Below, one piece after another: positions 1 through 64,000 of a stretch of DNA of 64,000 nt. Source of the stretch: a virus; the IMG/VR virus record IMGVR_UViG_3300006175_000010, positions 3,150 through 67,149 of that record, one strand, 5' to 3'. Below the pieces are notes generated by a model. It was not told the DNA's origin. It saw only the letters and a list, made by a program, of their open reading frames with translations, and made no database searches. The position numbers and the translations under genes are program-made. Positions within the stretch are counted from its first letter, which is position 1, and the number at the start of each line of letters is the position of its first letter.

Positions 1-842
1 CATATTGGTTGTAATGTATTTTTAATTGCAGTCCCAATAGTACCAAAAAATGAATTTAATTGACCCAATGGTTTGATTAGAAGATTTAATACTGATTCAC
101 CCACCATACTAAAGAATCCTGTAAGGGAATCCCATGCTTTTTTAAGGTCTGGTAATCCTTTGAAGATTCCAGAAAAGTCAGGGAGTTTTATATTTGTGAA
201 TATACTTGTGATACCATTTACGATTGTATCTTTTAGTGTTGAAAAGTCAGGGAGTTTTAATGTGGATAGATCAGGAAATCCCTTGAAGATTTTAGTGACG
301 TCTATACTGGAAAAACCTTTGGTTATTGCACCTACAGGATCACTTAGAAATGCCCCCGCACCTGCAATTAATTCAACTATTGTTAGGATACCTTCACCTA
401 TGGCAGTACCATACTTTTGTGCAAAGGGTGCCATATATTTGTAGAATGGTAACATCACATAACGTAACAAGTAGACCATGATAGGTCTCAACATGAATCC
501 AATAAAGTCACCTATCGGTCTGAGCATAAGCATTATACCCGTATTCAATAACTGCATCATGGCTTTCAGCATTGGAGATGAATCTACTATGATTCCAGCA
601 AGTTTTTTCATGATATCGAATATGCCCATTATTCCAACAGACATTAATCCCAGAGTAGCAAGTTTTCCACCGGCACCACCACCAAATCCTTTGGATAATT
701 GATTCATGGCAACCTGTAGTTTGTTGAATATGTTACCACTTGAACCACCGGAACCACCCATACCTATGGCGGCTTGTAATTTCTTTATAGCACGGTCTAA
801 ATCCTGATCCTTTAGTTTAATCTCTAGAACATAATCCGGCAT
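1..842 (-). CDS. tail tape measure protein, N-terminal part (runs off window)
   Basis: Hand-read ORF from ATG at 842 (MPDYVLEIKLKDQDLDRAIRKLQAAIG...), Gly/Ala/hydrophobic helical with LPDFS-type repeats; follows tail tube and chaperone. Confidence 0.7.
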   Translation of the reverse strand, partial: MPDYVLEIKLKDQDLDRAIKKLQAAIGMGGSGGSSGNIFNKLQVAMNQLSKGFGGGAGGKLATLGLMSVGIMGIFDIMKKLAGIIVDSSPMLKAMMQLLNTGIMLMLRPIGDFIGFMLRPIMVYLLRYVMLPFYKYMAPFAQKYGTAIGEGILTIVELIAGAGAFLSDPVGAITKGFSSIDVTKIFKGFPDLSTLKLPDFSTLKDTIVNGITSIFTNIKLPDFSGIFKGLPDLKKAWDSLTGFFSMVGESVLNLLIKPLGQLNSFFGTIGTAIKNTLQPI

Positions 843-883
843 GATATAATAATCCCTAAAGGTACTTTAAATATTTGATATCA

Positions 884-1075
884 TTATTTATTGGATTTCA
901 TATGTTCCTGCATTTCTTCCATGTCTTCCCGTATAATACGTTCTATGGTCTTTAGGTACTTTATAGGCTGTCTGTCAGTTTGCTCTTTGTCCCATCCACA
1001 TTGGCTTGCACAGAAGGCATAGATTCTATTAATGATTTCATCTGTTCCGTGTTTCCGAGCATTGCTATCGCCCAC
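884..1075 (-). CDS. tail assembly chaperone gpT-like (-1 frame) extension
   Basis: Overlaps the 961-1377 ORF in the -1 frame directly before the tape measure; IYAFCASQCGWDKEQTDRQP. Confidence 0.5.
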   Translation of the reverse strand: MGDSNARKHGTDEIINRIYAFCASQCGWDKEQTDRQPIKYLKTIERIIREDMEEMQEHMKSNK

Positions 1076-1377
1076 GATTCCAAGGAGTCCCCCAAAGGGT
1101 ATGACGCAAGTATCTCTTTTACTATCAGATTCATTGTCTTCTTTCCTATCTTGTTTAGTTCGTCTCTATTGGGATTGAATGGAGCCTGTCTAATTGTTTT
1201 CTGTAGGATTTGAGAAATATAACCATCTATGTTGATTTTTATTTGTCCTGCAACTATGTTGGTAACATCAACCGTACTTTTCAGGATTTGAGAGAATTCA
1301 CCATAGTTTAAATCGTCATCAAATATGATAGTGGCTTTGGTTCCATTCCAGTCAATCTCGAAGGACTTGTTAGCCAT
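961..1377 (-). CDS. tail assembly chaperone (gpG-like)
   Basis: 138 aa; synteny between tail tube and tape measure. Confidence 0.6.
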   Translation of the reverse strand: MANKSFEIDWNGTKATIIFDDDLNYGEFSQILKSTVDVTNIVAGQIKINIDGYISQILQKTIRQAPFNPNRDELNKIGKKTMNLIVKEILASYPLGDSLESWAIAMLGNTEQMKSLIESMPSVQANVDGTKSKLTDSL

Positions 1378-1452
1378 AACATATAAAGGTTGTGTTTGGG
1401 TGTATTTAAGTCTTTACTAACATTTATATAAAAGTCATGTTTTATCATATCT

Positions 1453-1515
1453 GCGAAGGATTGGCATATCCTCACCTCTATGCTGTTTTAGTGTTCGGGT
1501 CAGCACATCCTTAGC
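1453..1515 (+). ncRNA. candidate small three-way-junction RNA
   Basis: TTTATATA at 1423-1430; stems AAGGAT/ATCCTT, GCATA/TATGC, GTGTT/AGCAC; intergenic. Confidence 0.4.
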
Positions 1516-1531
1516 GACCTATTAATTATCC

Positions 1532-2500
1532 CTACGGTTCTGCTGAACTGTTATTATTGGCAGTAACCTTCATGTTTCGTATTGCAAAGTTCATTTCTTG
1601 GAATACGTTGTCTACTGGTACGGGGAAGTTTGTATTATGGTCTGCAAATCCTATTCCAGTTCCAGCAAAGGTGATTGCCCTCTTATTTGTTGAAGTCAAA
1701 CCGTTATCAAATGTCAATGTAAAGTTTTGTACCTCTGCACGGTTTACAACATCATTCCAGAATTGAGCATCTATCCATGAACAGTTGAATTTGCCTGTCA
1801 TGTCTAAGGTTTTTCTTACTACTGAACTAGCATTGGCACTTCCAATACCCCAGAGTAATTCAGCGTTGGTATTTAATGTAAGATCAACATCCTGTACTTG
1901 GGCAACCACAGCACCTTCATTGGTTTGTATGGAACCATGTACAAAAGTATATGGGAAATTAATGTCATCAGTTGGTGGAGTTGCAGTATATGTATTGGTA
2001 CCTATCGTATTTTCCTTACCCCAGATTGCATCTGCTGTACATCTTACAACTTCATTGATACTGGTTTTAATGGAAACTTGTGATAATGCAACACCTAATG
2101 GTGTTCTGGTCAAATTGACTCCGGATGATTGTTCTCCTTGGAATCCTATATCGATTGAAGCAGTATTGATATTTCTTACACTGGAATTTGCAGATGGTGA
2201 AGAATCCCAAGTCCATACATATGGAGAAGAACCCGTCTTTGCACCTGATTCAAAAATTAGGTCAAGCCACCATGGATTAGACAAAACATATTCTACTGAC
2301 ATTTTTCCTTCATTTCTACCAAAAGCGAAACTCTGAATTTCCGGTGAATATAACTGTCCCAGATTGATACGGTTTACCATGAATTGCAACCCTGATATCT
2401 TTTGTTCCAGTCCAAATACTCTGGTCTTGGATGATTGTTCAGTCTGGAAGGCTGACTCTATTCCGTACTTTAGATAACCATAAACACTTGAACGAACCAT
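1532..2500 (-). CDS. major tail (tube) protein
   Basis: 322 aa, beta-rich, N-terminal YGIESAF..., tail-module position. Confidence 0.75.
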   Translation of the reverse strand: MVRSSVYGYLKYGIESAFQTEQSSKTRVFGLEQKISGLQFMVNRINLGQLYSPEIQSFAFGRNEGKMSVEYVLSNPWWLDLIFESGAKTGSSPYVWTWDSSPSANSSVRNINTASIDIGFQGEQSSGVNLTRTPLGVALSQVSIKTSINEVVRCTADAIWGKENTIGTNTYTATPPTDDINFPYTFVHGSIQTNEGAVVAQVQDVDLTLNTNAELLWGIGSANASSVVRKTLDMTGKFNCSWIDAQFWNDVVNRAEVQNFTLTFDNGLTSTNKRAITFAGTGIGFADHNTNFPVPVDNVFQEMNFAIRNMKVTANNNSSAEP

Positions 2501-2557
2501 ATATATAAACCTATCGAAAACCGTAACTATTAAATATTGTGAGGTTTATATGATGAT

Positions 2558-2671
2558 ATGTGGGTGTGGAAATACTATGATGCTATGTGGGCATACAAAA
2601 TAATTACTTCTAGTAGATATTTTGATGGAAAATATAGAACCCCGATTATTTTAGGGATTAATCCTTCGTAA
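2558..2671 (+). CDS. MxIxR-family microprotein (MWVWKYYDAMW..., 37 aa)
   Basis: ATG ~22 nt after TTAAATA (2530-2536); fits M-x-V-x-K. Confidence 0.5.
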   Translation: MWVWKYYDAMWAYKIITSSRYFDGKYRTPIILGINPS

Positions 2672-3073
2672 TTGGATATCAAAAACATGACGCCATAGGT
2701 TCCTATATTTGTCTGATAATGGGTGTTGCCCTATGACTAACAAATCTGAATAACTATTGTTATTGATATTGAACCTAGCATTGGTCTTTATCTGGTTGAA
2801 TATTGCAGAAACCAGATCATTCAATCTATCTAGAGAGACATAAGTCCATATATCTATTGATATTGAAACCGTGTGGAAAGTGTCATCTGCGTGTAAATAA
2901 TAATCCACTTTCTCATTATCAAGTTTCAAAAAGATTGCTTCTTTCTGGTCTTCTACTATGCCTATGGTCTTTTCATCGTATATGTTTTCTACTTGAGGAA
3001 AGTTATCCAATCTGGTGGTAACTAGGATGTCATGTAAATCCGTCAATGCTGTGTAACCTGCTATGTTAGTCAT
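2651..3073 (-). CDS. tail terminator/completion protein
   Basis: 140 aa; ISIDIW strand and position upstream of tail tube. Confidence 0.55.
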   Translation of the reverse strand: MTNIAGYTALTDLHDILVTTRLDNFPQVENIYDEKTIGIVEDQKEAIFLKLDNEKVDYYLHADDTFHTVSISIDIWTYVSLDRLNDLVSAIFNQIKTNARFNINNNSYSDLLVIGQHPLSDKYRNLWRHVFDIQLRRINP

Positions 3074-3637
3074 CTAAATCCTACCAAATCCTTTATGTTT
3101 TTTGCCAAGTTTTTGAATGAATTTCTTTTGTTTATACACTTTTCTTATAGGTCTTTTAACTTTTCTAATCTTTTTATTGATTTTCTTTATACCTTTCTGT
3201 ATTTTTGAAGGTTTCTTCTTTAATGTTGGGATAAAGGTTCCACCGTTTGTGATTTCAATCAAGGATAGTTTGGTAAATCTGGTCATTGGTATGCCTTCTG
3301 AAGAAATGGAATTAACTATCTTTCCAGCAACTTCACGGGATTCTGGTTCTTTAATACCTAGTTTCTTTTCTACCCAATCTTTTATTTTATCAAATGGTGG
3401 TGGATTGCCTTTCTGTCTTCCGAATTCTATATTGTAAACATAATCCAAGTCTGACCCAACCATTCTTTTGATGTCATCATATGATATGGATTGTATAGCA
3501 TTTCCTGTATATTCCTTGTCCATCTGGTGTAGTTTCTTTTGCATGATAAGGACAAGATCCCTTCCAACATCATCCGTGATTTCATGTATATCATGGATAG
3601 TCTTTGTACTGGATATACCAATAGGCTGTAGAGACAT
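3074..3637 (-). CDS. neck/tail completion protein (HK97 gp10-like) with Lys-rich C-terminus
   Basis: YTG...SI, YVYNIEFG, PPFDKIKDWV motifs; synteny. Confidence 0.6.
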   Translation of the reverse strand: MSLQPIGISSTKTIHDIHEITDDVGRDLVLIMQKKLHQMDKEYTGNAIQSISYDDIKRMVGSDLDYVYNIEFGRQKGNPPPFDKIKDWVEKKLGIKEPESREVAGKIVNSISSEGIPMTRFTKLSLIEITNGGTFIPTLKKKPSKIQKGIKKINKKIRKVKRPIRKVYKQKKFIQKLGKKHKGFGRI

Positions 3638-3639
3638 GT

Positions 3640-4275
3640 CTAAGTTACCACTTGTGCTTCTGTTCTATCCCAGATGGTTCTTTCTATATCCTGTCTCCAA
3701 ATATCTACAATCTTTTCATATTCCAATCCGAATTCAGTACCAACTCCTAGTTTGTCCATCTTCCATGAAGTTGTAAGTAAGTCTATGGCAACCATCTTTA
3801 TACAGACATCCTTGATATCACCCGGCACTACGGTTTCACCAAAACGATAAGTTATTTTTACCCTGTAATCTCTTAGGATAGTAAATAGATATCCTCTGAG
3901 GAATAATCTTCCATAGATAGTTTCCAAATTATAAGTACCGTTGAAATTACCGTTAAGTGTTATTGGTGAGTATGTTTGACCATCCCAAACAGATATAGAA
4001 TCACCTGAATTTGCATCAAGATCCTTTATGGTTCTATGTCGGAGAAATATTGGTTCTCCCCAACCATAAGTATAAATAAGGGGTAGGTTATAAATTTCAG
4101 TGACAGCGACAGTACGCCAAGCGTGCCCTGTACGCCTGTCAATTTCATCTTCTTTTCTGTTTATGATATTGGCAACCTGTTCGTCATTAGGATAAGAAGT
4201 AGCGTTTATTGTAGTTCTTAGAAAATCACTCACGTCCTTAACCGAGCAGTAGTATGTCGTAGAAGGATTAGTCAT
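3640..4275 (-). CDS. head-tail adaptor
   Basis: YCSVKDV N-terminus, IDRRTG, VKITYRFG, VPGDIK motifs typical of adaptors. Confidence 0.7.
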   Translation of the reverse strand: MTNPSTTYYCSVKDVSDFLRTTINATSYPNDEQVANIINRKEDEIDRRTGHAWRTVAVTEIYNLPLIYTYGWGEPIFLRHRTIKDLDANSGDSISVWDGQTYSPITLNGNFNGTYNLETIYGRLFLRGYLFTILRDYRVKITYRFGETVVPGDIKDVCIKMVAIDLLTTSWKMDKLGVGTEFGLEYEKIVDIWRQDIERTIWDRTEAQVVT

Positions 4276-4312
4276 ATATAAAGGTATTCAGAAATGAATT
4301 TAAAGATTGTAT

Positions 4313-4582
4313 CTATTCAAAGACTACAACATAACGTGCTGTACTTCCAGTCACGGTACAATAAATACCGTTATTGAATGTTCGGTTTATCAGAGGAATT
4401 GGAGTATTACCATCTGCCTCTACAAAGAATTGGGTTACACCTGTATTGTCAGTGGAGTCCAGAAAGTGTATTTTATCCCCAGCATGTGCTATTGTGACAT
4501 AAACAGCCTTTACTACACCGGCAGTACCTTTTACTTTTACGGCGGTAGAAACATTAGCAATATCATTTAGTTGACCAACCAT
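4313..4582 (-). CDS. small virion protein, putative
   Basis: 89 aa beta-rich ORF in head module. Confidence 0.5.
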   Translation of the reverse strand: MVGQLNDIANVSTAVKVKGTAGVVKAVYVTIAHAGDKIHFLDSTDNTGVTQFFVEADGNTPIPLINRTFNNGIYCTVTGSTARYVVVFE

Positions 4583-4617
4583 GATATCATAAAGCAGTCG
4601 ATTTTAGTATTTATAGT

Positions 4618-4803
4618 TTATAGAGCAAGTATGTTCTGTTTTACCTTGGATATGATAGATTTCCTGTGAGAATTACATAATTGTAGTGTCACTATGTTAT
4701 CTTTCTTTATATCCACACATATACAATCACAGGCAAAAACATAGTTTTTATGTATGTTTTGTATGATATCTTGGGATATTTCTATATCTGCTAAAAGAAC
4801 CAA
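4618..4803 (-). CDS. hypothetical protein
   Basis: 61 aa ORF abutting upstream gene. Confidence 0.4.
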   Translation of the reverse strand: MVLLADIEISQDIIQNIHKNYVFACDCICVDIKKDNIVTLQLCNSHRKSIISKVKQNILAL

Positions 4804-5178
4804 CTAGAATTCTAGGACTACGAATGTAAAGGTCTTTGATTCTGTAATAGTAGAACCATCAACTACTTCTGTAAGTGCCTTGGAACTGTCTGAGGAAGCA
4901 GTTGCAGTAAAACATTGTATTTTACCAGTAGACTTGTTATATTGGAAAATAAGACCTGAATCGGTATATTCTGGAAGAACCCAGACATAAGCATCTTGTT
5001 GTATTCCTGCTGTGAGATCAGCAGTTACACCACCTGTTGAATAAGTATCTCCTGCACCAAATACTACTTTGACAGAATAGATTTTTGGATTTTTGGAACC
5101 CGGATTCAAAAGAGATTGAACAGATTTTTCCTTGTTTACATAAGTTTCGTAATCAGTTGTTGTTATTGTCAGTGTCAT
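4804..5178 (-). CDS. minor capsid/decoration protein, putative
   Basis: 124 aa Thr/Ser-rich beta protein downstream of MCP. Confidence 0.5.
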   Translation of the reverse strand: MTLTITTTDYETYVNKEKSVQSLLNPGSKNPKIYSVKVVFGAGDTYSTGGVTADLTAGIQQDAYVWVLPEYTDSGLIFQYNKSTGKIQCFTATASSDSSKALTEVVDGSTITESKTFTFVVLEF

Positions 5179-5208
5179 AGTATATAAACAGGTTACTAAT
5201 ATTTGTAT

Positions 5209-5829
5209 TTAAAGATTATTCCCGAACAACCAGTGATATATTTCATGACACTCCTTACAGAAAGTGACTCCATTATCAAGATCCAAGACCAATTCTGGGT
5301 ATTTTTCTTTGGGATATAAAATATGATGAGCGTGTGGTTTATGAGTAGATCCGCAGTTTTGACAGGTATTATTATCTCTCTTTTTAATACTATCAGCCCA
5401 ATGGGATAAAGCATAAGCCATATCCCAAGAGTCTTTAAGTTGTGGATAGAATGGAAGTAGTTTTTCTAAAGATTTCTTATCTGATGCAAGTTTCTTTTCT
5501 GGGTTGTTTTTACGCCAATTTTTATAATAATCAGGATTATTTTTATTGAAGTTTTCATGATTTACTCTCATTCTTTCTTTATATTCCGGAGTATTTTTGA
5601 TTTTTTCATATCTTTCTTTATCGACATTAGGATTTCGGGATTTCCACTCTCTTTTAATTTCTCTGGATCTATCTCTATTACTGATAACCCAATTTTTATT
5701 ATTCTCATCTAATTCTGGTTTATTTTCTTTGTAATATCCTGAAAGATATTTCACCATATAACATTTTCTACATACACCATTTTTACTTAATTCTTTATCT
5801 TTATGTATTTCACAAAAGACCATAGACAT
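5209..5829 (-). CDS. HNH homing endonuclease
   Basis: RDNNTCQNCG...HAHH...NGVTFCKECH; AT-rich insert after MCP. Confidence 0.85.
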   Translation of the reverse strand: MSMVFCEIHKDKELSKNGVCRKCYMVKYLSGYYKENKPELDENNKNWVISNRDRSREIKREWKSRNPNVDKERYEKIKNTPEYKERMRVNHENFNKNNPDYYKNWRKNNPEKKLASDKKSLEKLLPFYPQLKDSWDMAYALSHWADSIKKRDNNTCQNCGSTHKPHAHHILYPKEKYPELVLDLDNGVTFCKECHEIYHWLFGNNL

Positions 5830-5908
5830 TAAATAGTACTACCCTAATATAAATGTTTCTATTAATTCAAAATAAAAAAGAAAGAGTGGATATGATATAG
5901 TTTAATGT

Positions 5909-7129
5909 CTATAACTTTATATCCCTTATTTTTCCCTGAGCCTTAAAGTTTCTACAGATCGTCTCACCCATTGTTCTAAAGACACCTTGTTCGATAAAGG
6001 CGGCATTGACAAATGGATATCCCGGTGATCTACGAGTTGCCTCATAGTATTCAGTTGGGATTGCTACCTGTATACCCATTCTTGGATAACCGAATCCTTC
6101 TGCATCAGATGTATCTAATGCATAAATTCTTCCGATTTCTCCTGTGGCATCAGTTGGAGCATCCTGTGTTGGGATATATGGAATACCATATACTGTATCA
6201 ACATGGATACCGACACCTGTACCTTTGAATGTCTGTATACCGTTCACATCGACTTGCACCAATGTTTCGGAGTATGGGTTCTGGATACGGACTGAAGGCA
6301 TATATATACCTTGTACCTCAGAATATGCTTCATGTGAACCTAAGAATACTGTTGGGTCTTTACCAATGTTCTTTCTTATTGTTCTAAGGAAGGTTCTGAA
6401 GGTGTTGTCAGTCAAAATACCCTGTGTACCGATTGTTCCGGATGGTGAAATCACCGTAGAGTCATAAGTTGTTAGTGTATCTCTATCTATTGTCGATACA
6501 TTCCATGGACTAAACCATAGAGTACCGGACAAAAGACCGTTGATATAGTCTCTTTCTGCTTTGGAAGCGACTATTCTATCCAGTGATTCAAAGTTGGTTG
6601 TACCTGCGAAGGCACTACCAGTTGTTCTTGCTGGATTGGATACATCTGCAAGCAACATGTTGTTGATGAAGGATTTGTGCTGGACTGCCATATAGAGTCT
6701 CAGTGATCCTAGACCACCCCAAATGTCGTCTTTGCTGTGATTAGACAACCATTCCATAACCTCGGAAGCCGAGAATGGTAATTGTGCTGTCTTTGGTTTG
6801 ACATCTACAGTTGTGATTGTTGGTTTTGCTGTTTGAGCGATTGATCCACCCTCTGCGGTTCCACCTAATGTGGTGTTACCGTTGGTTGTGGTCAATGTAG
6901 GCTTGGCTGTAATAAACCTGATACCTGACTTGTCCCAAGGATATTTTGGTAGGATACCGAAAGCGTTTGCCTCGAGGTTAAGGAGTGCCCATGCATAAGC
7001 ACCATATACGGTGTTGAAAACACCGGAAGTGGATGTTAAGAGTGGGTCATTTGCCTTCATAAGTAGGTTGCGGTTATAGCCATAGTAGAGGGCTTCAAGT
7101 TCGTCTATTGTAGTGATTTTACCAGACAT
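5909..7129 (-). CDS. major capsid protein (HK97 fold)
   Basis: ~406 aa from MSGKITT; follows protease and scaffold; ends GKIRDIKL. Confidence 0.8.
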   Translation of the reverse strand: MSGKITTIDELEALYYGYNRNLLMKANDPLLTSTSGVFNTVYGAYAWALLNLEANAFGILPKYPWDKSGIRFITAKPTLTTTNGNTTLGGTAEGGSIAQTAKPTITTVDVKPKTAQLPFSASEVMEWLSNHSKDDIWGGLGSLRLYMAVQHKSFINNMLLADVSNPARTTGSAFAGTTNFESLDRIVASKAERDYINGLLSGTLWFSPWNVSTIDRDTLTTYDSTVISPSGTIGTQGILTDNTFRTFLRTIRKNIGKDPTVFLGSHEAYSEVQGIYMPSVRIQNPYSETLVQVDVNGIQTFKGTGVGIHVDTVYGIPYIPTQDAPTDATGEIGRIYALDTSDAEGFGYPRMGIQVAIPTEYYEATRRSPGYPFVNAAFIEQGVFRTMGETICRNFKAQGKIRDIKL

Positions 7130-7131
7130 GT

Positions 7132-7692
7132 CTAAATGGACACTCCATCCCATGCTTGGTATTCAGTATGGTAAGCACCCTTTCTGATTTCTCTTGCAAC
7201 TTGTTCCAGACCTTCTTGATAACCTAGTTCTCTGAATCTTTTTAGGATTGGAGATGGTTCTCTACCAGAAGCGGCTAATGCCTTATTGACATCAATTCCA
7301 CCTGTTGGTCTTGGAGTTGTAGTTGTAGTGAAACCGGACTTTTCTTCCATTTTCAAATCGGCTTGGTCAGTCTTGGATGGATCTTGAGGACTTGCGTCAT
7401 CAATACCTGCCTGTCGTGACTTGCCTTGATATTTGTCAGGAATTGTAGTCTTTGCACCGATATCTTCTTCTGCTTCAACTTGTGGTTTTAGCGGAAGGTC
7501 GGTTGGGGTTTCCATAGCCTTGGTAGACTCCATCTTGGTCAGTCTTTCATTAACGCTTTCAACGCTTTTTGCAAGACTTCCAATAAGGTCTGCCAGTCTG
7601 TCAATAGAAGATTTTTGAGTTTCCTCTGTTGCCTTTGCTATTGTAGAAGTTTGTGGCTCAGTTTTACTTTTAGTTTCTGCTGAGTCGGTCAT
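7132..7692 (-). CDS. scaffolding protein, putative
   Basis: Coiled-coil plus low complexity, between protease and MCP. Confidence 0.6.
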   Translation of the reverse strand: MTDSAETKSKTEPQTSTIAKATEETQKSSIDRLADLIGSLAKSVESVNERLTKMESTKAMETPTDLPLKPQVEAEEDIGAKTTIPDKYQGKSRQAGIDDASPQDPSKTDQADLKMEEKSGFTTTTTPRPTGGIDVNKALAASGREPSPILKRFRELGYQEGLEQVAREIRKGAYHTEYQAWDGVSI

Positions 7693-7731
7693 AGTTATTA
7701 CTATATAAACATTTCGATATATTTATAAAGA

Positions 7732-9501
7732 TTATATTGTTTTTCGTGTGTGTTTTTGAATATTTTTGACTTTTCCTTCCAAAACTGATAATCTAAGATT
7801 ATCCAAGGTCTTTCTTAATGCCTTTTCTTTTTCATCTGGGAGTTCGGTATTATGAGTTGTCTGCATTGGTGTTGGGGTTGCATTTATATTGGAATGGTCT
7901 GCTTTGGAGTTTCCCATAGAGGTATCTCCTTGGTTTTTTTGTTGTTCTTCCGGGTTTTTCTCTGAAGGTTTCTGTGAATCCTCTGGATTCTTTGGGTCTT
8001 TAAATGGATTGTTATTATCACCCTGTTGTCCGTTTAGTGGTTGTCCATCCCCTGTTTGTTGTTCTACAATCTGTACTATTTTTACTGGAACTTCTAAAGG
8101 CATACCACGCATTGGGTCTGTAATATGATTATCAGTGGGTGGAATAATTTCAGTCTTTTGTGGGGCTAGAGGATTGTTAGGGTCTCCTGTAATTGAATTG
8201 GTATCATTGGCAGACATTGAAGTATCCTGTGGGTCTTCTGTCTTCTCGTCTATATTTTGTGCATCGGTTGGAGTCTTACCTGAATCATTATTTTCTGAAG
8301 TATCATATCCTGTACCTTGATGATCATAATTCAATCCTTCTCTGGTATCATCACTTGGATTCTTAATTCCTGAAACGTTGTCTTGAGTTCCTTGGTTTTG
8401 TGGATGTTGTGCTTGTACATGTTGTTCTAGTGTTTCGTTACCATCAGATGGAATATAACCACAATGAGGACATTTTTGACCGGCTTGGTCTTCTACCATT
8501 CCTTTTTCTTTTGGTTCTGCCAAATCATGAACTTCATCTATTACTGCCGCTACATCAACAAGACCTTTGTTTTTCCCTTCTACCTGACGCATGATAGTAG
8601 CACAATAGGCTTCTGCGTCACCTTTATCCTTGTTAGCGGCAACACAGGCGGCAAAATCCTTGTACCCTGCAAATGGTTTATTGACTTCATATAATGCCTT
8701 ATAAATATCAGGATTGCCTTTGAATATATTACAACATCCATGTACCGGATCTATCTCACCAGAAACTTTTGTACATGAACCACCTTCCTTATAAAATATA
8801 CATGCTCCACAGTGAGGACTCTTTTCTTTTAATACAACATATCCGGCATCACTAGGGGATAATTTTTTATCTTCCTCATATTTTTCTGCCTTTTCAACAT
8901 AACATCCTACATTATCACATCTAATACAAATTTCATTGTTATTCTTTGCAACATATCCTATGGTCTTGCCTGATTTTGAAATTGATTTTGCCAAAGTATT
9001 TACATCAGTAATAAATGCCAATGGTACTGCGGCATCTTTGCATATTGCTACTTCATATTGTTCCAGATCGACTAACTTGTATGCCACTGAACCGTCTTTC
9101 CAGATTGTTGGAATACGGTCAGCCTTTGTAGCACCACCAAATGATAATCCCTTATATTCACCGGATTTCATTTTCTCCCAGATATCATTATCTAGTTGGT
9201 AATCCTTGTAGACCTCACCCATTATTTCTACTCCGGGATAACTATTACCTTCATGGTCTTTTATTGTAACTCTCTGGAAATTTAATCCCCTTGCTACAAT
9301 CTGGTTTGTATGCGTATTGGACATTGGTGCACCACGTTTCATCCAGATTGGTAGAACCTTCATTAGTTCATCTATAACCATTATCTCTCCCTGTTTGTCC
9401 TTCATTTCTACTGATAGGATACCAGTAAATAATCTCCTTTCTGGGTCTGTAATATTGAAACTCTTGGTTACTAACTTGTTAAAAAACACTCCTTCGACCA
9501 T
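7732..9501 (-). CDS. prohead protease with HiPIP-like and C2H2 accessory domains
   Basis: DKQGE, H, GLSFGG, YEVAIC HK97-protease motifs; likely start MVEGVFF at 9501. Confidence 0.8.
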   Translation of the reverse strand: MVEGVFFNKLVTKSFNITDPERRLFTGILSVEMKDKQGEIMVIDELMKVLPIWMKRGAPMSNTHTNQIVARGLNFQRVTIKDHEGNSYPGVEIMGEVYKDYQLDNDIWEKMKSGEYKGLSFGGATKADRIPTIWKDGSVAYKLVDLEQYEVAICKDAAVPLAFITDVNTLAKSISKSGKTIGYVAKNNNEICIRCDNVGCYVEKAEKYEEDKKLSPSDAGYVVLKEKSPHCGACIFYKEGGSCTKVSGEIDPVHGCCNIFKGNPDIYKALYEVNKPFAGYKDFAACVAANKDKGDAEAYCATIMRQVEGKNKGLVDVAAVIDEVHDLAEPKEKGMVEDQAGQKCPHCGYIPSDGNETLEQHVQAQHPQNQGTQDNVSGIKNPSDDTREGLNYDHQGTGYDTSENNDSGKTPTDAQNIDEKTEDPQDTSMSANDTNSITGDPNNPLAPQKTEIIPPTDNHITDPMRGMPLEVPVKIVQIVEQQTGDGQPLNGQQGDNNNPFKDPKNPEDSQKPSEKNPEEQQKNQGDTSMGNSKADHSNINATPTPMQTTHNTELPDEKEKALRKTLDNLRLSVLEGKVKNIQKHTRKTI

Positions 9502-9596
9502 ATCTATATAAATGTTTTGTTTTTTGAATATAAAGATTATATGATTATATACACACAACCAAAACTCTTAAATACAGGTTTCTTTCCATTATAATC

Positions 9597-9854
9597 ATGT
9601 CGACAGCACAACCCGTAACGGGTCTAAGTAACAGGGCACAGGCTATACTTGTAATGATTGCAAGTATCTTGGGTTCCATTGGTGCTTCTCAAATGGCTAT
9701 ATCTGCGGCAACAGGTGGAAACATCTATGTTGGTCTAGTTGTAGTGATTTTGGGAGCAATATCATTTGGAATCAAAGAAGCCGTTGGTGGTGCACAAACC
9801 ACAGTTCCACCTTCTGGTGGGGCTTCATCAGCACCTAATACATCTACAAAGTAA
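9597..9854 (+). CDS. two-TM membrane protein (holin-like?)
   Basis: Two hydrophobic helices; own TATA box. Confidence 0.5.
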   Translation: MSTAQPVTGLSNRAQAILVMIASILGSIGASQMAISAATGGNIYVGLVVVILGAISFGIKEAVGGAQTTVPPSGGASSAPNTSTK

Positions 9855-9915
9855 GATATATTAGGTTACAAGTTTTTTTATAATCCTTATAAGTATTTCC
9901 CTTAATGGGATAACT

Positions 9916-10188
9916 ATGACAGAAACTTTACCTTTTTGGGACGCTATATTAAGACAGTATATGGGTGGTATTCTGATTGCCGCAACCACGGGAGCAGTAG
10001 CAACTATAGTTAGATTTATAATGTGCTTGAAGAAATTAAACAGGAGAAGTTGGAGAACCACTCAGGCAGTTATGCTAATGTCTGAACTTATAGACGATGA
10101 AACTGCTGAATTACATCCTACACATAAAGGTCATGAAATAGCAGATAAGATCAAGAACCTCTTAAAAGATGAAGATGGTTCCCTTTAA
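9916..10188 (+). CDS. single-TM membrane protein
   Basis: N-terminal TM followed by charged helix. Confidence 0.5.
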   Translation: MTETLPFWDAILRQYMGGILIAATTGAVATIVRFIMCLKKLNRRSWRTTQAVMLMSELIDDETAELHPTHKGHEIADKIKNLLKDEDGSL

Positions 10189-10409
10189 ACTATTTTTGTT
10201 AAATGCCCTGATTTTATAAAATCCAGTATCAAATGAGGATTCATATCTATCATGGTATTAAAGGCATCCTCTATCTCTGGGATTATATAGAATTTACCGC
10301 AAGCCCAACAGAGGTATAACTGGTGCATGTCTCCATCAGAATAACCATATAATTTGGACTTGCATTGTCCACAAACAACTACCACGGAACATTTATATAA
10401 GTAATCCAC
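10185..10409 (-). CDS. Zn-ribbon protein
   Basis: CGQC...CWAC. Confidence 0.55.
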   Translation of the reverse strand: MDYLYKCSVVVVCGQCKSKLYGYSDGDMHQLYLCWACGKFYIIPEIEDAFNTMIDMNPHLILDFIKSGHLTKIV

Positions 10410-10422
10410 TTATAAGGTTTTT

Positions 10423-10539
10423 ATGATGATTCTGAAAAACTTTCACAGATGTCCAGCAAATAGGGGAATGGTACACCAAGAAACAAAAAATACTGGATAT
10501 ATATCACAAATTAATGTTCATTGGGGTGATAAGGTATAG
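10423..10539 (+). CDS. MxIxR-family microprotein, C-H-H subtype (38 aa)
   Basis: MMILKNFHRCPANRGMVHQ...INVHWGDKV. Confidence 0.55.
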   Translation: MMILKNFHRCPANRGMVHQETKNTGYISQINVHWGDKV

Positions 10540-10592
10540 GCACGGAAATAGCGGTCTTTGATAATTTAAAGACCTTCAAGAACGTATACCAG

Positions 10593-11021
10593 TTGGATTT
10601 TAATAGGGTAGGACATAAAATAGAGGTTATTGACTTTTATACCAAATGGGATTCCATAGGTCAGGCATGGCATTTATGGGTAACTACTGATTATATGGCA
10701 CCACACTTGACACCAGATTTTGGGAAAACAGTGGTATTCTTCCATCAACAGGACAAGGAAAAATATTTTAATCCTTTACAATATAAGGAAAAGGAACGTC
10801 CTAACCTAGTAGAATGGAATCAGGTGATATTCAACCATAAGGAAAACAGTGTTTCCTTCGGATTGAAAGGCTTTTGGATATTCAAGAAACCAATATTGAA
10901 ATTTACTGGAAATATTAGGTATTATGGTAACAAAATGTACAATAAGAAAGTAGTAATAGATCATGAGGAATGGTATTATGACTTTGGTCGTGATAGACTC
11001 GTGCTTGTCATAAACAAATGA
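10593..11021 (+). CDS. hypothetical protein
   Basis: 142 aa ORF. Confidence 0.6.
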   Translation: MDFNRVGHKIEVIDFYTKWDSIGQAWHLWVTTDYMAPHLTPDFGKTVVFFHQQDKEKYFNPLQYKEKERPNLVEWNQVIFNHKENSVSFGLKGFWIFKKPILKFTGNIRYYGNKMYNKKVVIDHEEWYYDFGRDRLVLVINK

Positions 11022-11210
11022 ATATTTGGAGATTTAGACATGGAAGTATAATGAGAGAATGGGTGTTATCTATTATTGGAAATTACTAAGAAATATGGTA
11101 CCAGAAAAATATGGAAACCTCATATAGATATAACCTTCAAGTCTTTTAGACCTACAAGTTTTAGTTGGGGTTTTATCATGTGGTGTTCTTTGATTAAGAA
11201 TTGGGATTAA
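11018..11210 (+). other. two coupled MxIxR micro-ORFs (MNIWR..., MEITK...HID...)
   Basis: ATGA overlap with upstream gene; second ORF starts at TTG. Confidence 0.5.
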
Positions 11211-11729
11211 TTACTTGCGATGCCACTTCAACTTTTGATTTGGGTCTGAAAATAGAATCTTCCAATCCTTACCGTGCTTATGTTTCAACCACTTGTAGAA
11301 AGGATTTGTACCTTCATTACCACCACCCATATTATAAGCATGTAGTATCTTTCTCACCCTACCATTGCAGGACATACAGAGCCTACAGTTGATTTGAGAT
11401 AAATGGAATTTATATTGTCCACAGAAGAAACATAATCCAGAGTATTTATATGTGACTTGGGCTAGTAGGACTTCCTGACCTCTTTTGGACTTGCAATCCA
11501 GACAGATATCTACTAATGTGGCAGTAGCAACATCCTTTTTCATGCAGACATAACATAAGGCTTCCTTGTAGTTATTTACCCTGAGATATTCATTTTTCTG
11601 GTGTTCTTCCATTAATTTCTTATAGAAGATGTTGTTTTGTTCGGAGTCTCTTATTTCTTTAGCCCGCTTTGCATGGATTTCATCATCAGATTCTCGGATC
11701 TCTCGACCCTCATCATCATATTCGACCAT
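11211..11729 (-). CDS. multi-CxxC zinc-binding protein
   Basis: CYVC, CLDC, CFFC, CRLCMSC. Confidence 0.7.
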   Translation of the reverse strand: MVEYDDEGREIRESDDEIHAKRAKEIRDSEQNNIFYKKLMEEHQKNEYLRVNNYKEALCYVCMKKDVATATLVDICLDCKSKRGQEVLLAQVTYKYSGLCFFCGQYKFHLSQINCRLCMSCNGRVRKILHAYNMGGGNEGTNPFYKWLKHKHGKDWKILFSDPNQKLKWHRK

Positions 11730-11938
11730 TTATGCCACCATATCAAAACCGAAGAATATATAATTTGAAAAGTATACTAGACGAAAAAGATGTGTTCCCA
11801 TATCATATAATTTTTCTACTTTCATCTTATCACCAAATATTGTCTCATAGACTCTAGACCCGGAAATGATTTATTATTTGATAATAAAACTGGATTTATA
11901 TATAATCCATTCAAATTAAAAACTTTCATTACTCTCAT
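11730..11938 (-). other. two coupled MxIxR micro-ORFs (MRVMK..., MKVEK...)
   Basis: ATGA overlaps; the pair exactly fills the gap between two larger genes. Confidence 0.6.
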
Positions 11939-12135
11939 TTTCCTACTGCACTTCCATCAAATTCGGCTTCGTACAACGCACTTGCTTCTTCAGGTTTTAT
12001 ATTTGCCCGGGATACCAATTCAGATATGACTTTCTCTTTCTTCCAGTCATGTTCTACAGTTTCCAGAAAAATATCCTTTATTATTTCATAATTGGATTCA
12101 GTGATAACCTTATATGCCTCTAACTTATTTATCAT
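11935..12135 (-). CDS. hypothetical protein coupled to portal
   Basis: 66 aa, ATGA overlap with portal stop. Confidence 0.6.
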   Translation of the reverse strand: MINKLEAYKVITESNYEIIKDIFLETVEHDWKKEKVISELVSRANIKPEEASALYEAEFDGSAVGK

Positions 12136-14090
12136 TGGTCTTTCTTTTTATTACGAGTATTTAAACTCTTTTTAGACTCTGAAGTACCCTGACCGCTTGC
12201 CGGATGTCCCTGCGCCATACCACCTACATCAGAAGGTCTCTGGGACAAATGTTCTCCTTGGTGTCTGGTTTCCTGTTCCTGTTTAGGATCAGTCTTGGTA
12301 CTTGACAAGTCACCATTTCCATTACCACCTTCGGTTGGTGAATTTATAGGATTCTTGGAGAACTTGAATTCTCCTTGGTGTGTTCTGGATACTGTAAAGC
12401 CCATACGCATCATTCCTTCCGCGTTGCCTATTTCTACACCTTCTATCTGTAGTTCTCTCAATCTGTCTGTATCTTCACCAGATTTGAGTTTCAAATCCCA
12501 ATCATCTACACCTACCAGTAATGCTATCTTATCAAAGAAGGATTCTTTAAGGACTTCTTGACCCCAACGTACAACTCTGTTTGTAATTGTTACCTGCATA
12601 CCTTCTTGGTTCCAACCGGAAGGCATTTCTCCATAGTATAAAGGTAAGACACCATACATTGCGGCTATTATAGCCCTTAATTCTTTTCTAACTTCAACAA
12701 ATTCTAATTCCTTTAGGGAACCAGTAAAGTCCAACCATTGAGCCATACCTTTTCCACCGTTGTCGGTTTCTACCATTACTGGATAGATTTCATATGGGTC
12801 TTCTGTTGCTTTCTGTTGTAGAACATCCCATGATTTTTTGAAGGAATCATAGTTTCTGGAAGCAATAATTAACATGCCCCTTGGTGGTCTCATTTTGTCG
12901 AAATATTTGCGTACATATTCATCCATATGTGCAAGTGCCATCACCTTAGACCATATAGCATAAATTGGTGAAAATCCATACACCAGACCCGGCATATATT
13001 TGCCCGGCTTCCAGATTACTTCACCCTCACCATATACAACTCTTTTTGGTTGTGGGATACCAATGGAATAAACGGAATTGACTTCAATTACTGCCTTTAA
13101 TCCCCTAGCACCACACTTGTCACAGAATGGTTTTACAAGTCTCTTGTTTCTATGCTCGAATCTTGGGCATACATAAACCTGATTACCATTATCATCATAA
13201 CCAATCCTTCCATCAGAATCACAGATCATTGCAACTTGTGGCGGGTCTGCCCTCATTATTTCTGCGATTCTTTCTCCACGGATTTCTTTTGTGGAATCAT
13301 CTATATCATAAGATTTTAAAATAATCAAATAAGCATTATCACACACATCCAAGTCCAATTCCATTTGGTAGGCAATTTCCTTGAAGGTCTGCATGTTACC
13401 GTTTACAGGATTTTTCAAAAGCATTTCCAGAACCTTTCTGTGTGTTGGATCTGGTCTTCTTAGAGCGGTACTGCCACACTCATCACATAATAGGTTCTTG
13501 TCGTCATAATCTTTTCTTAATATTTTTATTGGTTTTACTGTATTTTTCCAGCCGAAGGATTTCTCAAATCCGATAGATTTAATAGTGTCAGAAGACATAT
13601 TACCTTCGGTAGATTCTGGTGTATTTGCAGAAGATTCTGAGTTATTATCGCCATCGTCAGACTCTTGTCCGTGTTTCTCAGAGTTGGTATCTATCTGATC
13701 CTTAGATTCTTCTACATCATCTTCCGGTTCTGGTTTGTATTGGAATTCCTTTGAGCAGTTTAAGCATTTATACTTCCATTTTTCTATGATTTCAAACCCG
13801 TTCTTAAACATCTCACGCATTAGGGCTTCTATTGGAATTCTTAGAGAGTCATTGTTTCTCTCCAATTCCTGTATCATTATTAACGGGAAGGTATAGATTG
13901 GTAATTTGGCACCTGTATCGGTAGACATGTAAGGTGACGCTAGGGAAGGTCTTGTTATGGTCTCAGTAAAATTCTTTTTGATACTATACATCCTTTGCAC
14001 GTTTTCGATATTCTGACGCTCTAAATCGGCTACCTTGGTCTTTAGATTAAGAATATCAGTATCCTTTTTCTTGTCTCCGAAAATGCCCAT
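12132..14090 (-). CDS. portal protein with Zn-ribbon/acidic insertions
   Basis: DLDVCDNAY, YGFSPI, YFDKMRPPRGML, IAAMYGVLP portal motifs. Confidence 0.85.
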   Translation of the reverse strand: MGIFGDKKKDTDILNLKTKVADLERQNIENVQRMYSIKKNFTETITRPSLASPYMSTDTGAKLPIYTFPLIMIQELERNNDSLRIPIEALMREMFKNGFEIIEKWKYKCLNCSKEFQYKPEPEDDVEESKDQIDTNSEKHGQESDDGDNNSESSANTPESTEGNMSSDTIKSIGFEKSFGWKNTVKPIKILRKDYDDKNLLCDECGSTALRRPDPTHRKVLEMLLKNPVNGNMQTFKEIAYQMELDLDVCDNAYLIILKSYDIDDSTKEIRGERIAEIMRADPPQVAMICDSDGRIGYDDNGNQVYVCPRFEHRNKRLVKPFCDKCGARGLKAVIEVNSVYSIGIPQPKRVVYGEGEVIWKPGKYMPGLVYGFSPIYAIWSKVMALAHMDEYVRKYFDKMRPPRGMLIIASRNYDSFKKSWDVLQQKATEDPYEIYPVMVETDNGGKGMAQWLDFTGSLKELEFVEVRKELRAIIAAMYGVLPLYYGEMPSGWNQEGMQVTITNRVVRWGQEVLKESFFDKIALLVGVDDWDLKLKSGEDTDRLRELQIEGVEIGNAEGMMRMGFTVSRTHQGEFKFSKNPINSPTEGGNGNGDLSSTKTDPKQEQETRHQGEHLSQRPSDVGGMAQGHPASGQGTSESKKSLNTRNKKKDQ

Positions 14091-14143
14091 GGGTATTTAA
14101 AGTTATTGTTTCTAACTATTTAAGTATTTTAGGGCTTTATATA

Positions 14144-14239
14144 CTATTCATCCCAAGTAAACCATCTACGGTTTCTACTATATATTACAGACCCACAAAT
14201 TAGGGTTTGGTTGCTTCTCTTTAGCCTCTCTAACTGCAT
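14144..14239 (-). CDS. MxIxR-family microprotein (MQLERLK..., 31 aa)
   Basis: Leaderless ATG ~22 nt from the TTATATAA box at 14261. Confidence 0.45.
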   Translation of the reverse strand: MQLERLKRSNQTLICGSVIYSRNRRWFTWDE

Positions 14240-14297
14240 AATATTAGTATACCAAAAGGCTTATATAAACCATTGTTTATTAATATATTAGTATCAA

Positions 14298-14447
14298 GCG
14301 TCCTGTTAAGGAGATGATGAAAAAGGGTGTATCCCATTCTGATCCTTTAAAAATAAAACCCTACTCCATAGTAAGTTTATGGAGTAAGGATGGAAAACTC
14401 AATAATATTTGAGCCTTCAGGACTGTATACGCCGAGAGTAATCTCTG
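14298..14447 (+). ncRNA. candidate multibranch ncRNA with C/D-box K-turn
   Basis: AAAAGG-TTATATAA promoter 14254-14268; ATGATGA 14314-14320, CTGA 14339-14342; closing stem GTCCTG/CAGGAC; 9-bp hairpin. Confidence 0.55.
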
Positions 14448-14589
14448 ACACTATTTTATGATAAGAAATATATAGGATTTAAAGATTTTTTATTTTTTAG
14501 GTCTTTGAAACTTTTGAGGATCAATCAACAACTTTTTAACTTATATTTAAATGTTGTTACTTACTTACTAGATAAATCTTTCGATATAT

Positions 14590-15042
14590 TTATATAGAAT
14601 TAATGATTTTCTCACCGTGTAACTCATTCTCTGCCTTATCCCATCCTACTAATGCTGGGTGTTTGATTAAACTAATCTCTGGTTTATATTCTACTATTAT
14701 TTCATTTGTTATTATTGGTTTTTTATGGTTTTCGATGATTCTTCTTAATTTAATTATGTTTTTTACTTTTGGATTTCCATGTTCTCTATTCTCATATCTC
14801 TTAATCCAGTTACAGTTAGAACAAAGGACTTGGAGTTTTTTCAATGCTAAATCTGGATTCTTATTATAAAATAAATACATTGAACCACCAGTGATTCCTA
14901 AAGCCCTATCTTCATTACCATCCCCATTAATATGATCAAAATGAAGTGCTCTCTTGTCACTAAATCCACACCTAACACAAGTGTGACCTAATAAATTAAA
15001 TAGTTTTTCTTTATGAATTTTCCATTTACTTTCGGTTACCAT
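14590..15042 (-). CDS. HNH endonuclease
   Basis: CVRCG...LHFDHINGDG...LQVLCSNCN. Confidence 0.85.
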   Translation of the reverse strand: MVTESKWKIHKEKLFNLLGHTCVRCGFSDKRALHFDHINGDGNEDRALGITGGSMYLFYNKNPDLALKKLQVLCSNCNWIKRYENREHGNPKVKNIIKLRRIIENHKKPIITNEIIVEYKPEISLIKHPALVGWDKAENELHGEKIINSI

Positions 15043-15228
15043 GTAACCAAGTATTAATATATCTAATATTTAAATCTTTAAAAAAGTCAATAAATAACAC
15101 AAATTTTAGTCCAAGGTCTTTTTTATGGATTTTAATTTGGATTTGGTCTTGCATTTGTCAGAACACTTGCATATATCATCATGTGAATCTTCCATAAGAT
15201 TTATATTTGTGAGGACTTATTATATTTT

Positions 15229-16429
15229 ATGAGAATAATAAGCAAGGAAAGACATAGAGGTTTTAATGTCTGCTATCATTGGCAACTTTCTTGGGACTCT
15301 AAAAGATGGGAGTATTTCTTAAGGAAATGAAAGTAACTAGAGAATATGGTGATCCAAAGAAATATTCTTGGTTTCAACAAAATAGAAAGGAAGTTTTCCT
15401 AAAGATTCATATTACATTTAACTGGATAAATGAACAGCATTGGATGATACCTTTTGGTGGGAAGATTTGGGAATGAAAATCTGGAAGTCATATTGGATAA
15501 AACATGTTATGGGATTTCTTGTTTATGCCGCACCTGTTAATGACCGTGATATCATATATTATGGTGATACTCTTAATGGAGATATTAGAGAAGCCTGTAA
15601 ATCATCTTATAGACAATCACACACGAGTGAATTGGCACAATGAAGTTATTTAGATGGAATTGTGGTTGTACTGGAATGAATGAAACACATTTTTATAAGG
15701 TTAATCAGTTATATGTTATACATTGGAAGAATCCAGATAAGCCATGATTGAAATTCTTCTAGCCGTTGGTATTGCTTGGTGGTGGTTATACCACAGAAAA
15801 CGAAAGCCCAAAGAACTTGATGATTCTTATGAAGGCAAGGTAGATATAGATGGACGTTCTTATGGATATGTCAAAGATGATGAAAATATTAGGGAATTGA
15901 TATGAGTAAAGAAGACATGTGTTGGTTAGCCGGAACCGTTTTTATTGGAATGTGTGCTATTCTATATATTAACTGTGTAGCGAGTGGATATTGTGGATGA
16001 GAATATATAGATATTTTGGAAATTTTAATCATTGGGTTTATAATCTCTGGGTTTGGAATTTTGTAAAAATAATTAAAACCAGACATGGAAGTGGTTTGAT
16101 AGAATGAGAATAGGATTTAGGTCTTGGAGTGCAAAATTTCCATATGTTCTAAAAACAAGATTAAATGATGGTAGTTTAAAATATGATAGACGTTGGTGTG
16201 ATGGTAAATGTTATTTCCAAATCTGGTGGAGAGAAAGAAAAAAATGAGAGTATTCAGATTCAAATCTATGGAATTATCATCAATCGCTGAAGTAACAAAC
16301 TATTCAGGCATATGGGTTTCTTGGGCAAAAAAGAAAAGAGAAAGTTATGAAACTGGTGGGGCTGGGGACTTTGGATCTAGCCCAAAGGATTTGAGTAGAT
16401 TACCTCTAGCGACTTCATCCCTTGGATAA
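15229..16429 (+). other. array of 9 translationally coupled micro-ORFs (7 MxIxR-type, 2 single-TM)
   Basis: MRIISK, MKVTR, MKIWK, MKLFR, MIEIL(TM), MSKED(TM), MRIYR, MRIGFR, MRVFR; every junction is ATGA. Confidence 0.75.
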
Positions 16430-16620
16430 GTATCCCAAGCGAATTTAATCCTGTTTTTATTGTTGTCTGTTTTTACCAGATTTTGATGATCCCAAGCGGC
16501 TTGTATGTTTATACCTTCATTTGAAGTTGGTGCAACTGGTGTACCGTCCTCATGGAAGACATAAACTCCGTTTTTGAATCTGTTTTTAGGATCTGTTTTT
16601 AATTGTGGTTGTGGTGCCAT
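16345..16620 (-). CDS. hypothetical protein
   Basis: 91 aa, TATA box upstream. Confidence 0.6.
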   Translation of the reverse strand: MAPQPQLKTDPKNRFKNGVYVFHEDGTPVAPTSNEGINIQAAWDHQNLVKTDNNKNRIKFAWDTYPRDEVARGNLLKSFGLDPKSPAPPVS

Positions 16621-16696
16621 TATATTTAAGTGTTATTATTTGGAGTATTTAAATCTTTTTTATACATTTATATTGATGTGTATATATTGTAATACC

Positions 16697-16891
16697 ATGC
16701 GAAAAATTTGGTGTGATAAAGACACCTGTAGAAAGAAAATAGAACATGGAGAACAAGTAATAACACTCTTTGACTTGGATTTCTGTGAGGATTGTGCATT
16801 GACGCTAAAGGCTTCCGTACTAGCATGGGCAAACCCAGAAAATGCACCTAAACCAGAATATTCCGAATCAGACTGTGCTAGTTGTAAATAA
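16697..16891 (+). CDS. small Zn-finger protein
   Basis: MRKIWCDKDTC...FCEDC...CASCK. Confidence 0.55.
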   Translation: MRKIWCDKDTCRKKIEHGEQVITLFDLDFCEDCALTLKASVLAWANPENAPKPEYSESDCASCK

Positions 16892-16896
16892 TACAA

Positions 16897-17120
16897 CTAC
16901 CAATCTTTTTTATTTAAAAGGAATTTTGGACGTTTCTCAGTCCCTATAGTTAATTCAAAATCATCCATTAATAATCTCCAATTATTTGTATTTAATAATT
17001 CATAAAATCTATCTATTCTCATGTTATACTCCTTACACCAAATTCACTGGTTATTGAACTTACCTTAACATACAACCAATATAAAGTTCCGGCTTTTATT
17101 CTATATATATCCAACAACAT
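16897..17120 (-). other. two coupled MxIxR micro-ORFs ((ML)LDIYR..., MRIDR...)
   Basis: ATGA overlap at ~17020. Confidence 0.6.
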
Positions 17121-17173
17121 GGATCAGTATTTACACAACCTTTATATTTAACCATTATGCTTTACTATACTCC

Positions 17174-17398
17174 ATGGCAAAAACAAACATATGTCACAAT
17201 GATGACTGTATGAAAAAATACAATGGGGTCAATAAAAGTAATCTTGTTTCTTATATATTAGGATTCAAATACTGCCGTGAATGTAGAAAGTATTTTAAGG
17301 TGGATTATTGGAAATGCCTATGTTGTGGTTCCAGATTGCGTGGAAAACCGGCTAACGGGGTAAAAAGGGAAGAATTGGTCGTAGCCTCTAGGGTTTAG
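17174..17398 (+). CDS. Zn-ribbon protein
   Basis: CREC...CLCCG.RLR. Confidence 0.65.
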   Translation: MAKTNICHNDDCMKKYNGVNKSNLVSYILGFKYCRECRKYFKVDYWKCLCCGSRLRGKPANGVKREELVVASRV

Positions 17399-17631
17399 AA
17401 CCACTCGGATTCTAATTGTCTTTGTGCCCAATGATCTTGGTCTGCGTCCGTATCTGATTCTATTATATTCAGTACAGCATGTATGGATTCATGGATTAAA
17501 AGATTTATAAGTTCCGTATGTGAATCCAGATTCTTTAGGTGTATTGTGCATATATTCTTGGTTGTCTCGCCTGTGAAGGGGCTGTCTTCAAAATCAAATT
17601 TGAACTCTATTTCCTCTGATTTCTTAGGCAT
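17395..17631 (-). CDS. small HExxH metallopeptidase-like protein
   Basis: LLIHESIHAVL. Confidence 0.55.
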   Translation of the reverse strand: MPKKSEEIEFKFDFEDSPFTGETTKNICTIHLKNLDSHTELINLLIHESIHAVLNIIESDTDADQDHWAQRQLESEWF

Positions 17632-17667
17632 AACGTTTATATTGGAATATGGTATTTAATTATTCTA

Positions 17668-17862
17668 TTGGAAATTCATATGTCTTGGTTTATTTATGAT
17701 GGTATACCTGACTATGATTCTGATTTGAAAAAAGTAACACAGATAAAATTTTCCAATAAATCTAGGCATGGACAGGTTTCAGCACAAATCGCTTTGTTAA
17801 AAAATGGTACTTGGGATATATGGTATCATGGTATGCCTACTCTAGCAGACAGGCGAATGTAA
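17668..17862 (+). CDS. hypothetical small protein
   Basis: 64 aa, TTG start after TATA-like box. Confidence 0.45.
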   Translation: MEIHMSWFIYDGIPDYDSDLKKVTQIKFSNKSRHGQVSAQIALLKNGTWDIWYHGMPTLADRRM

Positions 17863-18083
17863 TGATAATTGATCGTATTTATAGAGACGAAATAGATGAC
17901 CGGGAATGGAACCGTACCGGAAAGGATGATTATTTTAATTCCTTATTGGTGCAGATACAGATATCTCCCGCTGATCCCCATAGGGCACAGGTAGTTTCAG
18001 GATTGATAGAATATTTTGTAAATGGATATACAAGAGAACAATACTGCCGAAACCCTTATAAACTAGAGCGATTTTATAATACC

Positions 18084-18380
18084 ATGGTTGAAATATCCAA
18101 AATCCGTCCGGGATTTACCAAGATAGACTGTGAAGGCGAAATACTTGATGTCTCAGCCCCAAGGACTGTAAACCTCAAAACAGGTTCTACATCTCAGGTC
18201 GCAGACGCAATACTTAAAGACCAGTCCGGTACAATCACCCTGACTCTATGGGATCATAACATAAAGATGGTTCGTAAGGGTTCAAAGGTTCAGATAGCCG
18301 GTGGCTTTGCAAAGGACTTTAAAGGCAAAATGTCGCTTTCAACAGGGAAGTTTGGTAAATTAGAAGTAGTACAATATTAG
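18084..18380 (+). CDS. ssb: single-stranded DNA-binding protein (single OB fold, archaeal type)
   Basis: PRTVNLKTG...VADAILKDQSGTITLTLW...GKFGKL; start at MVEISK (an in-frame upstream MIIDR... extension from 17862 is possible). Confidence 0.85.
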   Translation: MVEISKIRPGFTKIDCEGEILDVSAPRTVNLKTGSTSQVADAILKDQSGTITLTLWDHNIKMVRKGSKVQIAGGFAKDFKGKMSLSTGKFGKLEVVQY

Positions 18381-18964
18381 TGGACTATACGCTCAAATTT
18401 TTTGCTGATAGCCATTATAGTATTTTTTCTTCCTAGACTTTTAGTTTTATGTGTTTCCATATTTATTTGAAAGCACCAGTTATATCTACTTTTTATTTCC
18501 ATATTGATTATAAATTATGGGAAGATTTAAAGGTTCTCCACCAGCACACCATAAATACCATTCTAGGGTACTAATATTAAAATAAACTTTGCTTATCAAC
18601 AAATGTTTTCATCCATATTTTAAATTCTCTTTTATTTACAAATCCACGGATTTCTTTCCAACCAGTACAATATATGGCTACATATGAATAATCATTTAAT
18701 TGCATAGTAGTCATGGAACGTCTACCTTCTCCAGTGGTATGATCGGTGTGAATATTCAATCCCAAGGTGTCCTTCCTTCAACCATCCATGCGGGAAACTC
18801 ATTTGATATCAGAGTCCACCACATGTGTTTCTGGATATTATTTTTGTTTACTACCATGCCCTTCTTGTATATATTATATCATCATATATCTCTTTTGGTT
18901 GGCTACTGAGCCTTACATAATATGATATAAGGTATTTTTGTCCGAATTCTTTACTTATTACCAA
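18377..18964 (-). other. array of 5 MxIxR-like micro-ORFs
   Basis: MVISK, MVVNK, MNIHT, MLISK, MEIKS with overlapping stop/start. Confidence 0.6.
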
Positions 18965-19121
18965 GCCGCTTCATACAACCTCGGGTACACCAAGTACATA
19001 TATCTGTTTCGGATTTGGGTGTCATTATACTGCACGAACCCAGATGTTTTCCGGGGACTCCGGGCATGGCTACATTAGGACACTTACATTGTACCCTTTC
19101 AGGCTCTTTGACGGAGAACAT
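18951..19121 (-). CDS. small Cys-rich protein (56 aa)
   Basis: MFSVKEPERVQCKC...CTWCTRGC. Confidence 0.5.
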   Translation of the reverse strand: MFSVKEPERVQCKCPNVAMPGVPGKHLGSCSIMTPKSETDICTWCTRGCMKRLGNK

Positions 19122-19207
19122 CAATAAAGGTTCTTGTGGTTCTTATATAAACTTTTACCATTGTGAAATGTTTATCAAACCTTTTGGTCAAAGGATTATA
19201 TAAAGGT

Positions 19208-21469
19208 TTAATTCTTATTCGCATACCTTCCTTCCAGATAAGTAAAGAATCTAGGTTCATACAAGGCGGCACATATCATACAATATGCCCATAACCGTAT
19301 TTGGTGCCATCCTCTATCTATATTCATCTCTATTCCCACTCCGGGTTTTATATAATATTCTTGCACCAAAAGAGCGTGGATCGATTGCAACGGCATATAA
19401 TTTAAAACGTATTGAGCGATCAACTATCAATTTTATACACCCACCATAAAAAGAAACCATTCCTGTATATCTTTTCTATTGCAACTCCATTATAACTACC
19501 ATTTGAATTCATTCTTACTCTGTCAATACTCATGATATAAACCAACCTTTCGTGGCTTTTATATAATATATTTTTTCAAACTCGGTATCATATATGTTAT
19601 TAGTACCAAAACAATATAATACCCTTCTATTGTCGGAATACCTGTTAATTTTCAATATATACCCAACCTGACTCTATAGGACTTGTGTATTAAAAGTCTT
19701 TTCTGTATTATATAAGAAAACTCAATCTTCATTATCTTTCAGACTTCCAACATACCAAATAATAATACCAAGACTGTATTGGTTCTACAAAATATGGATA
19801 TCGTTTATGCCGTACTGAACAATTATGGTTTCTCTGAATCTTCATATCCTACCAAAATCCCAGCAAAGCATGATTTCTCCTTTTAGACTCCATCCCCTAT
19901 TAGGGTATATACCATGATCCAAAGTACAAGCAAAGTTCCTAAGTATTTTCATAATATCATGTACCTCATAAACCACAGGTTGCCACATGCTATTATGGGT
20001 TTTTTACTCAATATGTTTGAACTTCTGGTTCTTATATACATTGTTCTAACATCACCATATTCCACAGATGAATATGTTAGATATGCGGGGATAAAAATGT
20101 TCCCTTATTTGCTTGGAACTGCTCCAAGCCCCAGAGCGTCTTATTCTCATTCCCACAAATCCCAAGAATTATCAGGTTTCATCAATATTGGTTTTCTTAA
20201 ACCCGGGTGCCCATTTCCACAATATAGATATCTGGTATGTTCATACACATTACCCCTATGGACATGCATGTTATATATAGTCCACCTTGTATAAAGTCTT
20301 GGCATATCTACTACCATAGATAAATATTGTACAGGGAAACCTATGTATACTCAAAACTCATCATACCACCTGAATTCACTGGAACTATGCAGACTGGCAT
20401 ATATCAAATAACCTTCCTTGAATCTTAGTACCTTCATGTCTTTATCTCTATACTTTCCGATGATATGTTATCATTTAGTATAGGTATAGGATCCATGGTA
20501 GAACGGACGAAAACCATCACGATGTGTTTTCCACCTATGTTTCTATATACTATCATATTTTATCATCACTTGGGTAATTTGGTAAAAAACCTAGCACCAT
20601 ATGTATTATCAGCAACCATAACGTAACGCCAATATTTAAACGAACGGTCAATCAACATATTTTGACTTGCTCCAACCTTGAGACGCTACAATATCATACA
20701 TTGAATTACTGTCTCCATTATCTTCCAAACAATATAAAAACATATGGCTAAAGGTTCTAATTACTTTCATGTTCGTACCAACTCCTTCAATATTCCTTTC
20801 CTTGTCGTATGAAGTATGTCTCCCCTAAAATACCTTCCGGTTGAAAAATATATGCCAAGATATCCCCTGTCAATCAACATCTATCATCAGCCCTACAACC
20901 ATGTCCTGCAACTTCTGTACTTATATATAAAGCATGACATGTATCCGATATGTGTTTTTCCCAATGATCCATTCCTCGTAATATTCTCATATAGTATCAT
21001 AACCCCTAGTTATCATACCCCAAGCAATATGCCAATATGATGGGGATACTACAATATCAATAAATACCGAGCGGGAGAATACAAATCTTCTAAGGTTCAA
21101 ATGCTATCCTTCCTGAATTTGTGAAAAGTTCGCCAAATCTTAATGACCAATTACCTTTAGAATACAAGTAAACTTCCCCATCATTCCACCTATCTATTGT
21201 CATCCACTGTCTATCATGGGAATCCCGTATATATGCCTTACCATTATAAATCTTACGGAACGGTAATCCTTAATCAACCACATACTTGCTGTAACTCCAA
21301 AACGATATCTTGCTTGTATATTGATTGGCTATTAATACACAATGGGCTTGGGTATAATAACTCTTGACTATTCTCATGTTATCCTCAAGTTAATATGCCT
21401 TATGTTTAATCCTGTACTGACCCATAAATAGCGGGTATAATTAACAATACTTCCCCTTGTTATCCACAT
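19208..21469 (-). other. array of 22 MxIxR micro-ORFs behind one TATA box
   Basis: Hand-translated contiguous chain (see findings); TTTATAAA ~22 nt upstream of first ATG. Confidence 0.8.
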
Positions 21470-21505
21470 GGTACCACTTGTACTGTGTTATTTATAAATG
21501 TTATG

Positions 21506-21769
21506 TTATATTCTTATACGCCTTTTCATAATACCATATAAATGTTCTTCTATAGAAGCAAGTAGAATGTTTGAATATATATCCTTAATGGCATTATTTA
21601 CTATACTAGCACGAATTTCCAGTTTATCCTTTTGTAGTTCTATATTACGTGATTCCTTCAGAAGGGCTATTAATTGTACTGTAGTATTGGATCTCTTATG
21701 CTTTCTGGTTTTTTTCTGTACTGATCCTTTTATGGATTCCATGGTACCTATATTATCCAGCTCACGCAC
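21506..21769 (-). CDS. hypothetical protein
   Basis: 87 aa basic helical ORF. Confidence 0.45.
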   Translation of the reverse strand: MRELDNIGTMESIKGSVQKKTRKHKRSNTTVQLIALLKESRNIELQKDKLEIRASIVNNAIKDIYSNILLASIEEHLYGIMKRRIRI

Positions 21770-21960
21770 ATATATAAACGTTACACTGTGGACGATTCCT
21801 TATAAGGTCATGCCTAAGCCTCATGGTTTATATATACGATATATAACAGTATTGTTTATACAAACCTTTATAACACCGAAAGCCTTAAATATATGCAAAT
21901 TTTGTGCGTCCTATTATATGATACACTATACCTAATATAAATGTTTCTATCCTAAATAAT

Positions 21961-22219
21961 TTAAAAATGTCTCCAAGTCCACCAATTCACAAAACTGCGT
22001 ATATCCCCTATTAGTATTACACAGCCTATTTTATTCCTATTAATGATCCTCATATCCCAGAACCAATAAATATCCAATAGGTTTGGAAAATAGTATATAT
22101 CCCTAATATCCCTTTAGAACGCCTAATACTCATATCTTCAAATTTATTAAGGATGCCAACCTAGGGGTAATATACAAATAACGGGTATAAGATAATAAAT
22201 AACCCCTACTAATCTTCAT
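21961..22219 (-). other. array of 3 MxIxR micro-ORFs (MKISRG, MSIRR, MRIINR)
   Basis: ATGA junctions. Confidence 0.7.
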
Positions 22220-22249
22220 ATCATAATATAACCAAATGGTATAATAAAA

Positions 22250-22362
22250 GGATACCCCATATCTGGGACGTAGCCTCAGCCTATGGGTATTAGACGGCTA
22301 ACGGGTTGCTCGTCTAAGCAAGGCATCTCGTTGATGATCCGTATTTGAAACCCCGTTTGCAA
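22250..22362 (-). ncRNA. candidate pseudoknotted RNA
   Basis: GC-rich island with three hairpins and AACGGG/CCCGTT long-range pairing; TATA box upstream, T-tract downstream. Confidence 0.4.
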
Positions 22363-22646
22363 TTATAGTATAACCTAAAGAGTAATATAAATGTTTTGCT
22401 GGTATTTATACCCTTATAAAGGGTTAAATACGTTGCCTTTTGGCAACTTAGTATTTAAGTGTTTCGCAAGGCTTATATAGTTGCGATACCTTTATATACC
22501 CAATTTGGGAATGATCTTATACTGTGTAGCGACAGAAAGGTATATATAGGGGTGGGTGTCTCGTTAAAAGACTTAATCCACTAGGAACAAATACAATTAA
22601 TAATTTATTAATTTAATAAAACTATAATTTAATAAAATAATAAAGA

Positions 22647-22838
22647 CTATACTATATCGTATAGTTCTCTATAGTTGGATCTTTCTACATCAGAATATAT
22701 AGCCCTTTCAACTGATTTGACTTTCATATAATTACTCAAGTCTTTTCTGTCCATTATACTATATATGTTCTCTACCATTTGCTTAACTTGGTTCTCTGTA
22801 AGAGATACATCAAGCCTTTTTGGAAGGTATTTTTTCAT
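22647..22838 (-). CDS. hypothetical protein
   Basis: 63 aa. Confidence 0.5.
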   Translation of the reverse strand: MKKYLPKRLDVSLTENQVKQMVENIYSIMDRKDLSNYMKVKSVERAIYSDVERSNYRELYDIV

Positions 22839-22948
22839 ACCCTAATATCCATAAAAGGATATATAAATGTTATTGCATAACAGTTAATAATATGGGATAT
22901 AATGATATCCCCAGAACATTTATATTAGTATTAGATTATTATAACAGC

Positions 22949-23356
22949 ATGGAAATAATCAAGTTTGATAAAATAAGAAAAAATCTTTGGTATGTTTCAA
23001 CAATGGATGACGGCTTGATAGGAATATATACAAGTAAAAGAATAGCATTAGCATATAGCCCAAGTGCTGGGGGTGATTCCAGAGTGCAAAGATATTCTAG
23101 CGGATCATATCAATATGGTAAGGGCTATATACAAAAAGGGTCATCATTACATATAGATGAATTCACACCAGAAAACATTAAGGAATATAATAAAGGATGT
23201 GATGAAAAAACAAAATATTGGTTTAAGACTGCCTTTAAATGCCATGACTGCGGTAAGAATATAGTAAGATATGATATGATATTTCACACTGAAAAAATTC
23301 ATAATAAGCCATGGTTTCCAAGTGAGTATCAAAACGAGGAGATAGTAATAGAATGA
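22949..23356 (+). CDS. hypothetical protein with C2H2 finger
   Basis: Likely start MEIIKFDK; CHDC...HTEKIH. Confidence 0.6.
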   Translation: MEIIKFDKIRKNLWYVSTMDDGLIGIYTSKRIALAYSPSAGGDSRVQRYSSGSYQYGKGYIQKGSSLHIDEFTPENIKEYNKGCDEKTKYWFKTAFKCHDCGKNIVRYDMIFHTEKIHNKPWFPSEYQNEEIVIE

Positions 23357-23476
23357 AAAAACTTAAGCCATGTATAAAATGTTCTAGAACCGAATGGTCT
23401 GACACTTACTATCATTTATGGGAAATGCAAAAAGGTCTTTTTATAAAATGTGGTTTTTGTGGTTATGAACACAATA

Positions 23477-23970
23477 TTAATAAATAGTATATCCTTCCCT
23501 GTTTAATTCTAATTCCTTATAATAGTTTGAATCACTATGGATTAATATGCATATTTCATAATCCCCCTTGAATTGGAAATAGGATCTAGTTATTCTCATA
23601 TCTCAATAAAAAAACATTTTGAATTAATCTGGTTATTTCTGCCATCATGGTTTAACAGATGTATGTCTATGAGCGGCTTTCTGTTAAAACTCATAACATA
23701 ATATTCTCTGAAGATTTTCATAATATATCATAACCGTTTCTTTTTATTTTCCTAAAATTCATGTTATCGTCTATACTATGACCAGTGTCTATAATGTAAA
23801 TATTGATTTCATTTCTGTGCACCATAGGTTTAAAGAACTTTCTAATATTCATGCTATATAAAATCCTTCATGTTTAACAACTAGATCATGATAAAAACTC
23901 TCCACTGTTTGGAAAAATATATGTTAATAGTTATTGCTTTCATTCCATAATGATGTTTTTGTATACTCAT
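23477..23970 (-). other. array of 4 MxIxR micro-ORFs (MSIQK, MNIRK, MKIFR, MRITR)
   Basis: Hand translation; ATGA junctions for the last three. Confidence 0.7.
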
Positions 23971-24064
23971 TATATTACATCATAACATATCATACAATAA
24001 AAGTCTTACGTTTTGTATTTATACCACCAAAACGAATATATATCTATGTGATCATAGTGATCCT

Positions 24065-24373
24065 ATGCAACAAACAACAAAAAGCCAAAAGGCACAACTA
24101 ATACCAAAAGATATGTATGCAGTCTCAGGTATTAAATTAGTGAAAAATGCAACTGTCTTCCAAAAAGACGGGGTTTATTATGCAATGCACTACGAAACAA
24201 TAATCTTTGCATATGATTCAAAAAGTCAAAGAGTAGAAGCAAATTGGCATTGTTCTACCACTTCAGACAGACAAATAAGATATTGTCTAAAGTTCTTTGG
24301 GTTGGATGAATCCAAGGTAATTAATACCCATGAGGGCGGCAAGTGGAACTATTCAAGGTCGTTGTATGTATGA
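24065..24373 (+). CDS. hypothetical early protein
   Basis: 102 aa; HYETIIF...STTSDRQ. Confidence 0.65.
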   Translation: MQQTTKSQKAQLIPKDMYAVSGIKLVKNATVFQKDGVYYAMHYETIIFAYDSKSQRVEANWHCSTTSDRQIRYCLKFFGLDESKVINTHEGGKWNYSRSLYV

Positions 24374-24600
24374 CCCAAAGAATAACAGACAGCCAACTAC
24401 AAGCCAAGGTAGATCACCTAAACGAAATCTCTAAGGTGAAATATGAACTGTATTATAGATATGGTCATGTATCTATGGTAAATGCAGACACCAGAAGGGA
24501 TATAACCTCATGTGGTACAAAGTACAGCGTATATTATGAGATAGACGCTATAACATCATGGCTTTCAGAAGAAAGAAAAGCCCAACAGGTGACCGCATAA
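24370..24600 (+). CDS. hypothetical protein
   Basis: MTQRITDSQLQAKVDHLN; ATGA-coupled. Confidence 0.6.
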   Translation: MTQRITDSQLQAKVDHLNEISKVKYELYYRYGHVSMVNADTRRDITSCGTKYSVYYEIDAITSWLSEERKAQQVTA

Positions 24601-24719
24601 TATGGGAACTTGTCAAAACTGCAAACAATATGTGAATCTGTTTGACTCCATGTTCGATAAAAAAGGGCGTCCAGTTCATCAAAAATGCCCTAAAGAAATA
24701 ACCGAGGAGCCTTTTTAAT

Positions 24720-24926
24720 ATGAAAAGGTTCTTATTGTTTGCCTTTGATCAATACTACCCAAGCGGGGGAATGAATGACTTTATCAAGGACTTTGATACC
24801 TTAATAGAGGCATATAGAACAAGCCTACAACACAGACAAGACTTTAAACAAATATATGACAGTGAAAAAAGAGAAGTCATAGAAATTGATAAATTAATAG
24901 AAAAATCAATTCTAGACTACATATAG
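24720..24926 (+). CDS. small viral hypothetical protein
   Basis: MKRFLLFAFDQYYPSGGMNDF. Confidence 0.65.
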   Translation: MKRFLLFAFDQYYPSGGMNDFIKDFDTLIEAYRTSLQHRQDFKQIYDSEKREVIEIDKLIEKSILDYI

Positions 24927-24962
24927 AAAGGCTTTTATTCCCTTTCTTTTTATTCTAGTATA

Positions 24963-25907
24963 TTGAAAGTTCAAAGGGATCCAAGAAAGTATATTTGGAT
25001 AATGTTAAGTAACTCATGGCAAACTAACGGAAAACATAATGAATATAACTGGTTAGCATTAAAAAATAGAACTTATAAAGATATTCCCTCTGTATTTTGT
25101 TGGGCTTGATGATATAATATGCATATAAGAGCCTATTTTAATGATACTTGGCTGGGTTACTTTGTAAATATATCACCTAAAAGTATTGAAAGAGATGAAA
25201 GGGCTATATCTAATCTAAACCGTGCGATTGTTGGGTGTGTCTGGGTAAAATGAGAATTATAGCATATAGAGATCCAATAATAACAGGATTAGATAAGACA
25301 GTTATTTATCTCGATTGTGGTGAATCAAAGAACTTTAATAAATTTATTGAAACTTGGTTTGTAGTAAAAGAAACCAAGAAAACAAAGATATATTTATGGG
25401 ATAATCAAAATGACTATAAATAGATACTATTTCCCAGACGGGCATATAATAGCAGATTATGAAGTCGATTGTGGTTTTGAAATATGTTTTACTTCATATG
25501 AGGATATATAAAAATGAAAATTGTTAAAGATGGTCATTCAATAATATGTTTTTACATACAAAACAACGATACACCAAATAAGGAGATATTAACTATAGAC
25601 CATGGAAAATGGCGTATTTTATACGCTGGGGATCATATTAACAAATGAATGTTATTATTTATTGGCATTTAGGTAGATCAAATAGTGCAAATTTTACATG
25701 GAAAAATGTTTTTTTGAAACTTAATAATCACTCATATAGACAAATCACTAAGGGCGAACCATACAAATATTGGAGACAAGATTATTAATGAATATATATC
25801 ATAGTAAGATAGATTATTATGATTTTGTTATAAGAATATCGTCCGAAAATCAGTTTGGTAGAGTTAGATTAAGAGAATTTTATACACCAAAGATTAGATG
25901 GATTTAG
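24963..25907 (+). other. array of 7 MxIxR-like micro-ORFs
   Basis: MKVQR, MHIRA, MRIIA, MTINR, MKIVK, MNVII, MNIYH. Confidence 0.7.
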
Positions 25908-26097
25908 GTATTATAACATTACATATACCACAGATATCTTTTCCTATAGTATGTAACGATTCTAATCGCTTTTTATTGCATGGCAAACAATGATAACAGG
26001 GGATCACAGTCTCAGGGGTCTTGGGATCATCTATTATTTTGATATTGCACAAGTGGCACAAATGATTTTTAAACTCAGTCATGGTTATATAAGGCAT
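25894..26097 (-). CDS. small Zn-finger protein
   Basis: CHLC, CYHCLPC, CGIC. Confidence 0.55.
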   Translation of the reverse strand: MPYITMTEFKNHLCHLCNIKIIDDPKTPETVIPCYHCLPCNKKRLESLHTIGKDICGICNVIIPKSI

Positions 26098-26182
26098 TAT
26101 GTAAAGGAAACATTAATAGTATTTAAATGTATCGGTTTCATTATAAATAGATTTATATGTGGTTGTTTCATAATAAAATGTT

Positions 26183-27068
26183 ATGGTTATAATTAAATCA
26201 GATATCAAACCTTATGGCATAATGTGGTCGCCATGAGAATCAATAGATTTATTAATACTAATGATCATGGAGTAACTTGGAATATTATATTTAACTCGTT
26301 TTATATGTATTGTTGAGATATGAATATAATTAGAAGTGTGCCCTTAATAAGATTTGAAACATGGATATGTTTATTAGACTCTTATTATATAATAATTAAT
26401 TGGAAAGCATGAAAATAATAAAGACTTTTTTTGATAGTATTAATGGTAAATGCCTTAATATTAATTATATGGTATCCACTGAGCAGGACTGGTCATTTAA
26501 GATACTAGCGCAGTATGACACAAAAACATTTTTCTATGGATTTAAGAAATGAAGATTAGGAGAAACATTTATCATTTTAATATGTATGATCTGGTAGATA
26601 ATAATTGGGATTTAAGGACTAATTATAGATGGACTGAAGAACTTGAACATTGAAAGACATGGTGATTTAATTTGTTTGTATTTCTTTTTTAATAATGATC
26701 CTATGTTTGTTTATTATATACCAAAAGAAAGAAAGGTCAATAAGGATTTAAAGATATGTTAATAGCCAAATTCTTTTATGGTGGATTAACGCCAACAATA
26801 AGTAAAGTAATATATCATGAAGGCTTTTCAGGGAGTTTTATAAGAGTGTTATGTTAATTAGAAAGTTTTATTCTAATCATTGGAAAGCATTATTAAAAAC
26901 AGAGATACAGTTATGGTTTTGTGATACTATTGATGGTTGCAGAGTCATAAAGAGAAAAGGATATACACTAATATGAGAATATTTAAGACCTATGCTTATA
27001 ATAGAATTTTTGTGGATTTATCAATAAATATTAAATCTTTTTTAACCATACCTTTTACAGTTTATTAA
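26183..27068 (+). other. array of 9 MxIxR micro-ORFs
   Basis: MVIIK, MRINR, MNIIR, MKIIK, MKIRR, MNIER, MLIAK, MLIRK, MRIFK; AGATTTATAT promoter at ~26149. Confidence 0.8.
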
Positions 27069-27330
27069 GAAAGATTTATAAATAGTATTATGTATATACT
27101 ATACCATGGAAACTGCTAAAATCTTTCCAAGAATAAAATCAGAATTCTCCGAATTTTTTGAGGATCTAAAGGATGTCTTTTGGGATACTGATTAAGATGG
27201 TAAACCATTTAAAAATTAGTTGTAAATGTTGTGATGTTTTAAATACTAAAGAGTGGCAAAATTGGGTATATAAAATGGGATTTAAGGATAAATTTCTTGA
27301 TATGGATTACTTCCAAGGGGTTAGGGCTTA

Positions 27331-27546
27331 ATGGATAGAATCATTTATAAGGGCAGATTATTTGTCCCTCTTGGTAAATTTGATGGAAGATTTAACCCTG
27401 ATTTACAATATGTCGAACTGGATGAAATAATAAAACAAGTCCATGAAAAACTAATGGCTTTGGAAGAAATTAAAAAGGAACAAGCCAAAATACAAAAGGA
27501 ACAACAGCAAAAACCAATAGCGGATTCAAAGATAGGTATATTTTAA
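27331..27546 (+). CDS. hypothetical coiled-coil protein
   Basis: 71 aa. Confidence 0.55.
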   Translation: MDRIIYKGRLFVPLGKFDGRFNPDLQYVELDEIIKQVHEKLMALEEIKKEQAKIQKEQQQKPIADSKIGIF

Positions 27547-28150
27547 TGTTTGTTTCCAGAATTCCTTATTTAATGGGTCAGATAAGACTATGGATTAACA
27601 CTAAACAAGAAACATCTATAAGAAGGGCATTTTATTAATGTATATCTATAGATACAATTATGAAGAAAGTAATAGGATTTTCATTAACGGATTAAAAAAC
27701 ATAACCATATTATGGATGAGACGATATGCGTATAACTAAAAATATATCATTCCTAGAAAGAGATTTAAAGTTTCATGTATGGAATGGTATAATATCAACA
27801 AATATTCTAGTCTGGTGGTCTAAATGAAAGTTAGTAGATTCCGCTGGGGTCAAGGTCTAGAAGTATTTATTAATCAGAATTATACAATAAGTGTATTTAT
27901 ATGAAAGTAGATAGATCATCAATATTTTTTATTGGAAATGTTTCGGCATATGATATATCTATCCTTAATGTAGAAGATTTTAGCAGGGGTTGGCGTAGGT
28001 TATATCCTGATAAAAAAATACATTTAAATATAGCACAAGGTAAAGATGTTATAGAATATGTCTATTAGAAGATCGGTTATAAACCCACACACAAATATAA
28101 TCTTATTTATCAATAAGAGGGGTTCTTATGAGCATGGATGGTGGGTTTAA
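27546..28150 (+). other. array of 6 MxIxR micro-ORFs
   Basis: MFVSR, MYIYR, MRITK, MKVSR, MKVDR, MSIRR. Confidence 0.75.
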
Positions 28151-28449
28151 TGATAAGAAAAGGCTTTTATGAATATTTAGAACAAGACCTATCCAAAAAT
28201 GGATTCTTGACACAAATAATAGTGGATGACACTTTTATAAAACTATTGGCAAAACATGAAATAACCAACAAAGTGATAAACGTATTTTATGATATAATAC
28301 ACGGCAAATATATCATAGCAATCGGATCATTATATAATGCCGATATCCAACAACAATTTGAAGATCCAGATGAGGCTTTGGGGTTCTATATGGAACAGTT
28401 ATCCACACTAAAAAATGATTTTGGTACAGACCTTAGCGATCTGGTATGA
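28150..28449 (+). CDS. hypothetical protein
   Basis: MIRKGFYEYL..., TAATG-coupled. Confidence 0.6.
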   Translation: MIRKGFYEYLEQDLSKNGFLTQIIVDDTFIKLLAKHEITNKVINVFYDIIHGKYIIAIGSLYNADIQQQFEDPDEALGFYMEQLSTLKNDFGTDLSDLV

Positions 28450-29531
28450 GGGTTTACCATTGGTATAGAGATTGGCACCCGAAAGACAGTATAAGAGTAA
28501 TGGCTACAACTTCTATACCAGAAATAACGGTGGCGATATATAGAAAATGAGAATTTTATCTTATTATTGGTATGGTTATGAATCTGAGAATGATTTTTTA
28601 AGATATATGGATTCACCAAATTGTATGTATTATATTATTAAAAAGAAAGGACATTATGAGTTATTTGATTGTAGAGTTGGTTTTAACGATGATAAGACAG
28701 TAATAAAAAGGATACCAAAATGAGAATCTGGAAAGTTTTTGCTGATATGGATGTAAGACCTGATATAAATGTTTATGATTGCTGGGTAGATTCCACAGCA
28801 CATGATTGTCTATATGTCCATCTACCAAAACACTAATATTATACTACATCATACCATCACAGTTATGCATGTATGGAGAGGTACAGACTTTAATAAAAAA
28901 ATAGTGGATGTAATGCCACAGGATAAACTATCAATGAATGACTATGCAAATTATTTCTTGGAGCGATATCATTAATGAGATCTGATATTTGGATTATAAG
29001 AGATATAAGACGTTCTGGTGTTTTTGGAAGTGCCTTTGATCTAAAAATACCATATCTCTGTGATTACATGTCCAATGGAGAACCAATAACAAAAGGAAGT
29101 GTTCATTATAAACAAAATGGTGGAGACATAGATATAGGATATATAAAACAGGGTAATAACATAATAATAGAAAAGATAGATTACCATGTAAATAATTTCA
29201 GGAGACTAATGATATGAAAGTTATAAAGGAGTATTTTAACAGCGAAAGATATTATTGTGTTATCTGGTTAAACACAGAACCACAATCACCTAATGAAATA
29301 TTTGATCATTTAGCCTTTGAGGCTCCATTATGATAATTATCAAGTATTGGACTGGACGAGAGTGTATTTTCATGTATGTATCCACTAAAGCAATAAGTAG
29401 GTGTTTGCCAAGAAATGAAGATTAGTAAGTTCTATTATGGTAAAAGATGGAGAAGTGATAAACCACACATGAATTTATATCTTTGGTTTGCTTCACTAAA
29501 ACACCTTACTTTTATAACAACTTACCAATAA
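28446..29531 (+). other. micro-ORF array (MRVYH, MRILS, MYYIIK, MRIWK, MKVIK, MIIIK, MKISK) enclosing an 80-aa ORF at 28975-29217
   Basis: Hand translation; some internal starts ambiguous. Confidence 0.6.
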
Positions 29532-29571
29532 ATCGATAGATTTATATTGTGTAGTACCATTTATATTTTCA

Positions 29572-30795
29572 ATGACTGAAACAAAGTCTACAAAAGCAAA
29601 AACAACAACAAAAGCAAAAATTTCGGAAATCAAACCCGAACAACTTGCAAGACTCAGAGAAATCACTGATTCTTGGATAAGATTAGCCACACGAGGCAAG
29701 TGTGCTAATATCAGCCCAGCAGAACTACAGGAAACCATAAACTGGAACTACAAGCAAGCCGGATTAAAAGCCCCGACACTTGTAATAGCCAACAATCTGG
29801 TCGAGTATAAGATGATGGGACATATTGCAACACAAGCAGGCTATAAGACCATAGACGAAAAGACAATCTACGAGAAATATGTTGGATTGGTCGATAACAT
29901 GGAAAAACAGTTATACGACAAACTAACAAATGAAGTAGGTTCAAAACTATGGACTGAATCCAAGGAAAGGATGGAAACAGCACTACTCACAAACATGCTC
30001 AACCCACTACAACGAGCAGTCACAGCCATGAACGAGTCAGAACTTCCAAGAATGAAAGGAATCTTTGCAGATGTAAAGAAATCCTTTGAAGAACAGACAG
30101 GAGTAAAATTGGGCAAGAAAAATATAGAGTATGGATTGGCAACAATCGAATACTACTTTGGACTTGCACATGATTCACACCTTCCGTTCTATGAGTTCTG
30201 CCTAGAAGAAGGATTCATGGAGAACAAGACCATGGTGGAATACATTGAAAAGTTCAAGAATGGATTCTTGACAATGTTATTCTTTGATGGCTTGGCGATA
30301 GCATGTAGACTACCAAAACAGGTAAAGAAGAACGGTGCTGGATTCCTACATGATGACAAAGAGTTTGCTGTAAAATGGAATGATGGTACAGGACACAACT
30401 TCCTAAGAGGTGTGTACTTTGATGAAAACATGTTCAACAGAGTAATAAACAGTGAAATTCCTGCAAAGGAGTTACTCCAAATCAAGAACATGGAACAAAG
30501 ATATGCAAGCATACAGGTCTATAATATAGACAAACTACTCAAGGAAGTAAATGCAAAAAGAATAGACAAAGCCAACAAGAAAAATCACGAAGGAAAGCCA
30601 TATTTCATAGAACTCTATGCGATAGATGGACTGATCCCAAACAGAACCTTAAAGTTGGTCAAATATTCTGATCCATCAACGGGTAGAGTATATCCTGACT
30701 TTGTACCTGATAAAATAATGGGTGCAGAGGAAGCAATGGCATTTAAATTCAATGTGCCTTTGCCGGAATACAAGACACTAACCAAAGAAGCATAA
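29572..30795 (+). CDS. DUF6745-like protein
   Basis: LHDDKEFAVKWNDG...GV, NMEQR, DPSTGRVY motifs recalled from DUF6745 proteins; not database-verified. Confidence 0.7.
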   Translation: MTETKSTKAKTTTKAKISEIKPEQLARLREITDSWIRLATRGKCANISPAELQETINWNYKQAGLKAPTLVIANNLVEYKMMGHIATQAGYKTIDEKTIYEKYVGLVDNMEKQLYDKLTNEVGSKLWTESKERMETALLTNMLNPLQRAVTAMNESELPRMKGIFADVKKSFEEQTGVKLGKKNIEYGLATIEYYFGLAHDSHLPFYEFCLEEGFMENKTMVEYIEKFKNGFLTMLFFDGLAIACRLPKQVKKNGAGFLHDDKEFAVKWNDGTGHNFLRGVYFDENMFNRVINSEIPAKELLQIKNMEQRYASIQVYNIDKLLKEVNAKRIDKANKKNHEGKPYFIELYAIDGLIPNRTLKLVKYSDPSTGRVYPDFVPDKIMGAEEAMAFKFNVPLPEYKTLTKEA

Positions 30796-30852
30796 ATTGA
30801 CAAACCCCTAACCGAAAGATTCATATATCTTTCTTCCCTTTTTATATTTACT

Positions 30853-31502
30853 ATGGTTCAAATAGATAGAAATGATTCACATAGTTTAGTATTCATTATT
30901 GTTTCAGATACCACTCTGATTACTTTATATGAAATGGATGATAGAAACAAATTAGAGATTTGGACAACTTTACCAGAAAAGTATGATCTAAAAAAATGGT
31001 TGAAAAAACATGTATGTTGATAAAGTCTGGGCTAATGGCTTATCATTTACTTCACATAAATGCCGTATAGGTAGAATATGGCAAGGAGAATGGTATGATA
31101 ACTATGAGAATTGAAAAACTTTCAGTAACAACTATAGATTATGTAATAAGATTTCCATATCTATTACACTGTTCTAATAATCCTTGGGTTATAAAACAGG
31201 AGTATTTTAGGGAATGATGATTGATAGACTTGTACGTTATTCTGATGACTTTAAAACAGTATATTGTATAATAGGTAATTACCCAGACGCTAAATCACTT
31301 TGGAGAGTAAAATGAAACTGTCCAGATTATACGGTAAAGGTCAAAACTGGTATTTTACATATAAAGTCAGAATAGGTAAATATTCATCTAGAATTTCAGT
31401 ATGGATTGACTATGAATGAATATATGGAAGTCCAGAAAACAGTTTTATCGTATCCTAGAAATAGGTTCTAACTTATATCCGCCCATCCAGAATAATCAAT
31501 AG
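30853..31502 (+). other. array of 6 MxIxR micro-ORFs
   Basis: MVQIDR, MYVDK, MRIEK, MMIDR, MKLSR, MNIWK. Confidence 0.75.
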
Positions 31503-31554
31503 ATTTATATAACCGTACCATATTATACTAATCCATGACACATATACAAGCCAC

Positions 31555-31917
31555 ATGTGGAATACAAAACACATTAAAAAGGGAGGTGCAAAGCATATAG
31601 TAGACCAAGAATACATACGACAGGGGGATACATTCTATAAAAGAATAGATTCAATCCCAGAGACAGCAGTATTACAGCCAACCCTAGTAGTCGCAGAGGG
31701 TGAAATGACTGGACATAAACACGAGTTCAAGGGCGGTAGCGTACAACTTTACAAGGACGCAGAGAAATCTGATGTTCAATATGTAGAGGTAAAAGCAGAG
31801 ACTACCTTGACACACCAAGAACATGATCCACTCACTTTTGATCCGGGCTGTTACATCGTAACAATGGAACAAAGTTACGATCCGTTCCAAGAAGAGATCA
31901 GAAAAACACAGGATTAG
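31555..31917 (+). CDS. His-rich beta protein (RQGD...GExTGHxH...HxEH), usual DUF6745 partner
   Basis: YIRQGD, VAEGEMTGHKH, LTHQEH, PGCY...QSYDP; true start may be ATA at 31597. Confidence 0.7.
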   Translation: MWNTKHIKKGGAKHIVDQEYIRQGDTFYKRIDSIPETAVLQPTLVVAEGEMTGHKHEFKGGSVQLYKDAEKSDVQYVEVKAETTLTHQEHDPLTFDPGCYIVTMEQSYDPFQEEIRKTQD

Positions 31918-31955
31918 ATAGATTTATATCTATCTTTTCCTTTTTTATTTAATAT

Positions 31956-32293
31956 ATGTTAATGCATAAGATAGATGATATTGATAAAATTACAGTAGTT
32001 ATGGTTTGTGGTATCAAAGGTTTTAAATATACAAATAAGAGATGTAGGTTTTATGAAAATATTTAAACTAAAGGCTATAAGAAATGGTGAAACCATATCA
32101 CTACGCAGTATGTGGTTTGTACATGTTAGGAAGTTTTGTTAATATGAAAATAACTAAAGTCATGAATGGTATGGTTATAGGATTAGAGTGTACTAACAGT
32201 TGGTCAAGAGGGACAACTGCAAACTGGATTAAAAAATCAAAGACTAGAGACCCTATAAAAATTTATTGTTTTATCCTTGCTGAGTCTTCTTGA
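31956..32293 (+). other. array of 3 MxIxR-like micro-ORFs (MLMHK, MKIFK, MKITK)
   Basis: Hand translation. Confidence 0.6.
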
Positions 32294-32516
32294 TTTCTAT
32301 GAATCTTAAGACAGATTCTACATGCTTGCAGGTTTTTGGTTCCTTTTTACAATATTGCCATCCTTTACAACTACAAGATCTTTCAATTATGTTTATAGTA
32401 TAGGCTTCAGATTCCGAACTTGCTGACTGACAAATAAAATAAGGATATTCCATTTCGTCTATCATATCCATGGTAATCATGGATGGTTCTTTTCTACTCA
32501 AAATATAAAACCCCAC
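32271..32516 (-). CDS. SWIM zinc-finger protein
   Basis: CSCKGWQYC...CKH. Confidence 0.75.
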   Translation of the reverse strand: MGFYILSRKEPSMITMDMIDEMEYPYFICQSASSESEAYTINIIERSCSCKGWQYCKKEPKTCKHVESVLRFIEIKKTQQG

Positions 32517-32835
32517 AACCTCTTTCTCTTTCAGTCATAGATAATCCCATAATGACAGGCTCATCTTTCATTCCAAAATCTTTCCAAGTTTTCATATCAC
32601 ATTATAGAACCAACTGATTTATATTTGTTTCTGTAAATAGATAGACTTATATTCCTATAGGAATCATATAAAACATGGAAAACCAACAACAGCCACCAGC
32701 AAAAAACTCAATCAAATATGTCCACATAGACAACAAGATGGATAGAAACAACCATGTTGAGATTTCTTTAGAGTCTACGGACAAAACAACTGACGAATTA
32801 GTAACAATAGTAAAGGACTTGATCAATGAGAAGAA

Positions 32836-33473
32836 ATGAGAGTTGTGAGAAGTCCTTCAGCCTTTTGTATTAATGAAGATAAAAAAGATGTCCATATAGA
32901 CCCTATTGGTGGTCTTCAACGTTCTCGAAGTATATTAATACATCAGTTTGGATGGGGCTATAAATGAGAATAGTTAGATGGATAGACAGGTGTGGATATA
33001 CTAAAAACGGAAAGAGAATTCACATAGATCCAAAAAATTCAACCAGTGGGACAAAAACAAGCATAATGTTACATCTTGGCATGTATGGTGATTCTTAATT
33101 ATGTTTCTAACCAAATGCTTCCAATGTAGAAATACCATATATAAACGAGTAATTTATAACGAGTTTTATCATAATTTGGCGATTCATCCAAATGGTGAGG
33201 ATGTATGAGAATCTATAAATGGAGAAGCCATAATAAAACAAAGTTGGTAGTTTCAATGATAGCAAGTGTTATGACAGAAACACATTATACGGAAAGGTTA
33301 TATTATGGTTGGGGTGAATTGATATATTGAGAATTAAAAGAAATAACCCACCAAACTGTATTTTAAAGAAACCTAAAGCAATCCACATAGATTGTGGTAT
33401 TAATAGTAGAGGTAGATGTTATGGTATATCAATACATACTAAATTATATAAGAAGGTGATTGAAACTGCTTAA
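32836..33473 (+). other. array of 5 MxIxR micro-ORFs, three with C..HID..H
   Basis: MRVVR, MRIVR, MFLTK, MRIYK, MRIKR. Confidence 0.75.
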
Positions 33474-34015
33474 AATAGCGGTGGACTTTCGATAACGTTC
33501 TAGTAAAGACTATACCCGCATGGCTAAAAAGGTATAATCAATTATATCCTGATAATCCCAAAGGTATCCAAGACGTTACAGAATGGAACTTTTACAAGAA
33601 TTGGGGATTATCTAGAAAAGAGGCTACTCCGATATTCCATTATGTGTGGTCTAATTGGAGTAGATTAGAACCCCAAGATGTAAATCAAGCCGCCACCCTG
33701 AAGGGTCTTAAATTTGATGTGGTTACATCCATAGAGCCTTTTTATACGCAATTTGTTACCAAGTGGTGCTTGCTCCATAATATAAACTATTCTAATTTGA
33801 TACAAAAACCAAATCATAAGGAAGAACTGGACTATGATATCTTCGTAGATGATAATCCCAATCTAGCCAAGGATATAAAGGATAACCAGATTTTATTATT
33901 ATATAGACAGGAATGGAATAAGAATACCCCCGAATCCAAGAATGTCATATTGGTAGATTCATTGGATGCATCCACCCGATACGTTTATATGGAACTAGAA
34001 AGAAGGAGTAAATAG
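33460..34015 (+). CDS. 5'(3')-deoxyribonucleotidase (HAD), split by a +1 frameshift at 33487-33490
   Basis: KIAVDF in frame 0, then DNVLVKT...YDIFVDDNP...WN in +1 frame; joined they give HAD motif I DxD. Confidence 0.75.
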
Positions 34016-34186
34016 AATGTCAACAAAAGATAAAATTGAAAAACACAGCCATACTTTTTTTAGAAATCCTTTAGGATTAACATTTTTAGCACTAGATGTG
34101 GGTGGTATAATATTTGTGATTTTTAATTGGGATTTGATAGATAAAACATTAAAACATGTTTTACATCATTTTTGTGGATGTTAAAT

Positions 34187-35230
34187 ATGACCAAAAAGTT
34201 TGATATCGAGTCATTAGACGGTATTGGCGAGACGAGGGGACAGAGGTTACGAGACTCCGGTGTAACAACTCCTTATGATATAATAATCCGAGGGGCACAT
34301 GAAATTTCAGTATTGACGGAGATGGATGAAGAAATCTGTGATAGGTTGGTGGAAACAGTTAAACAACAGTTAAGAGAACAGGGAACAATACCTAAAACGG
34401 ATCAGGCTTCCCGTAAAGAATATAGGGATAAGATTTTACGACTGGATACTGGTTCTGAAAGATTAAACGAGATGCTATCAAAGGATGACATCACAGGCAA
34501 GAAACAAAAAGGTGGTATAGAAACACAGGCTTTGACGGCAATATATGGTGAAAACGGTGGTGGTAAGACACAGACTAGTTTAACATTATGTGCAATGACT
34601 TTGATGGCTGGACATGGGGTAATGTTTGTAGACTGTGAAAATACCTTTGATGATGATCGTCTAGCAGAAATAATTTCAGTCCGTGGGGGAGATACTTCAG
34701 TGATGGATAACCTAATGGTAGAACAGGCTTTTGATAGTAATACCATATTAAGGATAATAAATACAATGACACAAACCATATTAGAAAAGAACATTAAACT
34801 GCTTATCATAGATGGTGCTACAGGAATATTCCGTTTTGAATACGACCAAGGTAGGGGAGATTTAAACCCAAGACAAAACAAGTTAAAGCCGTTCTTTTTA
34901 CATCTCAAGAACATGGCATACTATCTTAATATTGCTATTGTAATTACAAACCAAGTAATGGGCAATCCTGATCCATATGCAGGAAGTACCACAAAGCAGA
35001 TAGGTGGGCATATAGCAGGACATTCTCCCAAGTATACACTATGGATTAAGAAGAATCCCAAGAATAAAAGAACTGTGGTCTTTGAAAAGTCCAACAGACA
35101 TGCCAAGGATGAAATAGTAATATATATTAATGAATCCGGCATATCAGATGATGAAACCTTGAAAAAGAAAAAAGGAAAAATCTCCACTCCTGAAAAGGAT
35201 ATGGTAGATACTTCGAGGCTATTAGAATGA
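34187..35230 (+). CDS. radA: DNA repair/recombination protein RadA
   Basis: N-terminal HhH (LDGIGE), Walker A GENGGGKT, LLIID, ITNQV, GGHIAGH. Confidence 0.92.
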   Translation: MTKKFDIESLDGIGETRGQRLRDSGVTTPYDIIIRGAHEISVLTEMDEEICDRLVETVKQQLREQGTIPKTDQASRKEYRDKILRLDTGSERLNEMLSKDDITGKKQKGGIETQALTAIYGENGGGKTQTSLTLCAMTLMAGHGVMFVDCENTFDDDRLAEIISVRGGDTSVMDNLMVEQAFDSNTILRIINTMTQTILEKNIKLLIIDGATGIFRFEYDQGRGDLNPRQNKLKPFFLHLKNMAYYLNIAIVITNQVMGNPDPYAGSTTKQIGGHIAGHSPKYTLWIKKNPKNKRTVVFEKSNRHAKDEIVIYINESGISDDETLKKKKGKISTPEKDMVDTSRLLE

Positions 35231-36614
35231 CATCTTTAGAGAAATGTAACTTGACTTGTACCATTCACGATATGGAATATACAAAATTAAGACTCTTAGA
35301 ACAATGCAGATGTAAAAGACATATTCATCATTGGTCAGGCTACAAGTTTTCTTTAGAAGAACTTTATCCAAATCATAGAATACATGAGAGGTATTTGGAG
35401 TGACTTCTTATGATAAAAGTAAGATATTGATAGTAGATAACAAGCCTATGTGTAATTGTAATACACATCTATATCATGAATCATGTGATAGTGATTGTAA
35501 TTGTAGTAGAGAAGAAAATTTACTAACTACTGTATTTGAGACTGATATAAAATGACTTCTTATAATAAAAGTAAGATACATCTGACTTGTAGCGGTTGTT
35601 TAACCAATGATGATTTTGATAAAGATGGATTATGCCGAAGATGTGGAAAAAGTGCTTCATTTGCTATGGGTTGGACTGAATGACTGACAAGACATTACAT
35701 CAATCCTGTCTTTCAATGCCTATAATCGAATTTCCTAAATGCTTTTGCAGGCAAAGCCATTTTCATATATTGAATAATTGGAAGTATGGCTACATATTGA
35801 TTCATGCGTTAAAGTTCAAAATTGTTATCTTTAGAGATAGACAGGCTAAGGAGTTTTCTAAATGGTAGTAAAAAATCAAGTAAAACGTTTAACAAAGGTA
35901 AAAACATTTAGAATTGAAATATTACCAAACTCTTTTTTGGTCACAAATGTTACTAGTAAAAGAATGGCAGAAGATACTTTTTGGATATTTGGTAGAGATA
36001 AAGTAAAACTAAGAATAAAGGAGTTAAAATCTAAATGACAAATCATCAAGAAAGTAACTTACCGACAAAAGAATCGAATTGTCCAGTATCGGCTTCAGGT
36101 AATCATAAACCTATTAGAGATTGTCAAACTAATGAAATGTTTTGTTGTAAATGCGGAATTACATTAGGAAATGATGGTAAATGAATATTGATTTGAATGA
36201 GTCCAAAATTAGAATTTTAATAGATACTATAGAATATTTTTTGTCTAAGAATGAATGGAATGAGGAATTAGATAACATTCATGACGAATTAGTAAATATG
36301 CTTTCTAAACAAGATAACAGAAGAGTTAACGAAGTGACATCTTTAGAGAAAAGTAAGATAAAACAAACATGGTCTTGTTCTTGTGGATTATCGTTTGAAT
36401 CTGTTGATGAGTGGAAAAAACATTCTGAAGAATTTGTGGAGAACTTAAACAAATGACTTCTCATCAAGAAAGTAATGGTATATATAAAGTCAGGGAATCC
36501 CTCAAACTGGAACAACAGATAAAAAGAATAGAAAAGACTGAAAGCAAATTGGAATCGATAAGAATAAATAAGGTTCTACAACTCGCTTTATTAAGAAGTA
36601 AAACAACAAAATGA
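35227..36614 (+). repeat. cassette array with shared 5' repeat RTGACWWMT-N6-RAAWGTAA (6 copies), mostly Cys-rich small ORFs
   Basis: Copies at 35227, 35400, 35552, 36035, 36334, 36453. Confidence 0.7.
36181..36456 (+). CDS. hypothetical protein; C-terminal half is a fused repeat cassette (VTSLEKSKI...CSC...H)
   Basis: 91 aa; internal copy of the repeat at 36334. Confidence 0.6.
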   Translation: MNIDLNESKIRILIDTIEYFLSKNEWNEELDNIHDELVNMLSKQDNRRVNEVTSLEKSKIKQTWSCSCGLSFESVDEWKKHSEEFVENLNK

Positions 36615-37123
36615 AAATAACTAGATTTATATCACCAACATGTAATTGCCCACAAAGAATAGCCAATTACGGAACATATATATACGTCCATGGTTCTACT
36701 AATTATAATGGCATCGGAAACATACAACAAGACACAAGTAAAGAAATGTAATACCTGTGGTAAAGAGATATTTGTATATCCCAACTCCGTTCCTATTTGT
36801 GATTCATGTTGGGAAAATAGAAATGATAATTGAAAGATTTTATATAGATGGTAAAGTAGAAATTTTTCTAGATATAACCACAGTACACACTAGATGGATT
36901 CCTTCAATATGTATATAATGTCTATTAGGTGGCATAATGAATACATACAACTAGATATGCATGTTGATATAAAAAAAGAGTGTTCTTGTGAGGTGGTAAT
37001 ATGTGGGTAATTAGGGATATTGATTTAGATGGTGGAATTGGTAATTATTTTTCACGAATAAAGATTTTAATAGATGATAACCATAATGTTTGGTTAAAGT
37101 TTGATATAGATTATGAAACATAG
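36611..37123 (+). other. micro-ORF array (MKITR, Zn-finger MASET, MIIER, MSIRW, MWVIR)
   Basis: Hand translation. Confidence 0.65.
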
Positions 37124-37466
37124 AAAGTCTCATATAAACCATAATATGCGAGAACAGGGTAATAGTGAAAGAAGACCTGAAAATCTTAGGTTTCATAAAT
37201 TACTAATGTTAGGGTATCCCAATGATCATATAGCCATGGAATATAAAATCCCCGGAGCCTCGATAGACCATGCCAATGTCACCAAGAAGATAGCATGGGA
37301 GTTGGACGGGGATTACCATATAACCAAGAAGGGACAATGGTTCAAGGATAAACTTAGAGAGGAAAGATTAATTAAAGACGGCTGGAGAGTATATAGGATC
37401 AAGAAATGGAAACATCCAAGGTTGTGGAGCAAACACTATGAAAGTATCCAGAGGTATAATATATGA
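37113..37466 (+). CDS. DUF559/Vsr-like PD-(D/E)xK endonuclease
   Basis: EY...ID...IAWELDGDYH...D..R...L...GWRVYRI. Confidence 0.8.
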   Translation: MKHRKSHINHNMREQGNSERRPENLRFHKLLMLGYPNDHIAMEYKIPGASIDHANVTKKIAWELDGDYHITKKGQWFKDKLREERLIKDGWRVYRIKKWKHPRLWSKHYESIQRYNI

Positions 37467-37938
37467 ATATACCAGATACGTATATGCCGGTGCAGAAATT
37501 CCCCTACGAAATGGAAGAAAACCCATAATATTACAAGATGATAAAATAATAGATTGGTTGTTGGGAGAATGAAAATATTCCATAGTTTCCAAATGGATGA
37601 AAGTTATAAGGAAGATATATTTATTGAAACAAGAAATCCTAAACTGTATTCTACTGATGAACATTGGCATATAGGTGTCTGGTGGACTGAAAGGAATGGA
37701 TATTATACACCATGAAACTTGATAGAGGAACTTGGTCTTATGCTGATCATAGAGATATAAAGGGTAGAGAATATAGAACTAAAAGAGTATATGTGAATAA
37801 TAGGCATGAAGTATTCAGACAAATAGAAATATGGTGGTTTAGAAAATGAAAATTTGGAAATATTTTGAAGGTTATGTGTATAATATAGGAATATCCGAAT
37901 TTTGTCATGATATATGGGTGTTTGTACCACTTGACTGA
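37438..37938 (+). other. array of 4 MxIxR micro-ORFs (MKVSRG, MKIFH, MKLDR, MKIWK)
   Basis: ATGA junctions. Confidence 0.75.
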
Positions 37939-38218
37939 TACTATAGCACTATCCATAAAGAAACAGCATTATTGGACACATAAGAGGTTAGTAGATACCA
38001 AACCTCAAGGGTTATCAGTATCAGATTATAATTTTCAGATATTGGAGTTGCACTTCCAGAACCAAGACTTTGGTATTCTTGACTTTAACCAATCCTTACA
38101 GATGTGGGAGAATTATCTATCCAAATGTACAGAACCACAATACAAAAGTTTTTATGAGCGATTGAACTCCCTAAACATCTTGGAGAAAAGAAAGACTATA
38201 CAGAGGATGATATTATGA
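37931..38218 (+). CDS. hypothetical protein
   Basis: TTG start overlapping previous stop. Confidence 0.55.
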   Translation: MTDTIALSIKKQHYWTHKRLVDTKPQGLSVSDYNFQILELHFQNQDFGILDFNQSLQMWENYLSKCTEPQYKSFYERLNSLNILEKRKTIQRMIL

Positions 38219-38595
38219 ATGTAGAGAGAAAACTTACTAGATGTGGTAATTACACAACGGAGTATAGAAGGGGTAGAGTACATGACCATCAAGGTAAAAA
38301 AGGTATTGGTGCTTTTGTGGTACATCTTTTAGACCCTTCTTGGAGAGATTATTAAATATGAGACTTTCGAGAGGATATGACAAATGTCAGGCTGAAAACT
38401 TTAACTATCAAAAAAATACTAGAATCCATTTAGGATATGGAGAGAAATGTAATATAGTAATACATGTGCTGGATTATGAGAATACAGCGTTATAAATACA
38501 GAAATGGTTTTGGATTTATATATTATACAAGATATGCTAGCATAAAAATGATGGTGTGCTGGTATTATGATCCCTACCAAACCTTTTTAACCTAG
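38215..38595 (+). other. array of 3 MxIxR micro-ORFs (MNVER, MRLSR, MRIQR)
   Basis: Hand translation; first two have C..H..H. Confidence 0.7.
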
Positions 38596-38615
38596 AGGAT
38601 TCTAATGATGATACC

Positions 38616-40580
38616 ATGGATACCTTTACGGAAGGCAAGAAGCTAGACTTATTTGCTGAATATCTACAGAAGACCTATGAACTATCTAAGGTTGAAAATG
38701 AATATGCTATCCCAGATGACGACCCAGAAGTTCTAAAAATATTACTAGAATATCCATCTAAAGAAGCGGAACAATTTATAACAAGAGGTTGCAGGGAAGC
38801 AATAAAAAATTCAAAATCTGATAGTATTCTAGAAAGAACCAAACTATGGGAAGTGGTTAAAAAATATAAAATAAAATTCAAAGATTACATAAATGTTTCA
38901 ATGCATGATATCATAGCAGAACAGCATGAAGGTAAGAAGATTCAGTTCAACTGTGTAATAAACGGGCTTGGGGAAGAAAAGACTTATTATTACAAGGCAG
39001 TATTTACTTGTCCTCAATGTAAGATACCAACAGAAGTATCACATGATGACCTATACGAAACAGAAATACCAAAATGTCCAGAAGGTCATGGTGATATGAA
39101 ACTGGAAAAAGCAGACAGTATTACCAAATCCATAATGAAAGTAATGTTAGAAGAACCCATGGAAGAATCCATAGAGGCACAGCCAAAAAGGTACGCGGGT
39201 ATAATCACAGATGAACTTGTACACCAAGTCAAAGCCATGAAAAGAAAGAAGGTTATAGCAATTTTTAAATCAGTTCCAGTAGATGGTAAGAAACTAAAGC
39301 AGAACTATATCCTGTTGGATATCCAGTCTTGGCAGGATATGGAAGAAAATATTGATGAATTACCAGACCTTACACAAATAGAATGGATTAGGCAACAGTT
39401 AGCACTCCCAGATGGATTGTCCAAGGTAGTAAATTCCTTTAGTAACAAGGTGGGATTATATGATATCAAACTATCCATGATGATAGCCCTAGTAAGGGGT
39501 TGCCGTATCAAGGATGTAGTAGAAAGGGATGACATACATGTATTTAATTTAGGAGACCCGGCAACTTCTAAATCTGAACTGTTAAAATTCTGTCATGAAA
39601 TAACATCAAACAGTATCATAGCAACCGGAGATTCCGCAAACAAGGTAGGTATCCGTGGTGGAACTGAAACTTTACCGGATGGTTCACATGTGTTTGTTCC
39701 CGGACTTTTGACAAAAGCAACGGGTGGATTCTTATTATATGATGAAATGGACAAGACCCCCAAAGAAGATTTTCCTAGTTTGTATAGAGGTATGGAACAA
39801 CAGGAAATATCATATGATAAAATCATACATGCCAAACTACCGGCAGATACTACGGTGATAGCAACTGCAAATCCAAAACATGGATATTATGACAAAGCAA
39901 TGACATTCCAACAGAACTTTAATATTCCCCCAGCCTTGCAGACTAGGTTCGACTTGGTATGGTTTATACCATCTGTGGAATCAGAGGATGTTATCAGAAA
40001 AATAGCAGGACAGGCAACAGACCCTAACTACAAATGGGAACCATTTATGGATAAGAAACTAATGTCACAGTATTTGAACTACTGTAGAAAATTACAGCCC
40101 AAGTTTACAGAAGAAGCGGGAAGTATAATAAATGAGTTTTGGATTAAAGCCAAATCCGTATCCATGAAACAGCAGGACGGTATAAAGATAGAAGTAAGAC
40201 ACTTGCATGGATTAATCAGAATAGCCTTTGCTTTTGCTAAACTACAATTACATGAAACTGTAACAAAACAGGACGCAGAATATTCCATAGCATTATTTAC
40301 TAGGTCATTAAAATCCATAGGACAGGATGTAGTGACAGGGGAAACAACACAGCGTATACTATTTGGCAGGAAGGAGAATAGAGACCATGCCTTTATGGAA
40401 GTGATAAACCGTATAGCAGACCCGGAGACCGGAATAATAGAACCAGAACAGGCTAAAGAAGAATTAGTTAAGACAGGAGTATTTGATGTTTATACCGCTC
40501 AGGAACGACTAGAAAAGGAAGCCCGCAAGGGAGATACTATTATAAACACCTATGATAATAGATACAAGATTTCAAAATGA
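38616..40580 (+). CDS. mcm: MCM replicative helicase
   Basis: CPQC Zn motif, Walker A GDPATSKS, Walker B YDEMDK, ATANP, arginine finger TRFD. Confidence 0.93.
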   Translation: MDTFTEGKKLDLFAEYLQKTYELSKVENEYAIPDDDPEVLKILLEYPSKEAEQFITRGCREAIKNSKSDSILERTKLWEVVKKYKIKFKDYINVSMHDIIAEQHEGKKIQFNCVINGLGEEKTYYYKAVFTCPQCKIPTEVSHDDLYETEIPKCPEGHGDMKLEKADSITKSIMKVMLEEPMEESIEAQPKRYAGIITDELVHQVKAMKRKKVIAIFKSVPVDGKKLKQNYILLDIQSWQDMEENIDELPDLTQIEWIRQQLALPDGLSKVVNSFSNKVGLYDIKLSMMIALVRGCRIKDVVERDDIHVFNLGDPATSKSELLKFCHEITSNSIIATGDSANKVGIRGGTETLPDGSHVFVPGLLTKATGGFLLYDEMDKTPKEDFPSLYRGMEQQEISYDKIIHAKLPADTTVIATANPKHGYYDKAMTFQQNFNIPPALQTRFDLVWFIPSVESEDVIRKIAGQATDPNYKWEPFMDKKLMSQYLNYCRKLQPKFTEEAGSIINEFWIKAKSVSMKQQDGIKIEVRHLHGLIRIAFAFAKLQLHETVTKQDAEYSIALFTRSLKSIGQDVVTGETTQRILFGRKENRDHAFMEVINRIADPETGIIEPEQAKEELVKTGVFDVYTAQERLEKEARKGDTIINTYDNRYKISK

Positions 40581-41141
40581 CTATAAATAGGACACAAACA
40601 GAGAGTATATTTTGGTGGGTACATTTAGATTTTGGGACTGAACGTAAATGCATGAGTAAAAACTTTGATAGAAAACAAGAGGATTGGTTTTGAAAATACA
40701 TAGAAATGGTGTAAATAATTGTAATTATGAACCACCTAAAAAAATACATTTGTTTTATGATTACAATTTAAATAGTTGGACTATCCTGATTCACCCACTG
40801 ATGAACGCTTAAATATAAGTGTTTCTGATATGATATCATGGTTAATAGAGGCAAAGGTCATAGATGTCCATCATGCCATAAGACTTGGGTGTGTTTTGTA
40901 GAATATTGTAAACTAGATGATCATGTAGACTGTGAGGATTGTTTTATCCATAAGGGAAGACAGAAACAACAGACAACTACAAAAACTCCTGTAAAAGATG
41001 AACATTGACAAGGACTTTGAGGGGCTAAAAAAAGATTTTCAGTATGTTTGGATTGAATTTAAATTAGATAGTCTTGACAGACCTAGAAGATATAGAGATG
41101 TAAGAACTAATAAATATTTGGTAATCTCAGTTCTTAGGTAA
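40577..41141 (+). other. micro-ORFs MTINR, MKIHR, Zn-finger MVNRG, MNIDK
   Basis: First ORF is ATGA-coupled to the MCM stop. Confidence 0.65.
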
Positions 41142-41144
41142 TAA

Positions 41145-41798
41145 TTATAGTGTACAGTTCACAGGTTTAGGATTTATCACAAAGTCCGGTGGTGAAACAA
41201 TATTAGAACCACCAAAACCATCATGACCATACTCCTGTGTCAATGCCCCAATATCTGCGGGAGTTACAAACCTGAATTTACCGGCTTGGGATATCATCAC
41301 ATCATTTGATATTACAACAGCAATAAAATCACATTTGGTAAATGCCAATCGGTGTCCAATACCCAATGCATGCCCCATCTCATGTTCTATGGTCTGTGCT
41401 AGGTAATTGGATGGTGTATTATCAAATATTGTTATAACACAATTTAATGGAGTTCCCTCACAGTTTGTGTAACCTATAGCATTTTTGGGGAAACTCAAGT
41501 CTTTAGGAACTTCGGTATTGATTATAAGAGTACATATTCCATTATGTGTCTGACTTCCATGTTTGTCTACATAGACTTTATAATTGAAATTATGTGTTCC
41601 TGTATTCTGATTTAGTTTGTCCTTCCAGATTGTTATAGCCTTTACCATATCATTCATATAAGGAAGTGTGGAATCTGCGGCATTAAGACAAACTATAGGA
41701 TCTCTGTCCCACTCCCAAGTCATGTAGGGTATGAAATCTGCATAAGCAAAGGTTGGAGCCAATAACAAAGGTATAATAACAAAGAGTAATTTATGCAT
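41145..41798 (-). CDS. secreted matrixin-like zinc metalloprotease
   Basis: Signal peptide MHKLLFVIIPLLLAPTFAYA; HEMGHALGIGH; Met-turn DVM. Confidence 0.85.
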   Translation of the reverse strand: MHKLLFVIIPLLLAPTFAYADFIPYMTWEWDRDPIVCLNAADSTLPYMNDMVKAITIWKDKLNQNTGTHNFNYKVYVDKHGSQTHNGICTLIINTEVPKDLSFPKNAIGYTNCEGTPLNCVITIFDNTPSNYLAQTIEHEMGHALGIGHRLAFTKCDFIAVVISNDVMISQAGKFRFVTPADIGALTQEYGHDGFGGSNIVSPPDFVINPKPVNCTL

Positions 41799-41834
41799 AG
41801 AAAGATTTATATTCAAATTGTATTTATAGATTAT

Positions 41835-42341
41835 ATGCATATTTTAAGAGAAAAATCTATAATGATTATTGGAAGTAGAATTTACCAAATAAATATGAGT
41901 CATAGGTTTGGAAGATATACAAGAATTCCCCACAGTGGAAAATTATTTGATGATAGTGAAGATTATCATGAACCTTGAGGATTGTAGATTCCATATAATT
42001 TGTTTGACCTGCGAGGAAATATATAAGAACGGTACATTGTTTTATTCAGAGTTTCCAGAGAACGCAGAGAGGGTTAAAAAGAACCATAACAAGACTTTTA
42101 AGGCACATAATGTAGAGATAAGGGATAAAAATGAGAATAATAAAATGTAATGGAAACACTGAGAGTTGTCAGAAAATGGGATTTACTAATATAACATATA
42201 CAAATGTATATGTACATTGGAGCCAAGGAAAAAGATATGAAAATAATTAGAACCCAAGAACTCTGTATAACTGATGGGTTAAGATGTCATTATAGAGGTG
42301 CCGGTGATGGTACCATTCTAGTACATTTGAGGATGTATTAA
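41835..42341 (+). other. micro-ORFs MHILR, a Zn-type ORF ending at 42150, MRIIK, MKIIR
   Basis: Hand translation; last two end in VH(W/L). Confidence 0.6.
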
Positions 42342-42471
42342 AGCCTTAAATACAACTAAACTTTTAAATATAATTAATGTTATGCCATATATGTCTTGCG
42401 GTTGATAAGATCACGACAAAGCATGAAGAACTCGATCTTTGTAAAGATTGTCTTGATAATGTCAAGAGAGT

Positions 42472-43605
42472 ATGACCCTACAAGATTCTATCCAGTCGAT
42501 ATTGACTTTACGGTACGACATACACCGTTCTCCCTTTTATACGCATAAGACACGACAGGATTTTGAGCCTTATGGAGAACCAGAAATTGGGTGGGTGCAG
42601 GAAACCAAGGAACGCCTAGAGGTTGCAATAAGAAATGAATTATCACAATATGATACCATAGGAATATCTCTTTCTGGTGGTATAGATTCTACTTTACTAT
42701 TGGGTATGCTCAGAACCATATACCCAAAGAAGAAAATTGAGGCAGTCCATGATACTTCATCCGGAGAGGAAGAATCAGTAATCAAACTTTGTGAGAAATA
42801 TAACATAACATTGACTTTAGAGAACAGGCAGAGTATAATATCCAACATACCAAAATATGTTGAAATAGCACAAGAACCCCGATGGAATGTATACCACCAT
42901 ATAATGGCTCGGTTATGCAAAATGAGAAACTGTGATGTAATGATAACCGGAGATGGTGCAGATGAACTTTTCGGTGGATATATCTTCAGGTATAAAAAAT
43001 ACTTTGAACTTGATTATGAATCCCCGACACAAAAATATCTGGATTGCCATATCAATGATTGGGTAGAAGACCAAGAGGATGTCTTTGTGAATGGTAGGGG
43101 GCTAATGAAAAAAATAGAAGACCATTTCAGACCTTATTGGGGGGAGAAATCAGAACGTATTTATGACGTTTACAGGGCAGATTATAACGGTAAGTTACTA
43201 CATGACTTTCTACCTGTCTCTTCAAAGATATCCAAGTACCATGGTATACCAATAGTAGCCCCATTCATGGAACTCCGGGATTGGGCTACACACATACCTT
43301 CCTTGGAGAAGATAAACTTCCAAATGAATGAGGGTAAGATGATCCTAAGAAAACTGCTAAAGGAATATAATCTACCAGTCCCACAAAAGAAGGTAGGATA
43401 TACAGTCCCAATGGTAGAAGATTTTAGATATAATGAGGAAATATACCATAAGCTGATGAAGAATATCCCTGATACCACTTGGGATTATATAAACAAGGAT
43501 TGGCTGATAAAGCACAAGTCCGAAAGGGAAGACCAAAGAGTTATAAATAAGTTTCTACAAATCCTTGCTGTTGGTTACTTCCTTCGAGGATCTAATAAAG
43601 CGTAG
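42472..43605 (+). CDS. asparagine synthase C-terminal-domain protein (N-type ATP pyrophosphatase, no glutaminase domain)
   Basis: SLSGGIDST, TGDGADELFGGY, APF, KMILRK. Confidence 0.85.
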   Translation: MTLQDSIQSILTLRYDIHRSPFYTHKTRQDFEPYGEPEIGWVQETKERLEVAIRNELSQYDTIGISLSGGIDSTLLLGMLRTIYPKKKIEAVHDTSSGEEESVIKLCEKYNITLTLENRQSIISNIPKYVEIAQEPRWNVYHHIMARLCKMRNCDVMITGDGADELFGGYIFRYKKYFELDYESPTQKYLDCHINDWVEDQEDVFVNGRGLMKKIEDHFRPYWGEKSERIYDVYRADYNGKLLHDFLPVSSKISKYHGIPIVAPFMELRDWATHIPSLEKINFQMNEGKMILRKLLKEYNLPVPQKKVGYTVPMVEDFRYNEEIYHKLMKNIPDTTWDYINKDWLIKHKSEREDQRVINKFLQILAVGYFLRGSNKA

Positions 43606-44359
43606 AGTAAAAATAGGCTATTTCACAAATTTCCTTAATGAAAGGGAAGGATTGGAGAACCATGAATCCGAAATGGGAAAAATTCCTTTTGACGCTAGGA
43701 TATATTGTGATGGTAAATATCCCGGGTTTCCATTAAAGGATATAAAATCTACCGATGGTTCTCTGGATGTAATTAAAAAAATGAAGAATGTTCATCTTAT
43801 ACAGCCAAATAAGGAAATCTCCGAAATGGATAAGAATAATCTATGCTTCCAAAAGGCGGCTGAACTGAATCTGGACTTTGTAATACAATGTGACGCTGAT
43901 GAATGGATAGAATTTTCCCGGGAAGACTTTATTGAATCATTTTCAGAGGAATGGGAAGGAGAAAATATCAACACCTTCCAGTTCTTGGTACGATTTACAA
44001 ATCATTACTCATCTCCACCGAGGATAGTAAACAAACTACCCAGATTATTCTTCAAGCCTCAAGTCCTATCCTGTAGAAACATACATTGGTGGTTCTATGC
44101 CTTGGATACCAGAATTACGGTAGACCCCATACTTACAATAGAAGGTATACATATGCACCATGATGATCGTGTAAGATCCCAAGCAAGAAATGAATTGATG
44201 AATAAATATCAGGATATCAACATACAAAGGGAAAAAGAGATACAGAAATCTCTTGCCGGGGCTACAGGAACTATCATATTAGACCATGTTTGTGATTATG
44301 ATCCCAAATTTCATAACTCGATGAAGTGTACCATTTGTCAAGGAGAACGCTTCAAATGA
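43565..44359 (+). CDS. glycosyltransferase family 2-like
   Basis: DG...STDGS, CDADEW, PRLF, IH motifs. Confidence 0.7.
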   Translation: MLLVTSFEDLIKRRVKIGYFTNFLNEREGLENHESEMGKIPFDARIYCDGKYPGFPLKDIKSTDGSLDVIKKMKNVHLIQPNKEISEMDKNNLCFQKAAELNLDFVIQCDADEWIEFSREDFIESFSEEWEGENINTFQFLVRFTNHYSSPPRIVNKLPRLFFKPQVLSCRNIHWWFYALDTRITVDPILTIEGIHMHHDDRVRSQARNELMNKYQDINIQREKEIQKSLAGATGTIILDHVCDYDPKFHNSMKCTICQGERFK

Positions 44360-44600
44360 ATATAGACAAGTATTATTATAATGATCCCATTAATCCAAAA
44401 GTCCATATGGATTTACACATACAACTAGCAAATAATGGATTTCTTAATCCATGTGAAACTATAGGAGTGAATAAACAATGAGAGTTACTTATAGAATACC
44501 AACAGTTAAATACATCCATTATGATATAGAACTTAGTAACATATTTCGTGATCATTATTGTGGAGAACTTGGCAAATGGTGGATTTTTGATGAAAGATAA
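44356..44600 (+). other. two MxIxR-like micro-ORFs (MNIDK, MRVTY) inside the glycan operon
   Basis: Coupled to both flanking genes. Confidence 0.65.
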
Positions 44601-45045
44601 GTTTGGATTCGGATATAAAAGGGATATGTTTGGACATTTATCCCGCAAGCCCAATAATTTTGGTATTGTAAAGGGGAAAGGTGTTGAAATAGGAAGACAT
44701 ACGTGTATTGACAGGGGTTCCTATAGGGATACAAAAATAGGCGATTATACTAAACTGGACAATCTAACACACGTAGGTCATAATACCATAATAGGAAAAG
44801 AATGTCTTATTGTAGCCGGAAGTGTTATAGGTGGTTCTGCGGTAATAGGGGATTATTGTTATATAGGGATGAATTGTTCCATATTAGATCATATAACCAT
44901 AGGAAACCATTGTATCATAGGAGCGGGGTCTGTAGTAACAAAAAACGTTCCAGCAAATTCAATTTGGGCAGGAAACCCAGCGAAACCAATAAAAACAACT
45001 TTAACCCCCGAAGAAAGATTCCAAATGTGTGGTATTAGGGAATGA
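44590..45045 (+). CDS. left-handed beta-helix acyltransferase (LpxD/LpxA-like)
   Basis: IDRGSYRDTKIG...KLDNLTHVGHN; hexapeptide repeats; GNPAK. Confidence 0.85.
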   Translation: MKDKFGFGYKRDMFGHLSRKPNNFGIVKGKGVEIGRHTCIDRGSYRDTKIGDYTKLDNLTHVGHNTIIGKECLIVAGSVIGGSAVIGDYCYIGMNCSILDHITIGNHCIIGAGSVVTKNVPANSIWAGNPAKPIKTTLTPEERFQMCGIRE

Positions 45046-45197
45046 AAATAACTAAAGAGTTTTGGGGTGTAAGAGATATAATATTACCACCATCAATAGT
45101 TTTGACTGTATATATGTTTGTACATAGTAATGCTGATTGTGTTGCCTTTGATTTTCAAAAACATGGATTTTATCAGTTTAGAGATATAGATTGGTAA
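45042..45197 (+). CDS. MxIxR-family microprotein (MKITKEFW..., 51 aa)
   Basis: ATGA overlap with acyltransferase stop. Confidence 0.6.
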   Translation: MKITKEFWGVRDIILPPSIVLTVYMFVHSNADCVAFDFQKHGFYQFRDIDW

Positions 45198-45232
45198 AAA
45201 ACGCTTAAATAGTCAATATTATAAATGGTTGT

Positions 45233-45487
45233 ATGGAAATTTTTAGTTTAATTGGTATTATAGGCGGTATTTTGGGTGTAGTCCTATATATGCCACAAAT
45301 CATCAAAATACTAAAAACCAAAAGTGCAAAGGACTTGTCCATATGGACTTGGGTTGTAATACTAGCCAATGACATCCTATGGTCTATTTGGGGATTGGGT
45401 ACAGGTAATGTAGTAGTTTGGGTACCTAACAGTATAGCAACAATATTGTCTATTTTGACATTGGTGTTGAAATTCAGGTATGGATGA
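45233..45487 (+). CDS. SemiSWEET/PQ-loop transporter
   Basis: Three TM helices, MPQIIKILKTKSAKDLS, W..WG, N. Confidence 0.85.
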   Translation: MEIFSLIGIIGGILGVVLYMPQIIKILKTKSAKDLSIWTWVVILANDILWSIWGLGTGNVVVWVPNSIATILSILTLVLKFRYG

Positions 45488-46112
45488 AAACTATCTTAAA
45501 GGCAAAAGGATAGCAATATTTGAAGCCCATCCGGATGATCTTGAGTTAGGATGTGGTGGATTATTAACCAGACTGTCAAAATCCAATAAGATAGACATAA
45601 CATGTTTTTCTTCTGCCAATAATGTAAGGGGTAATCTAAACATAGAGGATGAATTCTGGAAATCCATGAAGCACTTCGGAACTACACTAAGGACTTGTTG
45701 TTATAATGATATTCCTACCATGCAGTTCTTCAAGTTTGAGGATGTGATAAAAGACAGGTTATATTACACCAAAGTACACTTTAAACCGGATGTTATCATA
45801 ACTACCAACCCCAAGGCTCATAATAGGGATCATAGTGTGCTAGGTCAATGTGTCATGAATGTATTTCAGGAGCAGACCATATTATTCTTTGAGGATATTA
45901 GGGGTGGACAAGACCATAGACCTGATGTTTATGTTAAATTGTCTTCCGATGAATTTGTATCCAAGATGAAAGCCATATCCTTTTATGATACACAGAGAAA
46001 ACAGAGGGATTATTTTAAGCCTGATAAAATATCATCCATGGCGTTATATAGAGGATCACAGATAGGGGAAATTTATGTTGAGACCTTCGAGGTCGGACGG
46101 ATAGTTATCTAA
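45480..46112 (+). CDS. PIG-L/LmbE family deacetylase
   Basis: AHPDDLELGCGG, HNRDH. Confidence 0.88.
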   Translation: MDENYLKGKRIAIFEAHPDDLELGCGGLLTRLSKSNKIDITCFSSANNVRGNLNIEDEFWKSMKHFGTTLRTCCYNDIPTMQFFKFEDVIKDRLYYTKVHFKPDVIITTNPKAHNRDHSVLGQCVMNVFQEQTILFFEDIRGGQDHRPDVYVKLSSDEFVSKMKAISFYDTQRKQRDYFKPDKISSMALYRGSQIGEIYVETFEVGRIVI

Positions 46113-46342
46113 GGCTGATAGGTTATAGAATAATTAACAGTATTTCCAAACGGTTGTATACTTGAAGTTCAATTATACCAAATTGTAGGTGTGGTGACAT
46201 ATTTCAAGAAAGGAATACCATATTTACCTAGTTCTTCTTGGATTGTTTTTTCCAAGTCTGCTATATCTTTTTCTAGTTTACCTTTCTTTGTTTTCAAGTC
46301 CGATAGTTTTTTAAGGTATTCTTCTAGAGACATGATGGAATA

Positions 46343-46723
46343 TTACTCTTGGGATATTAATAAACCTTTCGGTAGAAATTCTTTATGCTTGACTTCTCCG
46401 GTCTCCTTGTTTACATTAATGAATAAAATAGGTAGATTCCTAGCCCATTCTGTCTGAAAAGTAGTATGTTTTTTGATGGAATCCCAAGCATCTGTTTTTA
46501 CTTGTATACCATATATCATTCTTTTCCAAGAACATAAACCATCAAAATTATTAAAAATATCTTGCGCCTTATAGGCATAATCTCTCATGTATACAGTTGT
46601 TGGAAACCTATAATGTGGTTTCAAGTATACATGCTGTGCATTAAGGGTATCTCTTAAATAAGCAATGGCTTTTTCGTTTGAATCCTGCATTATTTCTCTA
46701 GTAGATTTCTTTTTCATCTCCAA
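46343..46723 (-). CDS. PD-(D/E)xK nuclease, Holliday junction resolvase-like
   Basis: DIFNNFDGL...GIQVKT. Confidence 0.6.
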   Translation of the reverse strand: MEMKKKSTREIMQDSNEKAIAYLRDTLNAQHVYLKPHYRFPTTVYMRDYAYKAQDIFNNFDGLCSWKRMIYGIQVKTDAWDSIKKHTTFQTEWARNLPILFINVNKETGEVKHKEFLPKGLLISQE

Positions 46724-46962
46724 TTTACTCCTATACCAGAATCATATGATCTAACACCTTGAGGGCATGAACACCTGTAATCATCTTCTAATTTAAAACA
46801 ATGTGATATTCTCAAAGAAGACCACAAACATCTGGTATTTTATGGTCACAATCACATACCTTTACAGACCAGTAATTATCACAGTCACAACATTTAAATT
46901 CCTGACAGGACTGACATTTTGGCATACAAAAAATAGGGAGAAGTTATATAAAAGTTTTTTTG

Positions 46963-47148
46963 TCAATCAAGTAGAATGAACTTACCCTTTATTCCCTTTT
47001 GAAGTTCTAGTTGATATAATAGAAATCCTGCGGCTCGTGTATCTAATATCTGTTCTTTTGGTACCTGATTGTCCATCCATGAAACTTTTAACATGTATGG
47101 TATATTTGGATTGGTTAAAGACATAGAGAACCTTCTTTCTACAGGCAA
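46963..47148 (-). CDS. hypothetical protein
   Basis: 61 aa. Confidence 0.45.
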   Translation of the reverse strand: MPVERRFSMSLTNPNIPYMLKVSWMDNQVPKEQILDTRAAGFLLYQLELQKGIKGKFILLD

Positions 47149-47175
47149 ACTATAAAAGTATTTCGGAAAAAATAA

Positions 47176-47664
47176 TTATACTTTTTTACGCCAAACACAC
47201 AAACAATATCTGTTTCTTGATGAGAATTTTGAAATTTCTCCATTAAAAATGAATTTTGGTGTTGGGTAGACAGGATACATTTCTACATTGCTGTCATTCC
47301 AAATATGCTGTATTCCAGCCTTTGTTATGGTACTATGTATGGGAATTAACATCATGATGTTTAGATTATGTTTATTATATTGTTCTGCCGCTTTTGTTAT
47401 AAATTTTGAGGCTTTAGATTGTGGAGGATTACAGAAAATACCAGTTTTCTTTGTTCCAGCCTTAATTAACCATTCCTGTTTTAATGCGTCATCTTCCTTA
47501 GTAAAGAAATACTTACATAAATGATATCTTATGGTAGCGGCTACATCCAATCTAGGAGTTAAGTTAGCAAGTATACATAATTTTCTATAAAGTGATTTAG
47601 GAGTGTAATGTTCATCCGACTTGGACTTGTCACTTCTAGGACGTTGATGTAGTTGTTGTTTCAT
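47176..47664 (-). CDS. phage-type DNA N6-adenine methyltransferase
   Basis: DEHYTP, LDVAA, DDALKQEW, FCNPPQS (NPPY variant). Confidence 0.8.
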   Translation of the reverse strand: MKQQLHQRPRSDKSKSDEHYTPKSLYRKLCILANLTPRLDVAATIRYHLCKYFFTKEDDALKQEWLIKAGTKKTGIFCNPPQSKASKFITKAAEQYNKHNLNIMMLIPIHSTITKAGIQHIWNDSNVEMYPVYPTPKFIFNGEISKFSSRNRYCLCVWRKKV

Positions 47665-48295
47665 CTTCTATCCCAATGTACCATATAGGAAGCACTCTTA
47701 TGATCCCAATCATTACAAACATCTGGATATTTTCTTTTATCAGTCCATTTAGTAAGACAATACCAACATCTAATGAATCTCATCAGTCTTCACTGGTTTT
47801 TGTAGGACTTCCTAAACGCATCCTAGCGGCTTTGCGGAATTCTTCCATATAGTTATCAGGTAGTTTTGGTCTACACTCTGTACATAGTTTTAGTAGTTTG
47901 GAATCATAATTGTTAAGGATACATCCACATTTACGGCATAATACCCATTCTTTTCTCAATATTTTTCCAACCATCCATGAACAAACAATGTAGCATTTTT
48001 GGTAAATATGGGATTAAAGGCAGTTACGAATACTCCACCATGAACACAATCTAAACGTTTAATAGTCATTGATATAGACCCCAATGTACGAATACTCCGC
48101 AGGAAGGTATACTATATTTGTTACCAAAGTGACAACTTCCATAAGGGCATGAATCAGATTTATTTCTATAAACTTTCATTTTCTTATCAGATTCCAGTGA
48201 ATAAACATCCCTCTCAACATTCGCATTTCGAAATTTGGATGGACTGAACCTTTTTTACAACTATCTGTTACAGGATCACATCTGATTATATTCAC
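47661..48295 (-). other. micro-ORF array MNIIR, MKVYR, MTIKR, (Zn ORF 47783-47974), MRFIR; the four MxIxR ORFs have Cys and a C-terminal [IV]H[WG]
   Basis: Hand translation; ATGA junctions. Confidence 0.7.
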
Positions 48296-48332
48296 AACAC
48301 TTGAAGAACCTAGTAATATATTAACCTTTATG

Positions 48333-48473
48333 CTACCAAAAATTACCCTTGTCTGAACAATCTAGATGTGATCCACAATTTGTACATATTAGGTGGCATG
48401 TCTGCAATCTAGACATTTTAAAGTTACACCTTGGACATGTAACTGGTGAATCTCCCTTTTTCATCTCTTGCAT
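48333..48473 (-). CDS. small Zn-ribbon protein (46 aa)
   Basis: MQEMKKGDSPVTCPRCNFKMSRLQTCHLICTNCGSHLDCSDKGNFW. Confidence 0.7.
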   Translation of the reverse strand: MQEMKKGDSPVTCPRCNFKMSRLQTCHLICTNCGSHLDCSDKGNFW

Positions 48474-48849
48474 CTATTCTTCCATCCTTAATCATATGAC
48501 ATTTTCTACATAACCATTCCCAATCAGTTAAATCTCTCTTATATTCTTGACTTATATTAGCCAAATCAATCCATCCTTTTTTATGACAATTTTCACAGAC
48601 TTTAGGTTTTGGTTTATATCTTTTGACCCATTCATGCAATGCCTTTAACCCAACTTCATCTCCCTTCCATAATGGATTTTTCTTTCCTAATTTAGATAGG
48701 GAGTATTTTATTTTCTGTTCGGGTGTTCTTTTTTTCCCTAATCCGGATTTAGACATGTTTTCTCGCCACTCCTTAGAAAATAGTGGTCTTTTCTTCCCTT
48801 GTAATGCTTCACTTAGATGTCTTCTATGTTCTTGAGTGAAAATAACCAT
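48424..48849 (-). CDS. NUMOD3-HNH homing endonuclease
   Basis: Three NUMOD3-like repeats; CENC...LAN...WEWLCRKCH. Confidence 0.85.
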   Translation of the reverse strand: MVIFTQEHRRHLSEALQGKKRPLFSKEWRENMSKSGLGKKRTPEQKIKYSLSKLGKKNPLWKGDEVGLKALHEWVKRYKPKPKVCENCHKKGWIDLANISQEYKRDLTDWEWLCRKCHMIKDGRIDARDEKGRFTSYMSKV

Positions 48850-48864
48850 AAATATACTTCAATA

Positions 48865-48972
48865 TCAATCATTTAAACTTTTAGAGAATGAACATATGCT
48901 ACAGAACATATGACAAGACTGAATAGGAACCATTTTCCTGTCACACTTGGGGCATTTTATTATTTCTTGCAA
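48865..48972 (-). pseudogene. 3'-truncated paralog of the 48333-48473 Zn ribbon
   Basis: MQEIIKCPKCDRKMVPIQSCHMFCSICSFSKSLND*. Confidence 0.5.
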
Positions 48973-48977
48973 TTTTA

Positions 48978-49282
48978 CTAAGGATAATATTTATGAGTAT
49001 AAAAATTATATGTTTTTCCGGTATTAAACATACTTTTTACGAGCATTAACTGGTTATATCTATCAGATACTCGTATATTGATTGCTTCACCCATTTCGTA
49101 ATCATATTTATGGATATTCATAGTTTATCGTAATCTACACGCCATAATTCTAACCTAGCAAAATCTTTGGCAAGTTGTCTTCCACCAGAAATTAAACATC
49201 TATTACTTATTATCAAGGTTGTATATCTTGTATTTTCAATACCTTTCAACTCATGTGTATAATAACTGTTATCTATATTCAT
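48978..49282 (-). other. two MxIxR-like micro-ORFs (MNIDN, MNIHK)
   Basis: ATGA-coupled to the wHTH gene and to each other. Confidence 0.6.
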
Positions 49283-49539
49283 TTCTTGAAATAGATTCTA
49301 CTCTTTCTGGTTATTCCTTTGGATACCTGAATATCCTTTAACTCTGATTTTACCAGATTCTTTTCTTCTAAAACAGCAAGCCTTTTTTCTGCGGAATTTC
49401 TGGTTATTTTGAAATATCTTGCTATTGCCTGTGAGTTTACCCTTCTACCACTGTTTATCAGGTTTAATATCTCATCATTGAGATTTCCCCTTTCTACAAT
49501 CTCTGGGAAATCACTATATGATAGGCTTAGTTTTTTCAT
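49279..49539 (-). CDS. winged-helix DNA-binding protein
   Basis: SQAIARYFKITRNSAEKRLAVLEEKNLV. Confidence 0.75.
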   Translation of the reverse strand: MKKLSLSYSDFPEIVERGNLNDEILNLINSGRRVNSQAIARYFKITRNSAEKRLAVLEEKNLVKSELKDIQVSKGITRKSRIYFKK

Positions 49540-50396
49540 TAGAATTCAAGCACCGATGGTTTTATATCAATATCTATGATATATGGTTCTATAATAATCT
49601 TACCGTTGGATTCCACTATGACTTCAACCATTCCTATGTTTGGAGCGGTTCCACCCATACCATGTCTGAACAAGTGACCATCTGGGAACTTCCAAGCAGG
49701 AGTAATAAATCCTTCACTGTGAGGGAATTGCAACCTAAGATAATAATGAACATGTCCTCTGGTTATAACGTCAAATTTATGGTATTCATTTTGGTTTAGT
49801 TTGGTAAATACCATTTCACTCGCTAGTGGTGTAGAACGATACATCTCTTTCTTGCTGTGTCCTACATGGTGTGTCATGTTGAACAGTTTGCCATGTATTC
49901 TGAATAATGCAAAGTAATCTGTAAGTGCCGCCTGAGTCTTTTTAGCATTAGGTGTAACTTCCTCAGAATAATATGCACGGTATCTTCTAGCACCTATTTT
50001 TCTTGCAACAAGTTCATCAAAGTTTGTTGCACCACGGGTTACATGGTAACCTGAACCTCTGGTCATTACTATGTTTTCAGCACCAAACATCTTGAACAGT
50101 TCACAAGCATTTTCAGCCTGATCATTGAAGTTCGTAGTCCATGATTGGACTCCAATCTGCTTGAAGTTGTCTCCATCTACTGGTTCACCATTTATTCCAA
50201 GAACCAGTGGTTTTTTGGTTATTCTATCAAGACATTCTTCCCATCCAGAAAATAATTTTCTTTGTAAACGATTAGGATCTAAAGACTGGTCATTATCAGA
50301 ATTAAACATGTAATCCGGATGACATACTGCCATGGATGAACCTACATGTATATCAGAAATAAAAACTGCATTTTTGGAACTTGTCTTTCGTGCCAC
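49539..50396 (-). CDS. calcineurin-like metallophosphoesterase
   Basis: ISDIHVG, NGEPVDG, GSGYH, H, RGHVH. Confidence 0.8.
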   Translation of the reverse strand: MARKTSSKNAVFISDIHVGSSMAVCHPDYMFNSDNDQSLDPNRLQRKLFSGWEECLDRITKKPLVLGINGEPVDGDNFKQIGVQSWTTNFNDQAENACELFKMFGAENIVMTRGSGYHVTRGATNFDELVARKIGARRYRAYYSEEVTPNAKKTQAALTDYFALFRIHGKLFNMTHHVGHSKKEMYRSTPLASEMVFTKLNQNEYHKFDVITRGHVHYYLRLQFPHSEGFITPAWKFPDGHLFRHGMGGTAPNIGMVEVIVESNGKIIIEPYIIDIDIKPSVLEF

Positions 50397-50437
50397 TAGG
50401 GATTAATAATTATACATCTATTTAAATGTATCTTGGA

Positions 50438-50530
50438 TTAACAGCAACCACAGTCAGAATCGTTTTTTGAACAATCCTTGGAGTTTTGACAGTCACATTC
50501 CCCACAGTTGCATGATGGTGTATTTGCCAT
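50438..50530 (-). CDS. metallothionein-like peptide (30 aa, 8 Cys)
   Basis: MANTPSCNCGECDCQNSKDCSKNDSDCGCC; TTAAATAT box upstream. Confidence 0.55.
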   Translation of the reverse strand: MANTPSCNCGECDCQNSKDCSKNDSDCGCC

Positions 50531-50569
50531 AGCAACATTTATAAAGAACAACCTATATTTAATAATTAC

Positions 50570-50890
50570 ATGGTCAATAAGATAAAACCAGAGAACGAGA
50601 ATACTACGATAGCAATATCAAAGATACTCAAAGCCAAGTTAAGATTCTATGCGGCACCTACAAAGATAACAAAGATGGGGCAATGTTATGAATCAGATGA
50701 TAAAGTCCTTGCTAGAATATTGAAAGAATATATGGAGACCCATAAACTAGAGAATCCCGTTCCACATTCAACTTATCCTCAACAGGCTCAGGAAGTGAAA
50801 GAAAAAGTAGAAAAAACCATCAATCCACCTAGTACAGTTCCAGATGTAGAACTTGATATTGATAGTATAATGAATCCTAGTACATTTTAG
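50570..50890 (+). CDS. putative RHH-like DNA-binding protein
   Basis: TTIAISK.LK..L...ES.D.VL.RIL pattern. Confidence 0.5.
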   Translation: MVNKIKPENENTTIAISKILKAKLRFYAAPTKITKMGQCYESDDKVLARILKEYMETHKLENPVPHSTYPQQAQEVKEKVEKTINPPSTVPDVELDIDSIMNPSTF

Positions 50891-50893
50891 GAT

Positions 50894-51130
50894 ATGCATG
50901 TTACAGCAAGTCCAGAGGGATTAGTGAAGGAAACCACTGAATCAATAGAGGAAATTTTATACAGGATGTGTCATACTAATAACATGTATGGTAAATATGA
51001 TCCCACTGAAGATCAGATACGACTTAATGCATTATATCAACTTTTACAAAAAAATAGAAATGCATCAGGAGCAAGAGGTTATTATAAACCTAAATTGGAA
51101 TTTATAGATACTAGTAGCCCTCAAACTTAG
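50894..51130 (+). CDS. hypothetical protein
   Basis: 78 aa. Confidence 0.55.
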   Translation: MHVTASPEGLVKETTESIEEILYRMCHTNNMYGKYDPTEDQIRLNALYQLLQKNRNASGARGYYKPKLEFIDTSSPQT

Positions 51131-51270
51131 GCTTTTTAGTAGGAACTCCATGTTTTGCTATATACAAGTTCCTGCAATTAGAATCACAGTATAACCTCTT
51201 TGTACCCTTGTAGCGGTCAGGTAGTTGGGAGTTGCATTGTAAGCAGTTACCGTTTTCTTCCCTAGCCATA
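51111..51270 (-). CDS. small Zn-finger protein
   Basis: CLQC...YCDSNCR; start approximate (MAREEN). Confidence 0.55.
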
Positions 51271-52347
51271 TCTATCGGCAATCTCCTTGGATCTCTTAGC
51301 AAGCCATTTCTTGGCTTCCTCATTGGACATGTATTTGGCACCGGAGATTATTCCTTGGGATGATGGAACACCTGTTTTTACTACTTTGGGTTGTTCGTTA
51401 AGAGGATCATTTTCACCTGATATTGATGTTTCTCCTGCATCAACTTTCTTTTTGGAATCAATATCCTGTTTTACATCACCGAAAGACATTGGTTTTGCGG
51501 CTCTCCAATCGTCTAGTTGAGTACCATAATCTTCCTTGCTATTGGAACCACCTGTTATATTTGAATAAGGTTGTTCTGGATGTTCTTCTCCTGCTGAGAA
51601 AGTATTATTCTGTTCATCATTATCTGCTATTTGTCTACCATCCCGTCTCTTGTTATCCTGTGGATTCTGTAGTTTGCCATTGATACCTCTGGATGGATTA
51701 TTATGATTTGTTTGGTCTGCATATTTATTTTTGGCACCTTCAAAGTCTGTAGTATTGCTTGGGTCATCAGACTGTTGGTTTCTTCTTGTAGTTTCAAATG
51801 TAGATTCGTCTCTAAGAATTTCTTTTAGTTCCCTTGGGAAGTGTTCCCATTGCTTGTTTACATAATAAGCAGTATCTCCCACTTTGGCTTTTTGTAACAT
51901 CCAATTCTTGTAAGAATCTGGGATATCCTTCCATAAACCATATACGGTGTAATCTTCTGCCCTGTGAACATCCTTTGTTAGTACTGTATCATATTTGTTT
52001 TCCGGGGTTAATATTAATGCAACTGATCTATCTAGTTTTACTAGGATACCTTCTCTGGTTCCATGGTTATATTTTACTCTCTCTCCAATCCTAGCATTGG
52101 TTTGTATGGTATTGATTTCATCTGCTGTAAGTACAAAATGAGGTACATGTGAAGTAGGCTGTTTTACGGCTGGCTCTTGAGAAGCAGTCATATAAGAGGC
52201 TTTCTTTTTATCAGAATCCCCAAATGCTTCATTATAGGCATCTTGGAATTCTTTGCCTTCTGGAATGAAAAGTCTACGACCACCGGCAGTTACCCAATGA
52301 CCGTTCTTTTGTCCAAATAATTCTTCATCAGGTTTATTATCAGGCAT
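51262..52347 (-). CDS. hypothetical (possibly head-associated) protein with disordered C-terminus
   Basis: 361 aa; GHWVTAGGRRLFI motif. Confidence 0.55.
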   Translation of the reverse strand: MPDNKPDEELFGQKNGHWVTAGGRRLFIPEGKEFQDAYNEAFGDSDKKKASYMTASQEPAVKQPTSHVPHFVLTADEINTIQTNARIGERVKYNHGTREGILVKLDRSVALILTPENKYDTVLTKDVHRAEDYTVYGLWKDIPDSYKNWMLQKAKVGDTAYYVNKQWEHFPRELKEILRDESTFETTRRNQQSDDPSNTTDFEGAKNKYADQTNHNNPSRGINGKLQNPQDNKRRDGRQIADNDEQNNTFSAGEEHPEQPYSNITGGSNSKEDYGTQLDDWRAAKPMSFGDVKQDIDSKKKVDAGETSISGENDPLNEQPKVVKTGVPSSQGIISGAKYMSNEEAKKWLAKRSKEIADRYG

Positions 52348-52392
52348 ATATAAAGGGATTGATTGTTATTACTTATAAAGTTTTCATAAGGT

Positions 52393-52779
52393 TTATATAT
52401 AAGTTGTGTTTTTGTGAGGACATATACCATCTATTCTAGAACCCCAATTACAATTCATACAATAAACTCGGAATCCTTCAGGGAAGTTATGCCCAACTAA
52501 CCATGAATAGATTGTGATCATTCCTATCTCCTTTCTATGTTTGGCTCCATCACCATTCTCATGATCAATAGTCAAGAAACCATAGTTAGATTCTTTGCAA
52601 CAGGCACAAGACATAGAACCATGAGAATAATGGAAAATACAAACAAATTTTTGTAACATACTTTTAATTCTATTAGTATGTTTTTTTCTTCTTTGGTTGT
52701 TCCTATTTCTAACTCTATCCTTTTCTGTTGTAGCAGGTCTAGTATAATTTCTATGTGCTTTAGACCAATCAAAACTCAT
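52393..52779 (-). CDS. HNH endonuclease
   Basis: CACC...LTIDHENGDG...CMNCN. Confidence 0.85.
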   Translation of the reverse strand: MSFDWSKAHRNYTRPATTEKDRVRNRNNQRRKKHTNRIKSMLQKFVCIFHYSHGSMSCACCKESNYGFLTIDHENGDGAKHRKEIGMITIYSWLVGHNFPEGFRVYCMNCNWGSRIDGICPHKNTTYI

Positions 52780-52819
52780 AATATATTTAAATGTTATGGT
52801 GTATAAAAAGGTTTAAATC

Positions 52820-55255
52820 TTATCCAAATATACCTTTGGCATCCAATATGAAGATACGATTACCTGATTCTACGGATTTACAGGCTAATGCTAGTGAATC
52901 TGCACAGTCATCCGGTATTTCAGAGGTTACACGCATTTTATTACCTTCTGTATACTTTTGCTTGAGATATGTTAATTGATAAGCGGTTTTACTCCCACCA
53001 TGAAGGAATATACGTTTATTTTCAAATAGCATCCTCAAGTTTTTGTACAATATTTCCTGTTCCTCGAGCGACATAATTACTGCCCTAATCCTCATATTTC
53101 TAGCATTACAAATATCTATAAGTCCACCGTTATGAGTCCAAAATGTCATTCCGTTTGGAAATCTGGTTAGTATATAATGAGTATCGGAATCTACTATAAT
53201 ATTATAAACATCTTCCATGCTTTCAATTATTGGTTGTGGTGTAAAAACTTTAGAATTAACTCTCCACTCATTAATTATATAAGTATCATGTTTTCTAACT
53301 AGAATTCTACCATTATCTATAACAGAAGTAGAACCTGCTTTCTCTTTTATTCTAAAACCACAATATTTGCCCGTTTTATATATTATCTCAGTTAAATCAT
53401 TCGCTAGTTGTTTACTACTTGTAACATAATTATTGTCTCCTTTATGAATCCAACCATCACCTTTTCTAAATTCATTTAAAAACATACTCAGATATTTTGG
53501 GGATGCATTTTTGATTATATCTGGTATTTTTTTAGTAAAAGCCCTCTTAATAGTTTTATGATTATAACAATTAACTTCTAACCAATCATGTAATCTTTTA
53601 TCATGAATTGAATAAGAGTATTCACCCGATTTACTTCTTCTTATATTAAAATTTAAACCCAATTTATTCAATACTCTCATAATATCTTTATTTTTTGTGC
53701 TTTTCTCTGACTGTGATATGGTTATTCTATAACTATTTAGTTGACTATCTAAGTTGCCTTCACTAATAAACCAACCTAAAAATTCACATAATATTTCACC
53801 ATCTATCAGTAAATCAGGTTTTGTTGGATAAGATCCACCATGTGGTTGTTGCTTTATATGTGATGGTAAATATAAGACTGGTTCTACTCCTTTCCATTTA
53901 AATTCAGTATCAAAATAAACTAGTCCTCTCTGTAATACATGTTCCCAATTTCCAAGTTTAAATGGGTATTCTTTTCTGGTCTTGTAAGGAATCACATGAG
54001 ACCAACTAAATCCATAATCACCGGATTTTATTGTTCTGGTATTAGATATTTTTGATAGATGGAGTATTTTCGATGGTGACATATATCCTTCTTTGTTTTT
54101 ACTATAAACTAAATCATTTTGGGTTATATCTTCTATTTTTTTCCATCCTTTATCTGTTAATAATTCAGTTCCTTTAATCAAACAACCCACTCCACTACTA
54201 TCTAAATATGCCATCTGAACGTTATACTTGTCTATAAACTTTTGTATGGTTCCAGCCAAGTCTACTAGATTACTTTGTGCCTCTGAATAGGTTTCTACAA
54301 GATGTACAACATCGTTTCTGTCTACCCCTATGATTTGGAATACTGTTTCATCCTTACCTTGTCGTGCAATATCACAGCCCATATAATATCTAGTAATAAC
54401 CATAGGTTCTTTTGGTTCTTCCATGGCTTCTTCTATCAATTTCCTTGGGATAAAAGAATCTCCAATTTCTAGGAATTCTCCCTCAACTTCCATTTTATAT
54501 TGTTCTTTAGTAAGTTGTTTAGTGATCTGTTCTAGGAAGTTAGGGTCTTCTTTTATCAAAGGAGAATCAGTTGATTTTGCATGGAATTCTATCCATTGAC
54601 CGTTTGGATTGGAAGGTCTGGAATTCATGCAGGCATTATAGAAAAATCCTACTGGTGAATATGGTGTTGAAGTAAGCCATACATGTACCTTGGTAGCCAT
54701 ACCTGCTGGCATCAATGCGACTATAACATTTTCTGGAAGAAAAGAACATTCGTCTGCTATTATAATATGTGGTGAATAACCTCTGACTGAAGTACCTTGT
54801 TCTCCTGCGGCTCTGGTGTATATTCTTGAAGTTCCTTTTCCGTTTGCAAAAGATAAATGTATTTCTGAGGTAGTTTCTTTTTTGATGTTTTTGGTCAAGA
54901 GTTCACTTCTATGTATCAAAGTTTTAATACGATCTAACATGTTATTTGCCTGATTCTGGGTAGGTGCTACAATTACAATATCACAAACATCAATTACCCT
55001 TTCGTGCATCATTGGGGCAAAATAGGCAAAATGTATAGTCTTTACTGCGGTACTTGTAGTTTTACCGTGCTGTCTTCCTGAACGGTATACGATGAATCTT
55101 TCCTTACAGTCTACATAATTTGCGTTGGTTGGAAACATATCCATTTTTAGAAACACTTTGGCAAATACTGAAGGCTTGTCCATACATTGATCCATTAATT
55201 CAATCAATGCTTTACGGTCTGCCGCAGTCTGTAGAGTTGGTCTACCCGCTGTCAT
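52820..55255 (-). CDS. terL: terminase large subunit (intein-containing)
   Basis: Walker A GRQHGKT, IIADE, STP, GCDIA..G.D, DDCADSLALA. Confidence 0.92.
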   Translation of the reverse strand: MTAGRPTLQTAADRKALIELMDQCMDKPSVFAKVFLKMDMFPTNANYVDCKERFIVYRSGRQHGKTTSTAVKTIHFAYFAPMMHERVIDVCDIVIVAPTQNQANNMLDRIKTLIHRSELLTKNIKKETTSEIHLSFANGKGTSRIYTRAAGEQGTSVRGYSPHIIIADECSFLPENVIVALMPAGMATKVHVWLTSTPYSPVGFFYNACMNSRPSNPNGQWIEFHAKSTDSPLIKEDPNFLEQITKQLTKEQYKMEVEGEFLEIGDSFIPRKLIEEAMEEPKEPMVITRYYMGCDIARQGKDETVFQIIGVDRNDVVHLVETYSEAQSNLVDLAGTIQKFIDKYNVQMAYLDSSGVGCLIKGTELLTDKGWKKIEDITQNDLVYSKNKEGYMSPSKILHLSKISNTRTIKSGDYGFSWSHVIPYKTRKEYPFKLGNWEHVLQRGLVYFDTEFKWKGVEPVLYLPSHIKQQPHGGSYPTKPDLLIDGEILCEFLGWFISEGNLDSQLNSYRITISQSEKSTKNKDIMRVLNKLGLNFNIRRSKSGEYSYSIHDKRLHDWLEVNCYNHKTIKRAFTKKIPDIIKNASPKYLSMFLNEFRKGDGWIHKGDNNYVTSSKQLANDLTEIIYKTGKYCGFRIKEKAGSTSVIDNGRILVRKHDTYIINEWRVNSKVFTPQPIIESMEDVYNIIVDSDTHYILTRFPNGMTFWTHNGGLIDICNARNMRIRAVIMSLEEQEILYKNLRMLFENKRIFLHGGSKTAYQLTYLKQKYTEGNKMRVTSEIPDDCADSLALACKSVESGNRIFILDAKGIFG
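53129..54184 (-). mobile_element. intein with LAGLIDADG homing endonuclease (352 aa)
   Basis: Starts CLIKGTELLT, FLGWFISEG, FRKGDG, DVYNI, ends THN. Confidence 0.9.
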
Positions 55256-55814
55256 TGCTAGTATTCACACTTCCTTTCTTGGTGGCTTCAAGCATCTGGA
55301 ATATCTGTGTCATGTCTTCCCCTGAACCGATTTCTGCCTTGACTGCTCGTATGGTAGTCTTGGAGCGGAGTTCATTCCATAATTGCAACCTTTTAACAAA
55401 ACTGTCTATTTCTGCCCTAGTATTCTTATCAGGAACGTTACCATCTATCTTGGCTTGTGCATAGGCTAGTACAACATTTTCAAAGCCTTCCTTTATGACA
55501 TAATCCAACATGTATTCTACAGTCTCGGGATTTCTTGTATCCAGTTCGGCACAGAGTTTCTTGGTGTCCTTTCTTATGGTACAAACGGAATCAGGTGCAT
55601 ATACTGGACATCCACCCCTACCACCAGCATTGATGGCTCTATATTTACAAGTATTACAAAATGCAGATATACCCTTTTTTGCAAATTTTAAATGCTTGGC
55701 AGAATTAAAAGGTGAAACAGTCTTTCTGCCATCTACAGAAGCCTCTATTTTACCGTCCACTTTCTTTAACTTCATCTGTTCGTTACTTATAGAATCCTCT
55801 GGTTGTTCAGACAA
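55242..55814 (-). CDS. terminase small subunit, putative
   Basis: Directly upstream of and overlapping TerL; Cys cluster plus helices. Confidence 0.55.
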   Translation of the reverse strand: MSEQPEDSISNEQMKLKKVDGKIEASVDGRKTVSPFNSAKHLKFAKKGISAFCNTCKYRAINAGGRGGCPVYAPDSVCTIRKDTKKLCAELDTRNPETVEYMLDYVIKEGFENVVLAYAQAKIDGNVPDKNTRAEIDSFVKRLQLWNELRSKTTIRAVKAEIGSGEDMTQIFQMLEATKKGSVNTSNDSG

Positions 55815-55941
55815 TTTGATAAATAATGAAACGAAAAGGTTATATTTATAGAACGTTTAGATTTGACGGGGTGGGATATATCCTCTACTTGATACTGCTG
55901 TGTGAGGAATCCAATCAAAATAGTCTTTCTTATAAGGGAAT

Positions 55942-56709
55942 CTACGGATTGACATTCTTATCATAAATATGTAATTCATCAAAGAGTGGTAGATAGTGTA
56001 ATGCCAATGAAGCCTTTAATAAACCTTCATGTCTTCCGAATTTTATCTCCAAAAAGGATAGGTTACATTTCTTGACATAATCCTTACAGAGATCCATGGA
56101 ATCCTGTATGGCACCATAATCTGTCACATGGACTTCTTCATATCCATCATTGGTTCTTAGTTGTAGTTTCCCATTTCTGACAGGGTTTAACCATGTTGAA
56201 CTATCTACTGATAGTGGTGGTTTTTCCTGTTTTAACCAACGGGCTTTCGCCAATCCATGGTAGGAATATTGTCTATCCAGAGAATTATAGCCCTTGTCTT
56301 CTTCTTCAATTCCGAGTCCTTTGCCCAGAGCGATAGTGTTGGATCGAAGGATGGGTCTAATAAAATTAATTGCAACCTCATAGTCTTCATGTAGTATGGG
56401 TACCACATTAATATCTCTTTCTAATGCCATATGATAATAGGACATGGTTCTTCTTATTTCCCCGGGTTCGTCATATTGTAGAGCCATATTATAGTTATCC
56501 TTGTTTTCCTTTACGAAATTATAATATTCCTCTGCCTCAAATTTTCTTGCTCCCGATCCTGTGTTTAATATGACTCCGGAGAACCTTTTTCTGAAATCCT
56601 TAATATTCTTCTTAACAAATTTATATGATACAGCAACATTTTTGATACCAGATTGTTCTAATATATTGGCTTGGGTTCTGTTATCTGCTATGAAATAGAA
56701 TAAAGTCAT
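55942..56709 (-). CDS. divergent TGT/DpdA-like TIM-barrel protein
   Basis: SY, TGSGA, D.PG, VPILH, ALG, YHGLA, SVDSSTW pattern. Confidence 0.5.
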   Translation of the reverse strand: MTLFYFIADNRTQANILEQSGIKNVAVSYKFVKKNIKDFRKRFSGVILNTGSGARKFEAEEYYNFVKENKDNYNMALQYDEPGEIRRTMSYYHMALERDINVVPILHEDYEVAINFIRPILRSNTIALGKGLGIEEEDKGYNSLDRQYSYHGLAKARWLKQEKPPLSVDSSTWLNPVRNGKLQLRTNDGYEEVHVTDYGAIQDSMDLCKDYVKKCNLSFLEIKFGRHEGLLKASLALHYLPLFDELHIYDKNVNP

Positions 56710-56930
56710 TTTTTACCAAATAATTCTCTGGTTTGTTTATTCATTCCCCAAATAGTAAATCCGATAGGTATTACTACTAAAAATAGCATACCTATTATAA
56801 AACCAGTTAAATGGAAATATATTGTTAGTGGTAAAACAACACCAAATCCTATACTAACCGTAAGAATTAATGCTATAACATAAATCTGAGTAGCAAATGT
56901 ACCCCAAGGGGAATAATCTTTACTTAGCAA
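56706..56930 (-). CDS. two-TM membrane protein
   Basis: Hydrophobic 74 aa. Confidence 0.6.
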   Translation of the reverse strand: MLSKDYSPWGTFATQIYVIALILTVSIGFGVVLPLTIYFHLTGFIIGMLFLVVIPIGFTIWGMNKQTRELFGKK

Positions 56931-57705
56931 AGTCTAATCCATCCTTGTTGAAACACATTGAATAATATGGGCAGTAACTATTACACATCCATTGGATTAT
57001 CAGTCTGGGTGGTAACTGTTTTGCTTTTAAATATCCAGTCAGTTGGATCATTCTGTTCTGCATGTACTTTTTAGTGGTCTCTATAGGGTCTAGGTCAAAT
57101 GGTAACATCTTTGGATTTTTGAACTTGTCTGCATAATCCAAGGATAATATACACCCTGATTCTGCATCTATTCCTCTTTCTCTCAGAACCATTAATCTGT
57201 ACATGGATAGTTGTGATTTATGCTCTGGTTTTAACCCGTCAAACTGTTTATTGAGTAACATAGATTCAGGCTTGGATAGTTTGGTCTTTTTGTCTGCTAT
57301 TATATAATTCTTGCCGTCTGATAACAACATGATATCATCGGGTTTTCCTACAACAACATTATACCAGAATTCATCCTTTCCTGAAAAGTCTGGGTGTGCC
57401 TTTAATGTCTTTTCATATGGATATGTTTTGTCTTCAAATGGTGAATATATGATAGGCTGTTCATGTAATTCTATGGTAGTTAATTGTGAGTGTGAGTGTA
57501 CTATATTACCACAATAAAAATTCTTGGCAGTTTCACCATCCATTCTTGGGGCTGGGTCTCTCTTGGAATAATAGACATTCCTACCACATTTTGGATTTAT
57601 CAAGTCGGAAACATGAAATATGCCTTCCCTTTTTCCGGATATGTTTTCTACTACGGCTTGGTTGAAGGCAATAAACACATTATCAGAAATAGGATCAGAA
57701 GTCAT
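56920..57705 (-). CDS. Cas4-like PD-(D/E)xK exonuclease (Fe-S)
   Basis: HVSDL..KC.R, G...H, GKPD, IADKKT, QLSMY, CNSYCPYYSMC. Confidence 0.8.
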   Translation of the reverse strand: MTSDPISDNVFIAFNQAVVENISGKREGIFHVSDLINPKCGRNVYYSKRDPAPRMDGETAKNFYCGNIVHSHSQLTTIELHEQPIIYSPFEDKTYPYEKTLKAHPDFSGKDEFWYNVVVGKPDDIMLLSDGKNYIIADKKTKLSKPESMLLNKQFDGLKPEHKSQLSMYRLMVLRERGIDAESGCILSLDYADKFKNPKMLPFDLDPIETTKKYMQNRMIQLTGYLKAKQLPPRLIIQWMCNSYCPYYSMCFNKDGLDFAK

Positions 57706-58064
57706 CCGCAGAGGACTCCTGTTCCAGATTTGTGACACTTTGCTGTGTCATTAACATGTGGTACTAGCATACCATTTTGTTGCACAAGAGTAGTTAATAA
57801 ATCTATCTCTTTTTGTTGGTTCTGGATTATCTGTTGTAGATGTTGGTCTTGTGACTGTCCTATGGAAACAAACTGTGGGAAGAAGAATTTTAGGATATTC
57901 TCTATTTCACAAACTGTTTCTATTGTAGGACTTGTGGCACACTGAAATCCATTACCTTGTGCATGGTCATAGTTACCATAGTCTGTTGCACTTATTGGGG
58001 CAACACTTGAAACTAGAAATATACTAGCCAAGACTATTCCCATGGTTGTTATGATTTTATTCAT
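57702..58064 (-). CDS. secreted/membrane-anchored hypothetical protein
   Basis: Signal peptide then coiled coil. Confidence 0.6.
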   Translation of the reverse strand: MNKIITTMGIVLASIFLVSSVAPISATDYGNYDHAQGNGFQCATSPTIETVCEIENILKFFFPQFVSIGQSQDQHLQQIIQNQQKEIDLLTTLVQQNGMLVPHVNDTAKCHKSGTGVLCG

Positions 58065-58100
58065 GGATTATATAATAATCCCAGACAAATATAAATGTTA

Positions 58101-58454
58101 CTAAAATATCTTTTCTATGCTGAAATTGAATATCGCTGAAGGCTCTGTTAAAATACCAGAATTGTTATATAGTAAGAAAATTCCTTCCCAATTTCCGGCA
58201 TTTGCTAATACCGTATCACCTGTTACCAGAGTATATGAAACCTGTCCTGTCCCACGATTTGAATAGGTACCAGAACCGTTAATTATCAAAGTACCATCTG
58301 GTTTCCAGACATGTATCTTTACTGTTGCGTATGTGGTAGTATTGGATAAATCCTTGACATTTCCAGCCGAATCCTCTATGGTTGCAGTTATAGTATCCAC
58401 TTCACCCACATATACGGTATACTTTAAATTCCTTCCAGTTTGATTTTGTGACAT
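58101..58454 (-). CDS. BppU-like Ig-fold virion protein
   Basis: GE..TI.ATI.D..G...DLS...KPDG...G.VSY...GD. Confidence 0.6.
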   Translation of the reverse strand: MSQNQTGRNLKYTVYVGEVDTITATIEDSAGNVKDLSNTTTYATVKIHVWKPDGTLIINGSGTYSNRGTGQVSYTLVTGDTVLANAGNWEGIFLLYNNSGILTEPSAIFNFSIEKIF

Positions 58455-59345
58455 CTAACTTTTACTCTCATCCTTTAGTGTTTTATCCTTACTTATAGAT
58501 TTTATAGTGTTATTTTTATCCAATCCGGGTATATTTTGTATATTAGTTTTACCTTTCAGGGATAGGTTTCTTGTTATTGATGATGATATAGATTTGGATA
58601 GTGTTTTGATACCTTTAGTAGAATTGATAGAAGCTGAAGATATGGATTCCAATAAAGTCCTTATGTTTTTACTGGAATTAAATGAGGCTGAACTTATATT
58701 TTCTGATAGTTCTTTTATCTTCTTGGCTGAATTTACAGAGGCTATTGATATTGTTGTTGCTACCTGACGTAGTATAAGTGATTCAGTGAATAAGATAGAA
58801 ACTGATTCTACTAATGATGTTATGGTTTCAGGTATTATAATAAAAATATTCTTGGATGCCGATTCTGTCAGATTTGTAAAGGTTTCTGATATGGTTCCAA
58901 AATTGATAAATTTAGAGGTAGATTCTACTAGGGAATTCATGGTTTCCTGAACTGTCATGAATTTTTGTTGGTTGTTTGAATCCGTTATGGATATGATAGT
59001 TTCTGCTGAATTTAGGGATACACTTTTTTGTTGGGCTTCTGTAAGATTGGTTATGATTTCTGAAGCCAAATCATTTGTTTTCTTTGTAGAGGTTTCTGTT
59101 AGGGAACCCAGAGTTTCAGATAGTGAATCAAATGTACTTTTTTGTGTAGTTTCCACTAGGGAATTGATAGTTTCAGAAGCCAAGTCTGTAGTCTTTTTTT
59201 GGGTTGTTTCGGTTAAAGTGGTTATTGTTTCTGAAGCAAGATCATTGGTCTTTTTGGTGACAGATTCGGTTAGGGCTGATAAAGTCTCTGCTACTGAAAT
59301 AATGAATAACTGTGTAGTAGGAATAAAATGTCTGTGATTTCCCAT
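58455..59345 (-). CDS. Thr/Ser-rich repeat virion protein
   Basis: ~18-aa repeats ET(I/L)xxL(T/V)ExxxK. Confidence 0.6.
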   Translation of the reverse strand: MGNHRHFIPTTQLFIISVAETLSALTESVTKKTNDLASETITTLTETTQKKTTDLASETINSLVETTQKSTFDSLSETLGSLTETSTKKTNDLASEIITNLTEAQQKSVSLNSAETIISITDSNNQQKFMTVQETMNSLVESTSKFINFGTISETFTNLTESASKNIFIIIPETITSLVESVSILFTESLILRQVATTISIASVNSAKKIKELSENISSASFNSSKNIRTLLESISSASINSTKGIKTLSKSISSSITRNLSLKGKTNIQNIPGLDKNNTIKSISKDKTLKDESKS

Positions 59346-59381
59346 ATAAGAATCACATCCTTATAATGTTTAAATATTATA

Positions 59382-62207
59382 CTAGGTTACTTCTTCCCGT
59401 TCAAAGGATACTATTCTATTAGTTCCTGAAGTCTGTTGAGCCGTAATCATGTATTGGTTTCCCTGTAAGAATGGCACATATATAGCATCCGATTTTACCC
59501 CCGTATAGGTTTTATCATATACCAAAACCTTCATGGCACTATCAGGATATGTGTATAGGTCTGATACTTCTGCTGAAGATAGTGCTCTTGTGATTAGTCT
59601 TAAATCATCAATTTCCGCCACAAGTGGAGCGACAAAATCTTGGCTTCTTGCTCCTATAACTGGACTGTTTGAATTTATGATTGTCAATAGAGCAAGTGTA
59701 TCCGAGTTTGTAGTTGTTGTTACTACTGCTCCGTCTACATACATGGCAACTCCTGAAGCCTTTCCGCTTCCGTCATAAGTTATAACCATTTGATGATATA
59801 ATCCGTCATTGATTGCTGTATTAGATGTGACTCTCAAATAGTTTGAACCATTATTGAACAACTCAAATGTACATTTTCCAGCGGCTATATCTCCTATTTC
59901 TAATCCCCAATTTTTGCCACCACCACCTGTAATGCCCTTGTTTATGACTACATAAGCATCTGTACCTGTCATTCTTATCCAGAAATATATCGTTAATGGC
60001 TGTGTCCATTCATAGTTGAAAGTTGCAGAAGTTCCTACTGTTATATATTCTGAACCATCAAAATTAAAGTGAGTGTTTGGTACATTATAACTTCCGCTAA
60101 GTGCTCCTGTCACATAGGTCATTGTTCCAGTTGGTGAACCTGTCGAACCTTGTCCTGAATAGTCATATAGATCACCGTCAAATTTCCAATATCCTACTTG
60201 ATGAGTATTTGCAAATCTTCCCGCATTGATAGCGTTGATTTCTGCTGAAGATACTACATAGTTGAAAATTTGTACTTCATCAATTAAACCTGTATAAGCA
60301 AATGTTCCAGTTCCACTTGCTCCAATAACTAAATTATTTGTATTTTGAATTGTTGCTGATAGATTATTAGTTCCCACACTCAAAGATTTACTTACTCCAT
60401 CAATATAACAGGCTAATCCAGAAGCAAGTGAAGTTCCAGCATAAGTTATTATAATATTATGCCAATTACCGTCATTAAGTGACTGTCCAGTTGTATTAAC
60501 ATCAATTTCATTAGTTGAGGCTGTGTTGATTATTCTTATTTCTAAATTACTTCCGCCCAAAAGATTAACTTGATAACCTTTAGTAGCACTACCATTGTCT
60601 TTAGAAACTAAAAACTGTGAAGAAGATGTAGTTGTTTTAATCCAGAAACTTGAGGAAAAACTATTAGTTCTCTCAAAATTATATGGTGTTTGGTTATTTA
60701 CAGTAACATAACTAGAACCATCTAATGATAAGGCGTTTCCTACTGGAAGCGGGGTAATATAATTAGAACCTGTATAGTTGTATAGACCTAATACTTGGGA
60801 AGCGGTAAGAGCTGCATTATAATATCTCATTTCATCTATTTGTCCAGTTAATACATCTGATGATAGATTAGCGTCTATTCCTATAATTGGTTTATTAGAA
60901 ATTGAAAATGTACCTATTGAAGCACTTGAACCTGTTTGATCTAATATCCCATCTACATAGAATTTTAATCCAGTAGTATTAGCTGAACCGTCATAAATCC
61001 ATGTTACTAAATGCCAGTTTTGGTCACTGATTACTGTTGATACTCCTGTTGTTGTGGTTGAACCACCACCCGCACTTGTCCATCTAAATTGAAATCCTAA
61101 AGTTCCAGTAGAATTTATATAAGCCAAAAATCCATTACCACCTGTAATATTATTATATATTTCTGGACTTGTTGTTAGAGTTGGACATTTTACCCAAGCA
61201 GAAATAGTAAATGCTGTATTCTGTGCATTAGATACATTATTGGCTAGAGTAATTAATTCTCCACCATCAAAAGTATGTGATTGTGCAAACTTACCGTTCA
61301 TATATAGTGCTGATACTTGGGCTTGTGTAAGGGCAATGTTATAATATCTAAATTCGTCCAGTCTACCTGTAATTTTTGATGTTCCATCTCCCGCAGCTCC
61401 TAAAGATAGCTTATTAGCCCCACCCAATGTAGTGTTTACTGTTATTGCAGTAGTTTTATCGAGAACACCATTTATGTAAACAAGAGCATTTGTTCCATTA
61501 TATACCGTTGTAATATAATACCAAGTATTAACTGATAATGAAGTTGTAGAAATCACTGTTGTAGTACTACGATTTGAGAAATTTAATTTTCCTGTGCTAT
61601 CAAATAATAATAGAAATGAATTTCCAGCAACTTCGTTACCATATTCTGTTATAACTTGATTTCCCGAAAAAGCGGGAAAATACACCCATGATGAAACACT
61701 AACTACATTTGTTCCAGTTGGTAATCCAGTATCAGAGGCAGTAATATAACTCGAACCATCAAAAGAAAAAGCACTTCCTTCCTGTCCTGTTACATAGGTT
61801 GCAGTTCCAGCAGCTAGAGTTCCATTGGCGGCGGCTCCTGTACTATCATTTAGGTTACTTTCAAACTTGTATAATCTTTTTAGATTAGTATGATAAGTTA
61901 TTGTACCGTTATTTGCTCCAACACTATCATTTACATTTCCATCAAATTTCCATTGAGATACCCATGAAGAAATATTTGTAACCGTTCCATTATTTCCACC
62001 TACACTATCAGTTACATCTCCGTCTAACTTCCAATGAGATACATCATCTACTTTGTTATAGACTCGTAATCGTATACTTTCCCCCGCTTGGAGTGCCTTA
62101 AGATATACATAACTAGCAAAATGTTTCATGGTTGTACCTACGATCTTGAATAGTGAATCTTCCGAACCATCCATAACTGTTGAGCCAGTGAATTTGGTTA
62201 ATACCAT
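59382..62207 (-). CDS. LamG/concanavalin-like multi-domain adhesin or tail fibre
   Basis: Four LamG cores (WKFDG, FDGS, W.H, YIDG, IDE.R.YN.AL). Confidence 0.85.
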   Translation of the reverse strand: MVLTKFTGSTVMDGSEDSLFKIVGTTMKHFASYVYLKALQAGESIRLRVYNKVDDVSHWKLDGDVTDSVGGNNGTVTNISSWVSQWKFDGNVNDSVGANNGTITYHTNLKRLYKFESNLNDSTGAAANGTLAAGTATYVTGQEGSAFSFDGSSYITASDTGLPTGTNVVSVSSWVYFPAFSGNQVITEYGNEVAGNSFLLLFDSTGKLNFSNRSTTTVISTTSLSVNTWYYITTVYNGTNALVYINGVLDKTTAITVNTTLGGANKLSLGAAGDGTSKITGRLDEFRYYNIALTQAQVSALYMNGKFAQSHTFDGGELITLANNVSNAQNTAFTISAWVKCPTLTTSPEIYNNITGGNGFLAYINSTGTLGFQFRWTSAGGGSTTTTGVSTVISDQNWHLVTWIYDGSANTTGLKFYVDGILDQTGSSASIGTFSISNKPIIGIDANLSSDVLTGQIDEMRYYNAALTASQVLGLYNYTGSNYITPLPVGNALSLDGSSYVTVNNQTPYNFERTNSFSSSFWIKTTTSSSQFLVSKDNGSATKGYQVNLLGGSNLEIRIINTASTNEIDVNTTGQSLNDGNWHNIIITYAGTSLASGLACYIDGVSKSLSVGTNNLSATIQNTNNLVIGASGTGTFAYTGLIDEVQIFNYVVSSAEINAINAGRFANTHQVGYWKFDGDLYDYSGQGSTGSPTGTMTYVTGALSGSYNVPNTHFNFDGSEYITVGTSATFNYEWTQPLTIYFWIRMTGTDAYVVINKGITGGGGKNWGLEIGDIAAGKCTFELFNNGSNYLRVTSNTAINDGLYHQMVITYDGSGKASGVAMYVDGAVVTTTTNSDTLALLTIINSNSPVIGARSQDFVAPLVAEIDDLRLITRALSSAEVSDLYTYPDSAMKVLVYDKTYTGVKSDAIYVPFLQGNQYMITAQQTSGTNRIVSFEREEVT

Positions 62208-62208
62208 T

Positions 62209-62604
62209 TTACAACAAATATCCTATAATGGTTCCAACCATCTGGGGAGGTGTTCCTGATACTGCGGATATATTAATATCATATGATTTAGATCCATTTC
62301 CTATCAACTGATCTCCTTTTATTATGAATGGGGCGTTTGATGGAACGCCTGAGCCATCACTACCATAAATTGTATCTAATACTGTTCCATTATTTCTTAA
62401 TTGTGCTGTACATGTTCTATTAGCGGCAGTGGGTTGTAATCTTAAAATAGCCTTATATAAAATAAAAGTTGAACCATTTACAGGTGTATATGATGCGATT
62501 ACCCCCGATGCATTTGCTGTTCCTGTTACTATGACCAATTTACCCTGTGATGATTTATTCGCTAAGAACTCTATCTCCGTTTGACCATCAGTTATATCAC
62601 CCAA
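62209..62604 (-). CDS. virion beta-sandwich protein
   Basis: 131 aa in tail module. Confidence 0.55.
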   Translation of the reverse strand: MGDITDGQTEIEFLANKSSQGKLVIVTGTANASGVIASYTPVNGSTFILYKAILRLQPTAANRTCTAQLRNNGTVLDTIYGSDGSGVPSNAPFIIKGDQLIGNGSKSYDINISAVSGTPPQMVGTIIGYLL

Positions 62605-62674
62605 GGCTTATCAATAATAACATTTAAATAGTACCTATTAAATATTATATTTAGATTCTAAAAGATTTATATTT

Positions 62675-63199
62675 CTACCCACCGGTTATAGTTATTGTCA
62701 ACTGTATTTGATCCCCGGAGTTTAGATTTGTACTTGCGAATGTAAACTCATGGTTCATTACACCTGATGAGGAAGCATTAAACAAAGCACCTTTTTGTAC
62801 TGCCGTAAATGTACCGGAAGCAGTAAATGTTTTTGACAGAGTGGTTACGTTTGTACTAGCAGTATGTGTGATGGTTGTACATTGTGCTCTTTGTAAACCA
62901 TTTGTCACTATTTCAGAAGCAAGTGAAGTATCTCCTGCTGATGGTACGGCTGAATCAGTAGTTAATGCTAGATAATTGGATCCTATTGTTGCTACTGAAA
63001 TGGATGATGTAGAACCTGTAGAAGTTGCGGTATATCCTTGATAATGTATGAAATCCACTCCACCTGTATTATGTACATTATCCCGGTTCTTTTGCACAAT
63101 CTCCCAAGGAGAGTATGTTTTATCTGGTTGTAATCTTCTTACCTTGACAGTAACAAATCCTTTTGTCCTTCTTATACCCTGTTGTACTGGTATGATCAT
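62675..63199 (-). CDS. tail/baseplate structural protein
   Basis: GDTSLASE...R, TFT, LFNASSSG, GDQIQLT pattern. Confidence 0.65.
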   Translation of the reverse strand: MIIPVQQGIRRTKGFVTVKVRRLQPDKTYSPWEIVQKNRDNVHNTGGVDFIHYQGYTATSTGSTSSISVATIGSNYLALTTDSAVPSAGDTSLASEIVTNGLQRAQCTTITHTASTNVTTLSKTFTASGTFTAVQKGALFNASSSGVMNHEFTFASTNLNSGDQIQLTITITGG

Positions 63200-63705
63200 T
63201 TTATTCCCAGCCTCTTTTTACAGTCACTACAATATGCTGGATGAAAAGCACCATTGAATAATTTACCTTCATAGTCTTCAGGATTTTCCAGTTGTTGGTT
63301 GCAATCCTTACACTCTAATCTGGTTGATTGATGAACATGATCCTTCTCGGCTATATGGTTTTCCCACCAATCAGAATCTCCCGATTCATCGTGTAAATAG
63401 CAGTGATGAGAATGGCTTGTGTTTACAGTCACATGAACTATTGACGATGTTGCAGTATTGCCTGCACTATCTGTTGCAGTTGTCTGGAATGTATGTGGTC
63501 CATCAGACAATCCCGTTGCTGAGAAAGTCCAACTTGATGCAGTTCCAGATGTTGGTTGCAATGCACCACCATCAACTGAGATCTCTGTGCTTACCAAGTT
63601 GGTGTCAGATGATGTACCTGAAAGACCAACTGTTGATGAGCCAGTGATTGAGTTGTCTGCTGGCGAAGATATTGCAGTTGTTGGATTGGTTGTGTCAACA
63701 GGCAT
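63196..63705 (-). CDS. bacterial Ig-like domain protein with His/Cys-rich tail
   Basis: DTTNPT...LSDGPHTF.. ATDSAGN; CKDC, CSDC. Confidence 0.7.
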   Translation of the reverse strand: MPVDTTNPTTAISSPADNSITGSSTVGLSGTSSDTNLVSTEISVDGGALQPTSGTASSWTFSATGLSDGPHTFQTTATDSAGNTATSSIVHVTVNTSHSHHCYLHDESGDSDWWENHIAEKDHVHQSTRLECKDCNQQLENPEDYEGKLFNGAFHPAYCSDCKKRLGIK

Positions 63706-63741
63706 ATATATAAAGGTTTTGATTTTGGATATAAAGATTAT

Positions 63742-64000
63742 TTAGGAGTTGTTTGTTTTGATATATGCCCTGTCATTTTCCACTATCTTTTGGCTGGATG
63801 AATTATCCAAATCATATGCGTCAAAAGCCCATTCTCCTACATGTATGTCAGTCTTACCGGCTGGATAATACCATGTTATTGATTTTATCAATAGTGGTGC
63901 ATTTGTACCGTTTAATGCGTTACCGTTTACATCCACTACGTTGTAATTGGTTGTGTTTATCTTCTTGACGTTATTGATTACATTGGCATAGTAATTAGTC
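63742..64000 (-). CDS. tail protein C-terminal fragment (enters from outside window)
   Basis: Open frame ending ...IKSITWYYPAGKTDIHVGE... Confidence 0.5.
   Translation of the reverse strand, partial: TNYYANVINNVKKINTTNYNVVDVNGNALNGTNAPLLIKSITWYYPAGKTDIHVGEWAFDAYDLDNSSSQKIVENDRAYIKTNNS

Follow-up and report, generated by a model that had tools for sequence, protein, structure and literature searches.

A putative translationally coupled array of 22 micro-ORFs with unit-wise turnover in an archaeal-type tailed virus

Introduction

Integron arrays are promoter-proximal, one-directional rows of short promoterless cassettes of 500-1000 nt, with attC palindromes and the tyrosine recombinase IntI. 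The small and anti-defence proteins characterised in phages are mostly 50-150 aa long and are encoded singly or in small clusters. Two reports portray such proteins as small, fast-evolving early orphans of variable regions (PMC11323111, PMC11065993). The hyperplastic regions of T4-type phages are described as containing small orphan early genes that are shuffled in a modular fashion via PeSL elements (PMC2839356, PMC4122927); a PeSL is an intergenic sequence of ~100 bp comprising a sigma-70 promoter and a stem-loop terminator, with each cassette forming its own transcription unit (PMC2839356). Coupled overlapping gene pairs with termination-reinitiation occur in both archaea and bacteria, according to two further studies (PMC6728339, PMC10666635). 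In the literature on archaeal viruses and phages we found no description of a micro-ORF array, and the main text of an AOA-virome preprint (10.1101/2025.08.23.671958) makes no mention of small or short ORFs or of coding density.

Here, we analyse a row of 22 micro-ORFs in a window of 64,000 nt, positions 3,150 to 67,149 of the IMG/VR record IMGVR_UViG_3300006175_000010. As in the T4-type hyperplastic regions, whole genes are inserted, deleted or replaced between close strains, the crossovers map to a short and conserved signal for expression, and there is no dedicated integrase, while a recombinase is encoded by the phage or virus itself. Unlike those regions, the array has no intergenic DNA, no stem-loop and no repeated promoter; its constant element is the coupling junction, its genes span only 26-41 codons, and it belongs to an archaeal-type virus. 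With integrons it shares a one-directional row of short, unrelated, promoterless units that are gained and lost as units, but the array lacks attC, the genome lacks a tyrosine integrase, and the units are of ~100 nt and overlap. ATGA-type overlaps or very short distances, together with an SD motif within the upstream gene, recall coupled gene pairs; the known examples involve two or a few ordinary genes, in many cases for the subunits of one complex, in contrast to 22 successive micro-ORFs. Finally, the products resemble the phage small-protein and anti-defence clusters in being small, fast-evolving orphans clustered in a variable region, but they match no PHROGs family.

Results

The record carries terminal repeats and is the complete genome of an archaeal-type tailed virus, 67 kb long. 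Its structural genes include portal, major head protein, protease and a TerL with an intein, and its replication and recombination genes include an MCM (E=8e-37) and a Rad51/RadA (E=9e-45). A relative of the portal is located in a Ca. Nitrosopelagicus MAG, and the DNA holders of the stretch are soil, rhizosphere and groundwater metagenomes, with no RNA run among them. The host is probably an archaeon, and probably a soil ammonia-oxidising thaumarchaeon. The array would belong to the early or non-structural part of the genome. Around 90 array-like micro-ORFs are spread over 15-42 kb (92 unfiltered chain members; a curated set of 78 with 8.7 kb in total), and ORFs of at least 100 aa are almost absent from this region. 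Directly upstream of the array lies an 87-aa minus-strand ORF (21506-21769) whose codon usage resembles that of the long genes; downstream follows a 57-aa Cys-rich ORF on the same strand (18951-19124). The GC skew agrees with the proposed coding strand.

The sequence-only reading had proposed 22 consecutive minus-strand micro-ORFs of 26-41 aa, at ~100 nt per unit, and both direct reading of the sequence and ORF tables bear this out, with a measured mean of 103 nt. Running from 21469 down to 19208, these are unit 1 (21374-21469, 31 aa), unit 2 (21270-21377, 35 aa), unit 3 (21200-21283, 27 aa), unit 4 (21090-21203, 37 aa), unit 5 (20987-21100, 37 aa), unit 6 (20874-20990, 38 aa), unit 7 (20767-20880, 37 aa), unit 8 (20648-20770, 40 aa), unit 9 (20566-20658, 30 aa), unit 10 (20434-20556, 40 aa), unit 11 (20351-20437, 28 aa), unit 12 (20271-20354, 27 aa), unit 13 (20147-20269, 40 aa), unit 14 (20052-20150, 32 aa), unit 15 (19949-20041, 30 aa), unit 16 (19842-19952, 36 aa), unit 17 (19732-19845, 37 aa), unit 18 (19652-19732, 26 aa), unit 19 (19530-19655, 41 aa), unit 20 (19420-19533, 37 aa), unit 21 (19314-19430, 38 aa) and unit 22 (19208-19327, 39 aa). 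A possible 23rd unit of 41 aa with an ATG start (19099-19224, minus strand) would prolong the chain with a 17-nt overlap to unit 22.

Codon 3 specifies I, V or L in all 22 units and codon 5 R or K in 20, the exceptions being the units starting at 20041 (unit 15, T) and 19732 (unit 18, F), exactly as first noticed. The ATG starts then assumed for every unit hold for 18 of the 22; units 5, 12, 19 and 21 begin with TTG (at 21100, 20354, 19655 and 19430). Because 19 of the 22 junctions overlap, the array is almost free of intergenic DNA, again as claimed, and the remaining spacers measure 1, 9 (after unit 9) and 10 nt (20042-20051, after unit 14). A 4-nt ATGA overlap is found at 11 of the 22 junctions and overlaps of 1-17 nt at 8 more, so that the offsets are mixed (-4, -7, -11, -14, -17, -1, +1, +9 and +10). 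The units end in TGA (16), TAA (4) or TAG (2).

This tiling is not a product of chance. In the interval 14500-29500, the longest chain of ORFs with I, V or L at codon 3 has 23 members, whereas none of 30 mononucleotide shuffles produced more than 4; with no motif required the figures are 30 and 8, and with both motif positions 14 and 2. R or K occupies codon 5 in 67 of the 92 unfiltered chain members; among controls built from reversed sequence, the count is 60 of 494. Of the DNA motif ATGANNATHNNNAGR, the window has 21 copies where 2.62 are expected (maximum 7 in 100 dinucleotide shuffles), and two complete relatives have 2 and 6. Chains longer than 5 are absent from 160 portal-related loci (~1.45 Mb), which comprise the best 80 of 316 relatives in viral contigs and the best 80 of 364 in metagenome contigs, at no more than 61% identity. 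A DNA pattern spanning three units proved too strict and fails even on the window itself.

Could the units instead be the remains of a broken-up long gene or repeat protein, or be joined into one product through another genetic code, serial frameshifting or bypassing? The scarcity of ORFs of at least 100 aa would fit such a product, and the ATGA junctions with their upstream G-rich element superficially resemble frameshift sites. However, stop-codon recoding is ruled out, as translation table 4, TAG=Q and TAA=Q all leave 19208-21469 without a long minus-strand ORF; the offsets, ranging from -17 to +10, are mixed; and every unit has a start codon of its own. A six-frame tblastn search with 634 segments of 14.1-34.1 kb against the 160 related loci returned one marginal match (E=7.5e-4, 21 aa), and word-based protein searches, whose scope ended at 77 aa and thus below fused forms, returned only the window's own proteins. 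As a whole unit is moreover missing in a relative (see below), we regard a joined product as highly improbable.

Which signals, then, would drive expression of separate micro-genes? The element TTTATAAA, noted earlier shortly before the first ATG, is present on the minus strand at 21491-21498, 21 nt upstream of that codon. It is palindromic and TATA-box-like. Its spacing makes it a candidate for the array's archaeal promoter and would be compatible, under the usual promoter geometry, with leaderless initiation in archaea. Transcription probably starts from this box, perhaps aided by further internal promoters. A 16-mer with TATA-like character occurs in two copies that are 94% identical, both on the minus strand and 15-20 nt upstream of a unit start: 19343-19358, a candidate internal promoter before unit 22 (start 19327), and 19554-19569 before unit 20 (start 19533). 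An extra TATA-like element lies at 20924-20931 on the same strand, and the 2.3-kb array contains only 3-4 such elements in total.

The junctions themselves carry a second signal. In the 17-nt stretches preceding the 22 internal starts, pairing with the anti-SD core averages -4.55 kcal/mol; the array's other NTG triplets, 136 in number, average -2.0 (Mann-Whitney p=1e-6). Pairing of -4 kcal/mol or stronger is seen at 14 of the 22 starts and at 25 of the 136 other triplets. GGWG or GWGG precedes 11 of 23 starts, over a background of 16%. Since the upstream ORF reads the G-rich element in differing frames, as W, G, R or K-V, the element is a nucleotide signal. Each unit would thereby have its own G-rich SD-like element, 7-18 nt before its start, and the earlier suspicion that the junction may be the only constant part is supported: together with the start and the five opening codons, the G-rich element makes up the junction. 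Two hallmarks of a coupled operon are present in the array, namely stop-start overlaps or spacers of at most 10 nt, and an SD-like motif upstream of the downstream start. While the ORF tiling and the junction signals are thus established, transcription and translation are what we infer from them: 22 or perhaps 23 distinct micro-genes would form a single polycistronic block, and as each start overlaps or abuts the preceding stop, ribosomes would move along it by termination-reinitiation, one unit after the other.

The regular spacing of ~103 nt with a short conserved motif, and the strong strand asymmetry, would also be expected of non-coding DNA or RNA units of ~100 nt, such as protein-binding sites or small RNAs, with the open frames as a by-product. 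Against such units, no Rfam family or tRNA relevant to the array was detected, RNA structure gave no signal in the units (mean folding z = -0.05), and scans of the array for tandem repeats, regular direct repeats, attC-like palindromes and spaced inverted repeats were negative. Conserved positions are preserved by different codons: in the curated 78, Arg at codon 5 is encoded by AGA (32), AGG (10) and CGN (6), near the usage of the genome. Which frame is kept free of stops differs from unit to unit, an avoidance that greatly exceeds chance expectation, and the SD-like elements stand at the correct distance from the starts. We give a non-coding array very little credence. The repeat scans also exclude a CRISPR or other repeat-spacer array, as there are no near-identical direct repeats at regular spacing. 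A diversity-generating retroelement is likewise excluded, with no match to the reverse transcriptase family PF00078 and no long template/variable repeat pair.

We return to the interpretation as coupled micro-genes and its predictions for related strains. Run X4, from soil, yielded one 6213-nt contig that is ~90% identical and differs by 220 SNPs and 30 indels. X4 lacks exactly one 119-nt unit (20433-20551, unit 10), which agrees in this one strain with the proposal that whole units are gained or lost at the junctions. Furthermore, it shows four block replacements bounded at junctions: the body of unit 1 is replaced by 309 nt, the body of unit 4 changes from 91 to 220 nt, units 6 and 7 are jointly replaced (239 to 230 nt), and unit 18 is replaced with part of unit 19 (142 to 71 nt). 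Breakpoints are non-random, in line with expectation, 8 of 10 homology breakpoints being no more than 10 nt away from a unit start (p=1e-4; one contig), although alignment ends are pulled toward the conserved junction motif. The likeness to a cassette array had been suggested together with a lack of attC-like palindromes and direct repeats; that lack is upheld by the regular-repeat and inverted-repeat scans, and the cassette-like behaviour extends to unit-wise turnover in one strain. The strain differences typical of T4-type regions, in which whole genes are inserted, deleted or replaced with crossovers in the conserved signal between them, have their counterpart here in one exact unit deletion and four replacements, all in the same strain.

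Unit-wise turnover is hence established for one related strain, and the loss and swapping of units at junctions in X4 suggests a fast-changing set of mini-proteins. Between strains, whole units would be deleted, inserted or replaced, with crossovers clustering in the junction, that is, in the SD element, start and first codons. Since crossovers cluster in this conserved segment, the junction would act both as expression signal and as recombination site. A tyrosine integrase (PF00589) had no match in the whole 67-kb record, whereas all control genomes matched. The exchange could be catalysed by the RadA-like recombinase of the virus, or it could proceed via microhomology, followed by selection for in-register products.

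Smaller differences in X4 were followed among 40 of the 220 SNPs and 12 of the 30 indels. Of the small indels, those listed for 19724-20432 are confined to the 10-nt spacer at 20042-20051, and a 1-nt deletion lies at 19388, inside unit 21. Both SNPs listed for unit 22 are synonymous and are common to runs X2 and X4. In the 57-aa Cys-rich ORF downstream, 10 codons and 3 residues are changed in X4, which points to purifying selection. Two neighbouring micro-ORFs that are not part of the array, 18602-18486 and 18502-18377, differ in X4 by 14 codons and 9 residues, a nearly neutral change; adjacent to them, two small genes of ordinary type show 19 changed codons and 4 changed residues.

The predicted products, mini-proteins of 26-41 residues with a high content of Trp, Tyr, Arg, His and Cys, would have only the N-terminal M-[K/R]-[I/V]-x-[R/K] in common. 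They would form a lineage-specific multigene family of ~90 members across the non-structural half of the genome, and the family seems to owe its expansion to tandem duplication and divergence. Paralogy as such is established. The best pair joins unit 13 to an ORF at 37438-37569 on the plus strand (46% identity, E=2.7e-8), units 16 and 17 are paralogues of each other, and unit 1 belongs to a paralogue group with the pattern 'RG..Y.YTRYLY'; two paralogue alignments, A2 and A3, were assembled. Pfam and PHROGs gave no significant match for the 78 micro-proteins (best Pfam E-value 0.016), a blastn search for distant relatives of the array in 50,697 phage records gave none, and a profile search of 1.84 billion representatives retrieved one related-strain orthologue and nothing else. 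MCM and SSB-like protein searches of viral contigs likewise brought up no relatives. In the collections searched, the family thus seems to have no homologue outside its lineage. For one member, the ESM Atlas offered SRAP peptidase fragments, which we discarded (sub-threshold at 0.89, 153 shared features); another member had no match there.

Do the peptides themselves matter? It is conceivable, if unlikely in our judgement, that the ORFs are translated but their products irrelevant, selection keeping only an unbroken chain of short coupled ORFs. The benefit of such a chain might lie in holding ribosomes on a long early transcript, in timing or feeding the expression of genes further downstream, the 57-aa Cys-rich ORF for example, or simply in filling the genome, and its units would drift freely, being at most a nursery for new genes. 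The near-neutral change in the two neighbouring micro-ORFs is what drift predicts, as are the lack of homologues in Pfam, PHROGs and the profile search, and a conservation confined to the junction. Codon statistics, too, are barely above composition: a three-frame codon-usage test prefers the in-frame model in 18 of the 22 units, and a stricter six-model test does so in 15 of 22 versus 128 of 256 same-length ORFs from shuffled array sequence. AlphaFold2 runs on two paralogue-group alignments gave folds of a confidence too low for interpretation (pLDDT 51 each). However, between paralogues the residue patterns extend well past the junction, as in the E=2.7e-8 pair and in alignment A2 with its invariant R5, G6, T12, R13 and Y14. 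When 11 paralogue pairs, which are not independent, are aligned as nucleotides without regard to frame, differences per codon position amount to 0.45, 0.32 and 0.48 (chi-square p=0.009), the second position being the best conserved. The 46-aa frame of a member located elsewhere, at 38215-38352, is intact in two other assemblies (P0006 and P0008, carried by Logan contigs of 27,282 and 1,861 nt), with a 30-residue core nearly invariant among the three strains. Last, codon 5 is kept as a residue rather than as a codon. We consider the array, with reasonable but not strong confidence, a translationally coupled operon of fast-turning-over micro-genes that would be shuffled at the coupling junction, as judged from sequence comparison.

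Discussion

What could a virus gain from such a coupled operon? Its function we can only infer: most likely, the products would be a quickly renewable set of small inhibitors for host takeover or against host defence. This leads to a more far-reaching and decidedly tentative scenario, that of a 'micro-integron' in an archaeal virus, either recombinase-independent or driven by RadA. In it, the coupling junction of SD, start and first five codons would double as the recombination site, such that ready-to-express micro-genes of 100 nt could be shuffled, duplicated and exchanged between co-infecting strains, building up a combinatorial, swiftly renewed repertoire of ~90 peptides of ~35 residues against host defence or for host takeover. 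If true, viral counter-defence would here be organised and evolve in a new manner, and the products would constitute a new family of archaeal viral mini-proteins.

Should the ~90 micro-ORFs be expressed, ~13% of a complete archaeal virus genome (8.7 kb for the set of 78) would be devoted to an unknown class of mini-proteins. The locus would then be a particularly clean natural system for the origin, duplication and exchange of tiny genes, and would show how far termination-reinitiation can carry ribosomes along an archaeal message. It would also open a window on the early-infection effects of viruses of ammonia-oxidising archaea on their hosts, about which, to our knowledge, almost nothing is known. 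The unit-wise turnover at the junctions constitutes a directly testable model.

Gene callers mostly miss proteins shorter than 50 residues. Unit 8, without relatives, has a gene call in a public collection (P0002), and among the members that we looked up in public gene records only those of at least 40 aa are present.

An array of micro-ORFs and its chance expectation

The array is real, statistically solid and lineage-specific, its population dynamics are cassette-like, and its units are putatively expressed. By direct reading and from ORF tables, it comprises 22 head-to-tail ORFs of 26-41 codons each on the minus strand (21469-19208), with I, V or L at codon 3 in all 22 and R or K at codon 5 in 20. 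This confirms the layout and motifs of the sequence-only reading, which had described the array as cassette-like, but four of the 22 starts are TTG, the other 18 being ATG. That reading had also seen neither attC-like palindromes nor direct repeats, and repeat and palindrome scans indeed found none in the array beyond the junction motif. At 11 junctions stop and start form a 4-nt ATGA overlap, at another eight the neighbouring ORFs share 1-17 nt, and at the remaining three they are separated by 1, 9 and 10 nt; TGA is the stop codon in 16 units. A TATA-box-like TTTATAAA (21491-21498, minus strand), 21 nt 5' of the first ATG, is a candidate promoter. At the other end, a possible 23rd ORF (19224-19099, minus) extends the chain and is followed by a Cys-rich 57-aa ORF (19124-18951, minus).

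Abutting ORFs with I/V/L at codon 3 form a chain of up to 23 members, whereas 30 mononucleotide shuffles of 14500-29500 gave chains of no more than 4; the corresponding values are 30 and 8 if the motif is not required, and 14 and 2 if both motif positions are. The window has 21 copies of the N-terminal motif written as DNA, ATGANNATHNNNAGR, where 2.62 are expected and 100 dinucleotide-preserving shuffles yield at most 7. Chains of the same kind occur on both strands between 15 and 42 kb, also between replication genes, and the array is thus one of several that belong to a single genome-wide family, and the largest of them; the family's chain members total 92 with a median of 37 aa. Chains with the start M-[K/R]-[I/V]-x-[R/K] lie on the plus strand at 15137-15747, 24963-28975, 31010-31502, 32836-33473, 36690-38595 and 41835-42341, and on the minus strand at 18964-18377 and 23852-23147.

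Signals at the junctions

Anti-SD core pairing upstream of the 22 internal starts has a mean energy of -4.55 kcal/mol, against -2.0 kcal/mol at 136 other NTG triplets in the array (p=1e-6) and -1.32 kcal/mol upstream of 38 long genes, many of them directly behind TATA-like boxes. As the G-rich junction element is translated as Trp, Gly, Arg or Lys-Val according to the frame of the upstream ORF, the frequent Trp and Gly near unit C-termini can best be put down to the SD of the unit that follows, and the ATGA overlap is the reason why ATG is followed by A in 15 of 22 units. Neither accounts for codons 3 and 5. R or K is found at codon 5 in 67 of the 92 unfiltered chain members and in 60 of 494 reversed-sequence controls. 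In a curated set of 78 (chain members minus 15 atypical ones, with two starts re-chosen and two ORFs added), codon-5 Arg is spread over AGA (32), AGG (10) and CGN (6), close to genome usage, which points to a constraint on the residue.

A TATA-like element, CTTTATAT/TTTATATA, abuts the annotated starts of many structural genes, 0-4 nt 5' of the ATG; minus-strand genes with it at the start are those at 1377, 2500, 4275, 5178, 52347, 63705, 21769 and 23852, and there are 21 copies of CTTTATAT where 8.3 would be expected. The usual archaeal distance from TATA box to start is longer, which means either that translation truly begins further downstream or that the element is a distinct, perhaps late, signal.

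Are the units coding?

ORF tiling, start signals, the residue-level motif and genuine paralogy argue for coding of the units. RNA-level explanations fare worse; Rfam and tRNA scans gave no match, and folding z-scores of the units average -0.05. Codon usage is less telling: a first test was passed by 18 of 22 units, and by 962 of 982 in-frame and 18 of 156 off-frame pieces of real genes, but in a stricter six-model test 15 of 22 units passed compared with 128 of 256 same-size ORFs from shuffled array sequence, so that composition alone explains most of this signal. Such weak statistics favour the main rival explanation, that only the translation relay matters and the peptides are unconstrained. 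We nevertheless consider it rather unlikely, since residue patterns are kept among paralogues. Units 1 and 13 form a group with ORFs at 22219 and 37438 (best pair 46% identical over 39 aa, E=2.7e-8), in whose alignment R5, G6, T12, R13 and Y14 are invariant; units 16 and 17, and units 9, 21 and 22, are further paralogues. When 11 paralogue pairs, which are not independent, were aligned as nucleotides without regard to frame, differences at the three codon positions were 0.45, 0.32 and 0.48, lowest at the second (p=0.009). None of the 78 micro-proteins matched Pfam or PHROGs, and AlphaFold2 reached a pLDDT of 51 with two paralogue alignments.

Also against unconstrained peptides stand conserved orthologues of the 46-aa ORF at 38215, P0006 and its cluster mate P0008, from two other assemblies. 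All three proteins are 46 aa long, with a nearly invariant C-terminal core of 30 residues and a variable N-terminal third in which M1, R5 and C10 are yet kept. P0006 was the one foreign protein returned when a Cys/His-subgroup profile was run against 1.84 billion representatives. This subgroup consists of micro-proteins of 34-48 aa with one conserved Cys and two His (M-R-I-x-R...C...H-I-D...I-H), encoded on the plus strand at 32836-33470, 38215-38492 and 42237-42338; it is possibly metal-binding, and its low-confidence AF2 model has a beta-hairpin at residues 21-37.

Unit turnover in a related strain

No relatives of the array were found among the phage records searched or around 160 related portals (the best 80 of 316 viral and the best 80 of 364 metagenome ones), and protein searches returned only the window's own proteins. 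The key result comes from assembled contigs of four sequencing runs, aligned to 18300-23900: three runs are at least 99% identical to the window and bring no further information, and the fourth, X4, is one 6213-nt soil-metagenome contig, about 82-96% identical in aligned blocks. X4 lacks 20433-20551 (119 nt), exactly unit 10, with an in-register join that lies five bases inside the start of unit 11. Unalignable sequence replaces the bodies of unit 1 (83 nt by 309 nt) and unit 4 (91 nt by 220 nt), units 6 and 7 (239 nt by 230 nt), and unit 18 with part of unit 19 (142 nt by 71 nt). Inside the array, 8 of 10 breakpoints fall within 10 nt of a unit start, as do 21% of positions (p=1e-4), and over the whole compared stretch 9 of 20 are near unit starts, as are 14% of positions (p=9e-4), both in a single contig whose conserved junctions attract alignment ends. 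The loss of unit 10 and these breakpoints agree with the earlier suggestion that whole units of about 100 nt are gained or lost at junctions. In the best-conserved block, the small indels among those listed fall in the 10-nt spacer 20042-20051.

Among the 40 of 220 SNPs and 12 of 30 indels listed for X4, the SSB-like OB-fold gene that converges on the minus-strand arrays (17811-18380, plus; PF21473, E=6e-8) has 9 codons but 1 residue changed, with 9 of its 11 SNPs at third positions. The Cys-rich ORF has 10 codons and 3 residues changed, and unit 22 has 2 and 0. In two micro-ORFs next to the array but not part of it, 14 codons and 9 residues are changed and there are no new stops; they may evolve close to neutrally, as unconstrained peptides would, or be diversifying. 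Upstream of an 87-aa ORF, 21853-21986 carries in X4 seven separate 1-nt deletions within 134 nt and behaves as non-coding; a plus-strand 145-codon ORF running over it (21498-21935) scores as non-coding. An AT-rich 8/16-nt microsatellite, TTAATAAT, lies at 22597-22643, where contigs of X1 and X3, two of the near-identical runs, break or diverge (loose ends 22604 and 22638).

Proposed mechanism and known systems

On balance we favour, with some reservation, an array of independent micro-genes in one polycistronic operon. The units would be expressed via translational coupling and turn over as cassettes, and the junction would double as expression signal and preferred crossover site. With so little homology at the junctions (ATGA and a few A-rich bases at the unit-10 deletion), events mediated by microhomology, with selection acting on the products, are just as plausible as homologous exchange. 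A RadA-type recombinase is encoded by the virus itself (Rad51/RadA, E=9e-45); the 67-kb record contains no tyrosine integrase and no reverse transcriptase. The genome part with the array is non-structural and presumably early, and this position, fast residue change and unit turnover fit a possible host-takeover or anti-defence role.

The array belongs with viral hypervariable small-gene regions, an already known phenomenon. The closest one described is, on the account in PMC2839356, the modular shuffling of orphan early genes in T4-type hyperplastic regions, by recombination between conserved promoter/stem-loop cassettes (PeSLs) flanking each ORF. The logic is shared, in that recombination takes place at the expression signal, entire genes are moved and an integrase is dispensable; in contrast, the element here is a translational junction with zero intergenic DNA, and the units are of about 100 nt (26-41 codons) in a single-operon layout and an archaeal setting. 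Termination-reinitiation coupling at ATGA overlaps is known for gene pairs, as PMC6728339 describes; a run of 22 micro-ORFs was not found in the literature searched, which included the main text of an AOA-virome preprint (10.1101/2025.08.23.671958). An integron (attC and IntI absent), a CRISPR array and a DGR (reverse transcriptase absent) were ruled out. So was a recoded region: under table 4, TAG=Q or TAA=Q, as under table 11, 14.5-29.5 kb has almost no ORF of at least 100 codons.

The virus and its host

The source record, of which the window is bases 3150-67149, is a complete IMG/VR virus of 67,149 bp with direct terminal repeats. Besides the recombinase and an MCM helicase (E=8e-37), the window encodes a portal, a head protease, a major head protein, a Laminin-G-rich virion protein and a large terminase with a probable intein; this combination is typical for tailed viruses of archaea. 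Relatives of the portal, most of them marine, number 316 in viral and 364 in metagenome contigs and are at most 61% identical; a Ca. Nitrosopelagicus MAG contig carries one of them, and two others are in bins labelled bacterial. Together with the archaeal-type genes and the occurrence of virus DNA in soil, rhizosphere and groundwater metagenomes, the Nitrosopelagicus relative makes a thaumarchaeal host likely. A word search of IMG/VR found no close relative of the MCM, and the non-structural half of the genome is thus much more isolated than the structural half. The large terminase (52820-55255, minus) is interrupted at residues ~493-550 by a LAGLIDADG-type insertion, probably an intein. Also encoded in the replication module are an asparagine-synthase-like/PP-loop protein and one that weakly matches DUF6745 (42472-43605 and 29572-30795, both plus).
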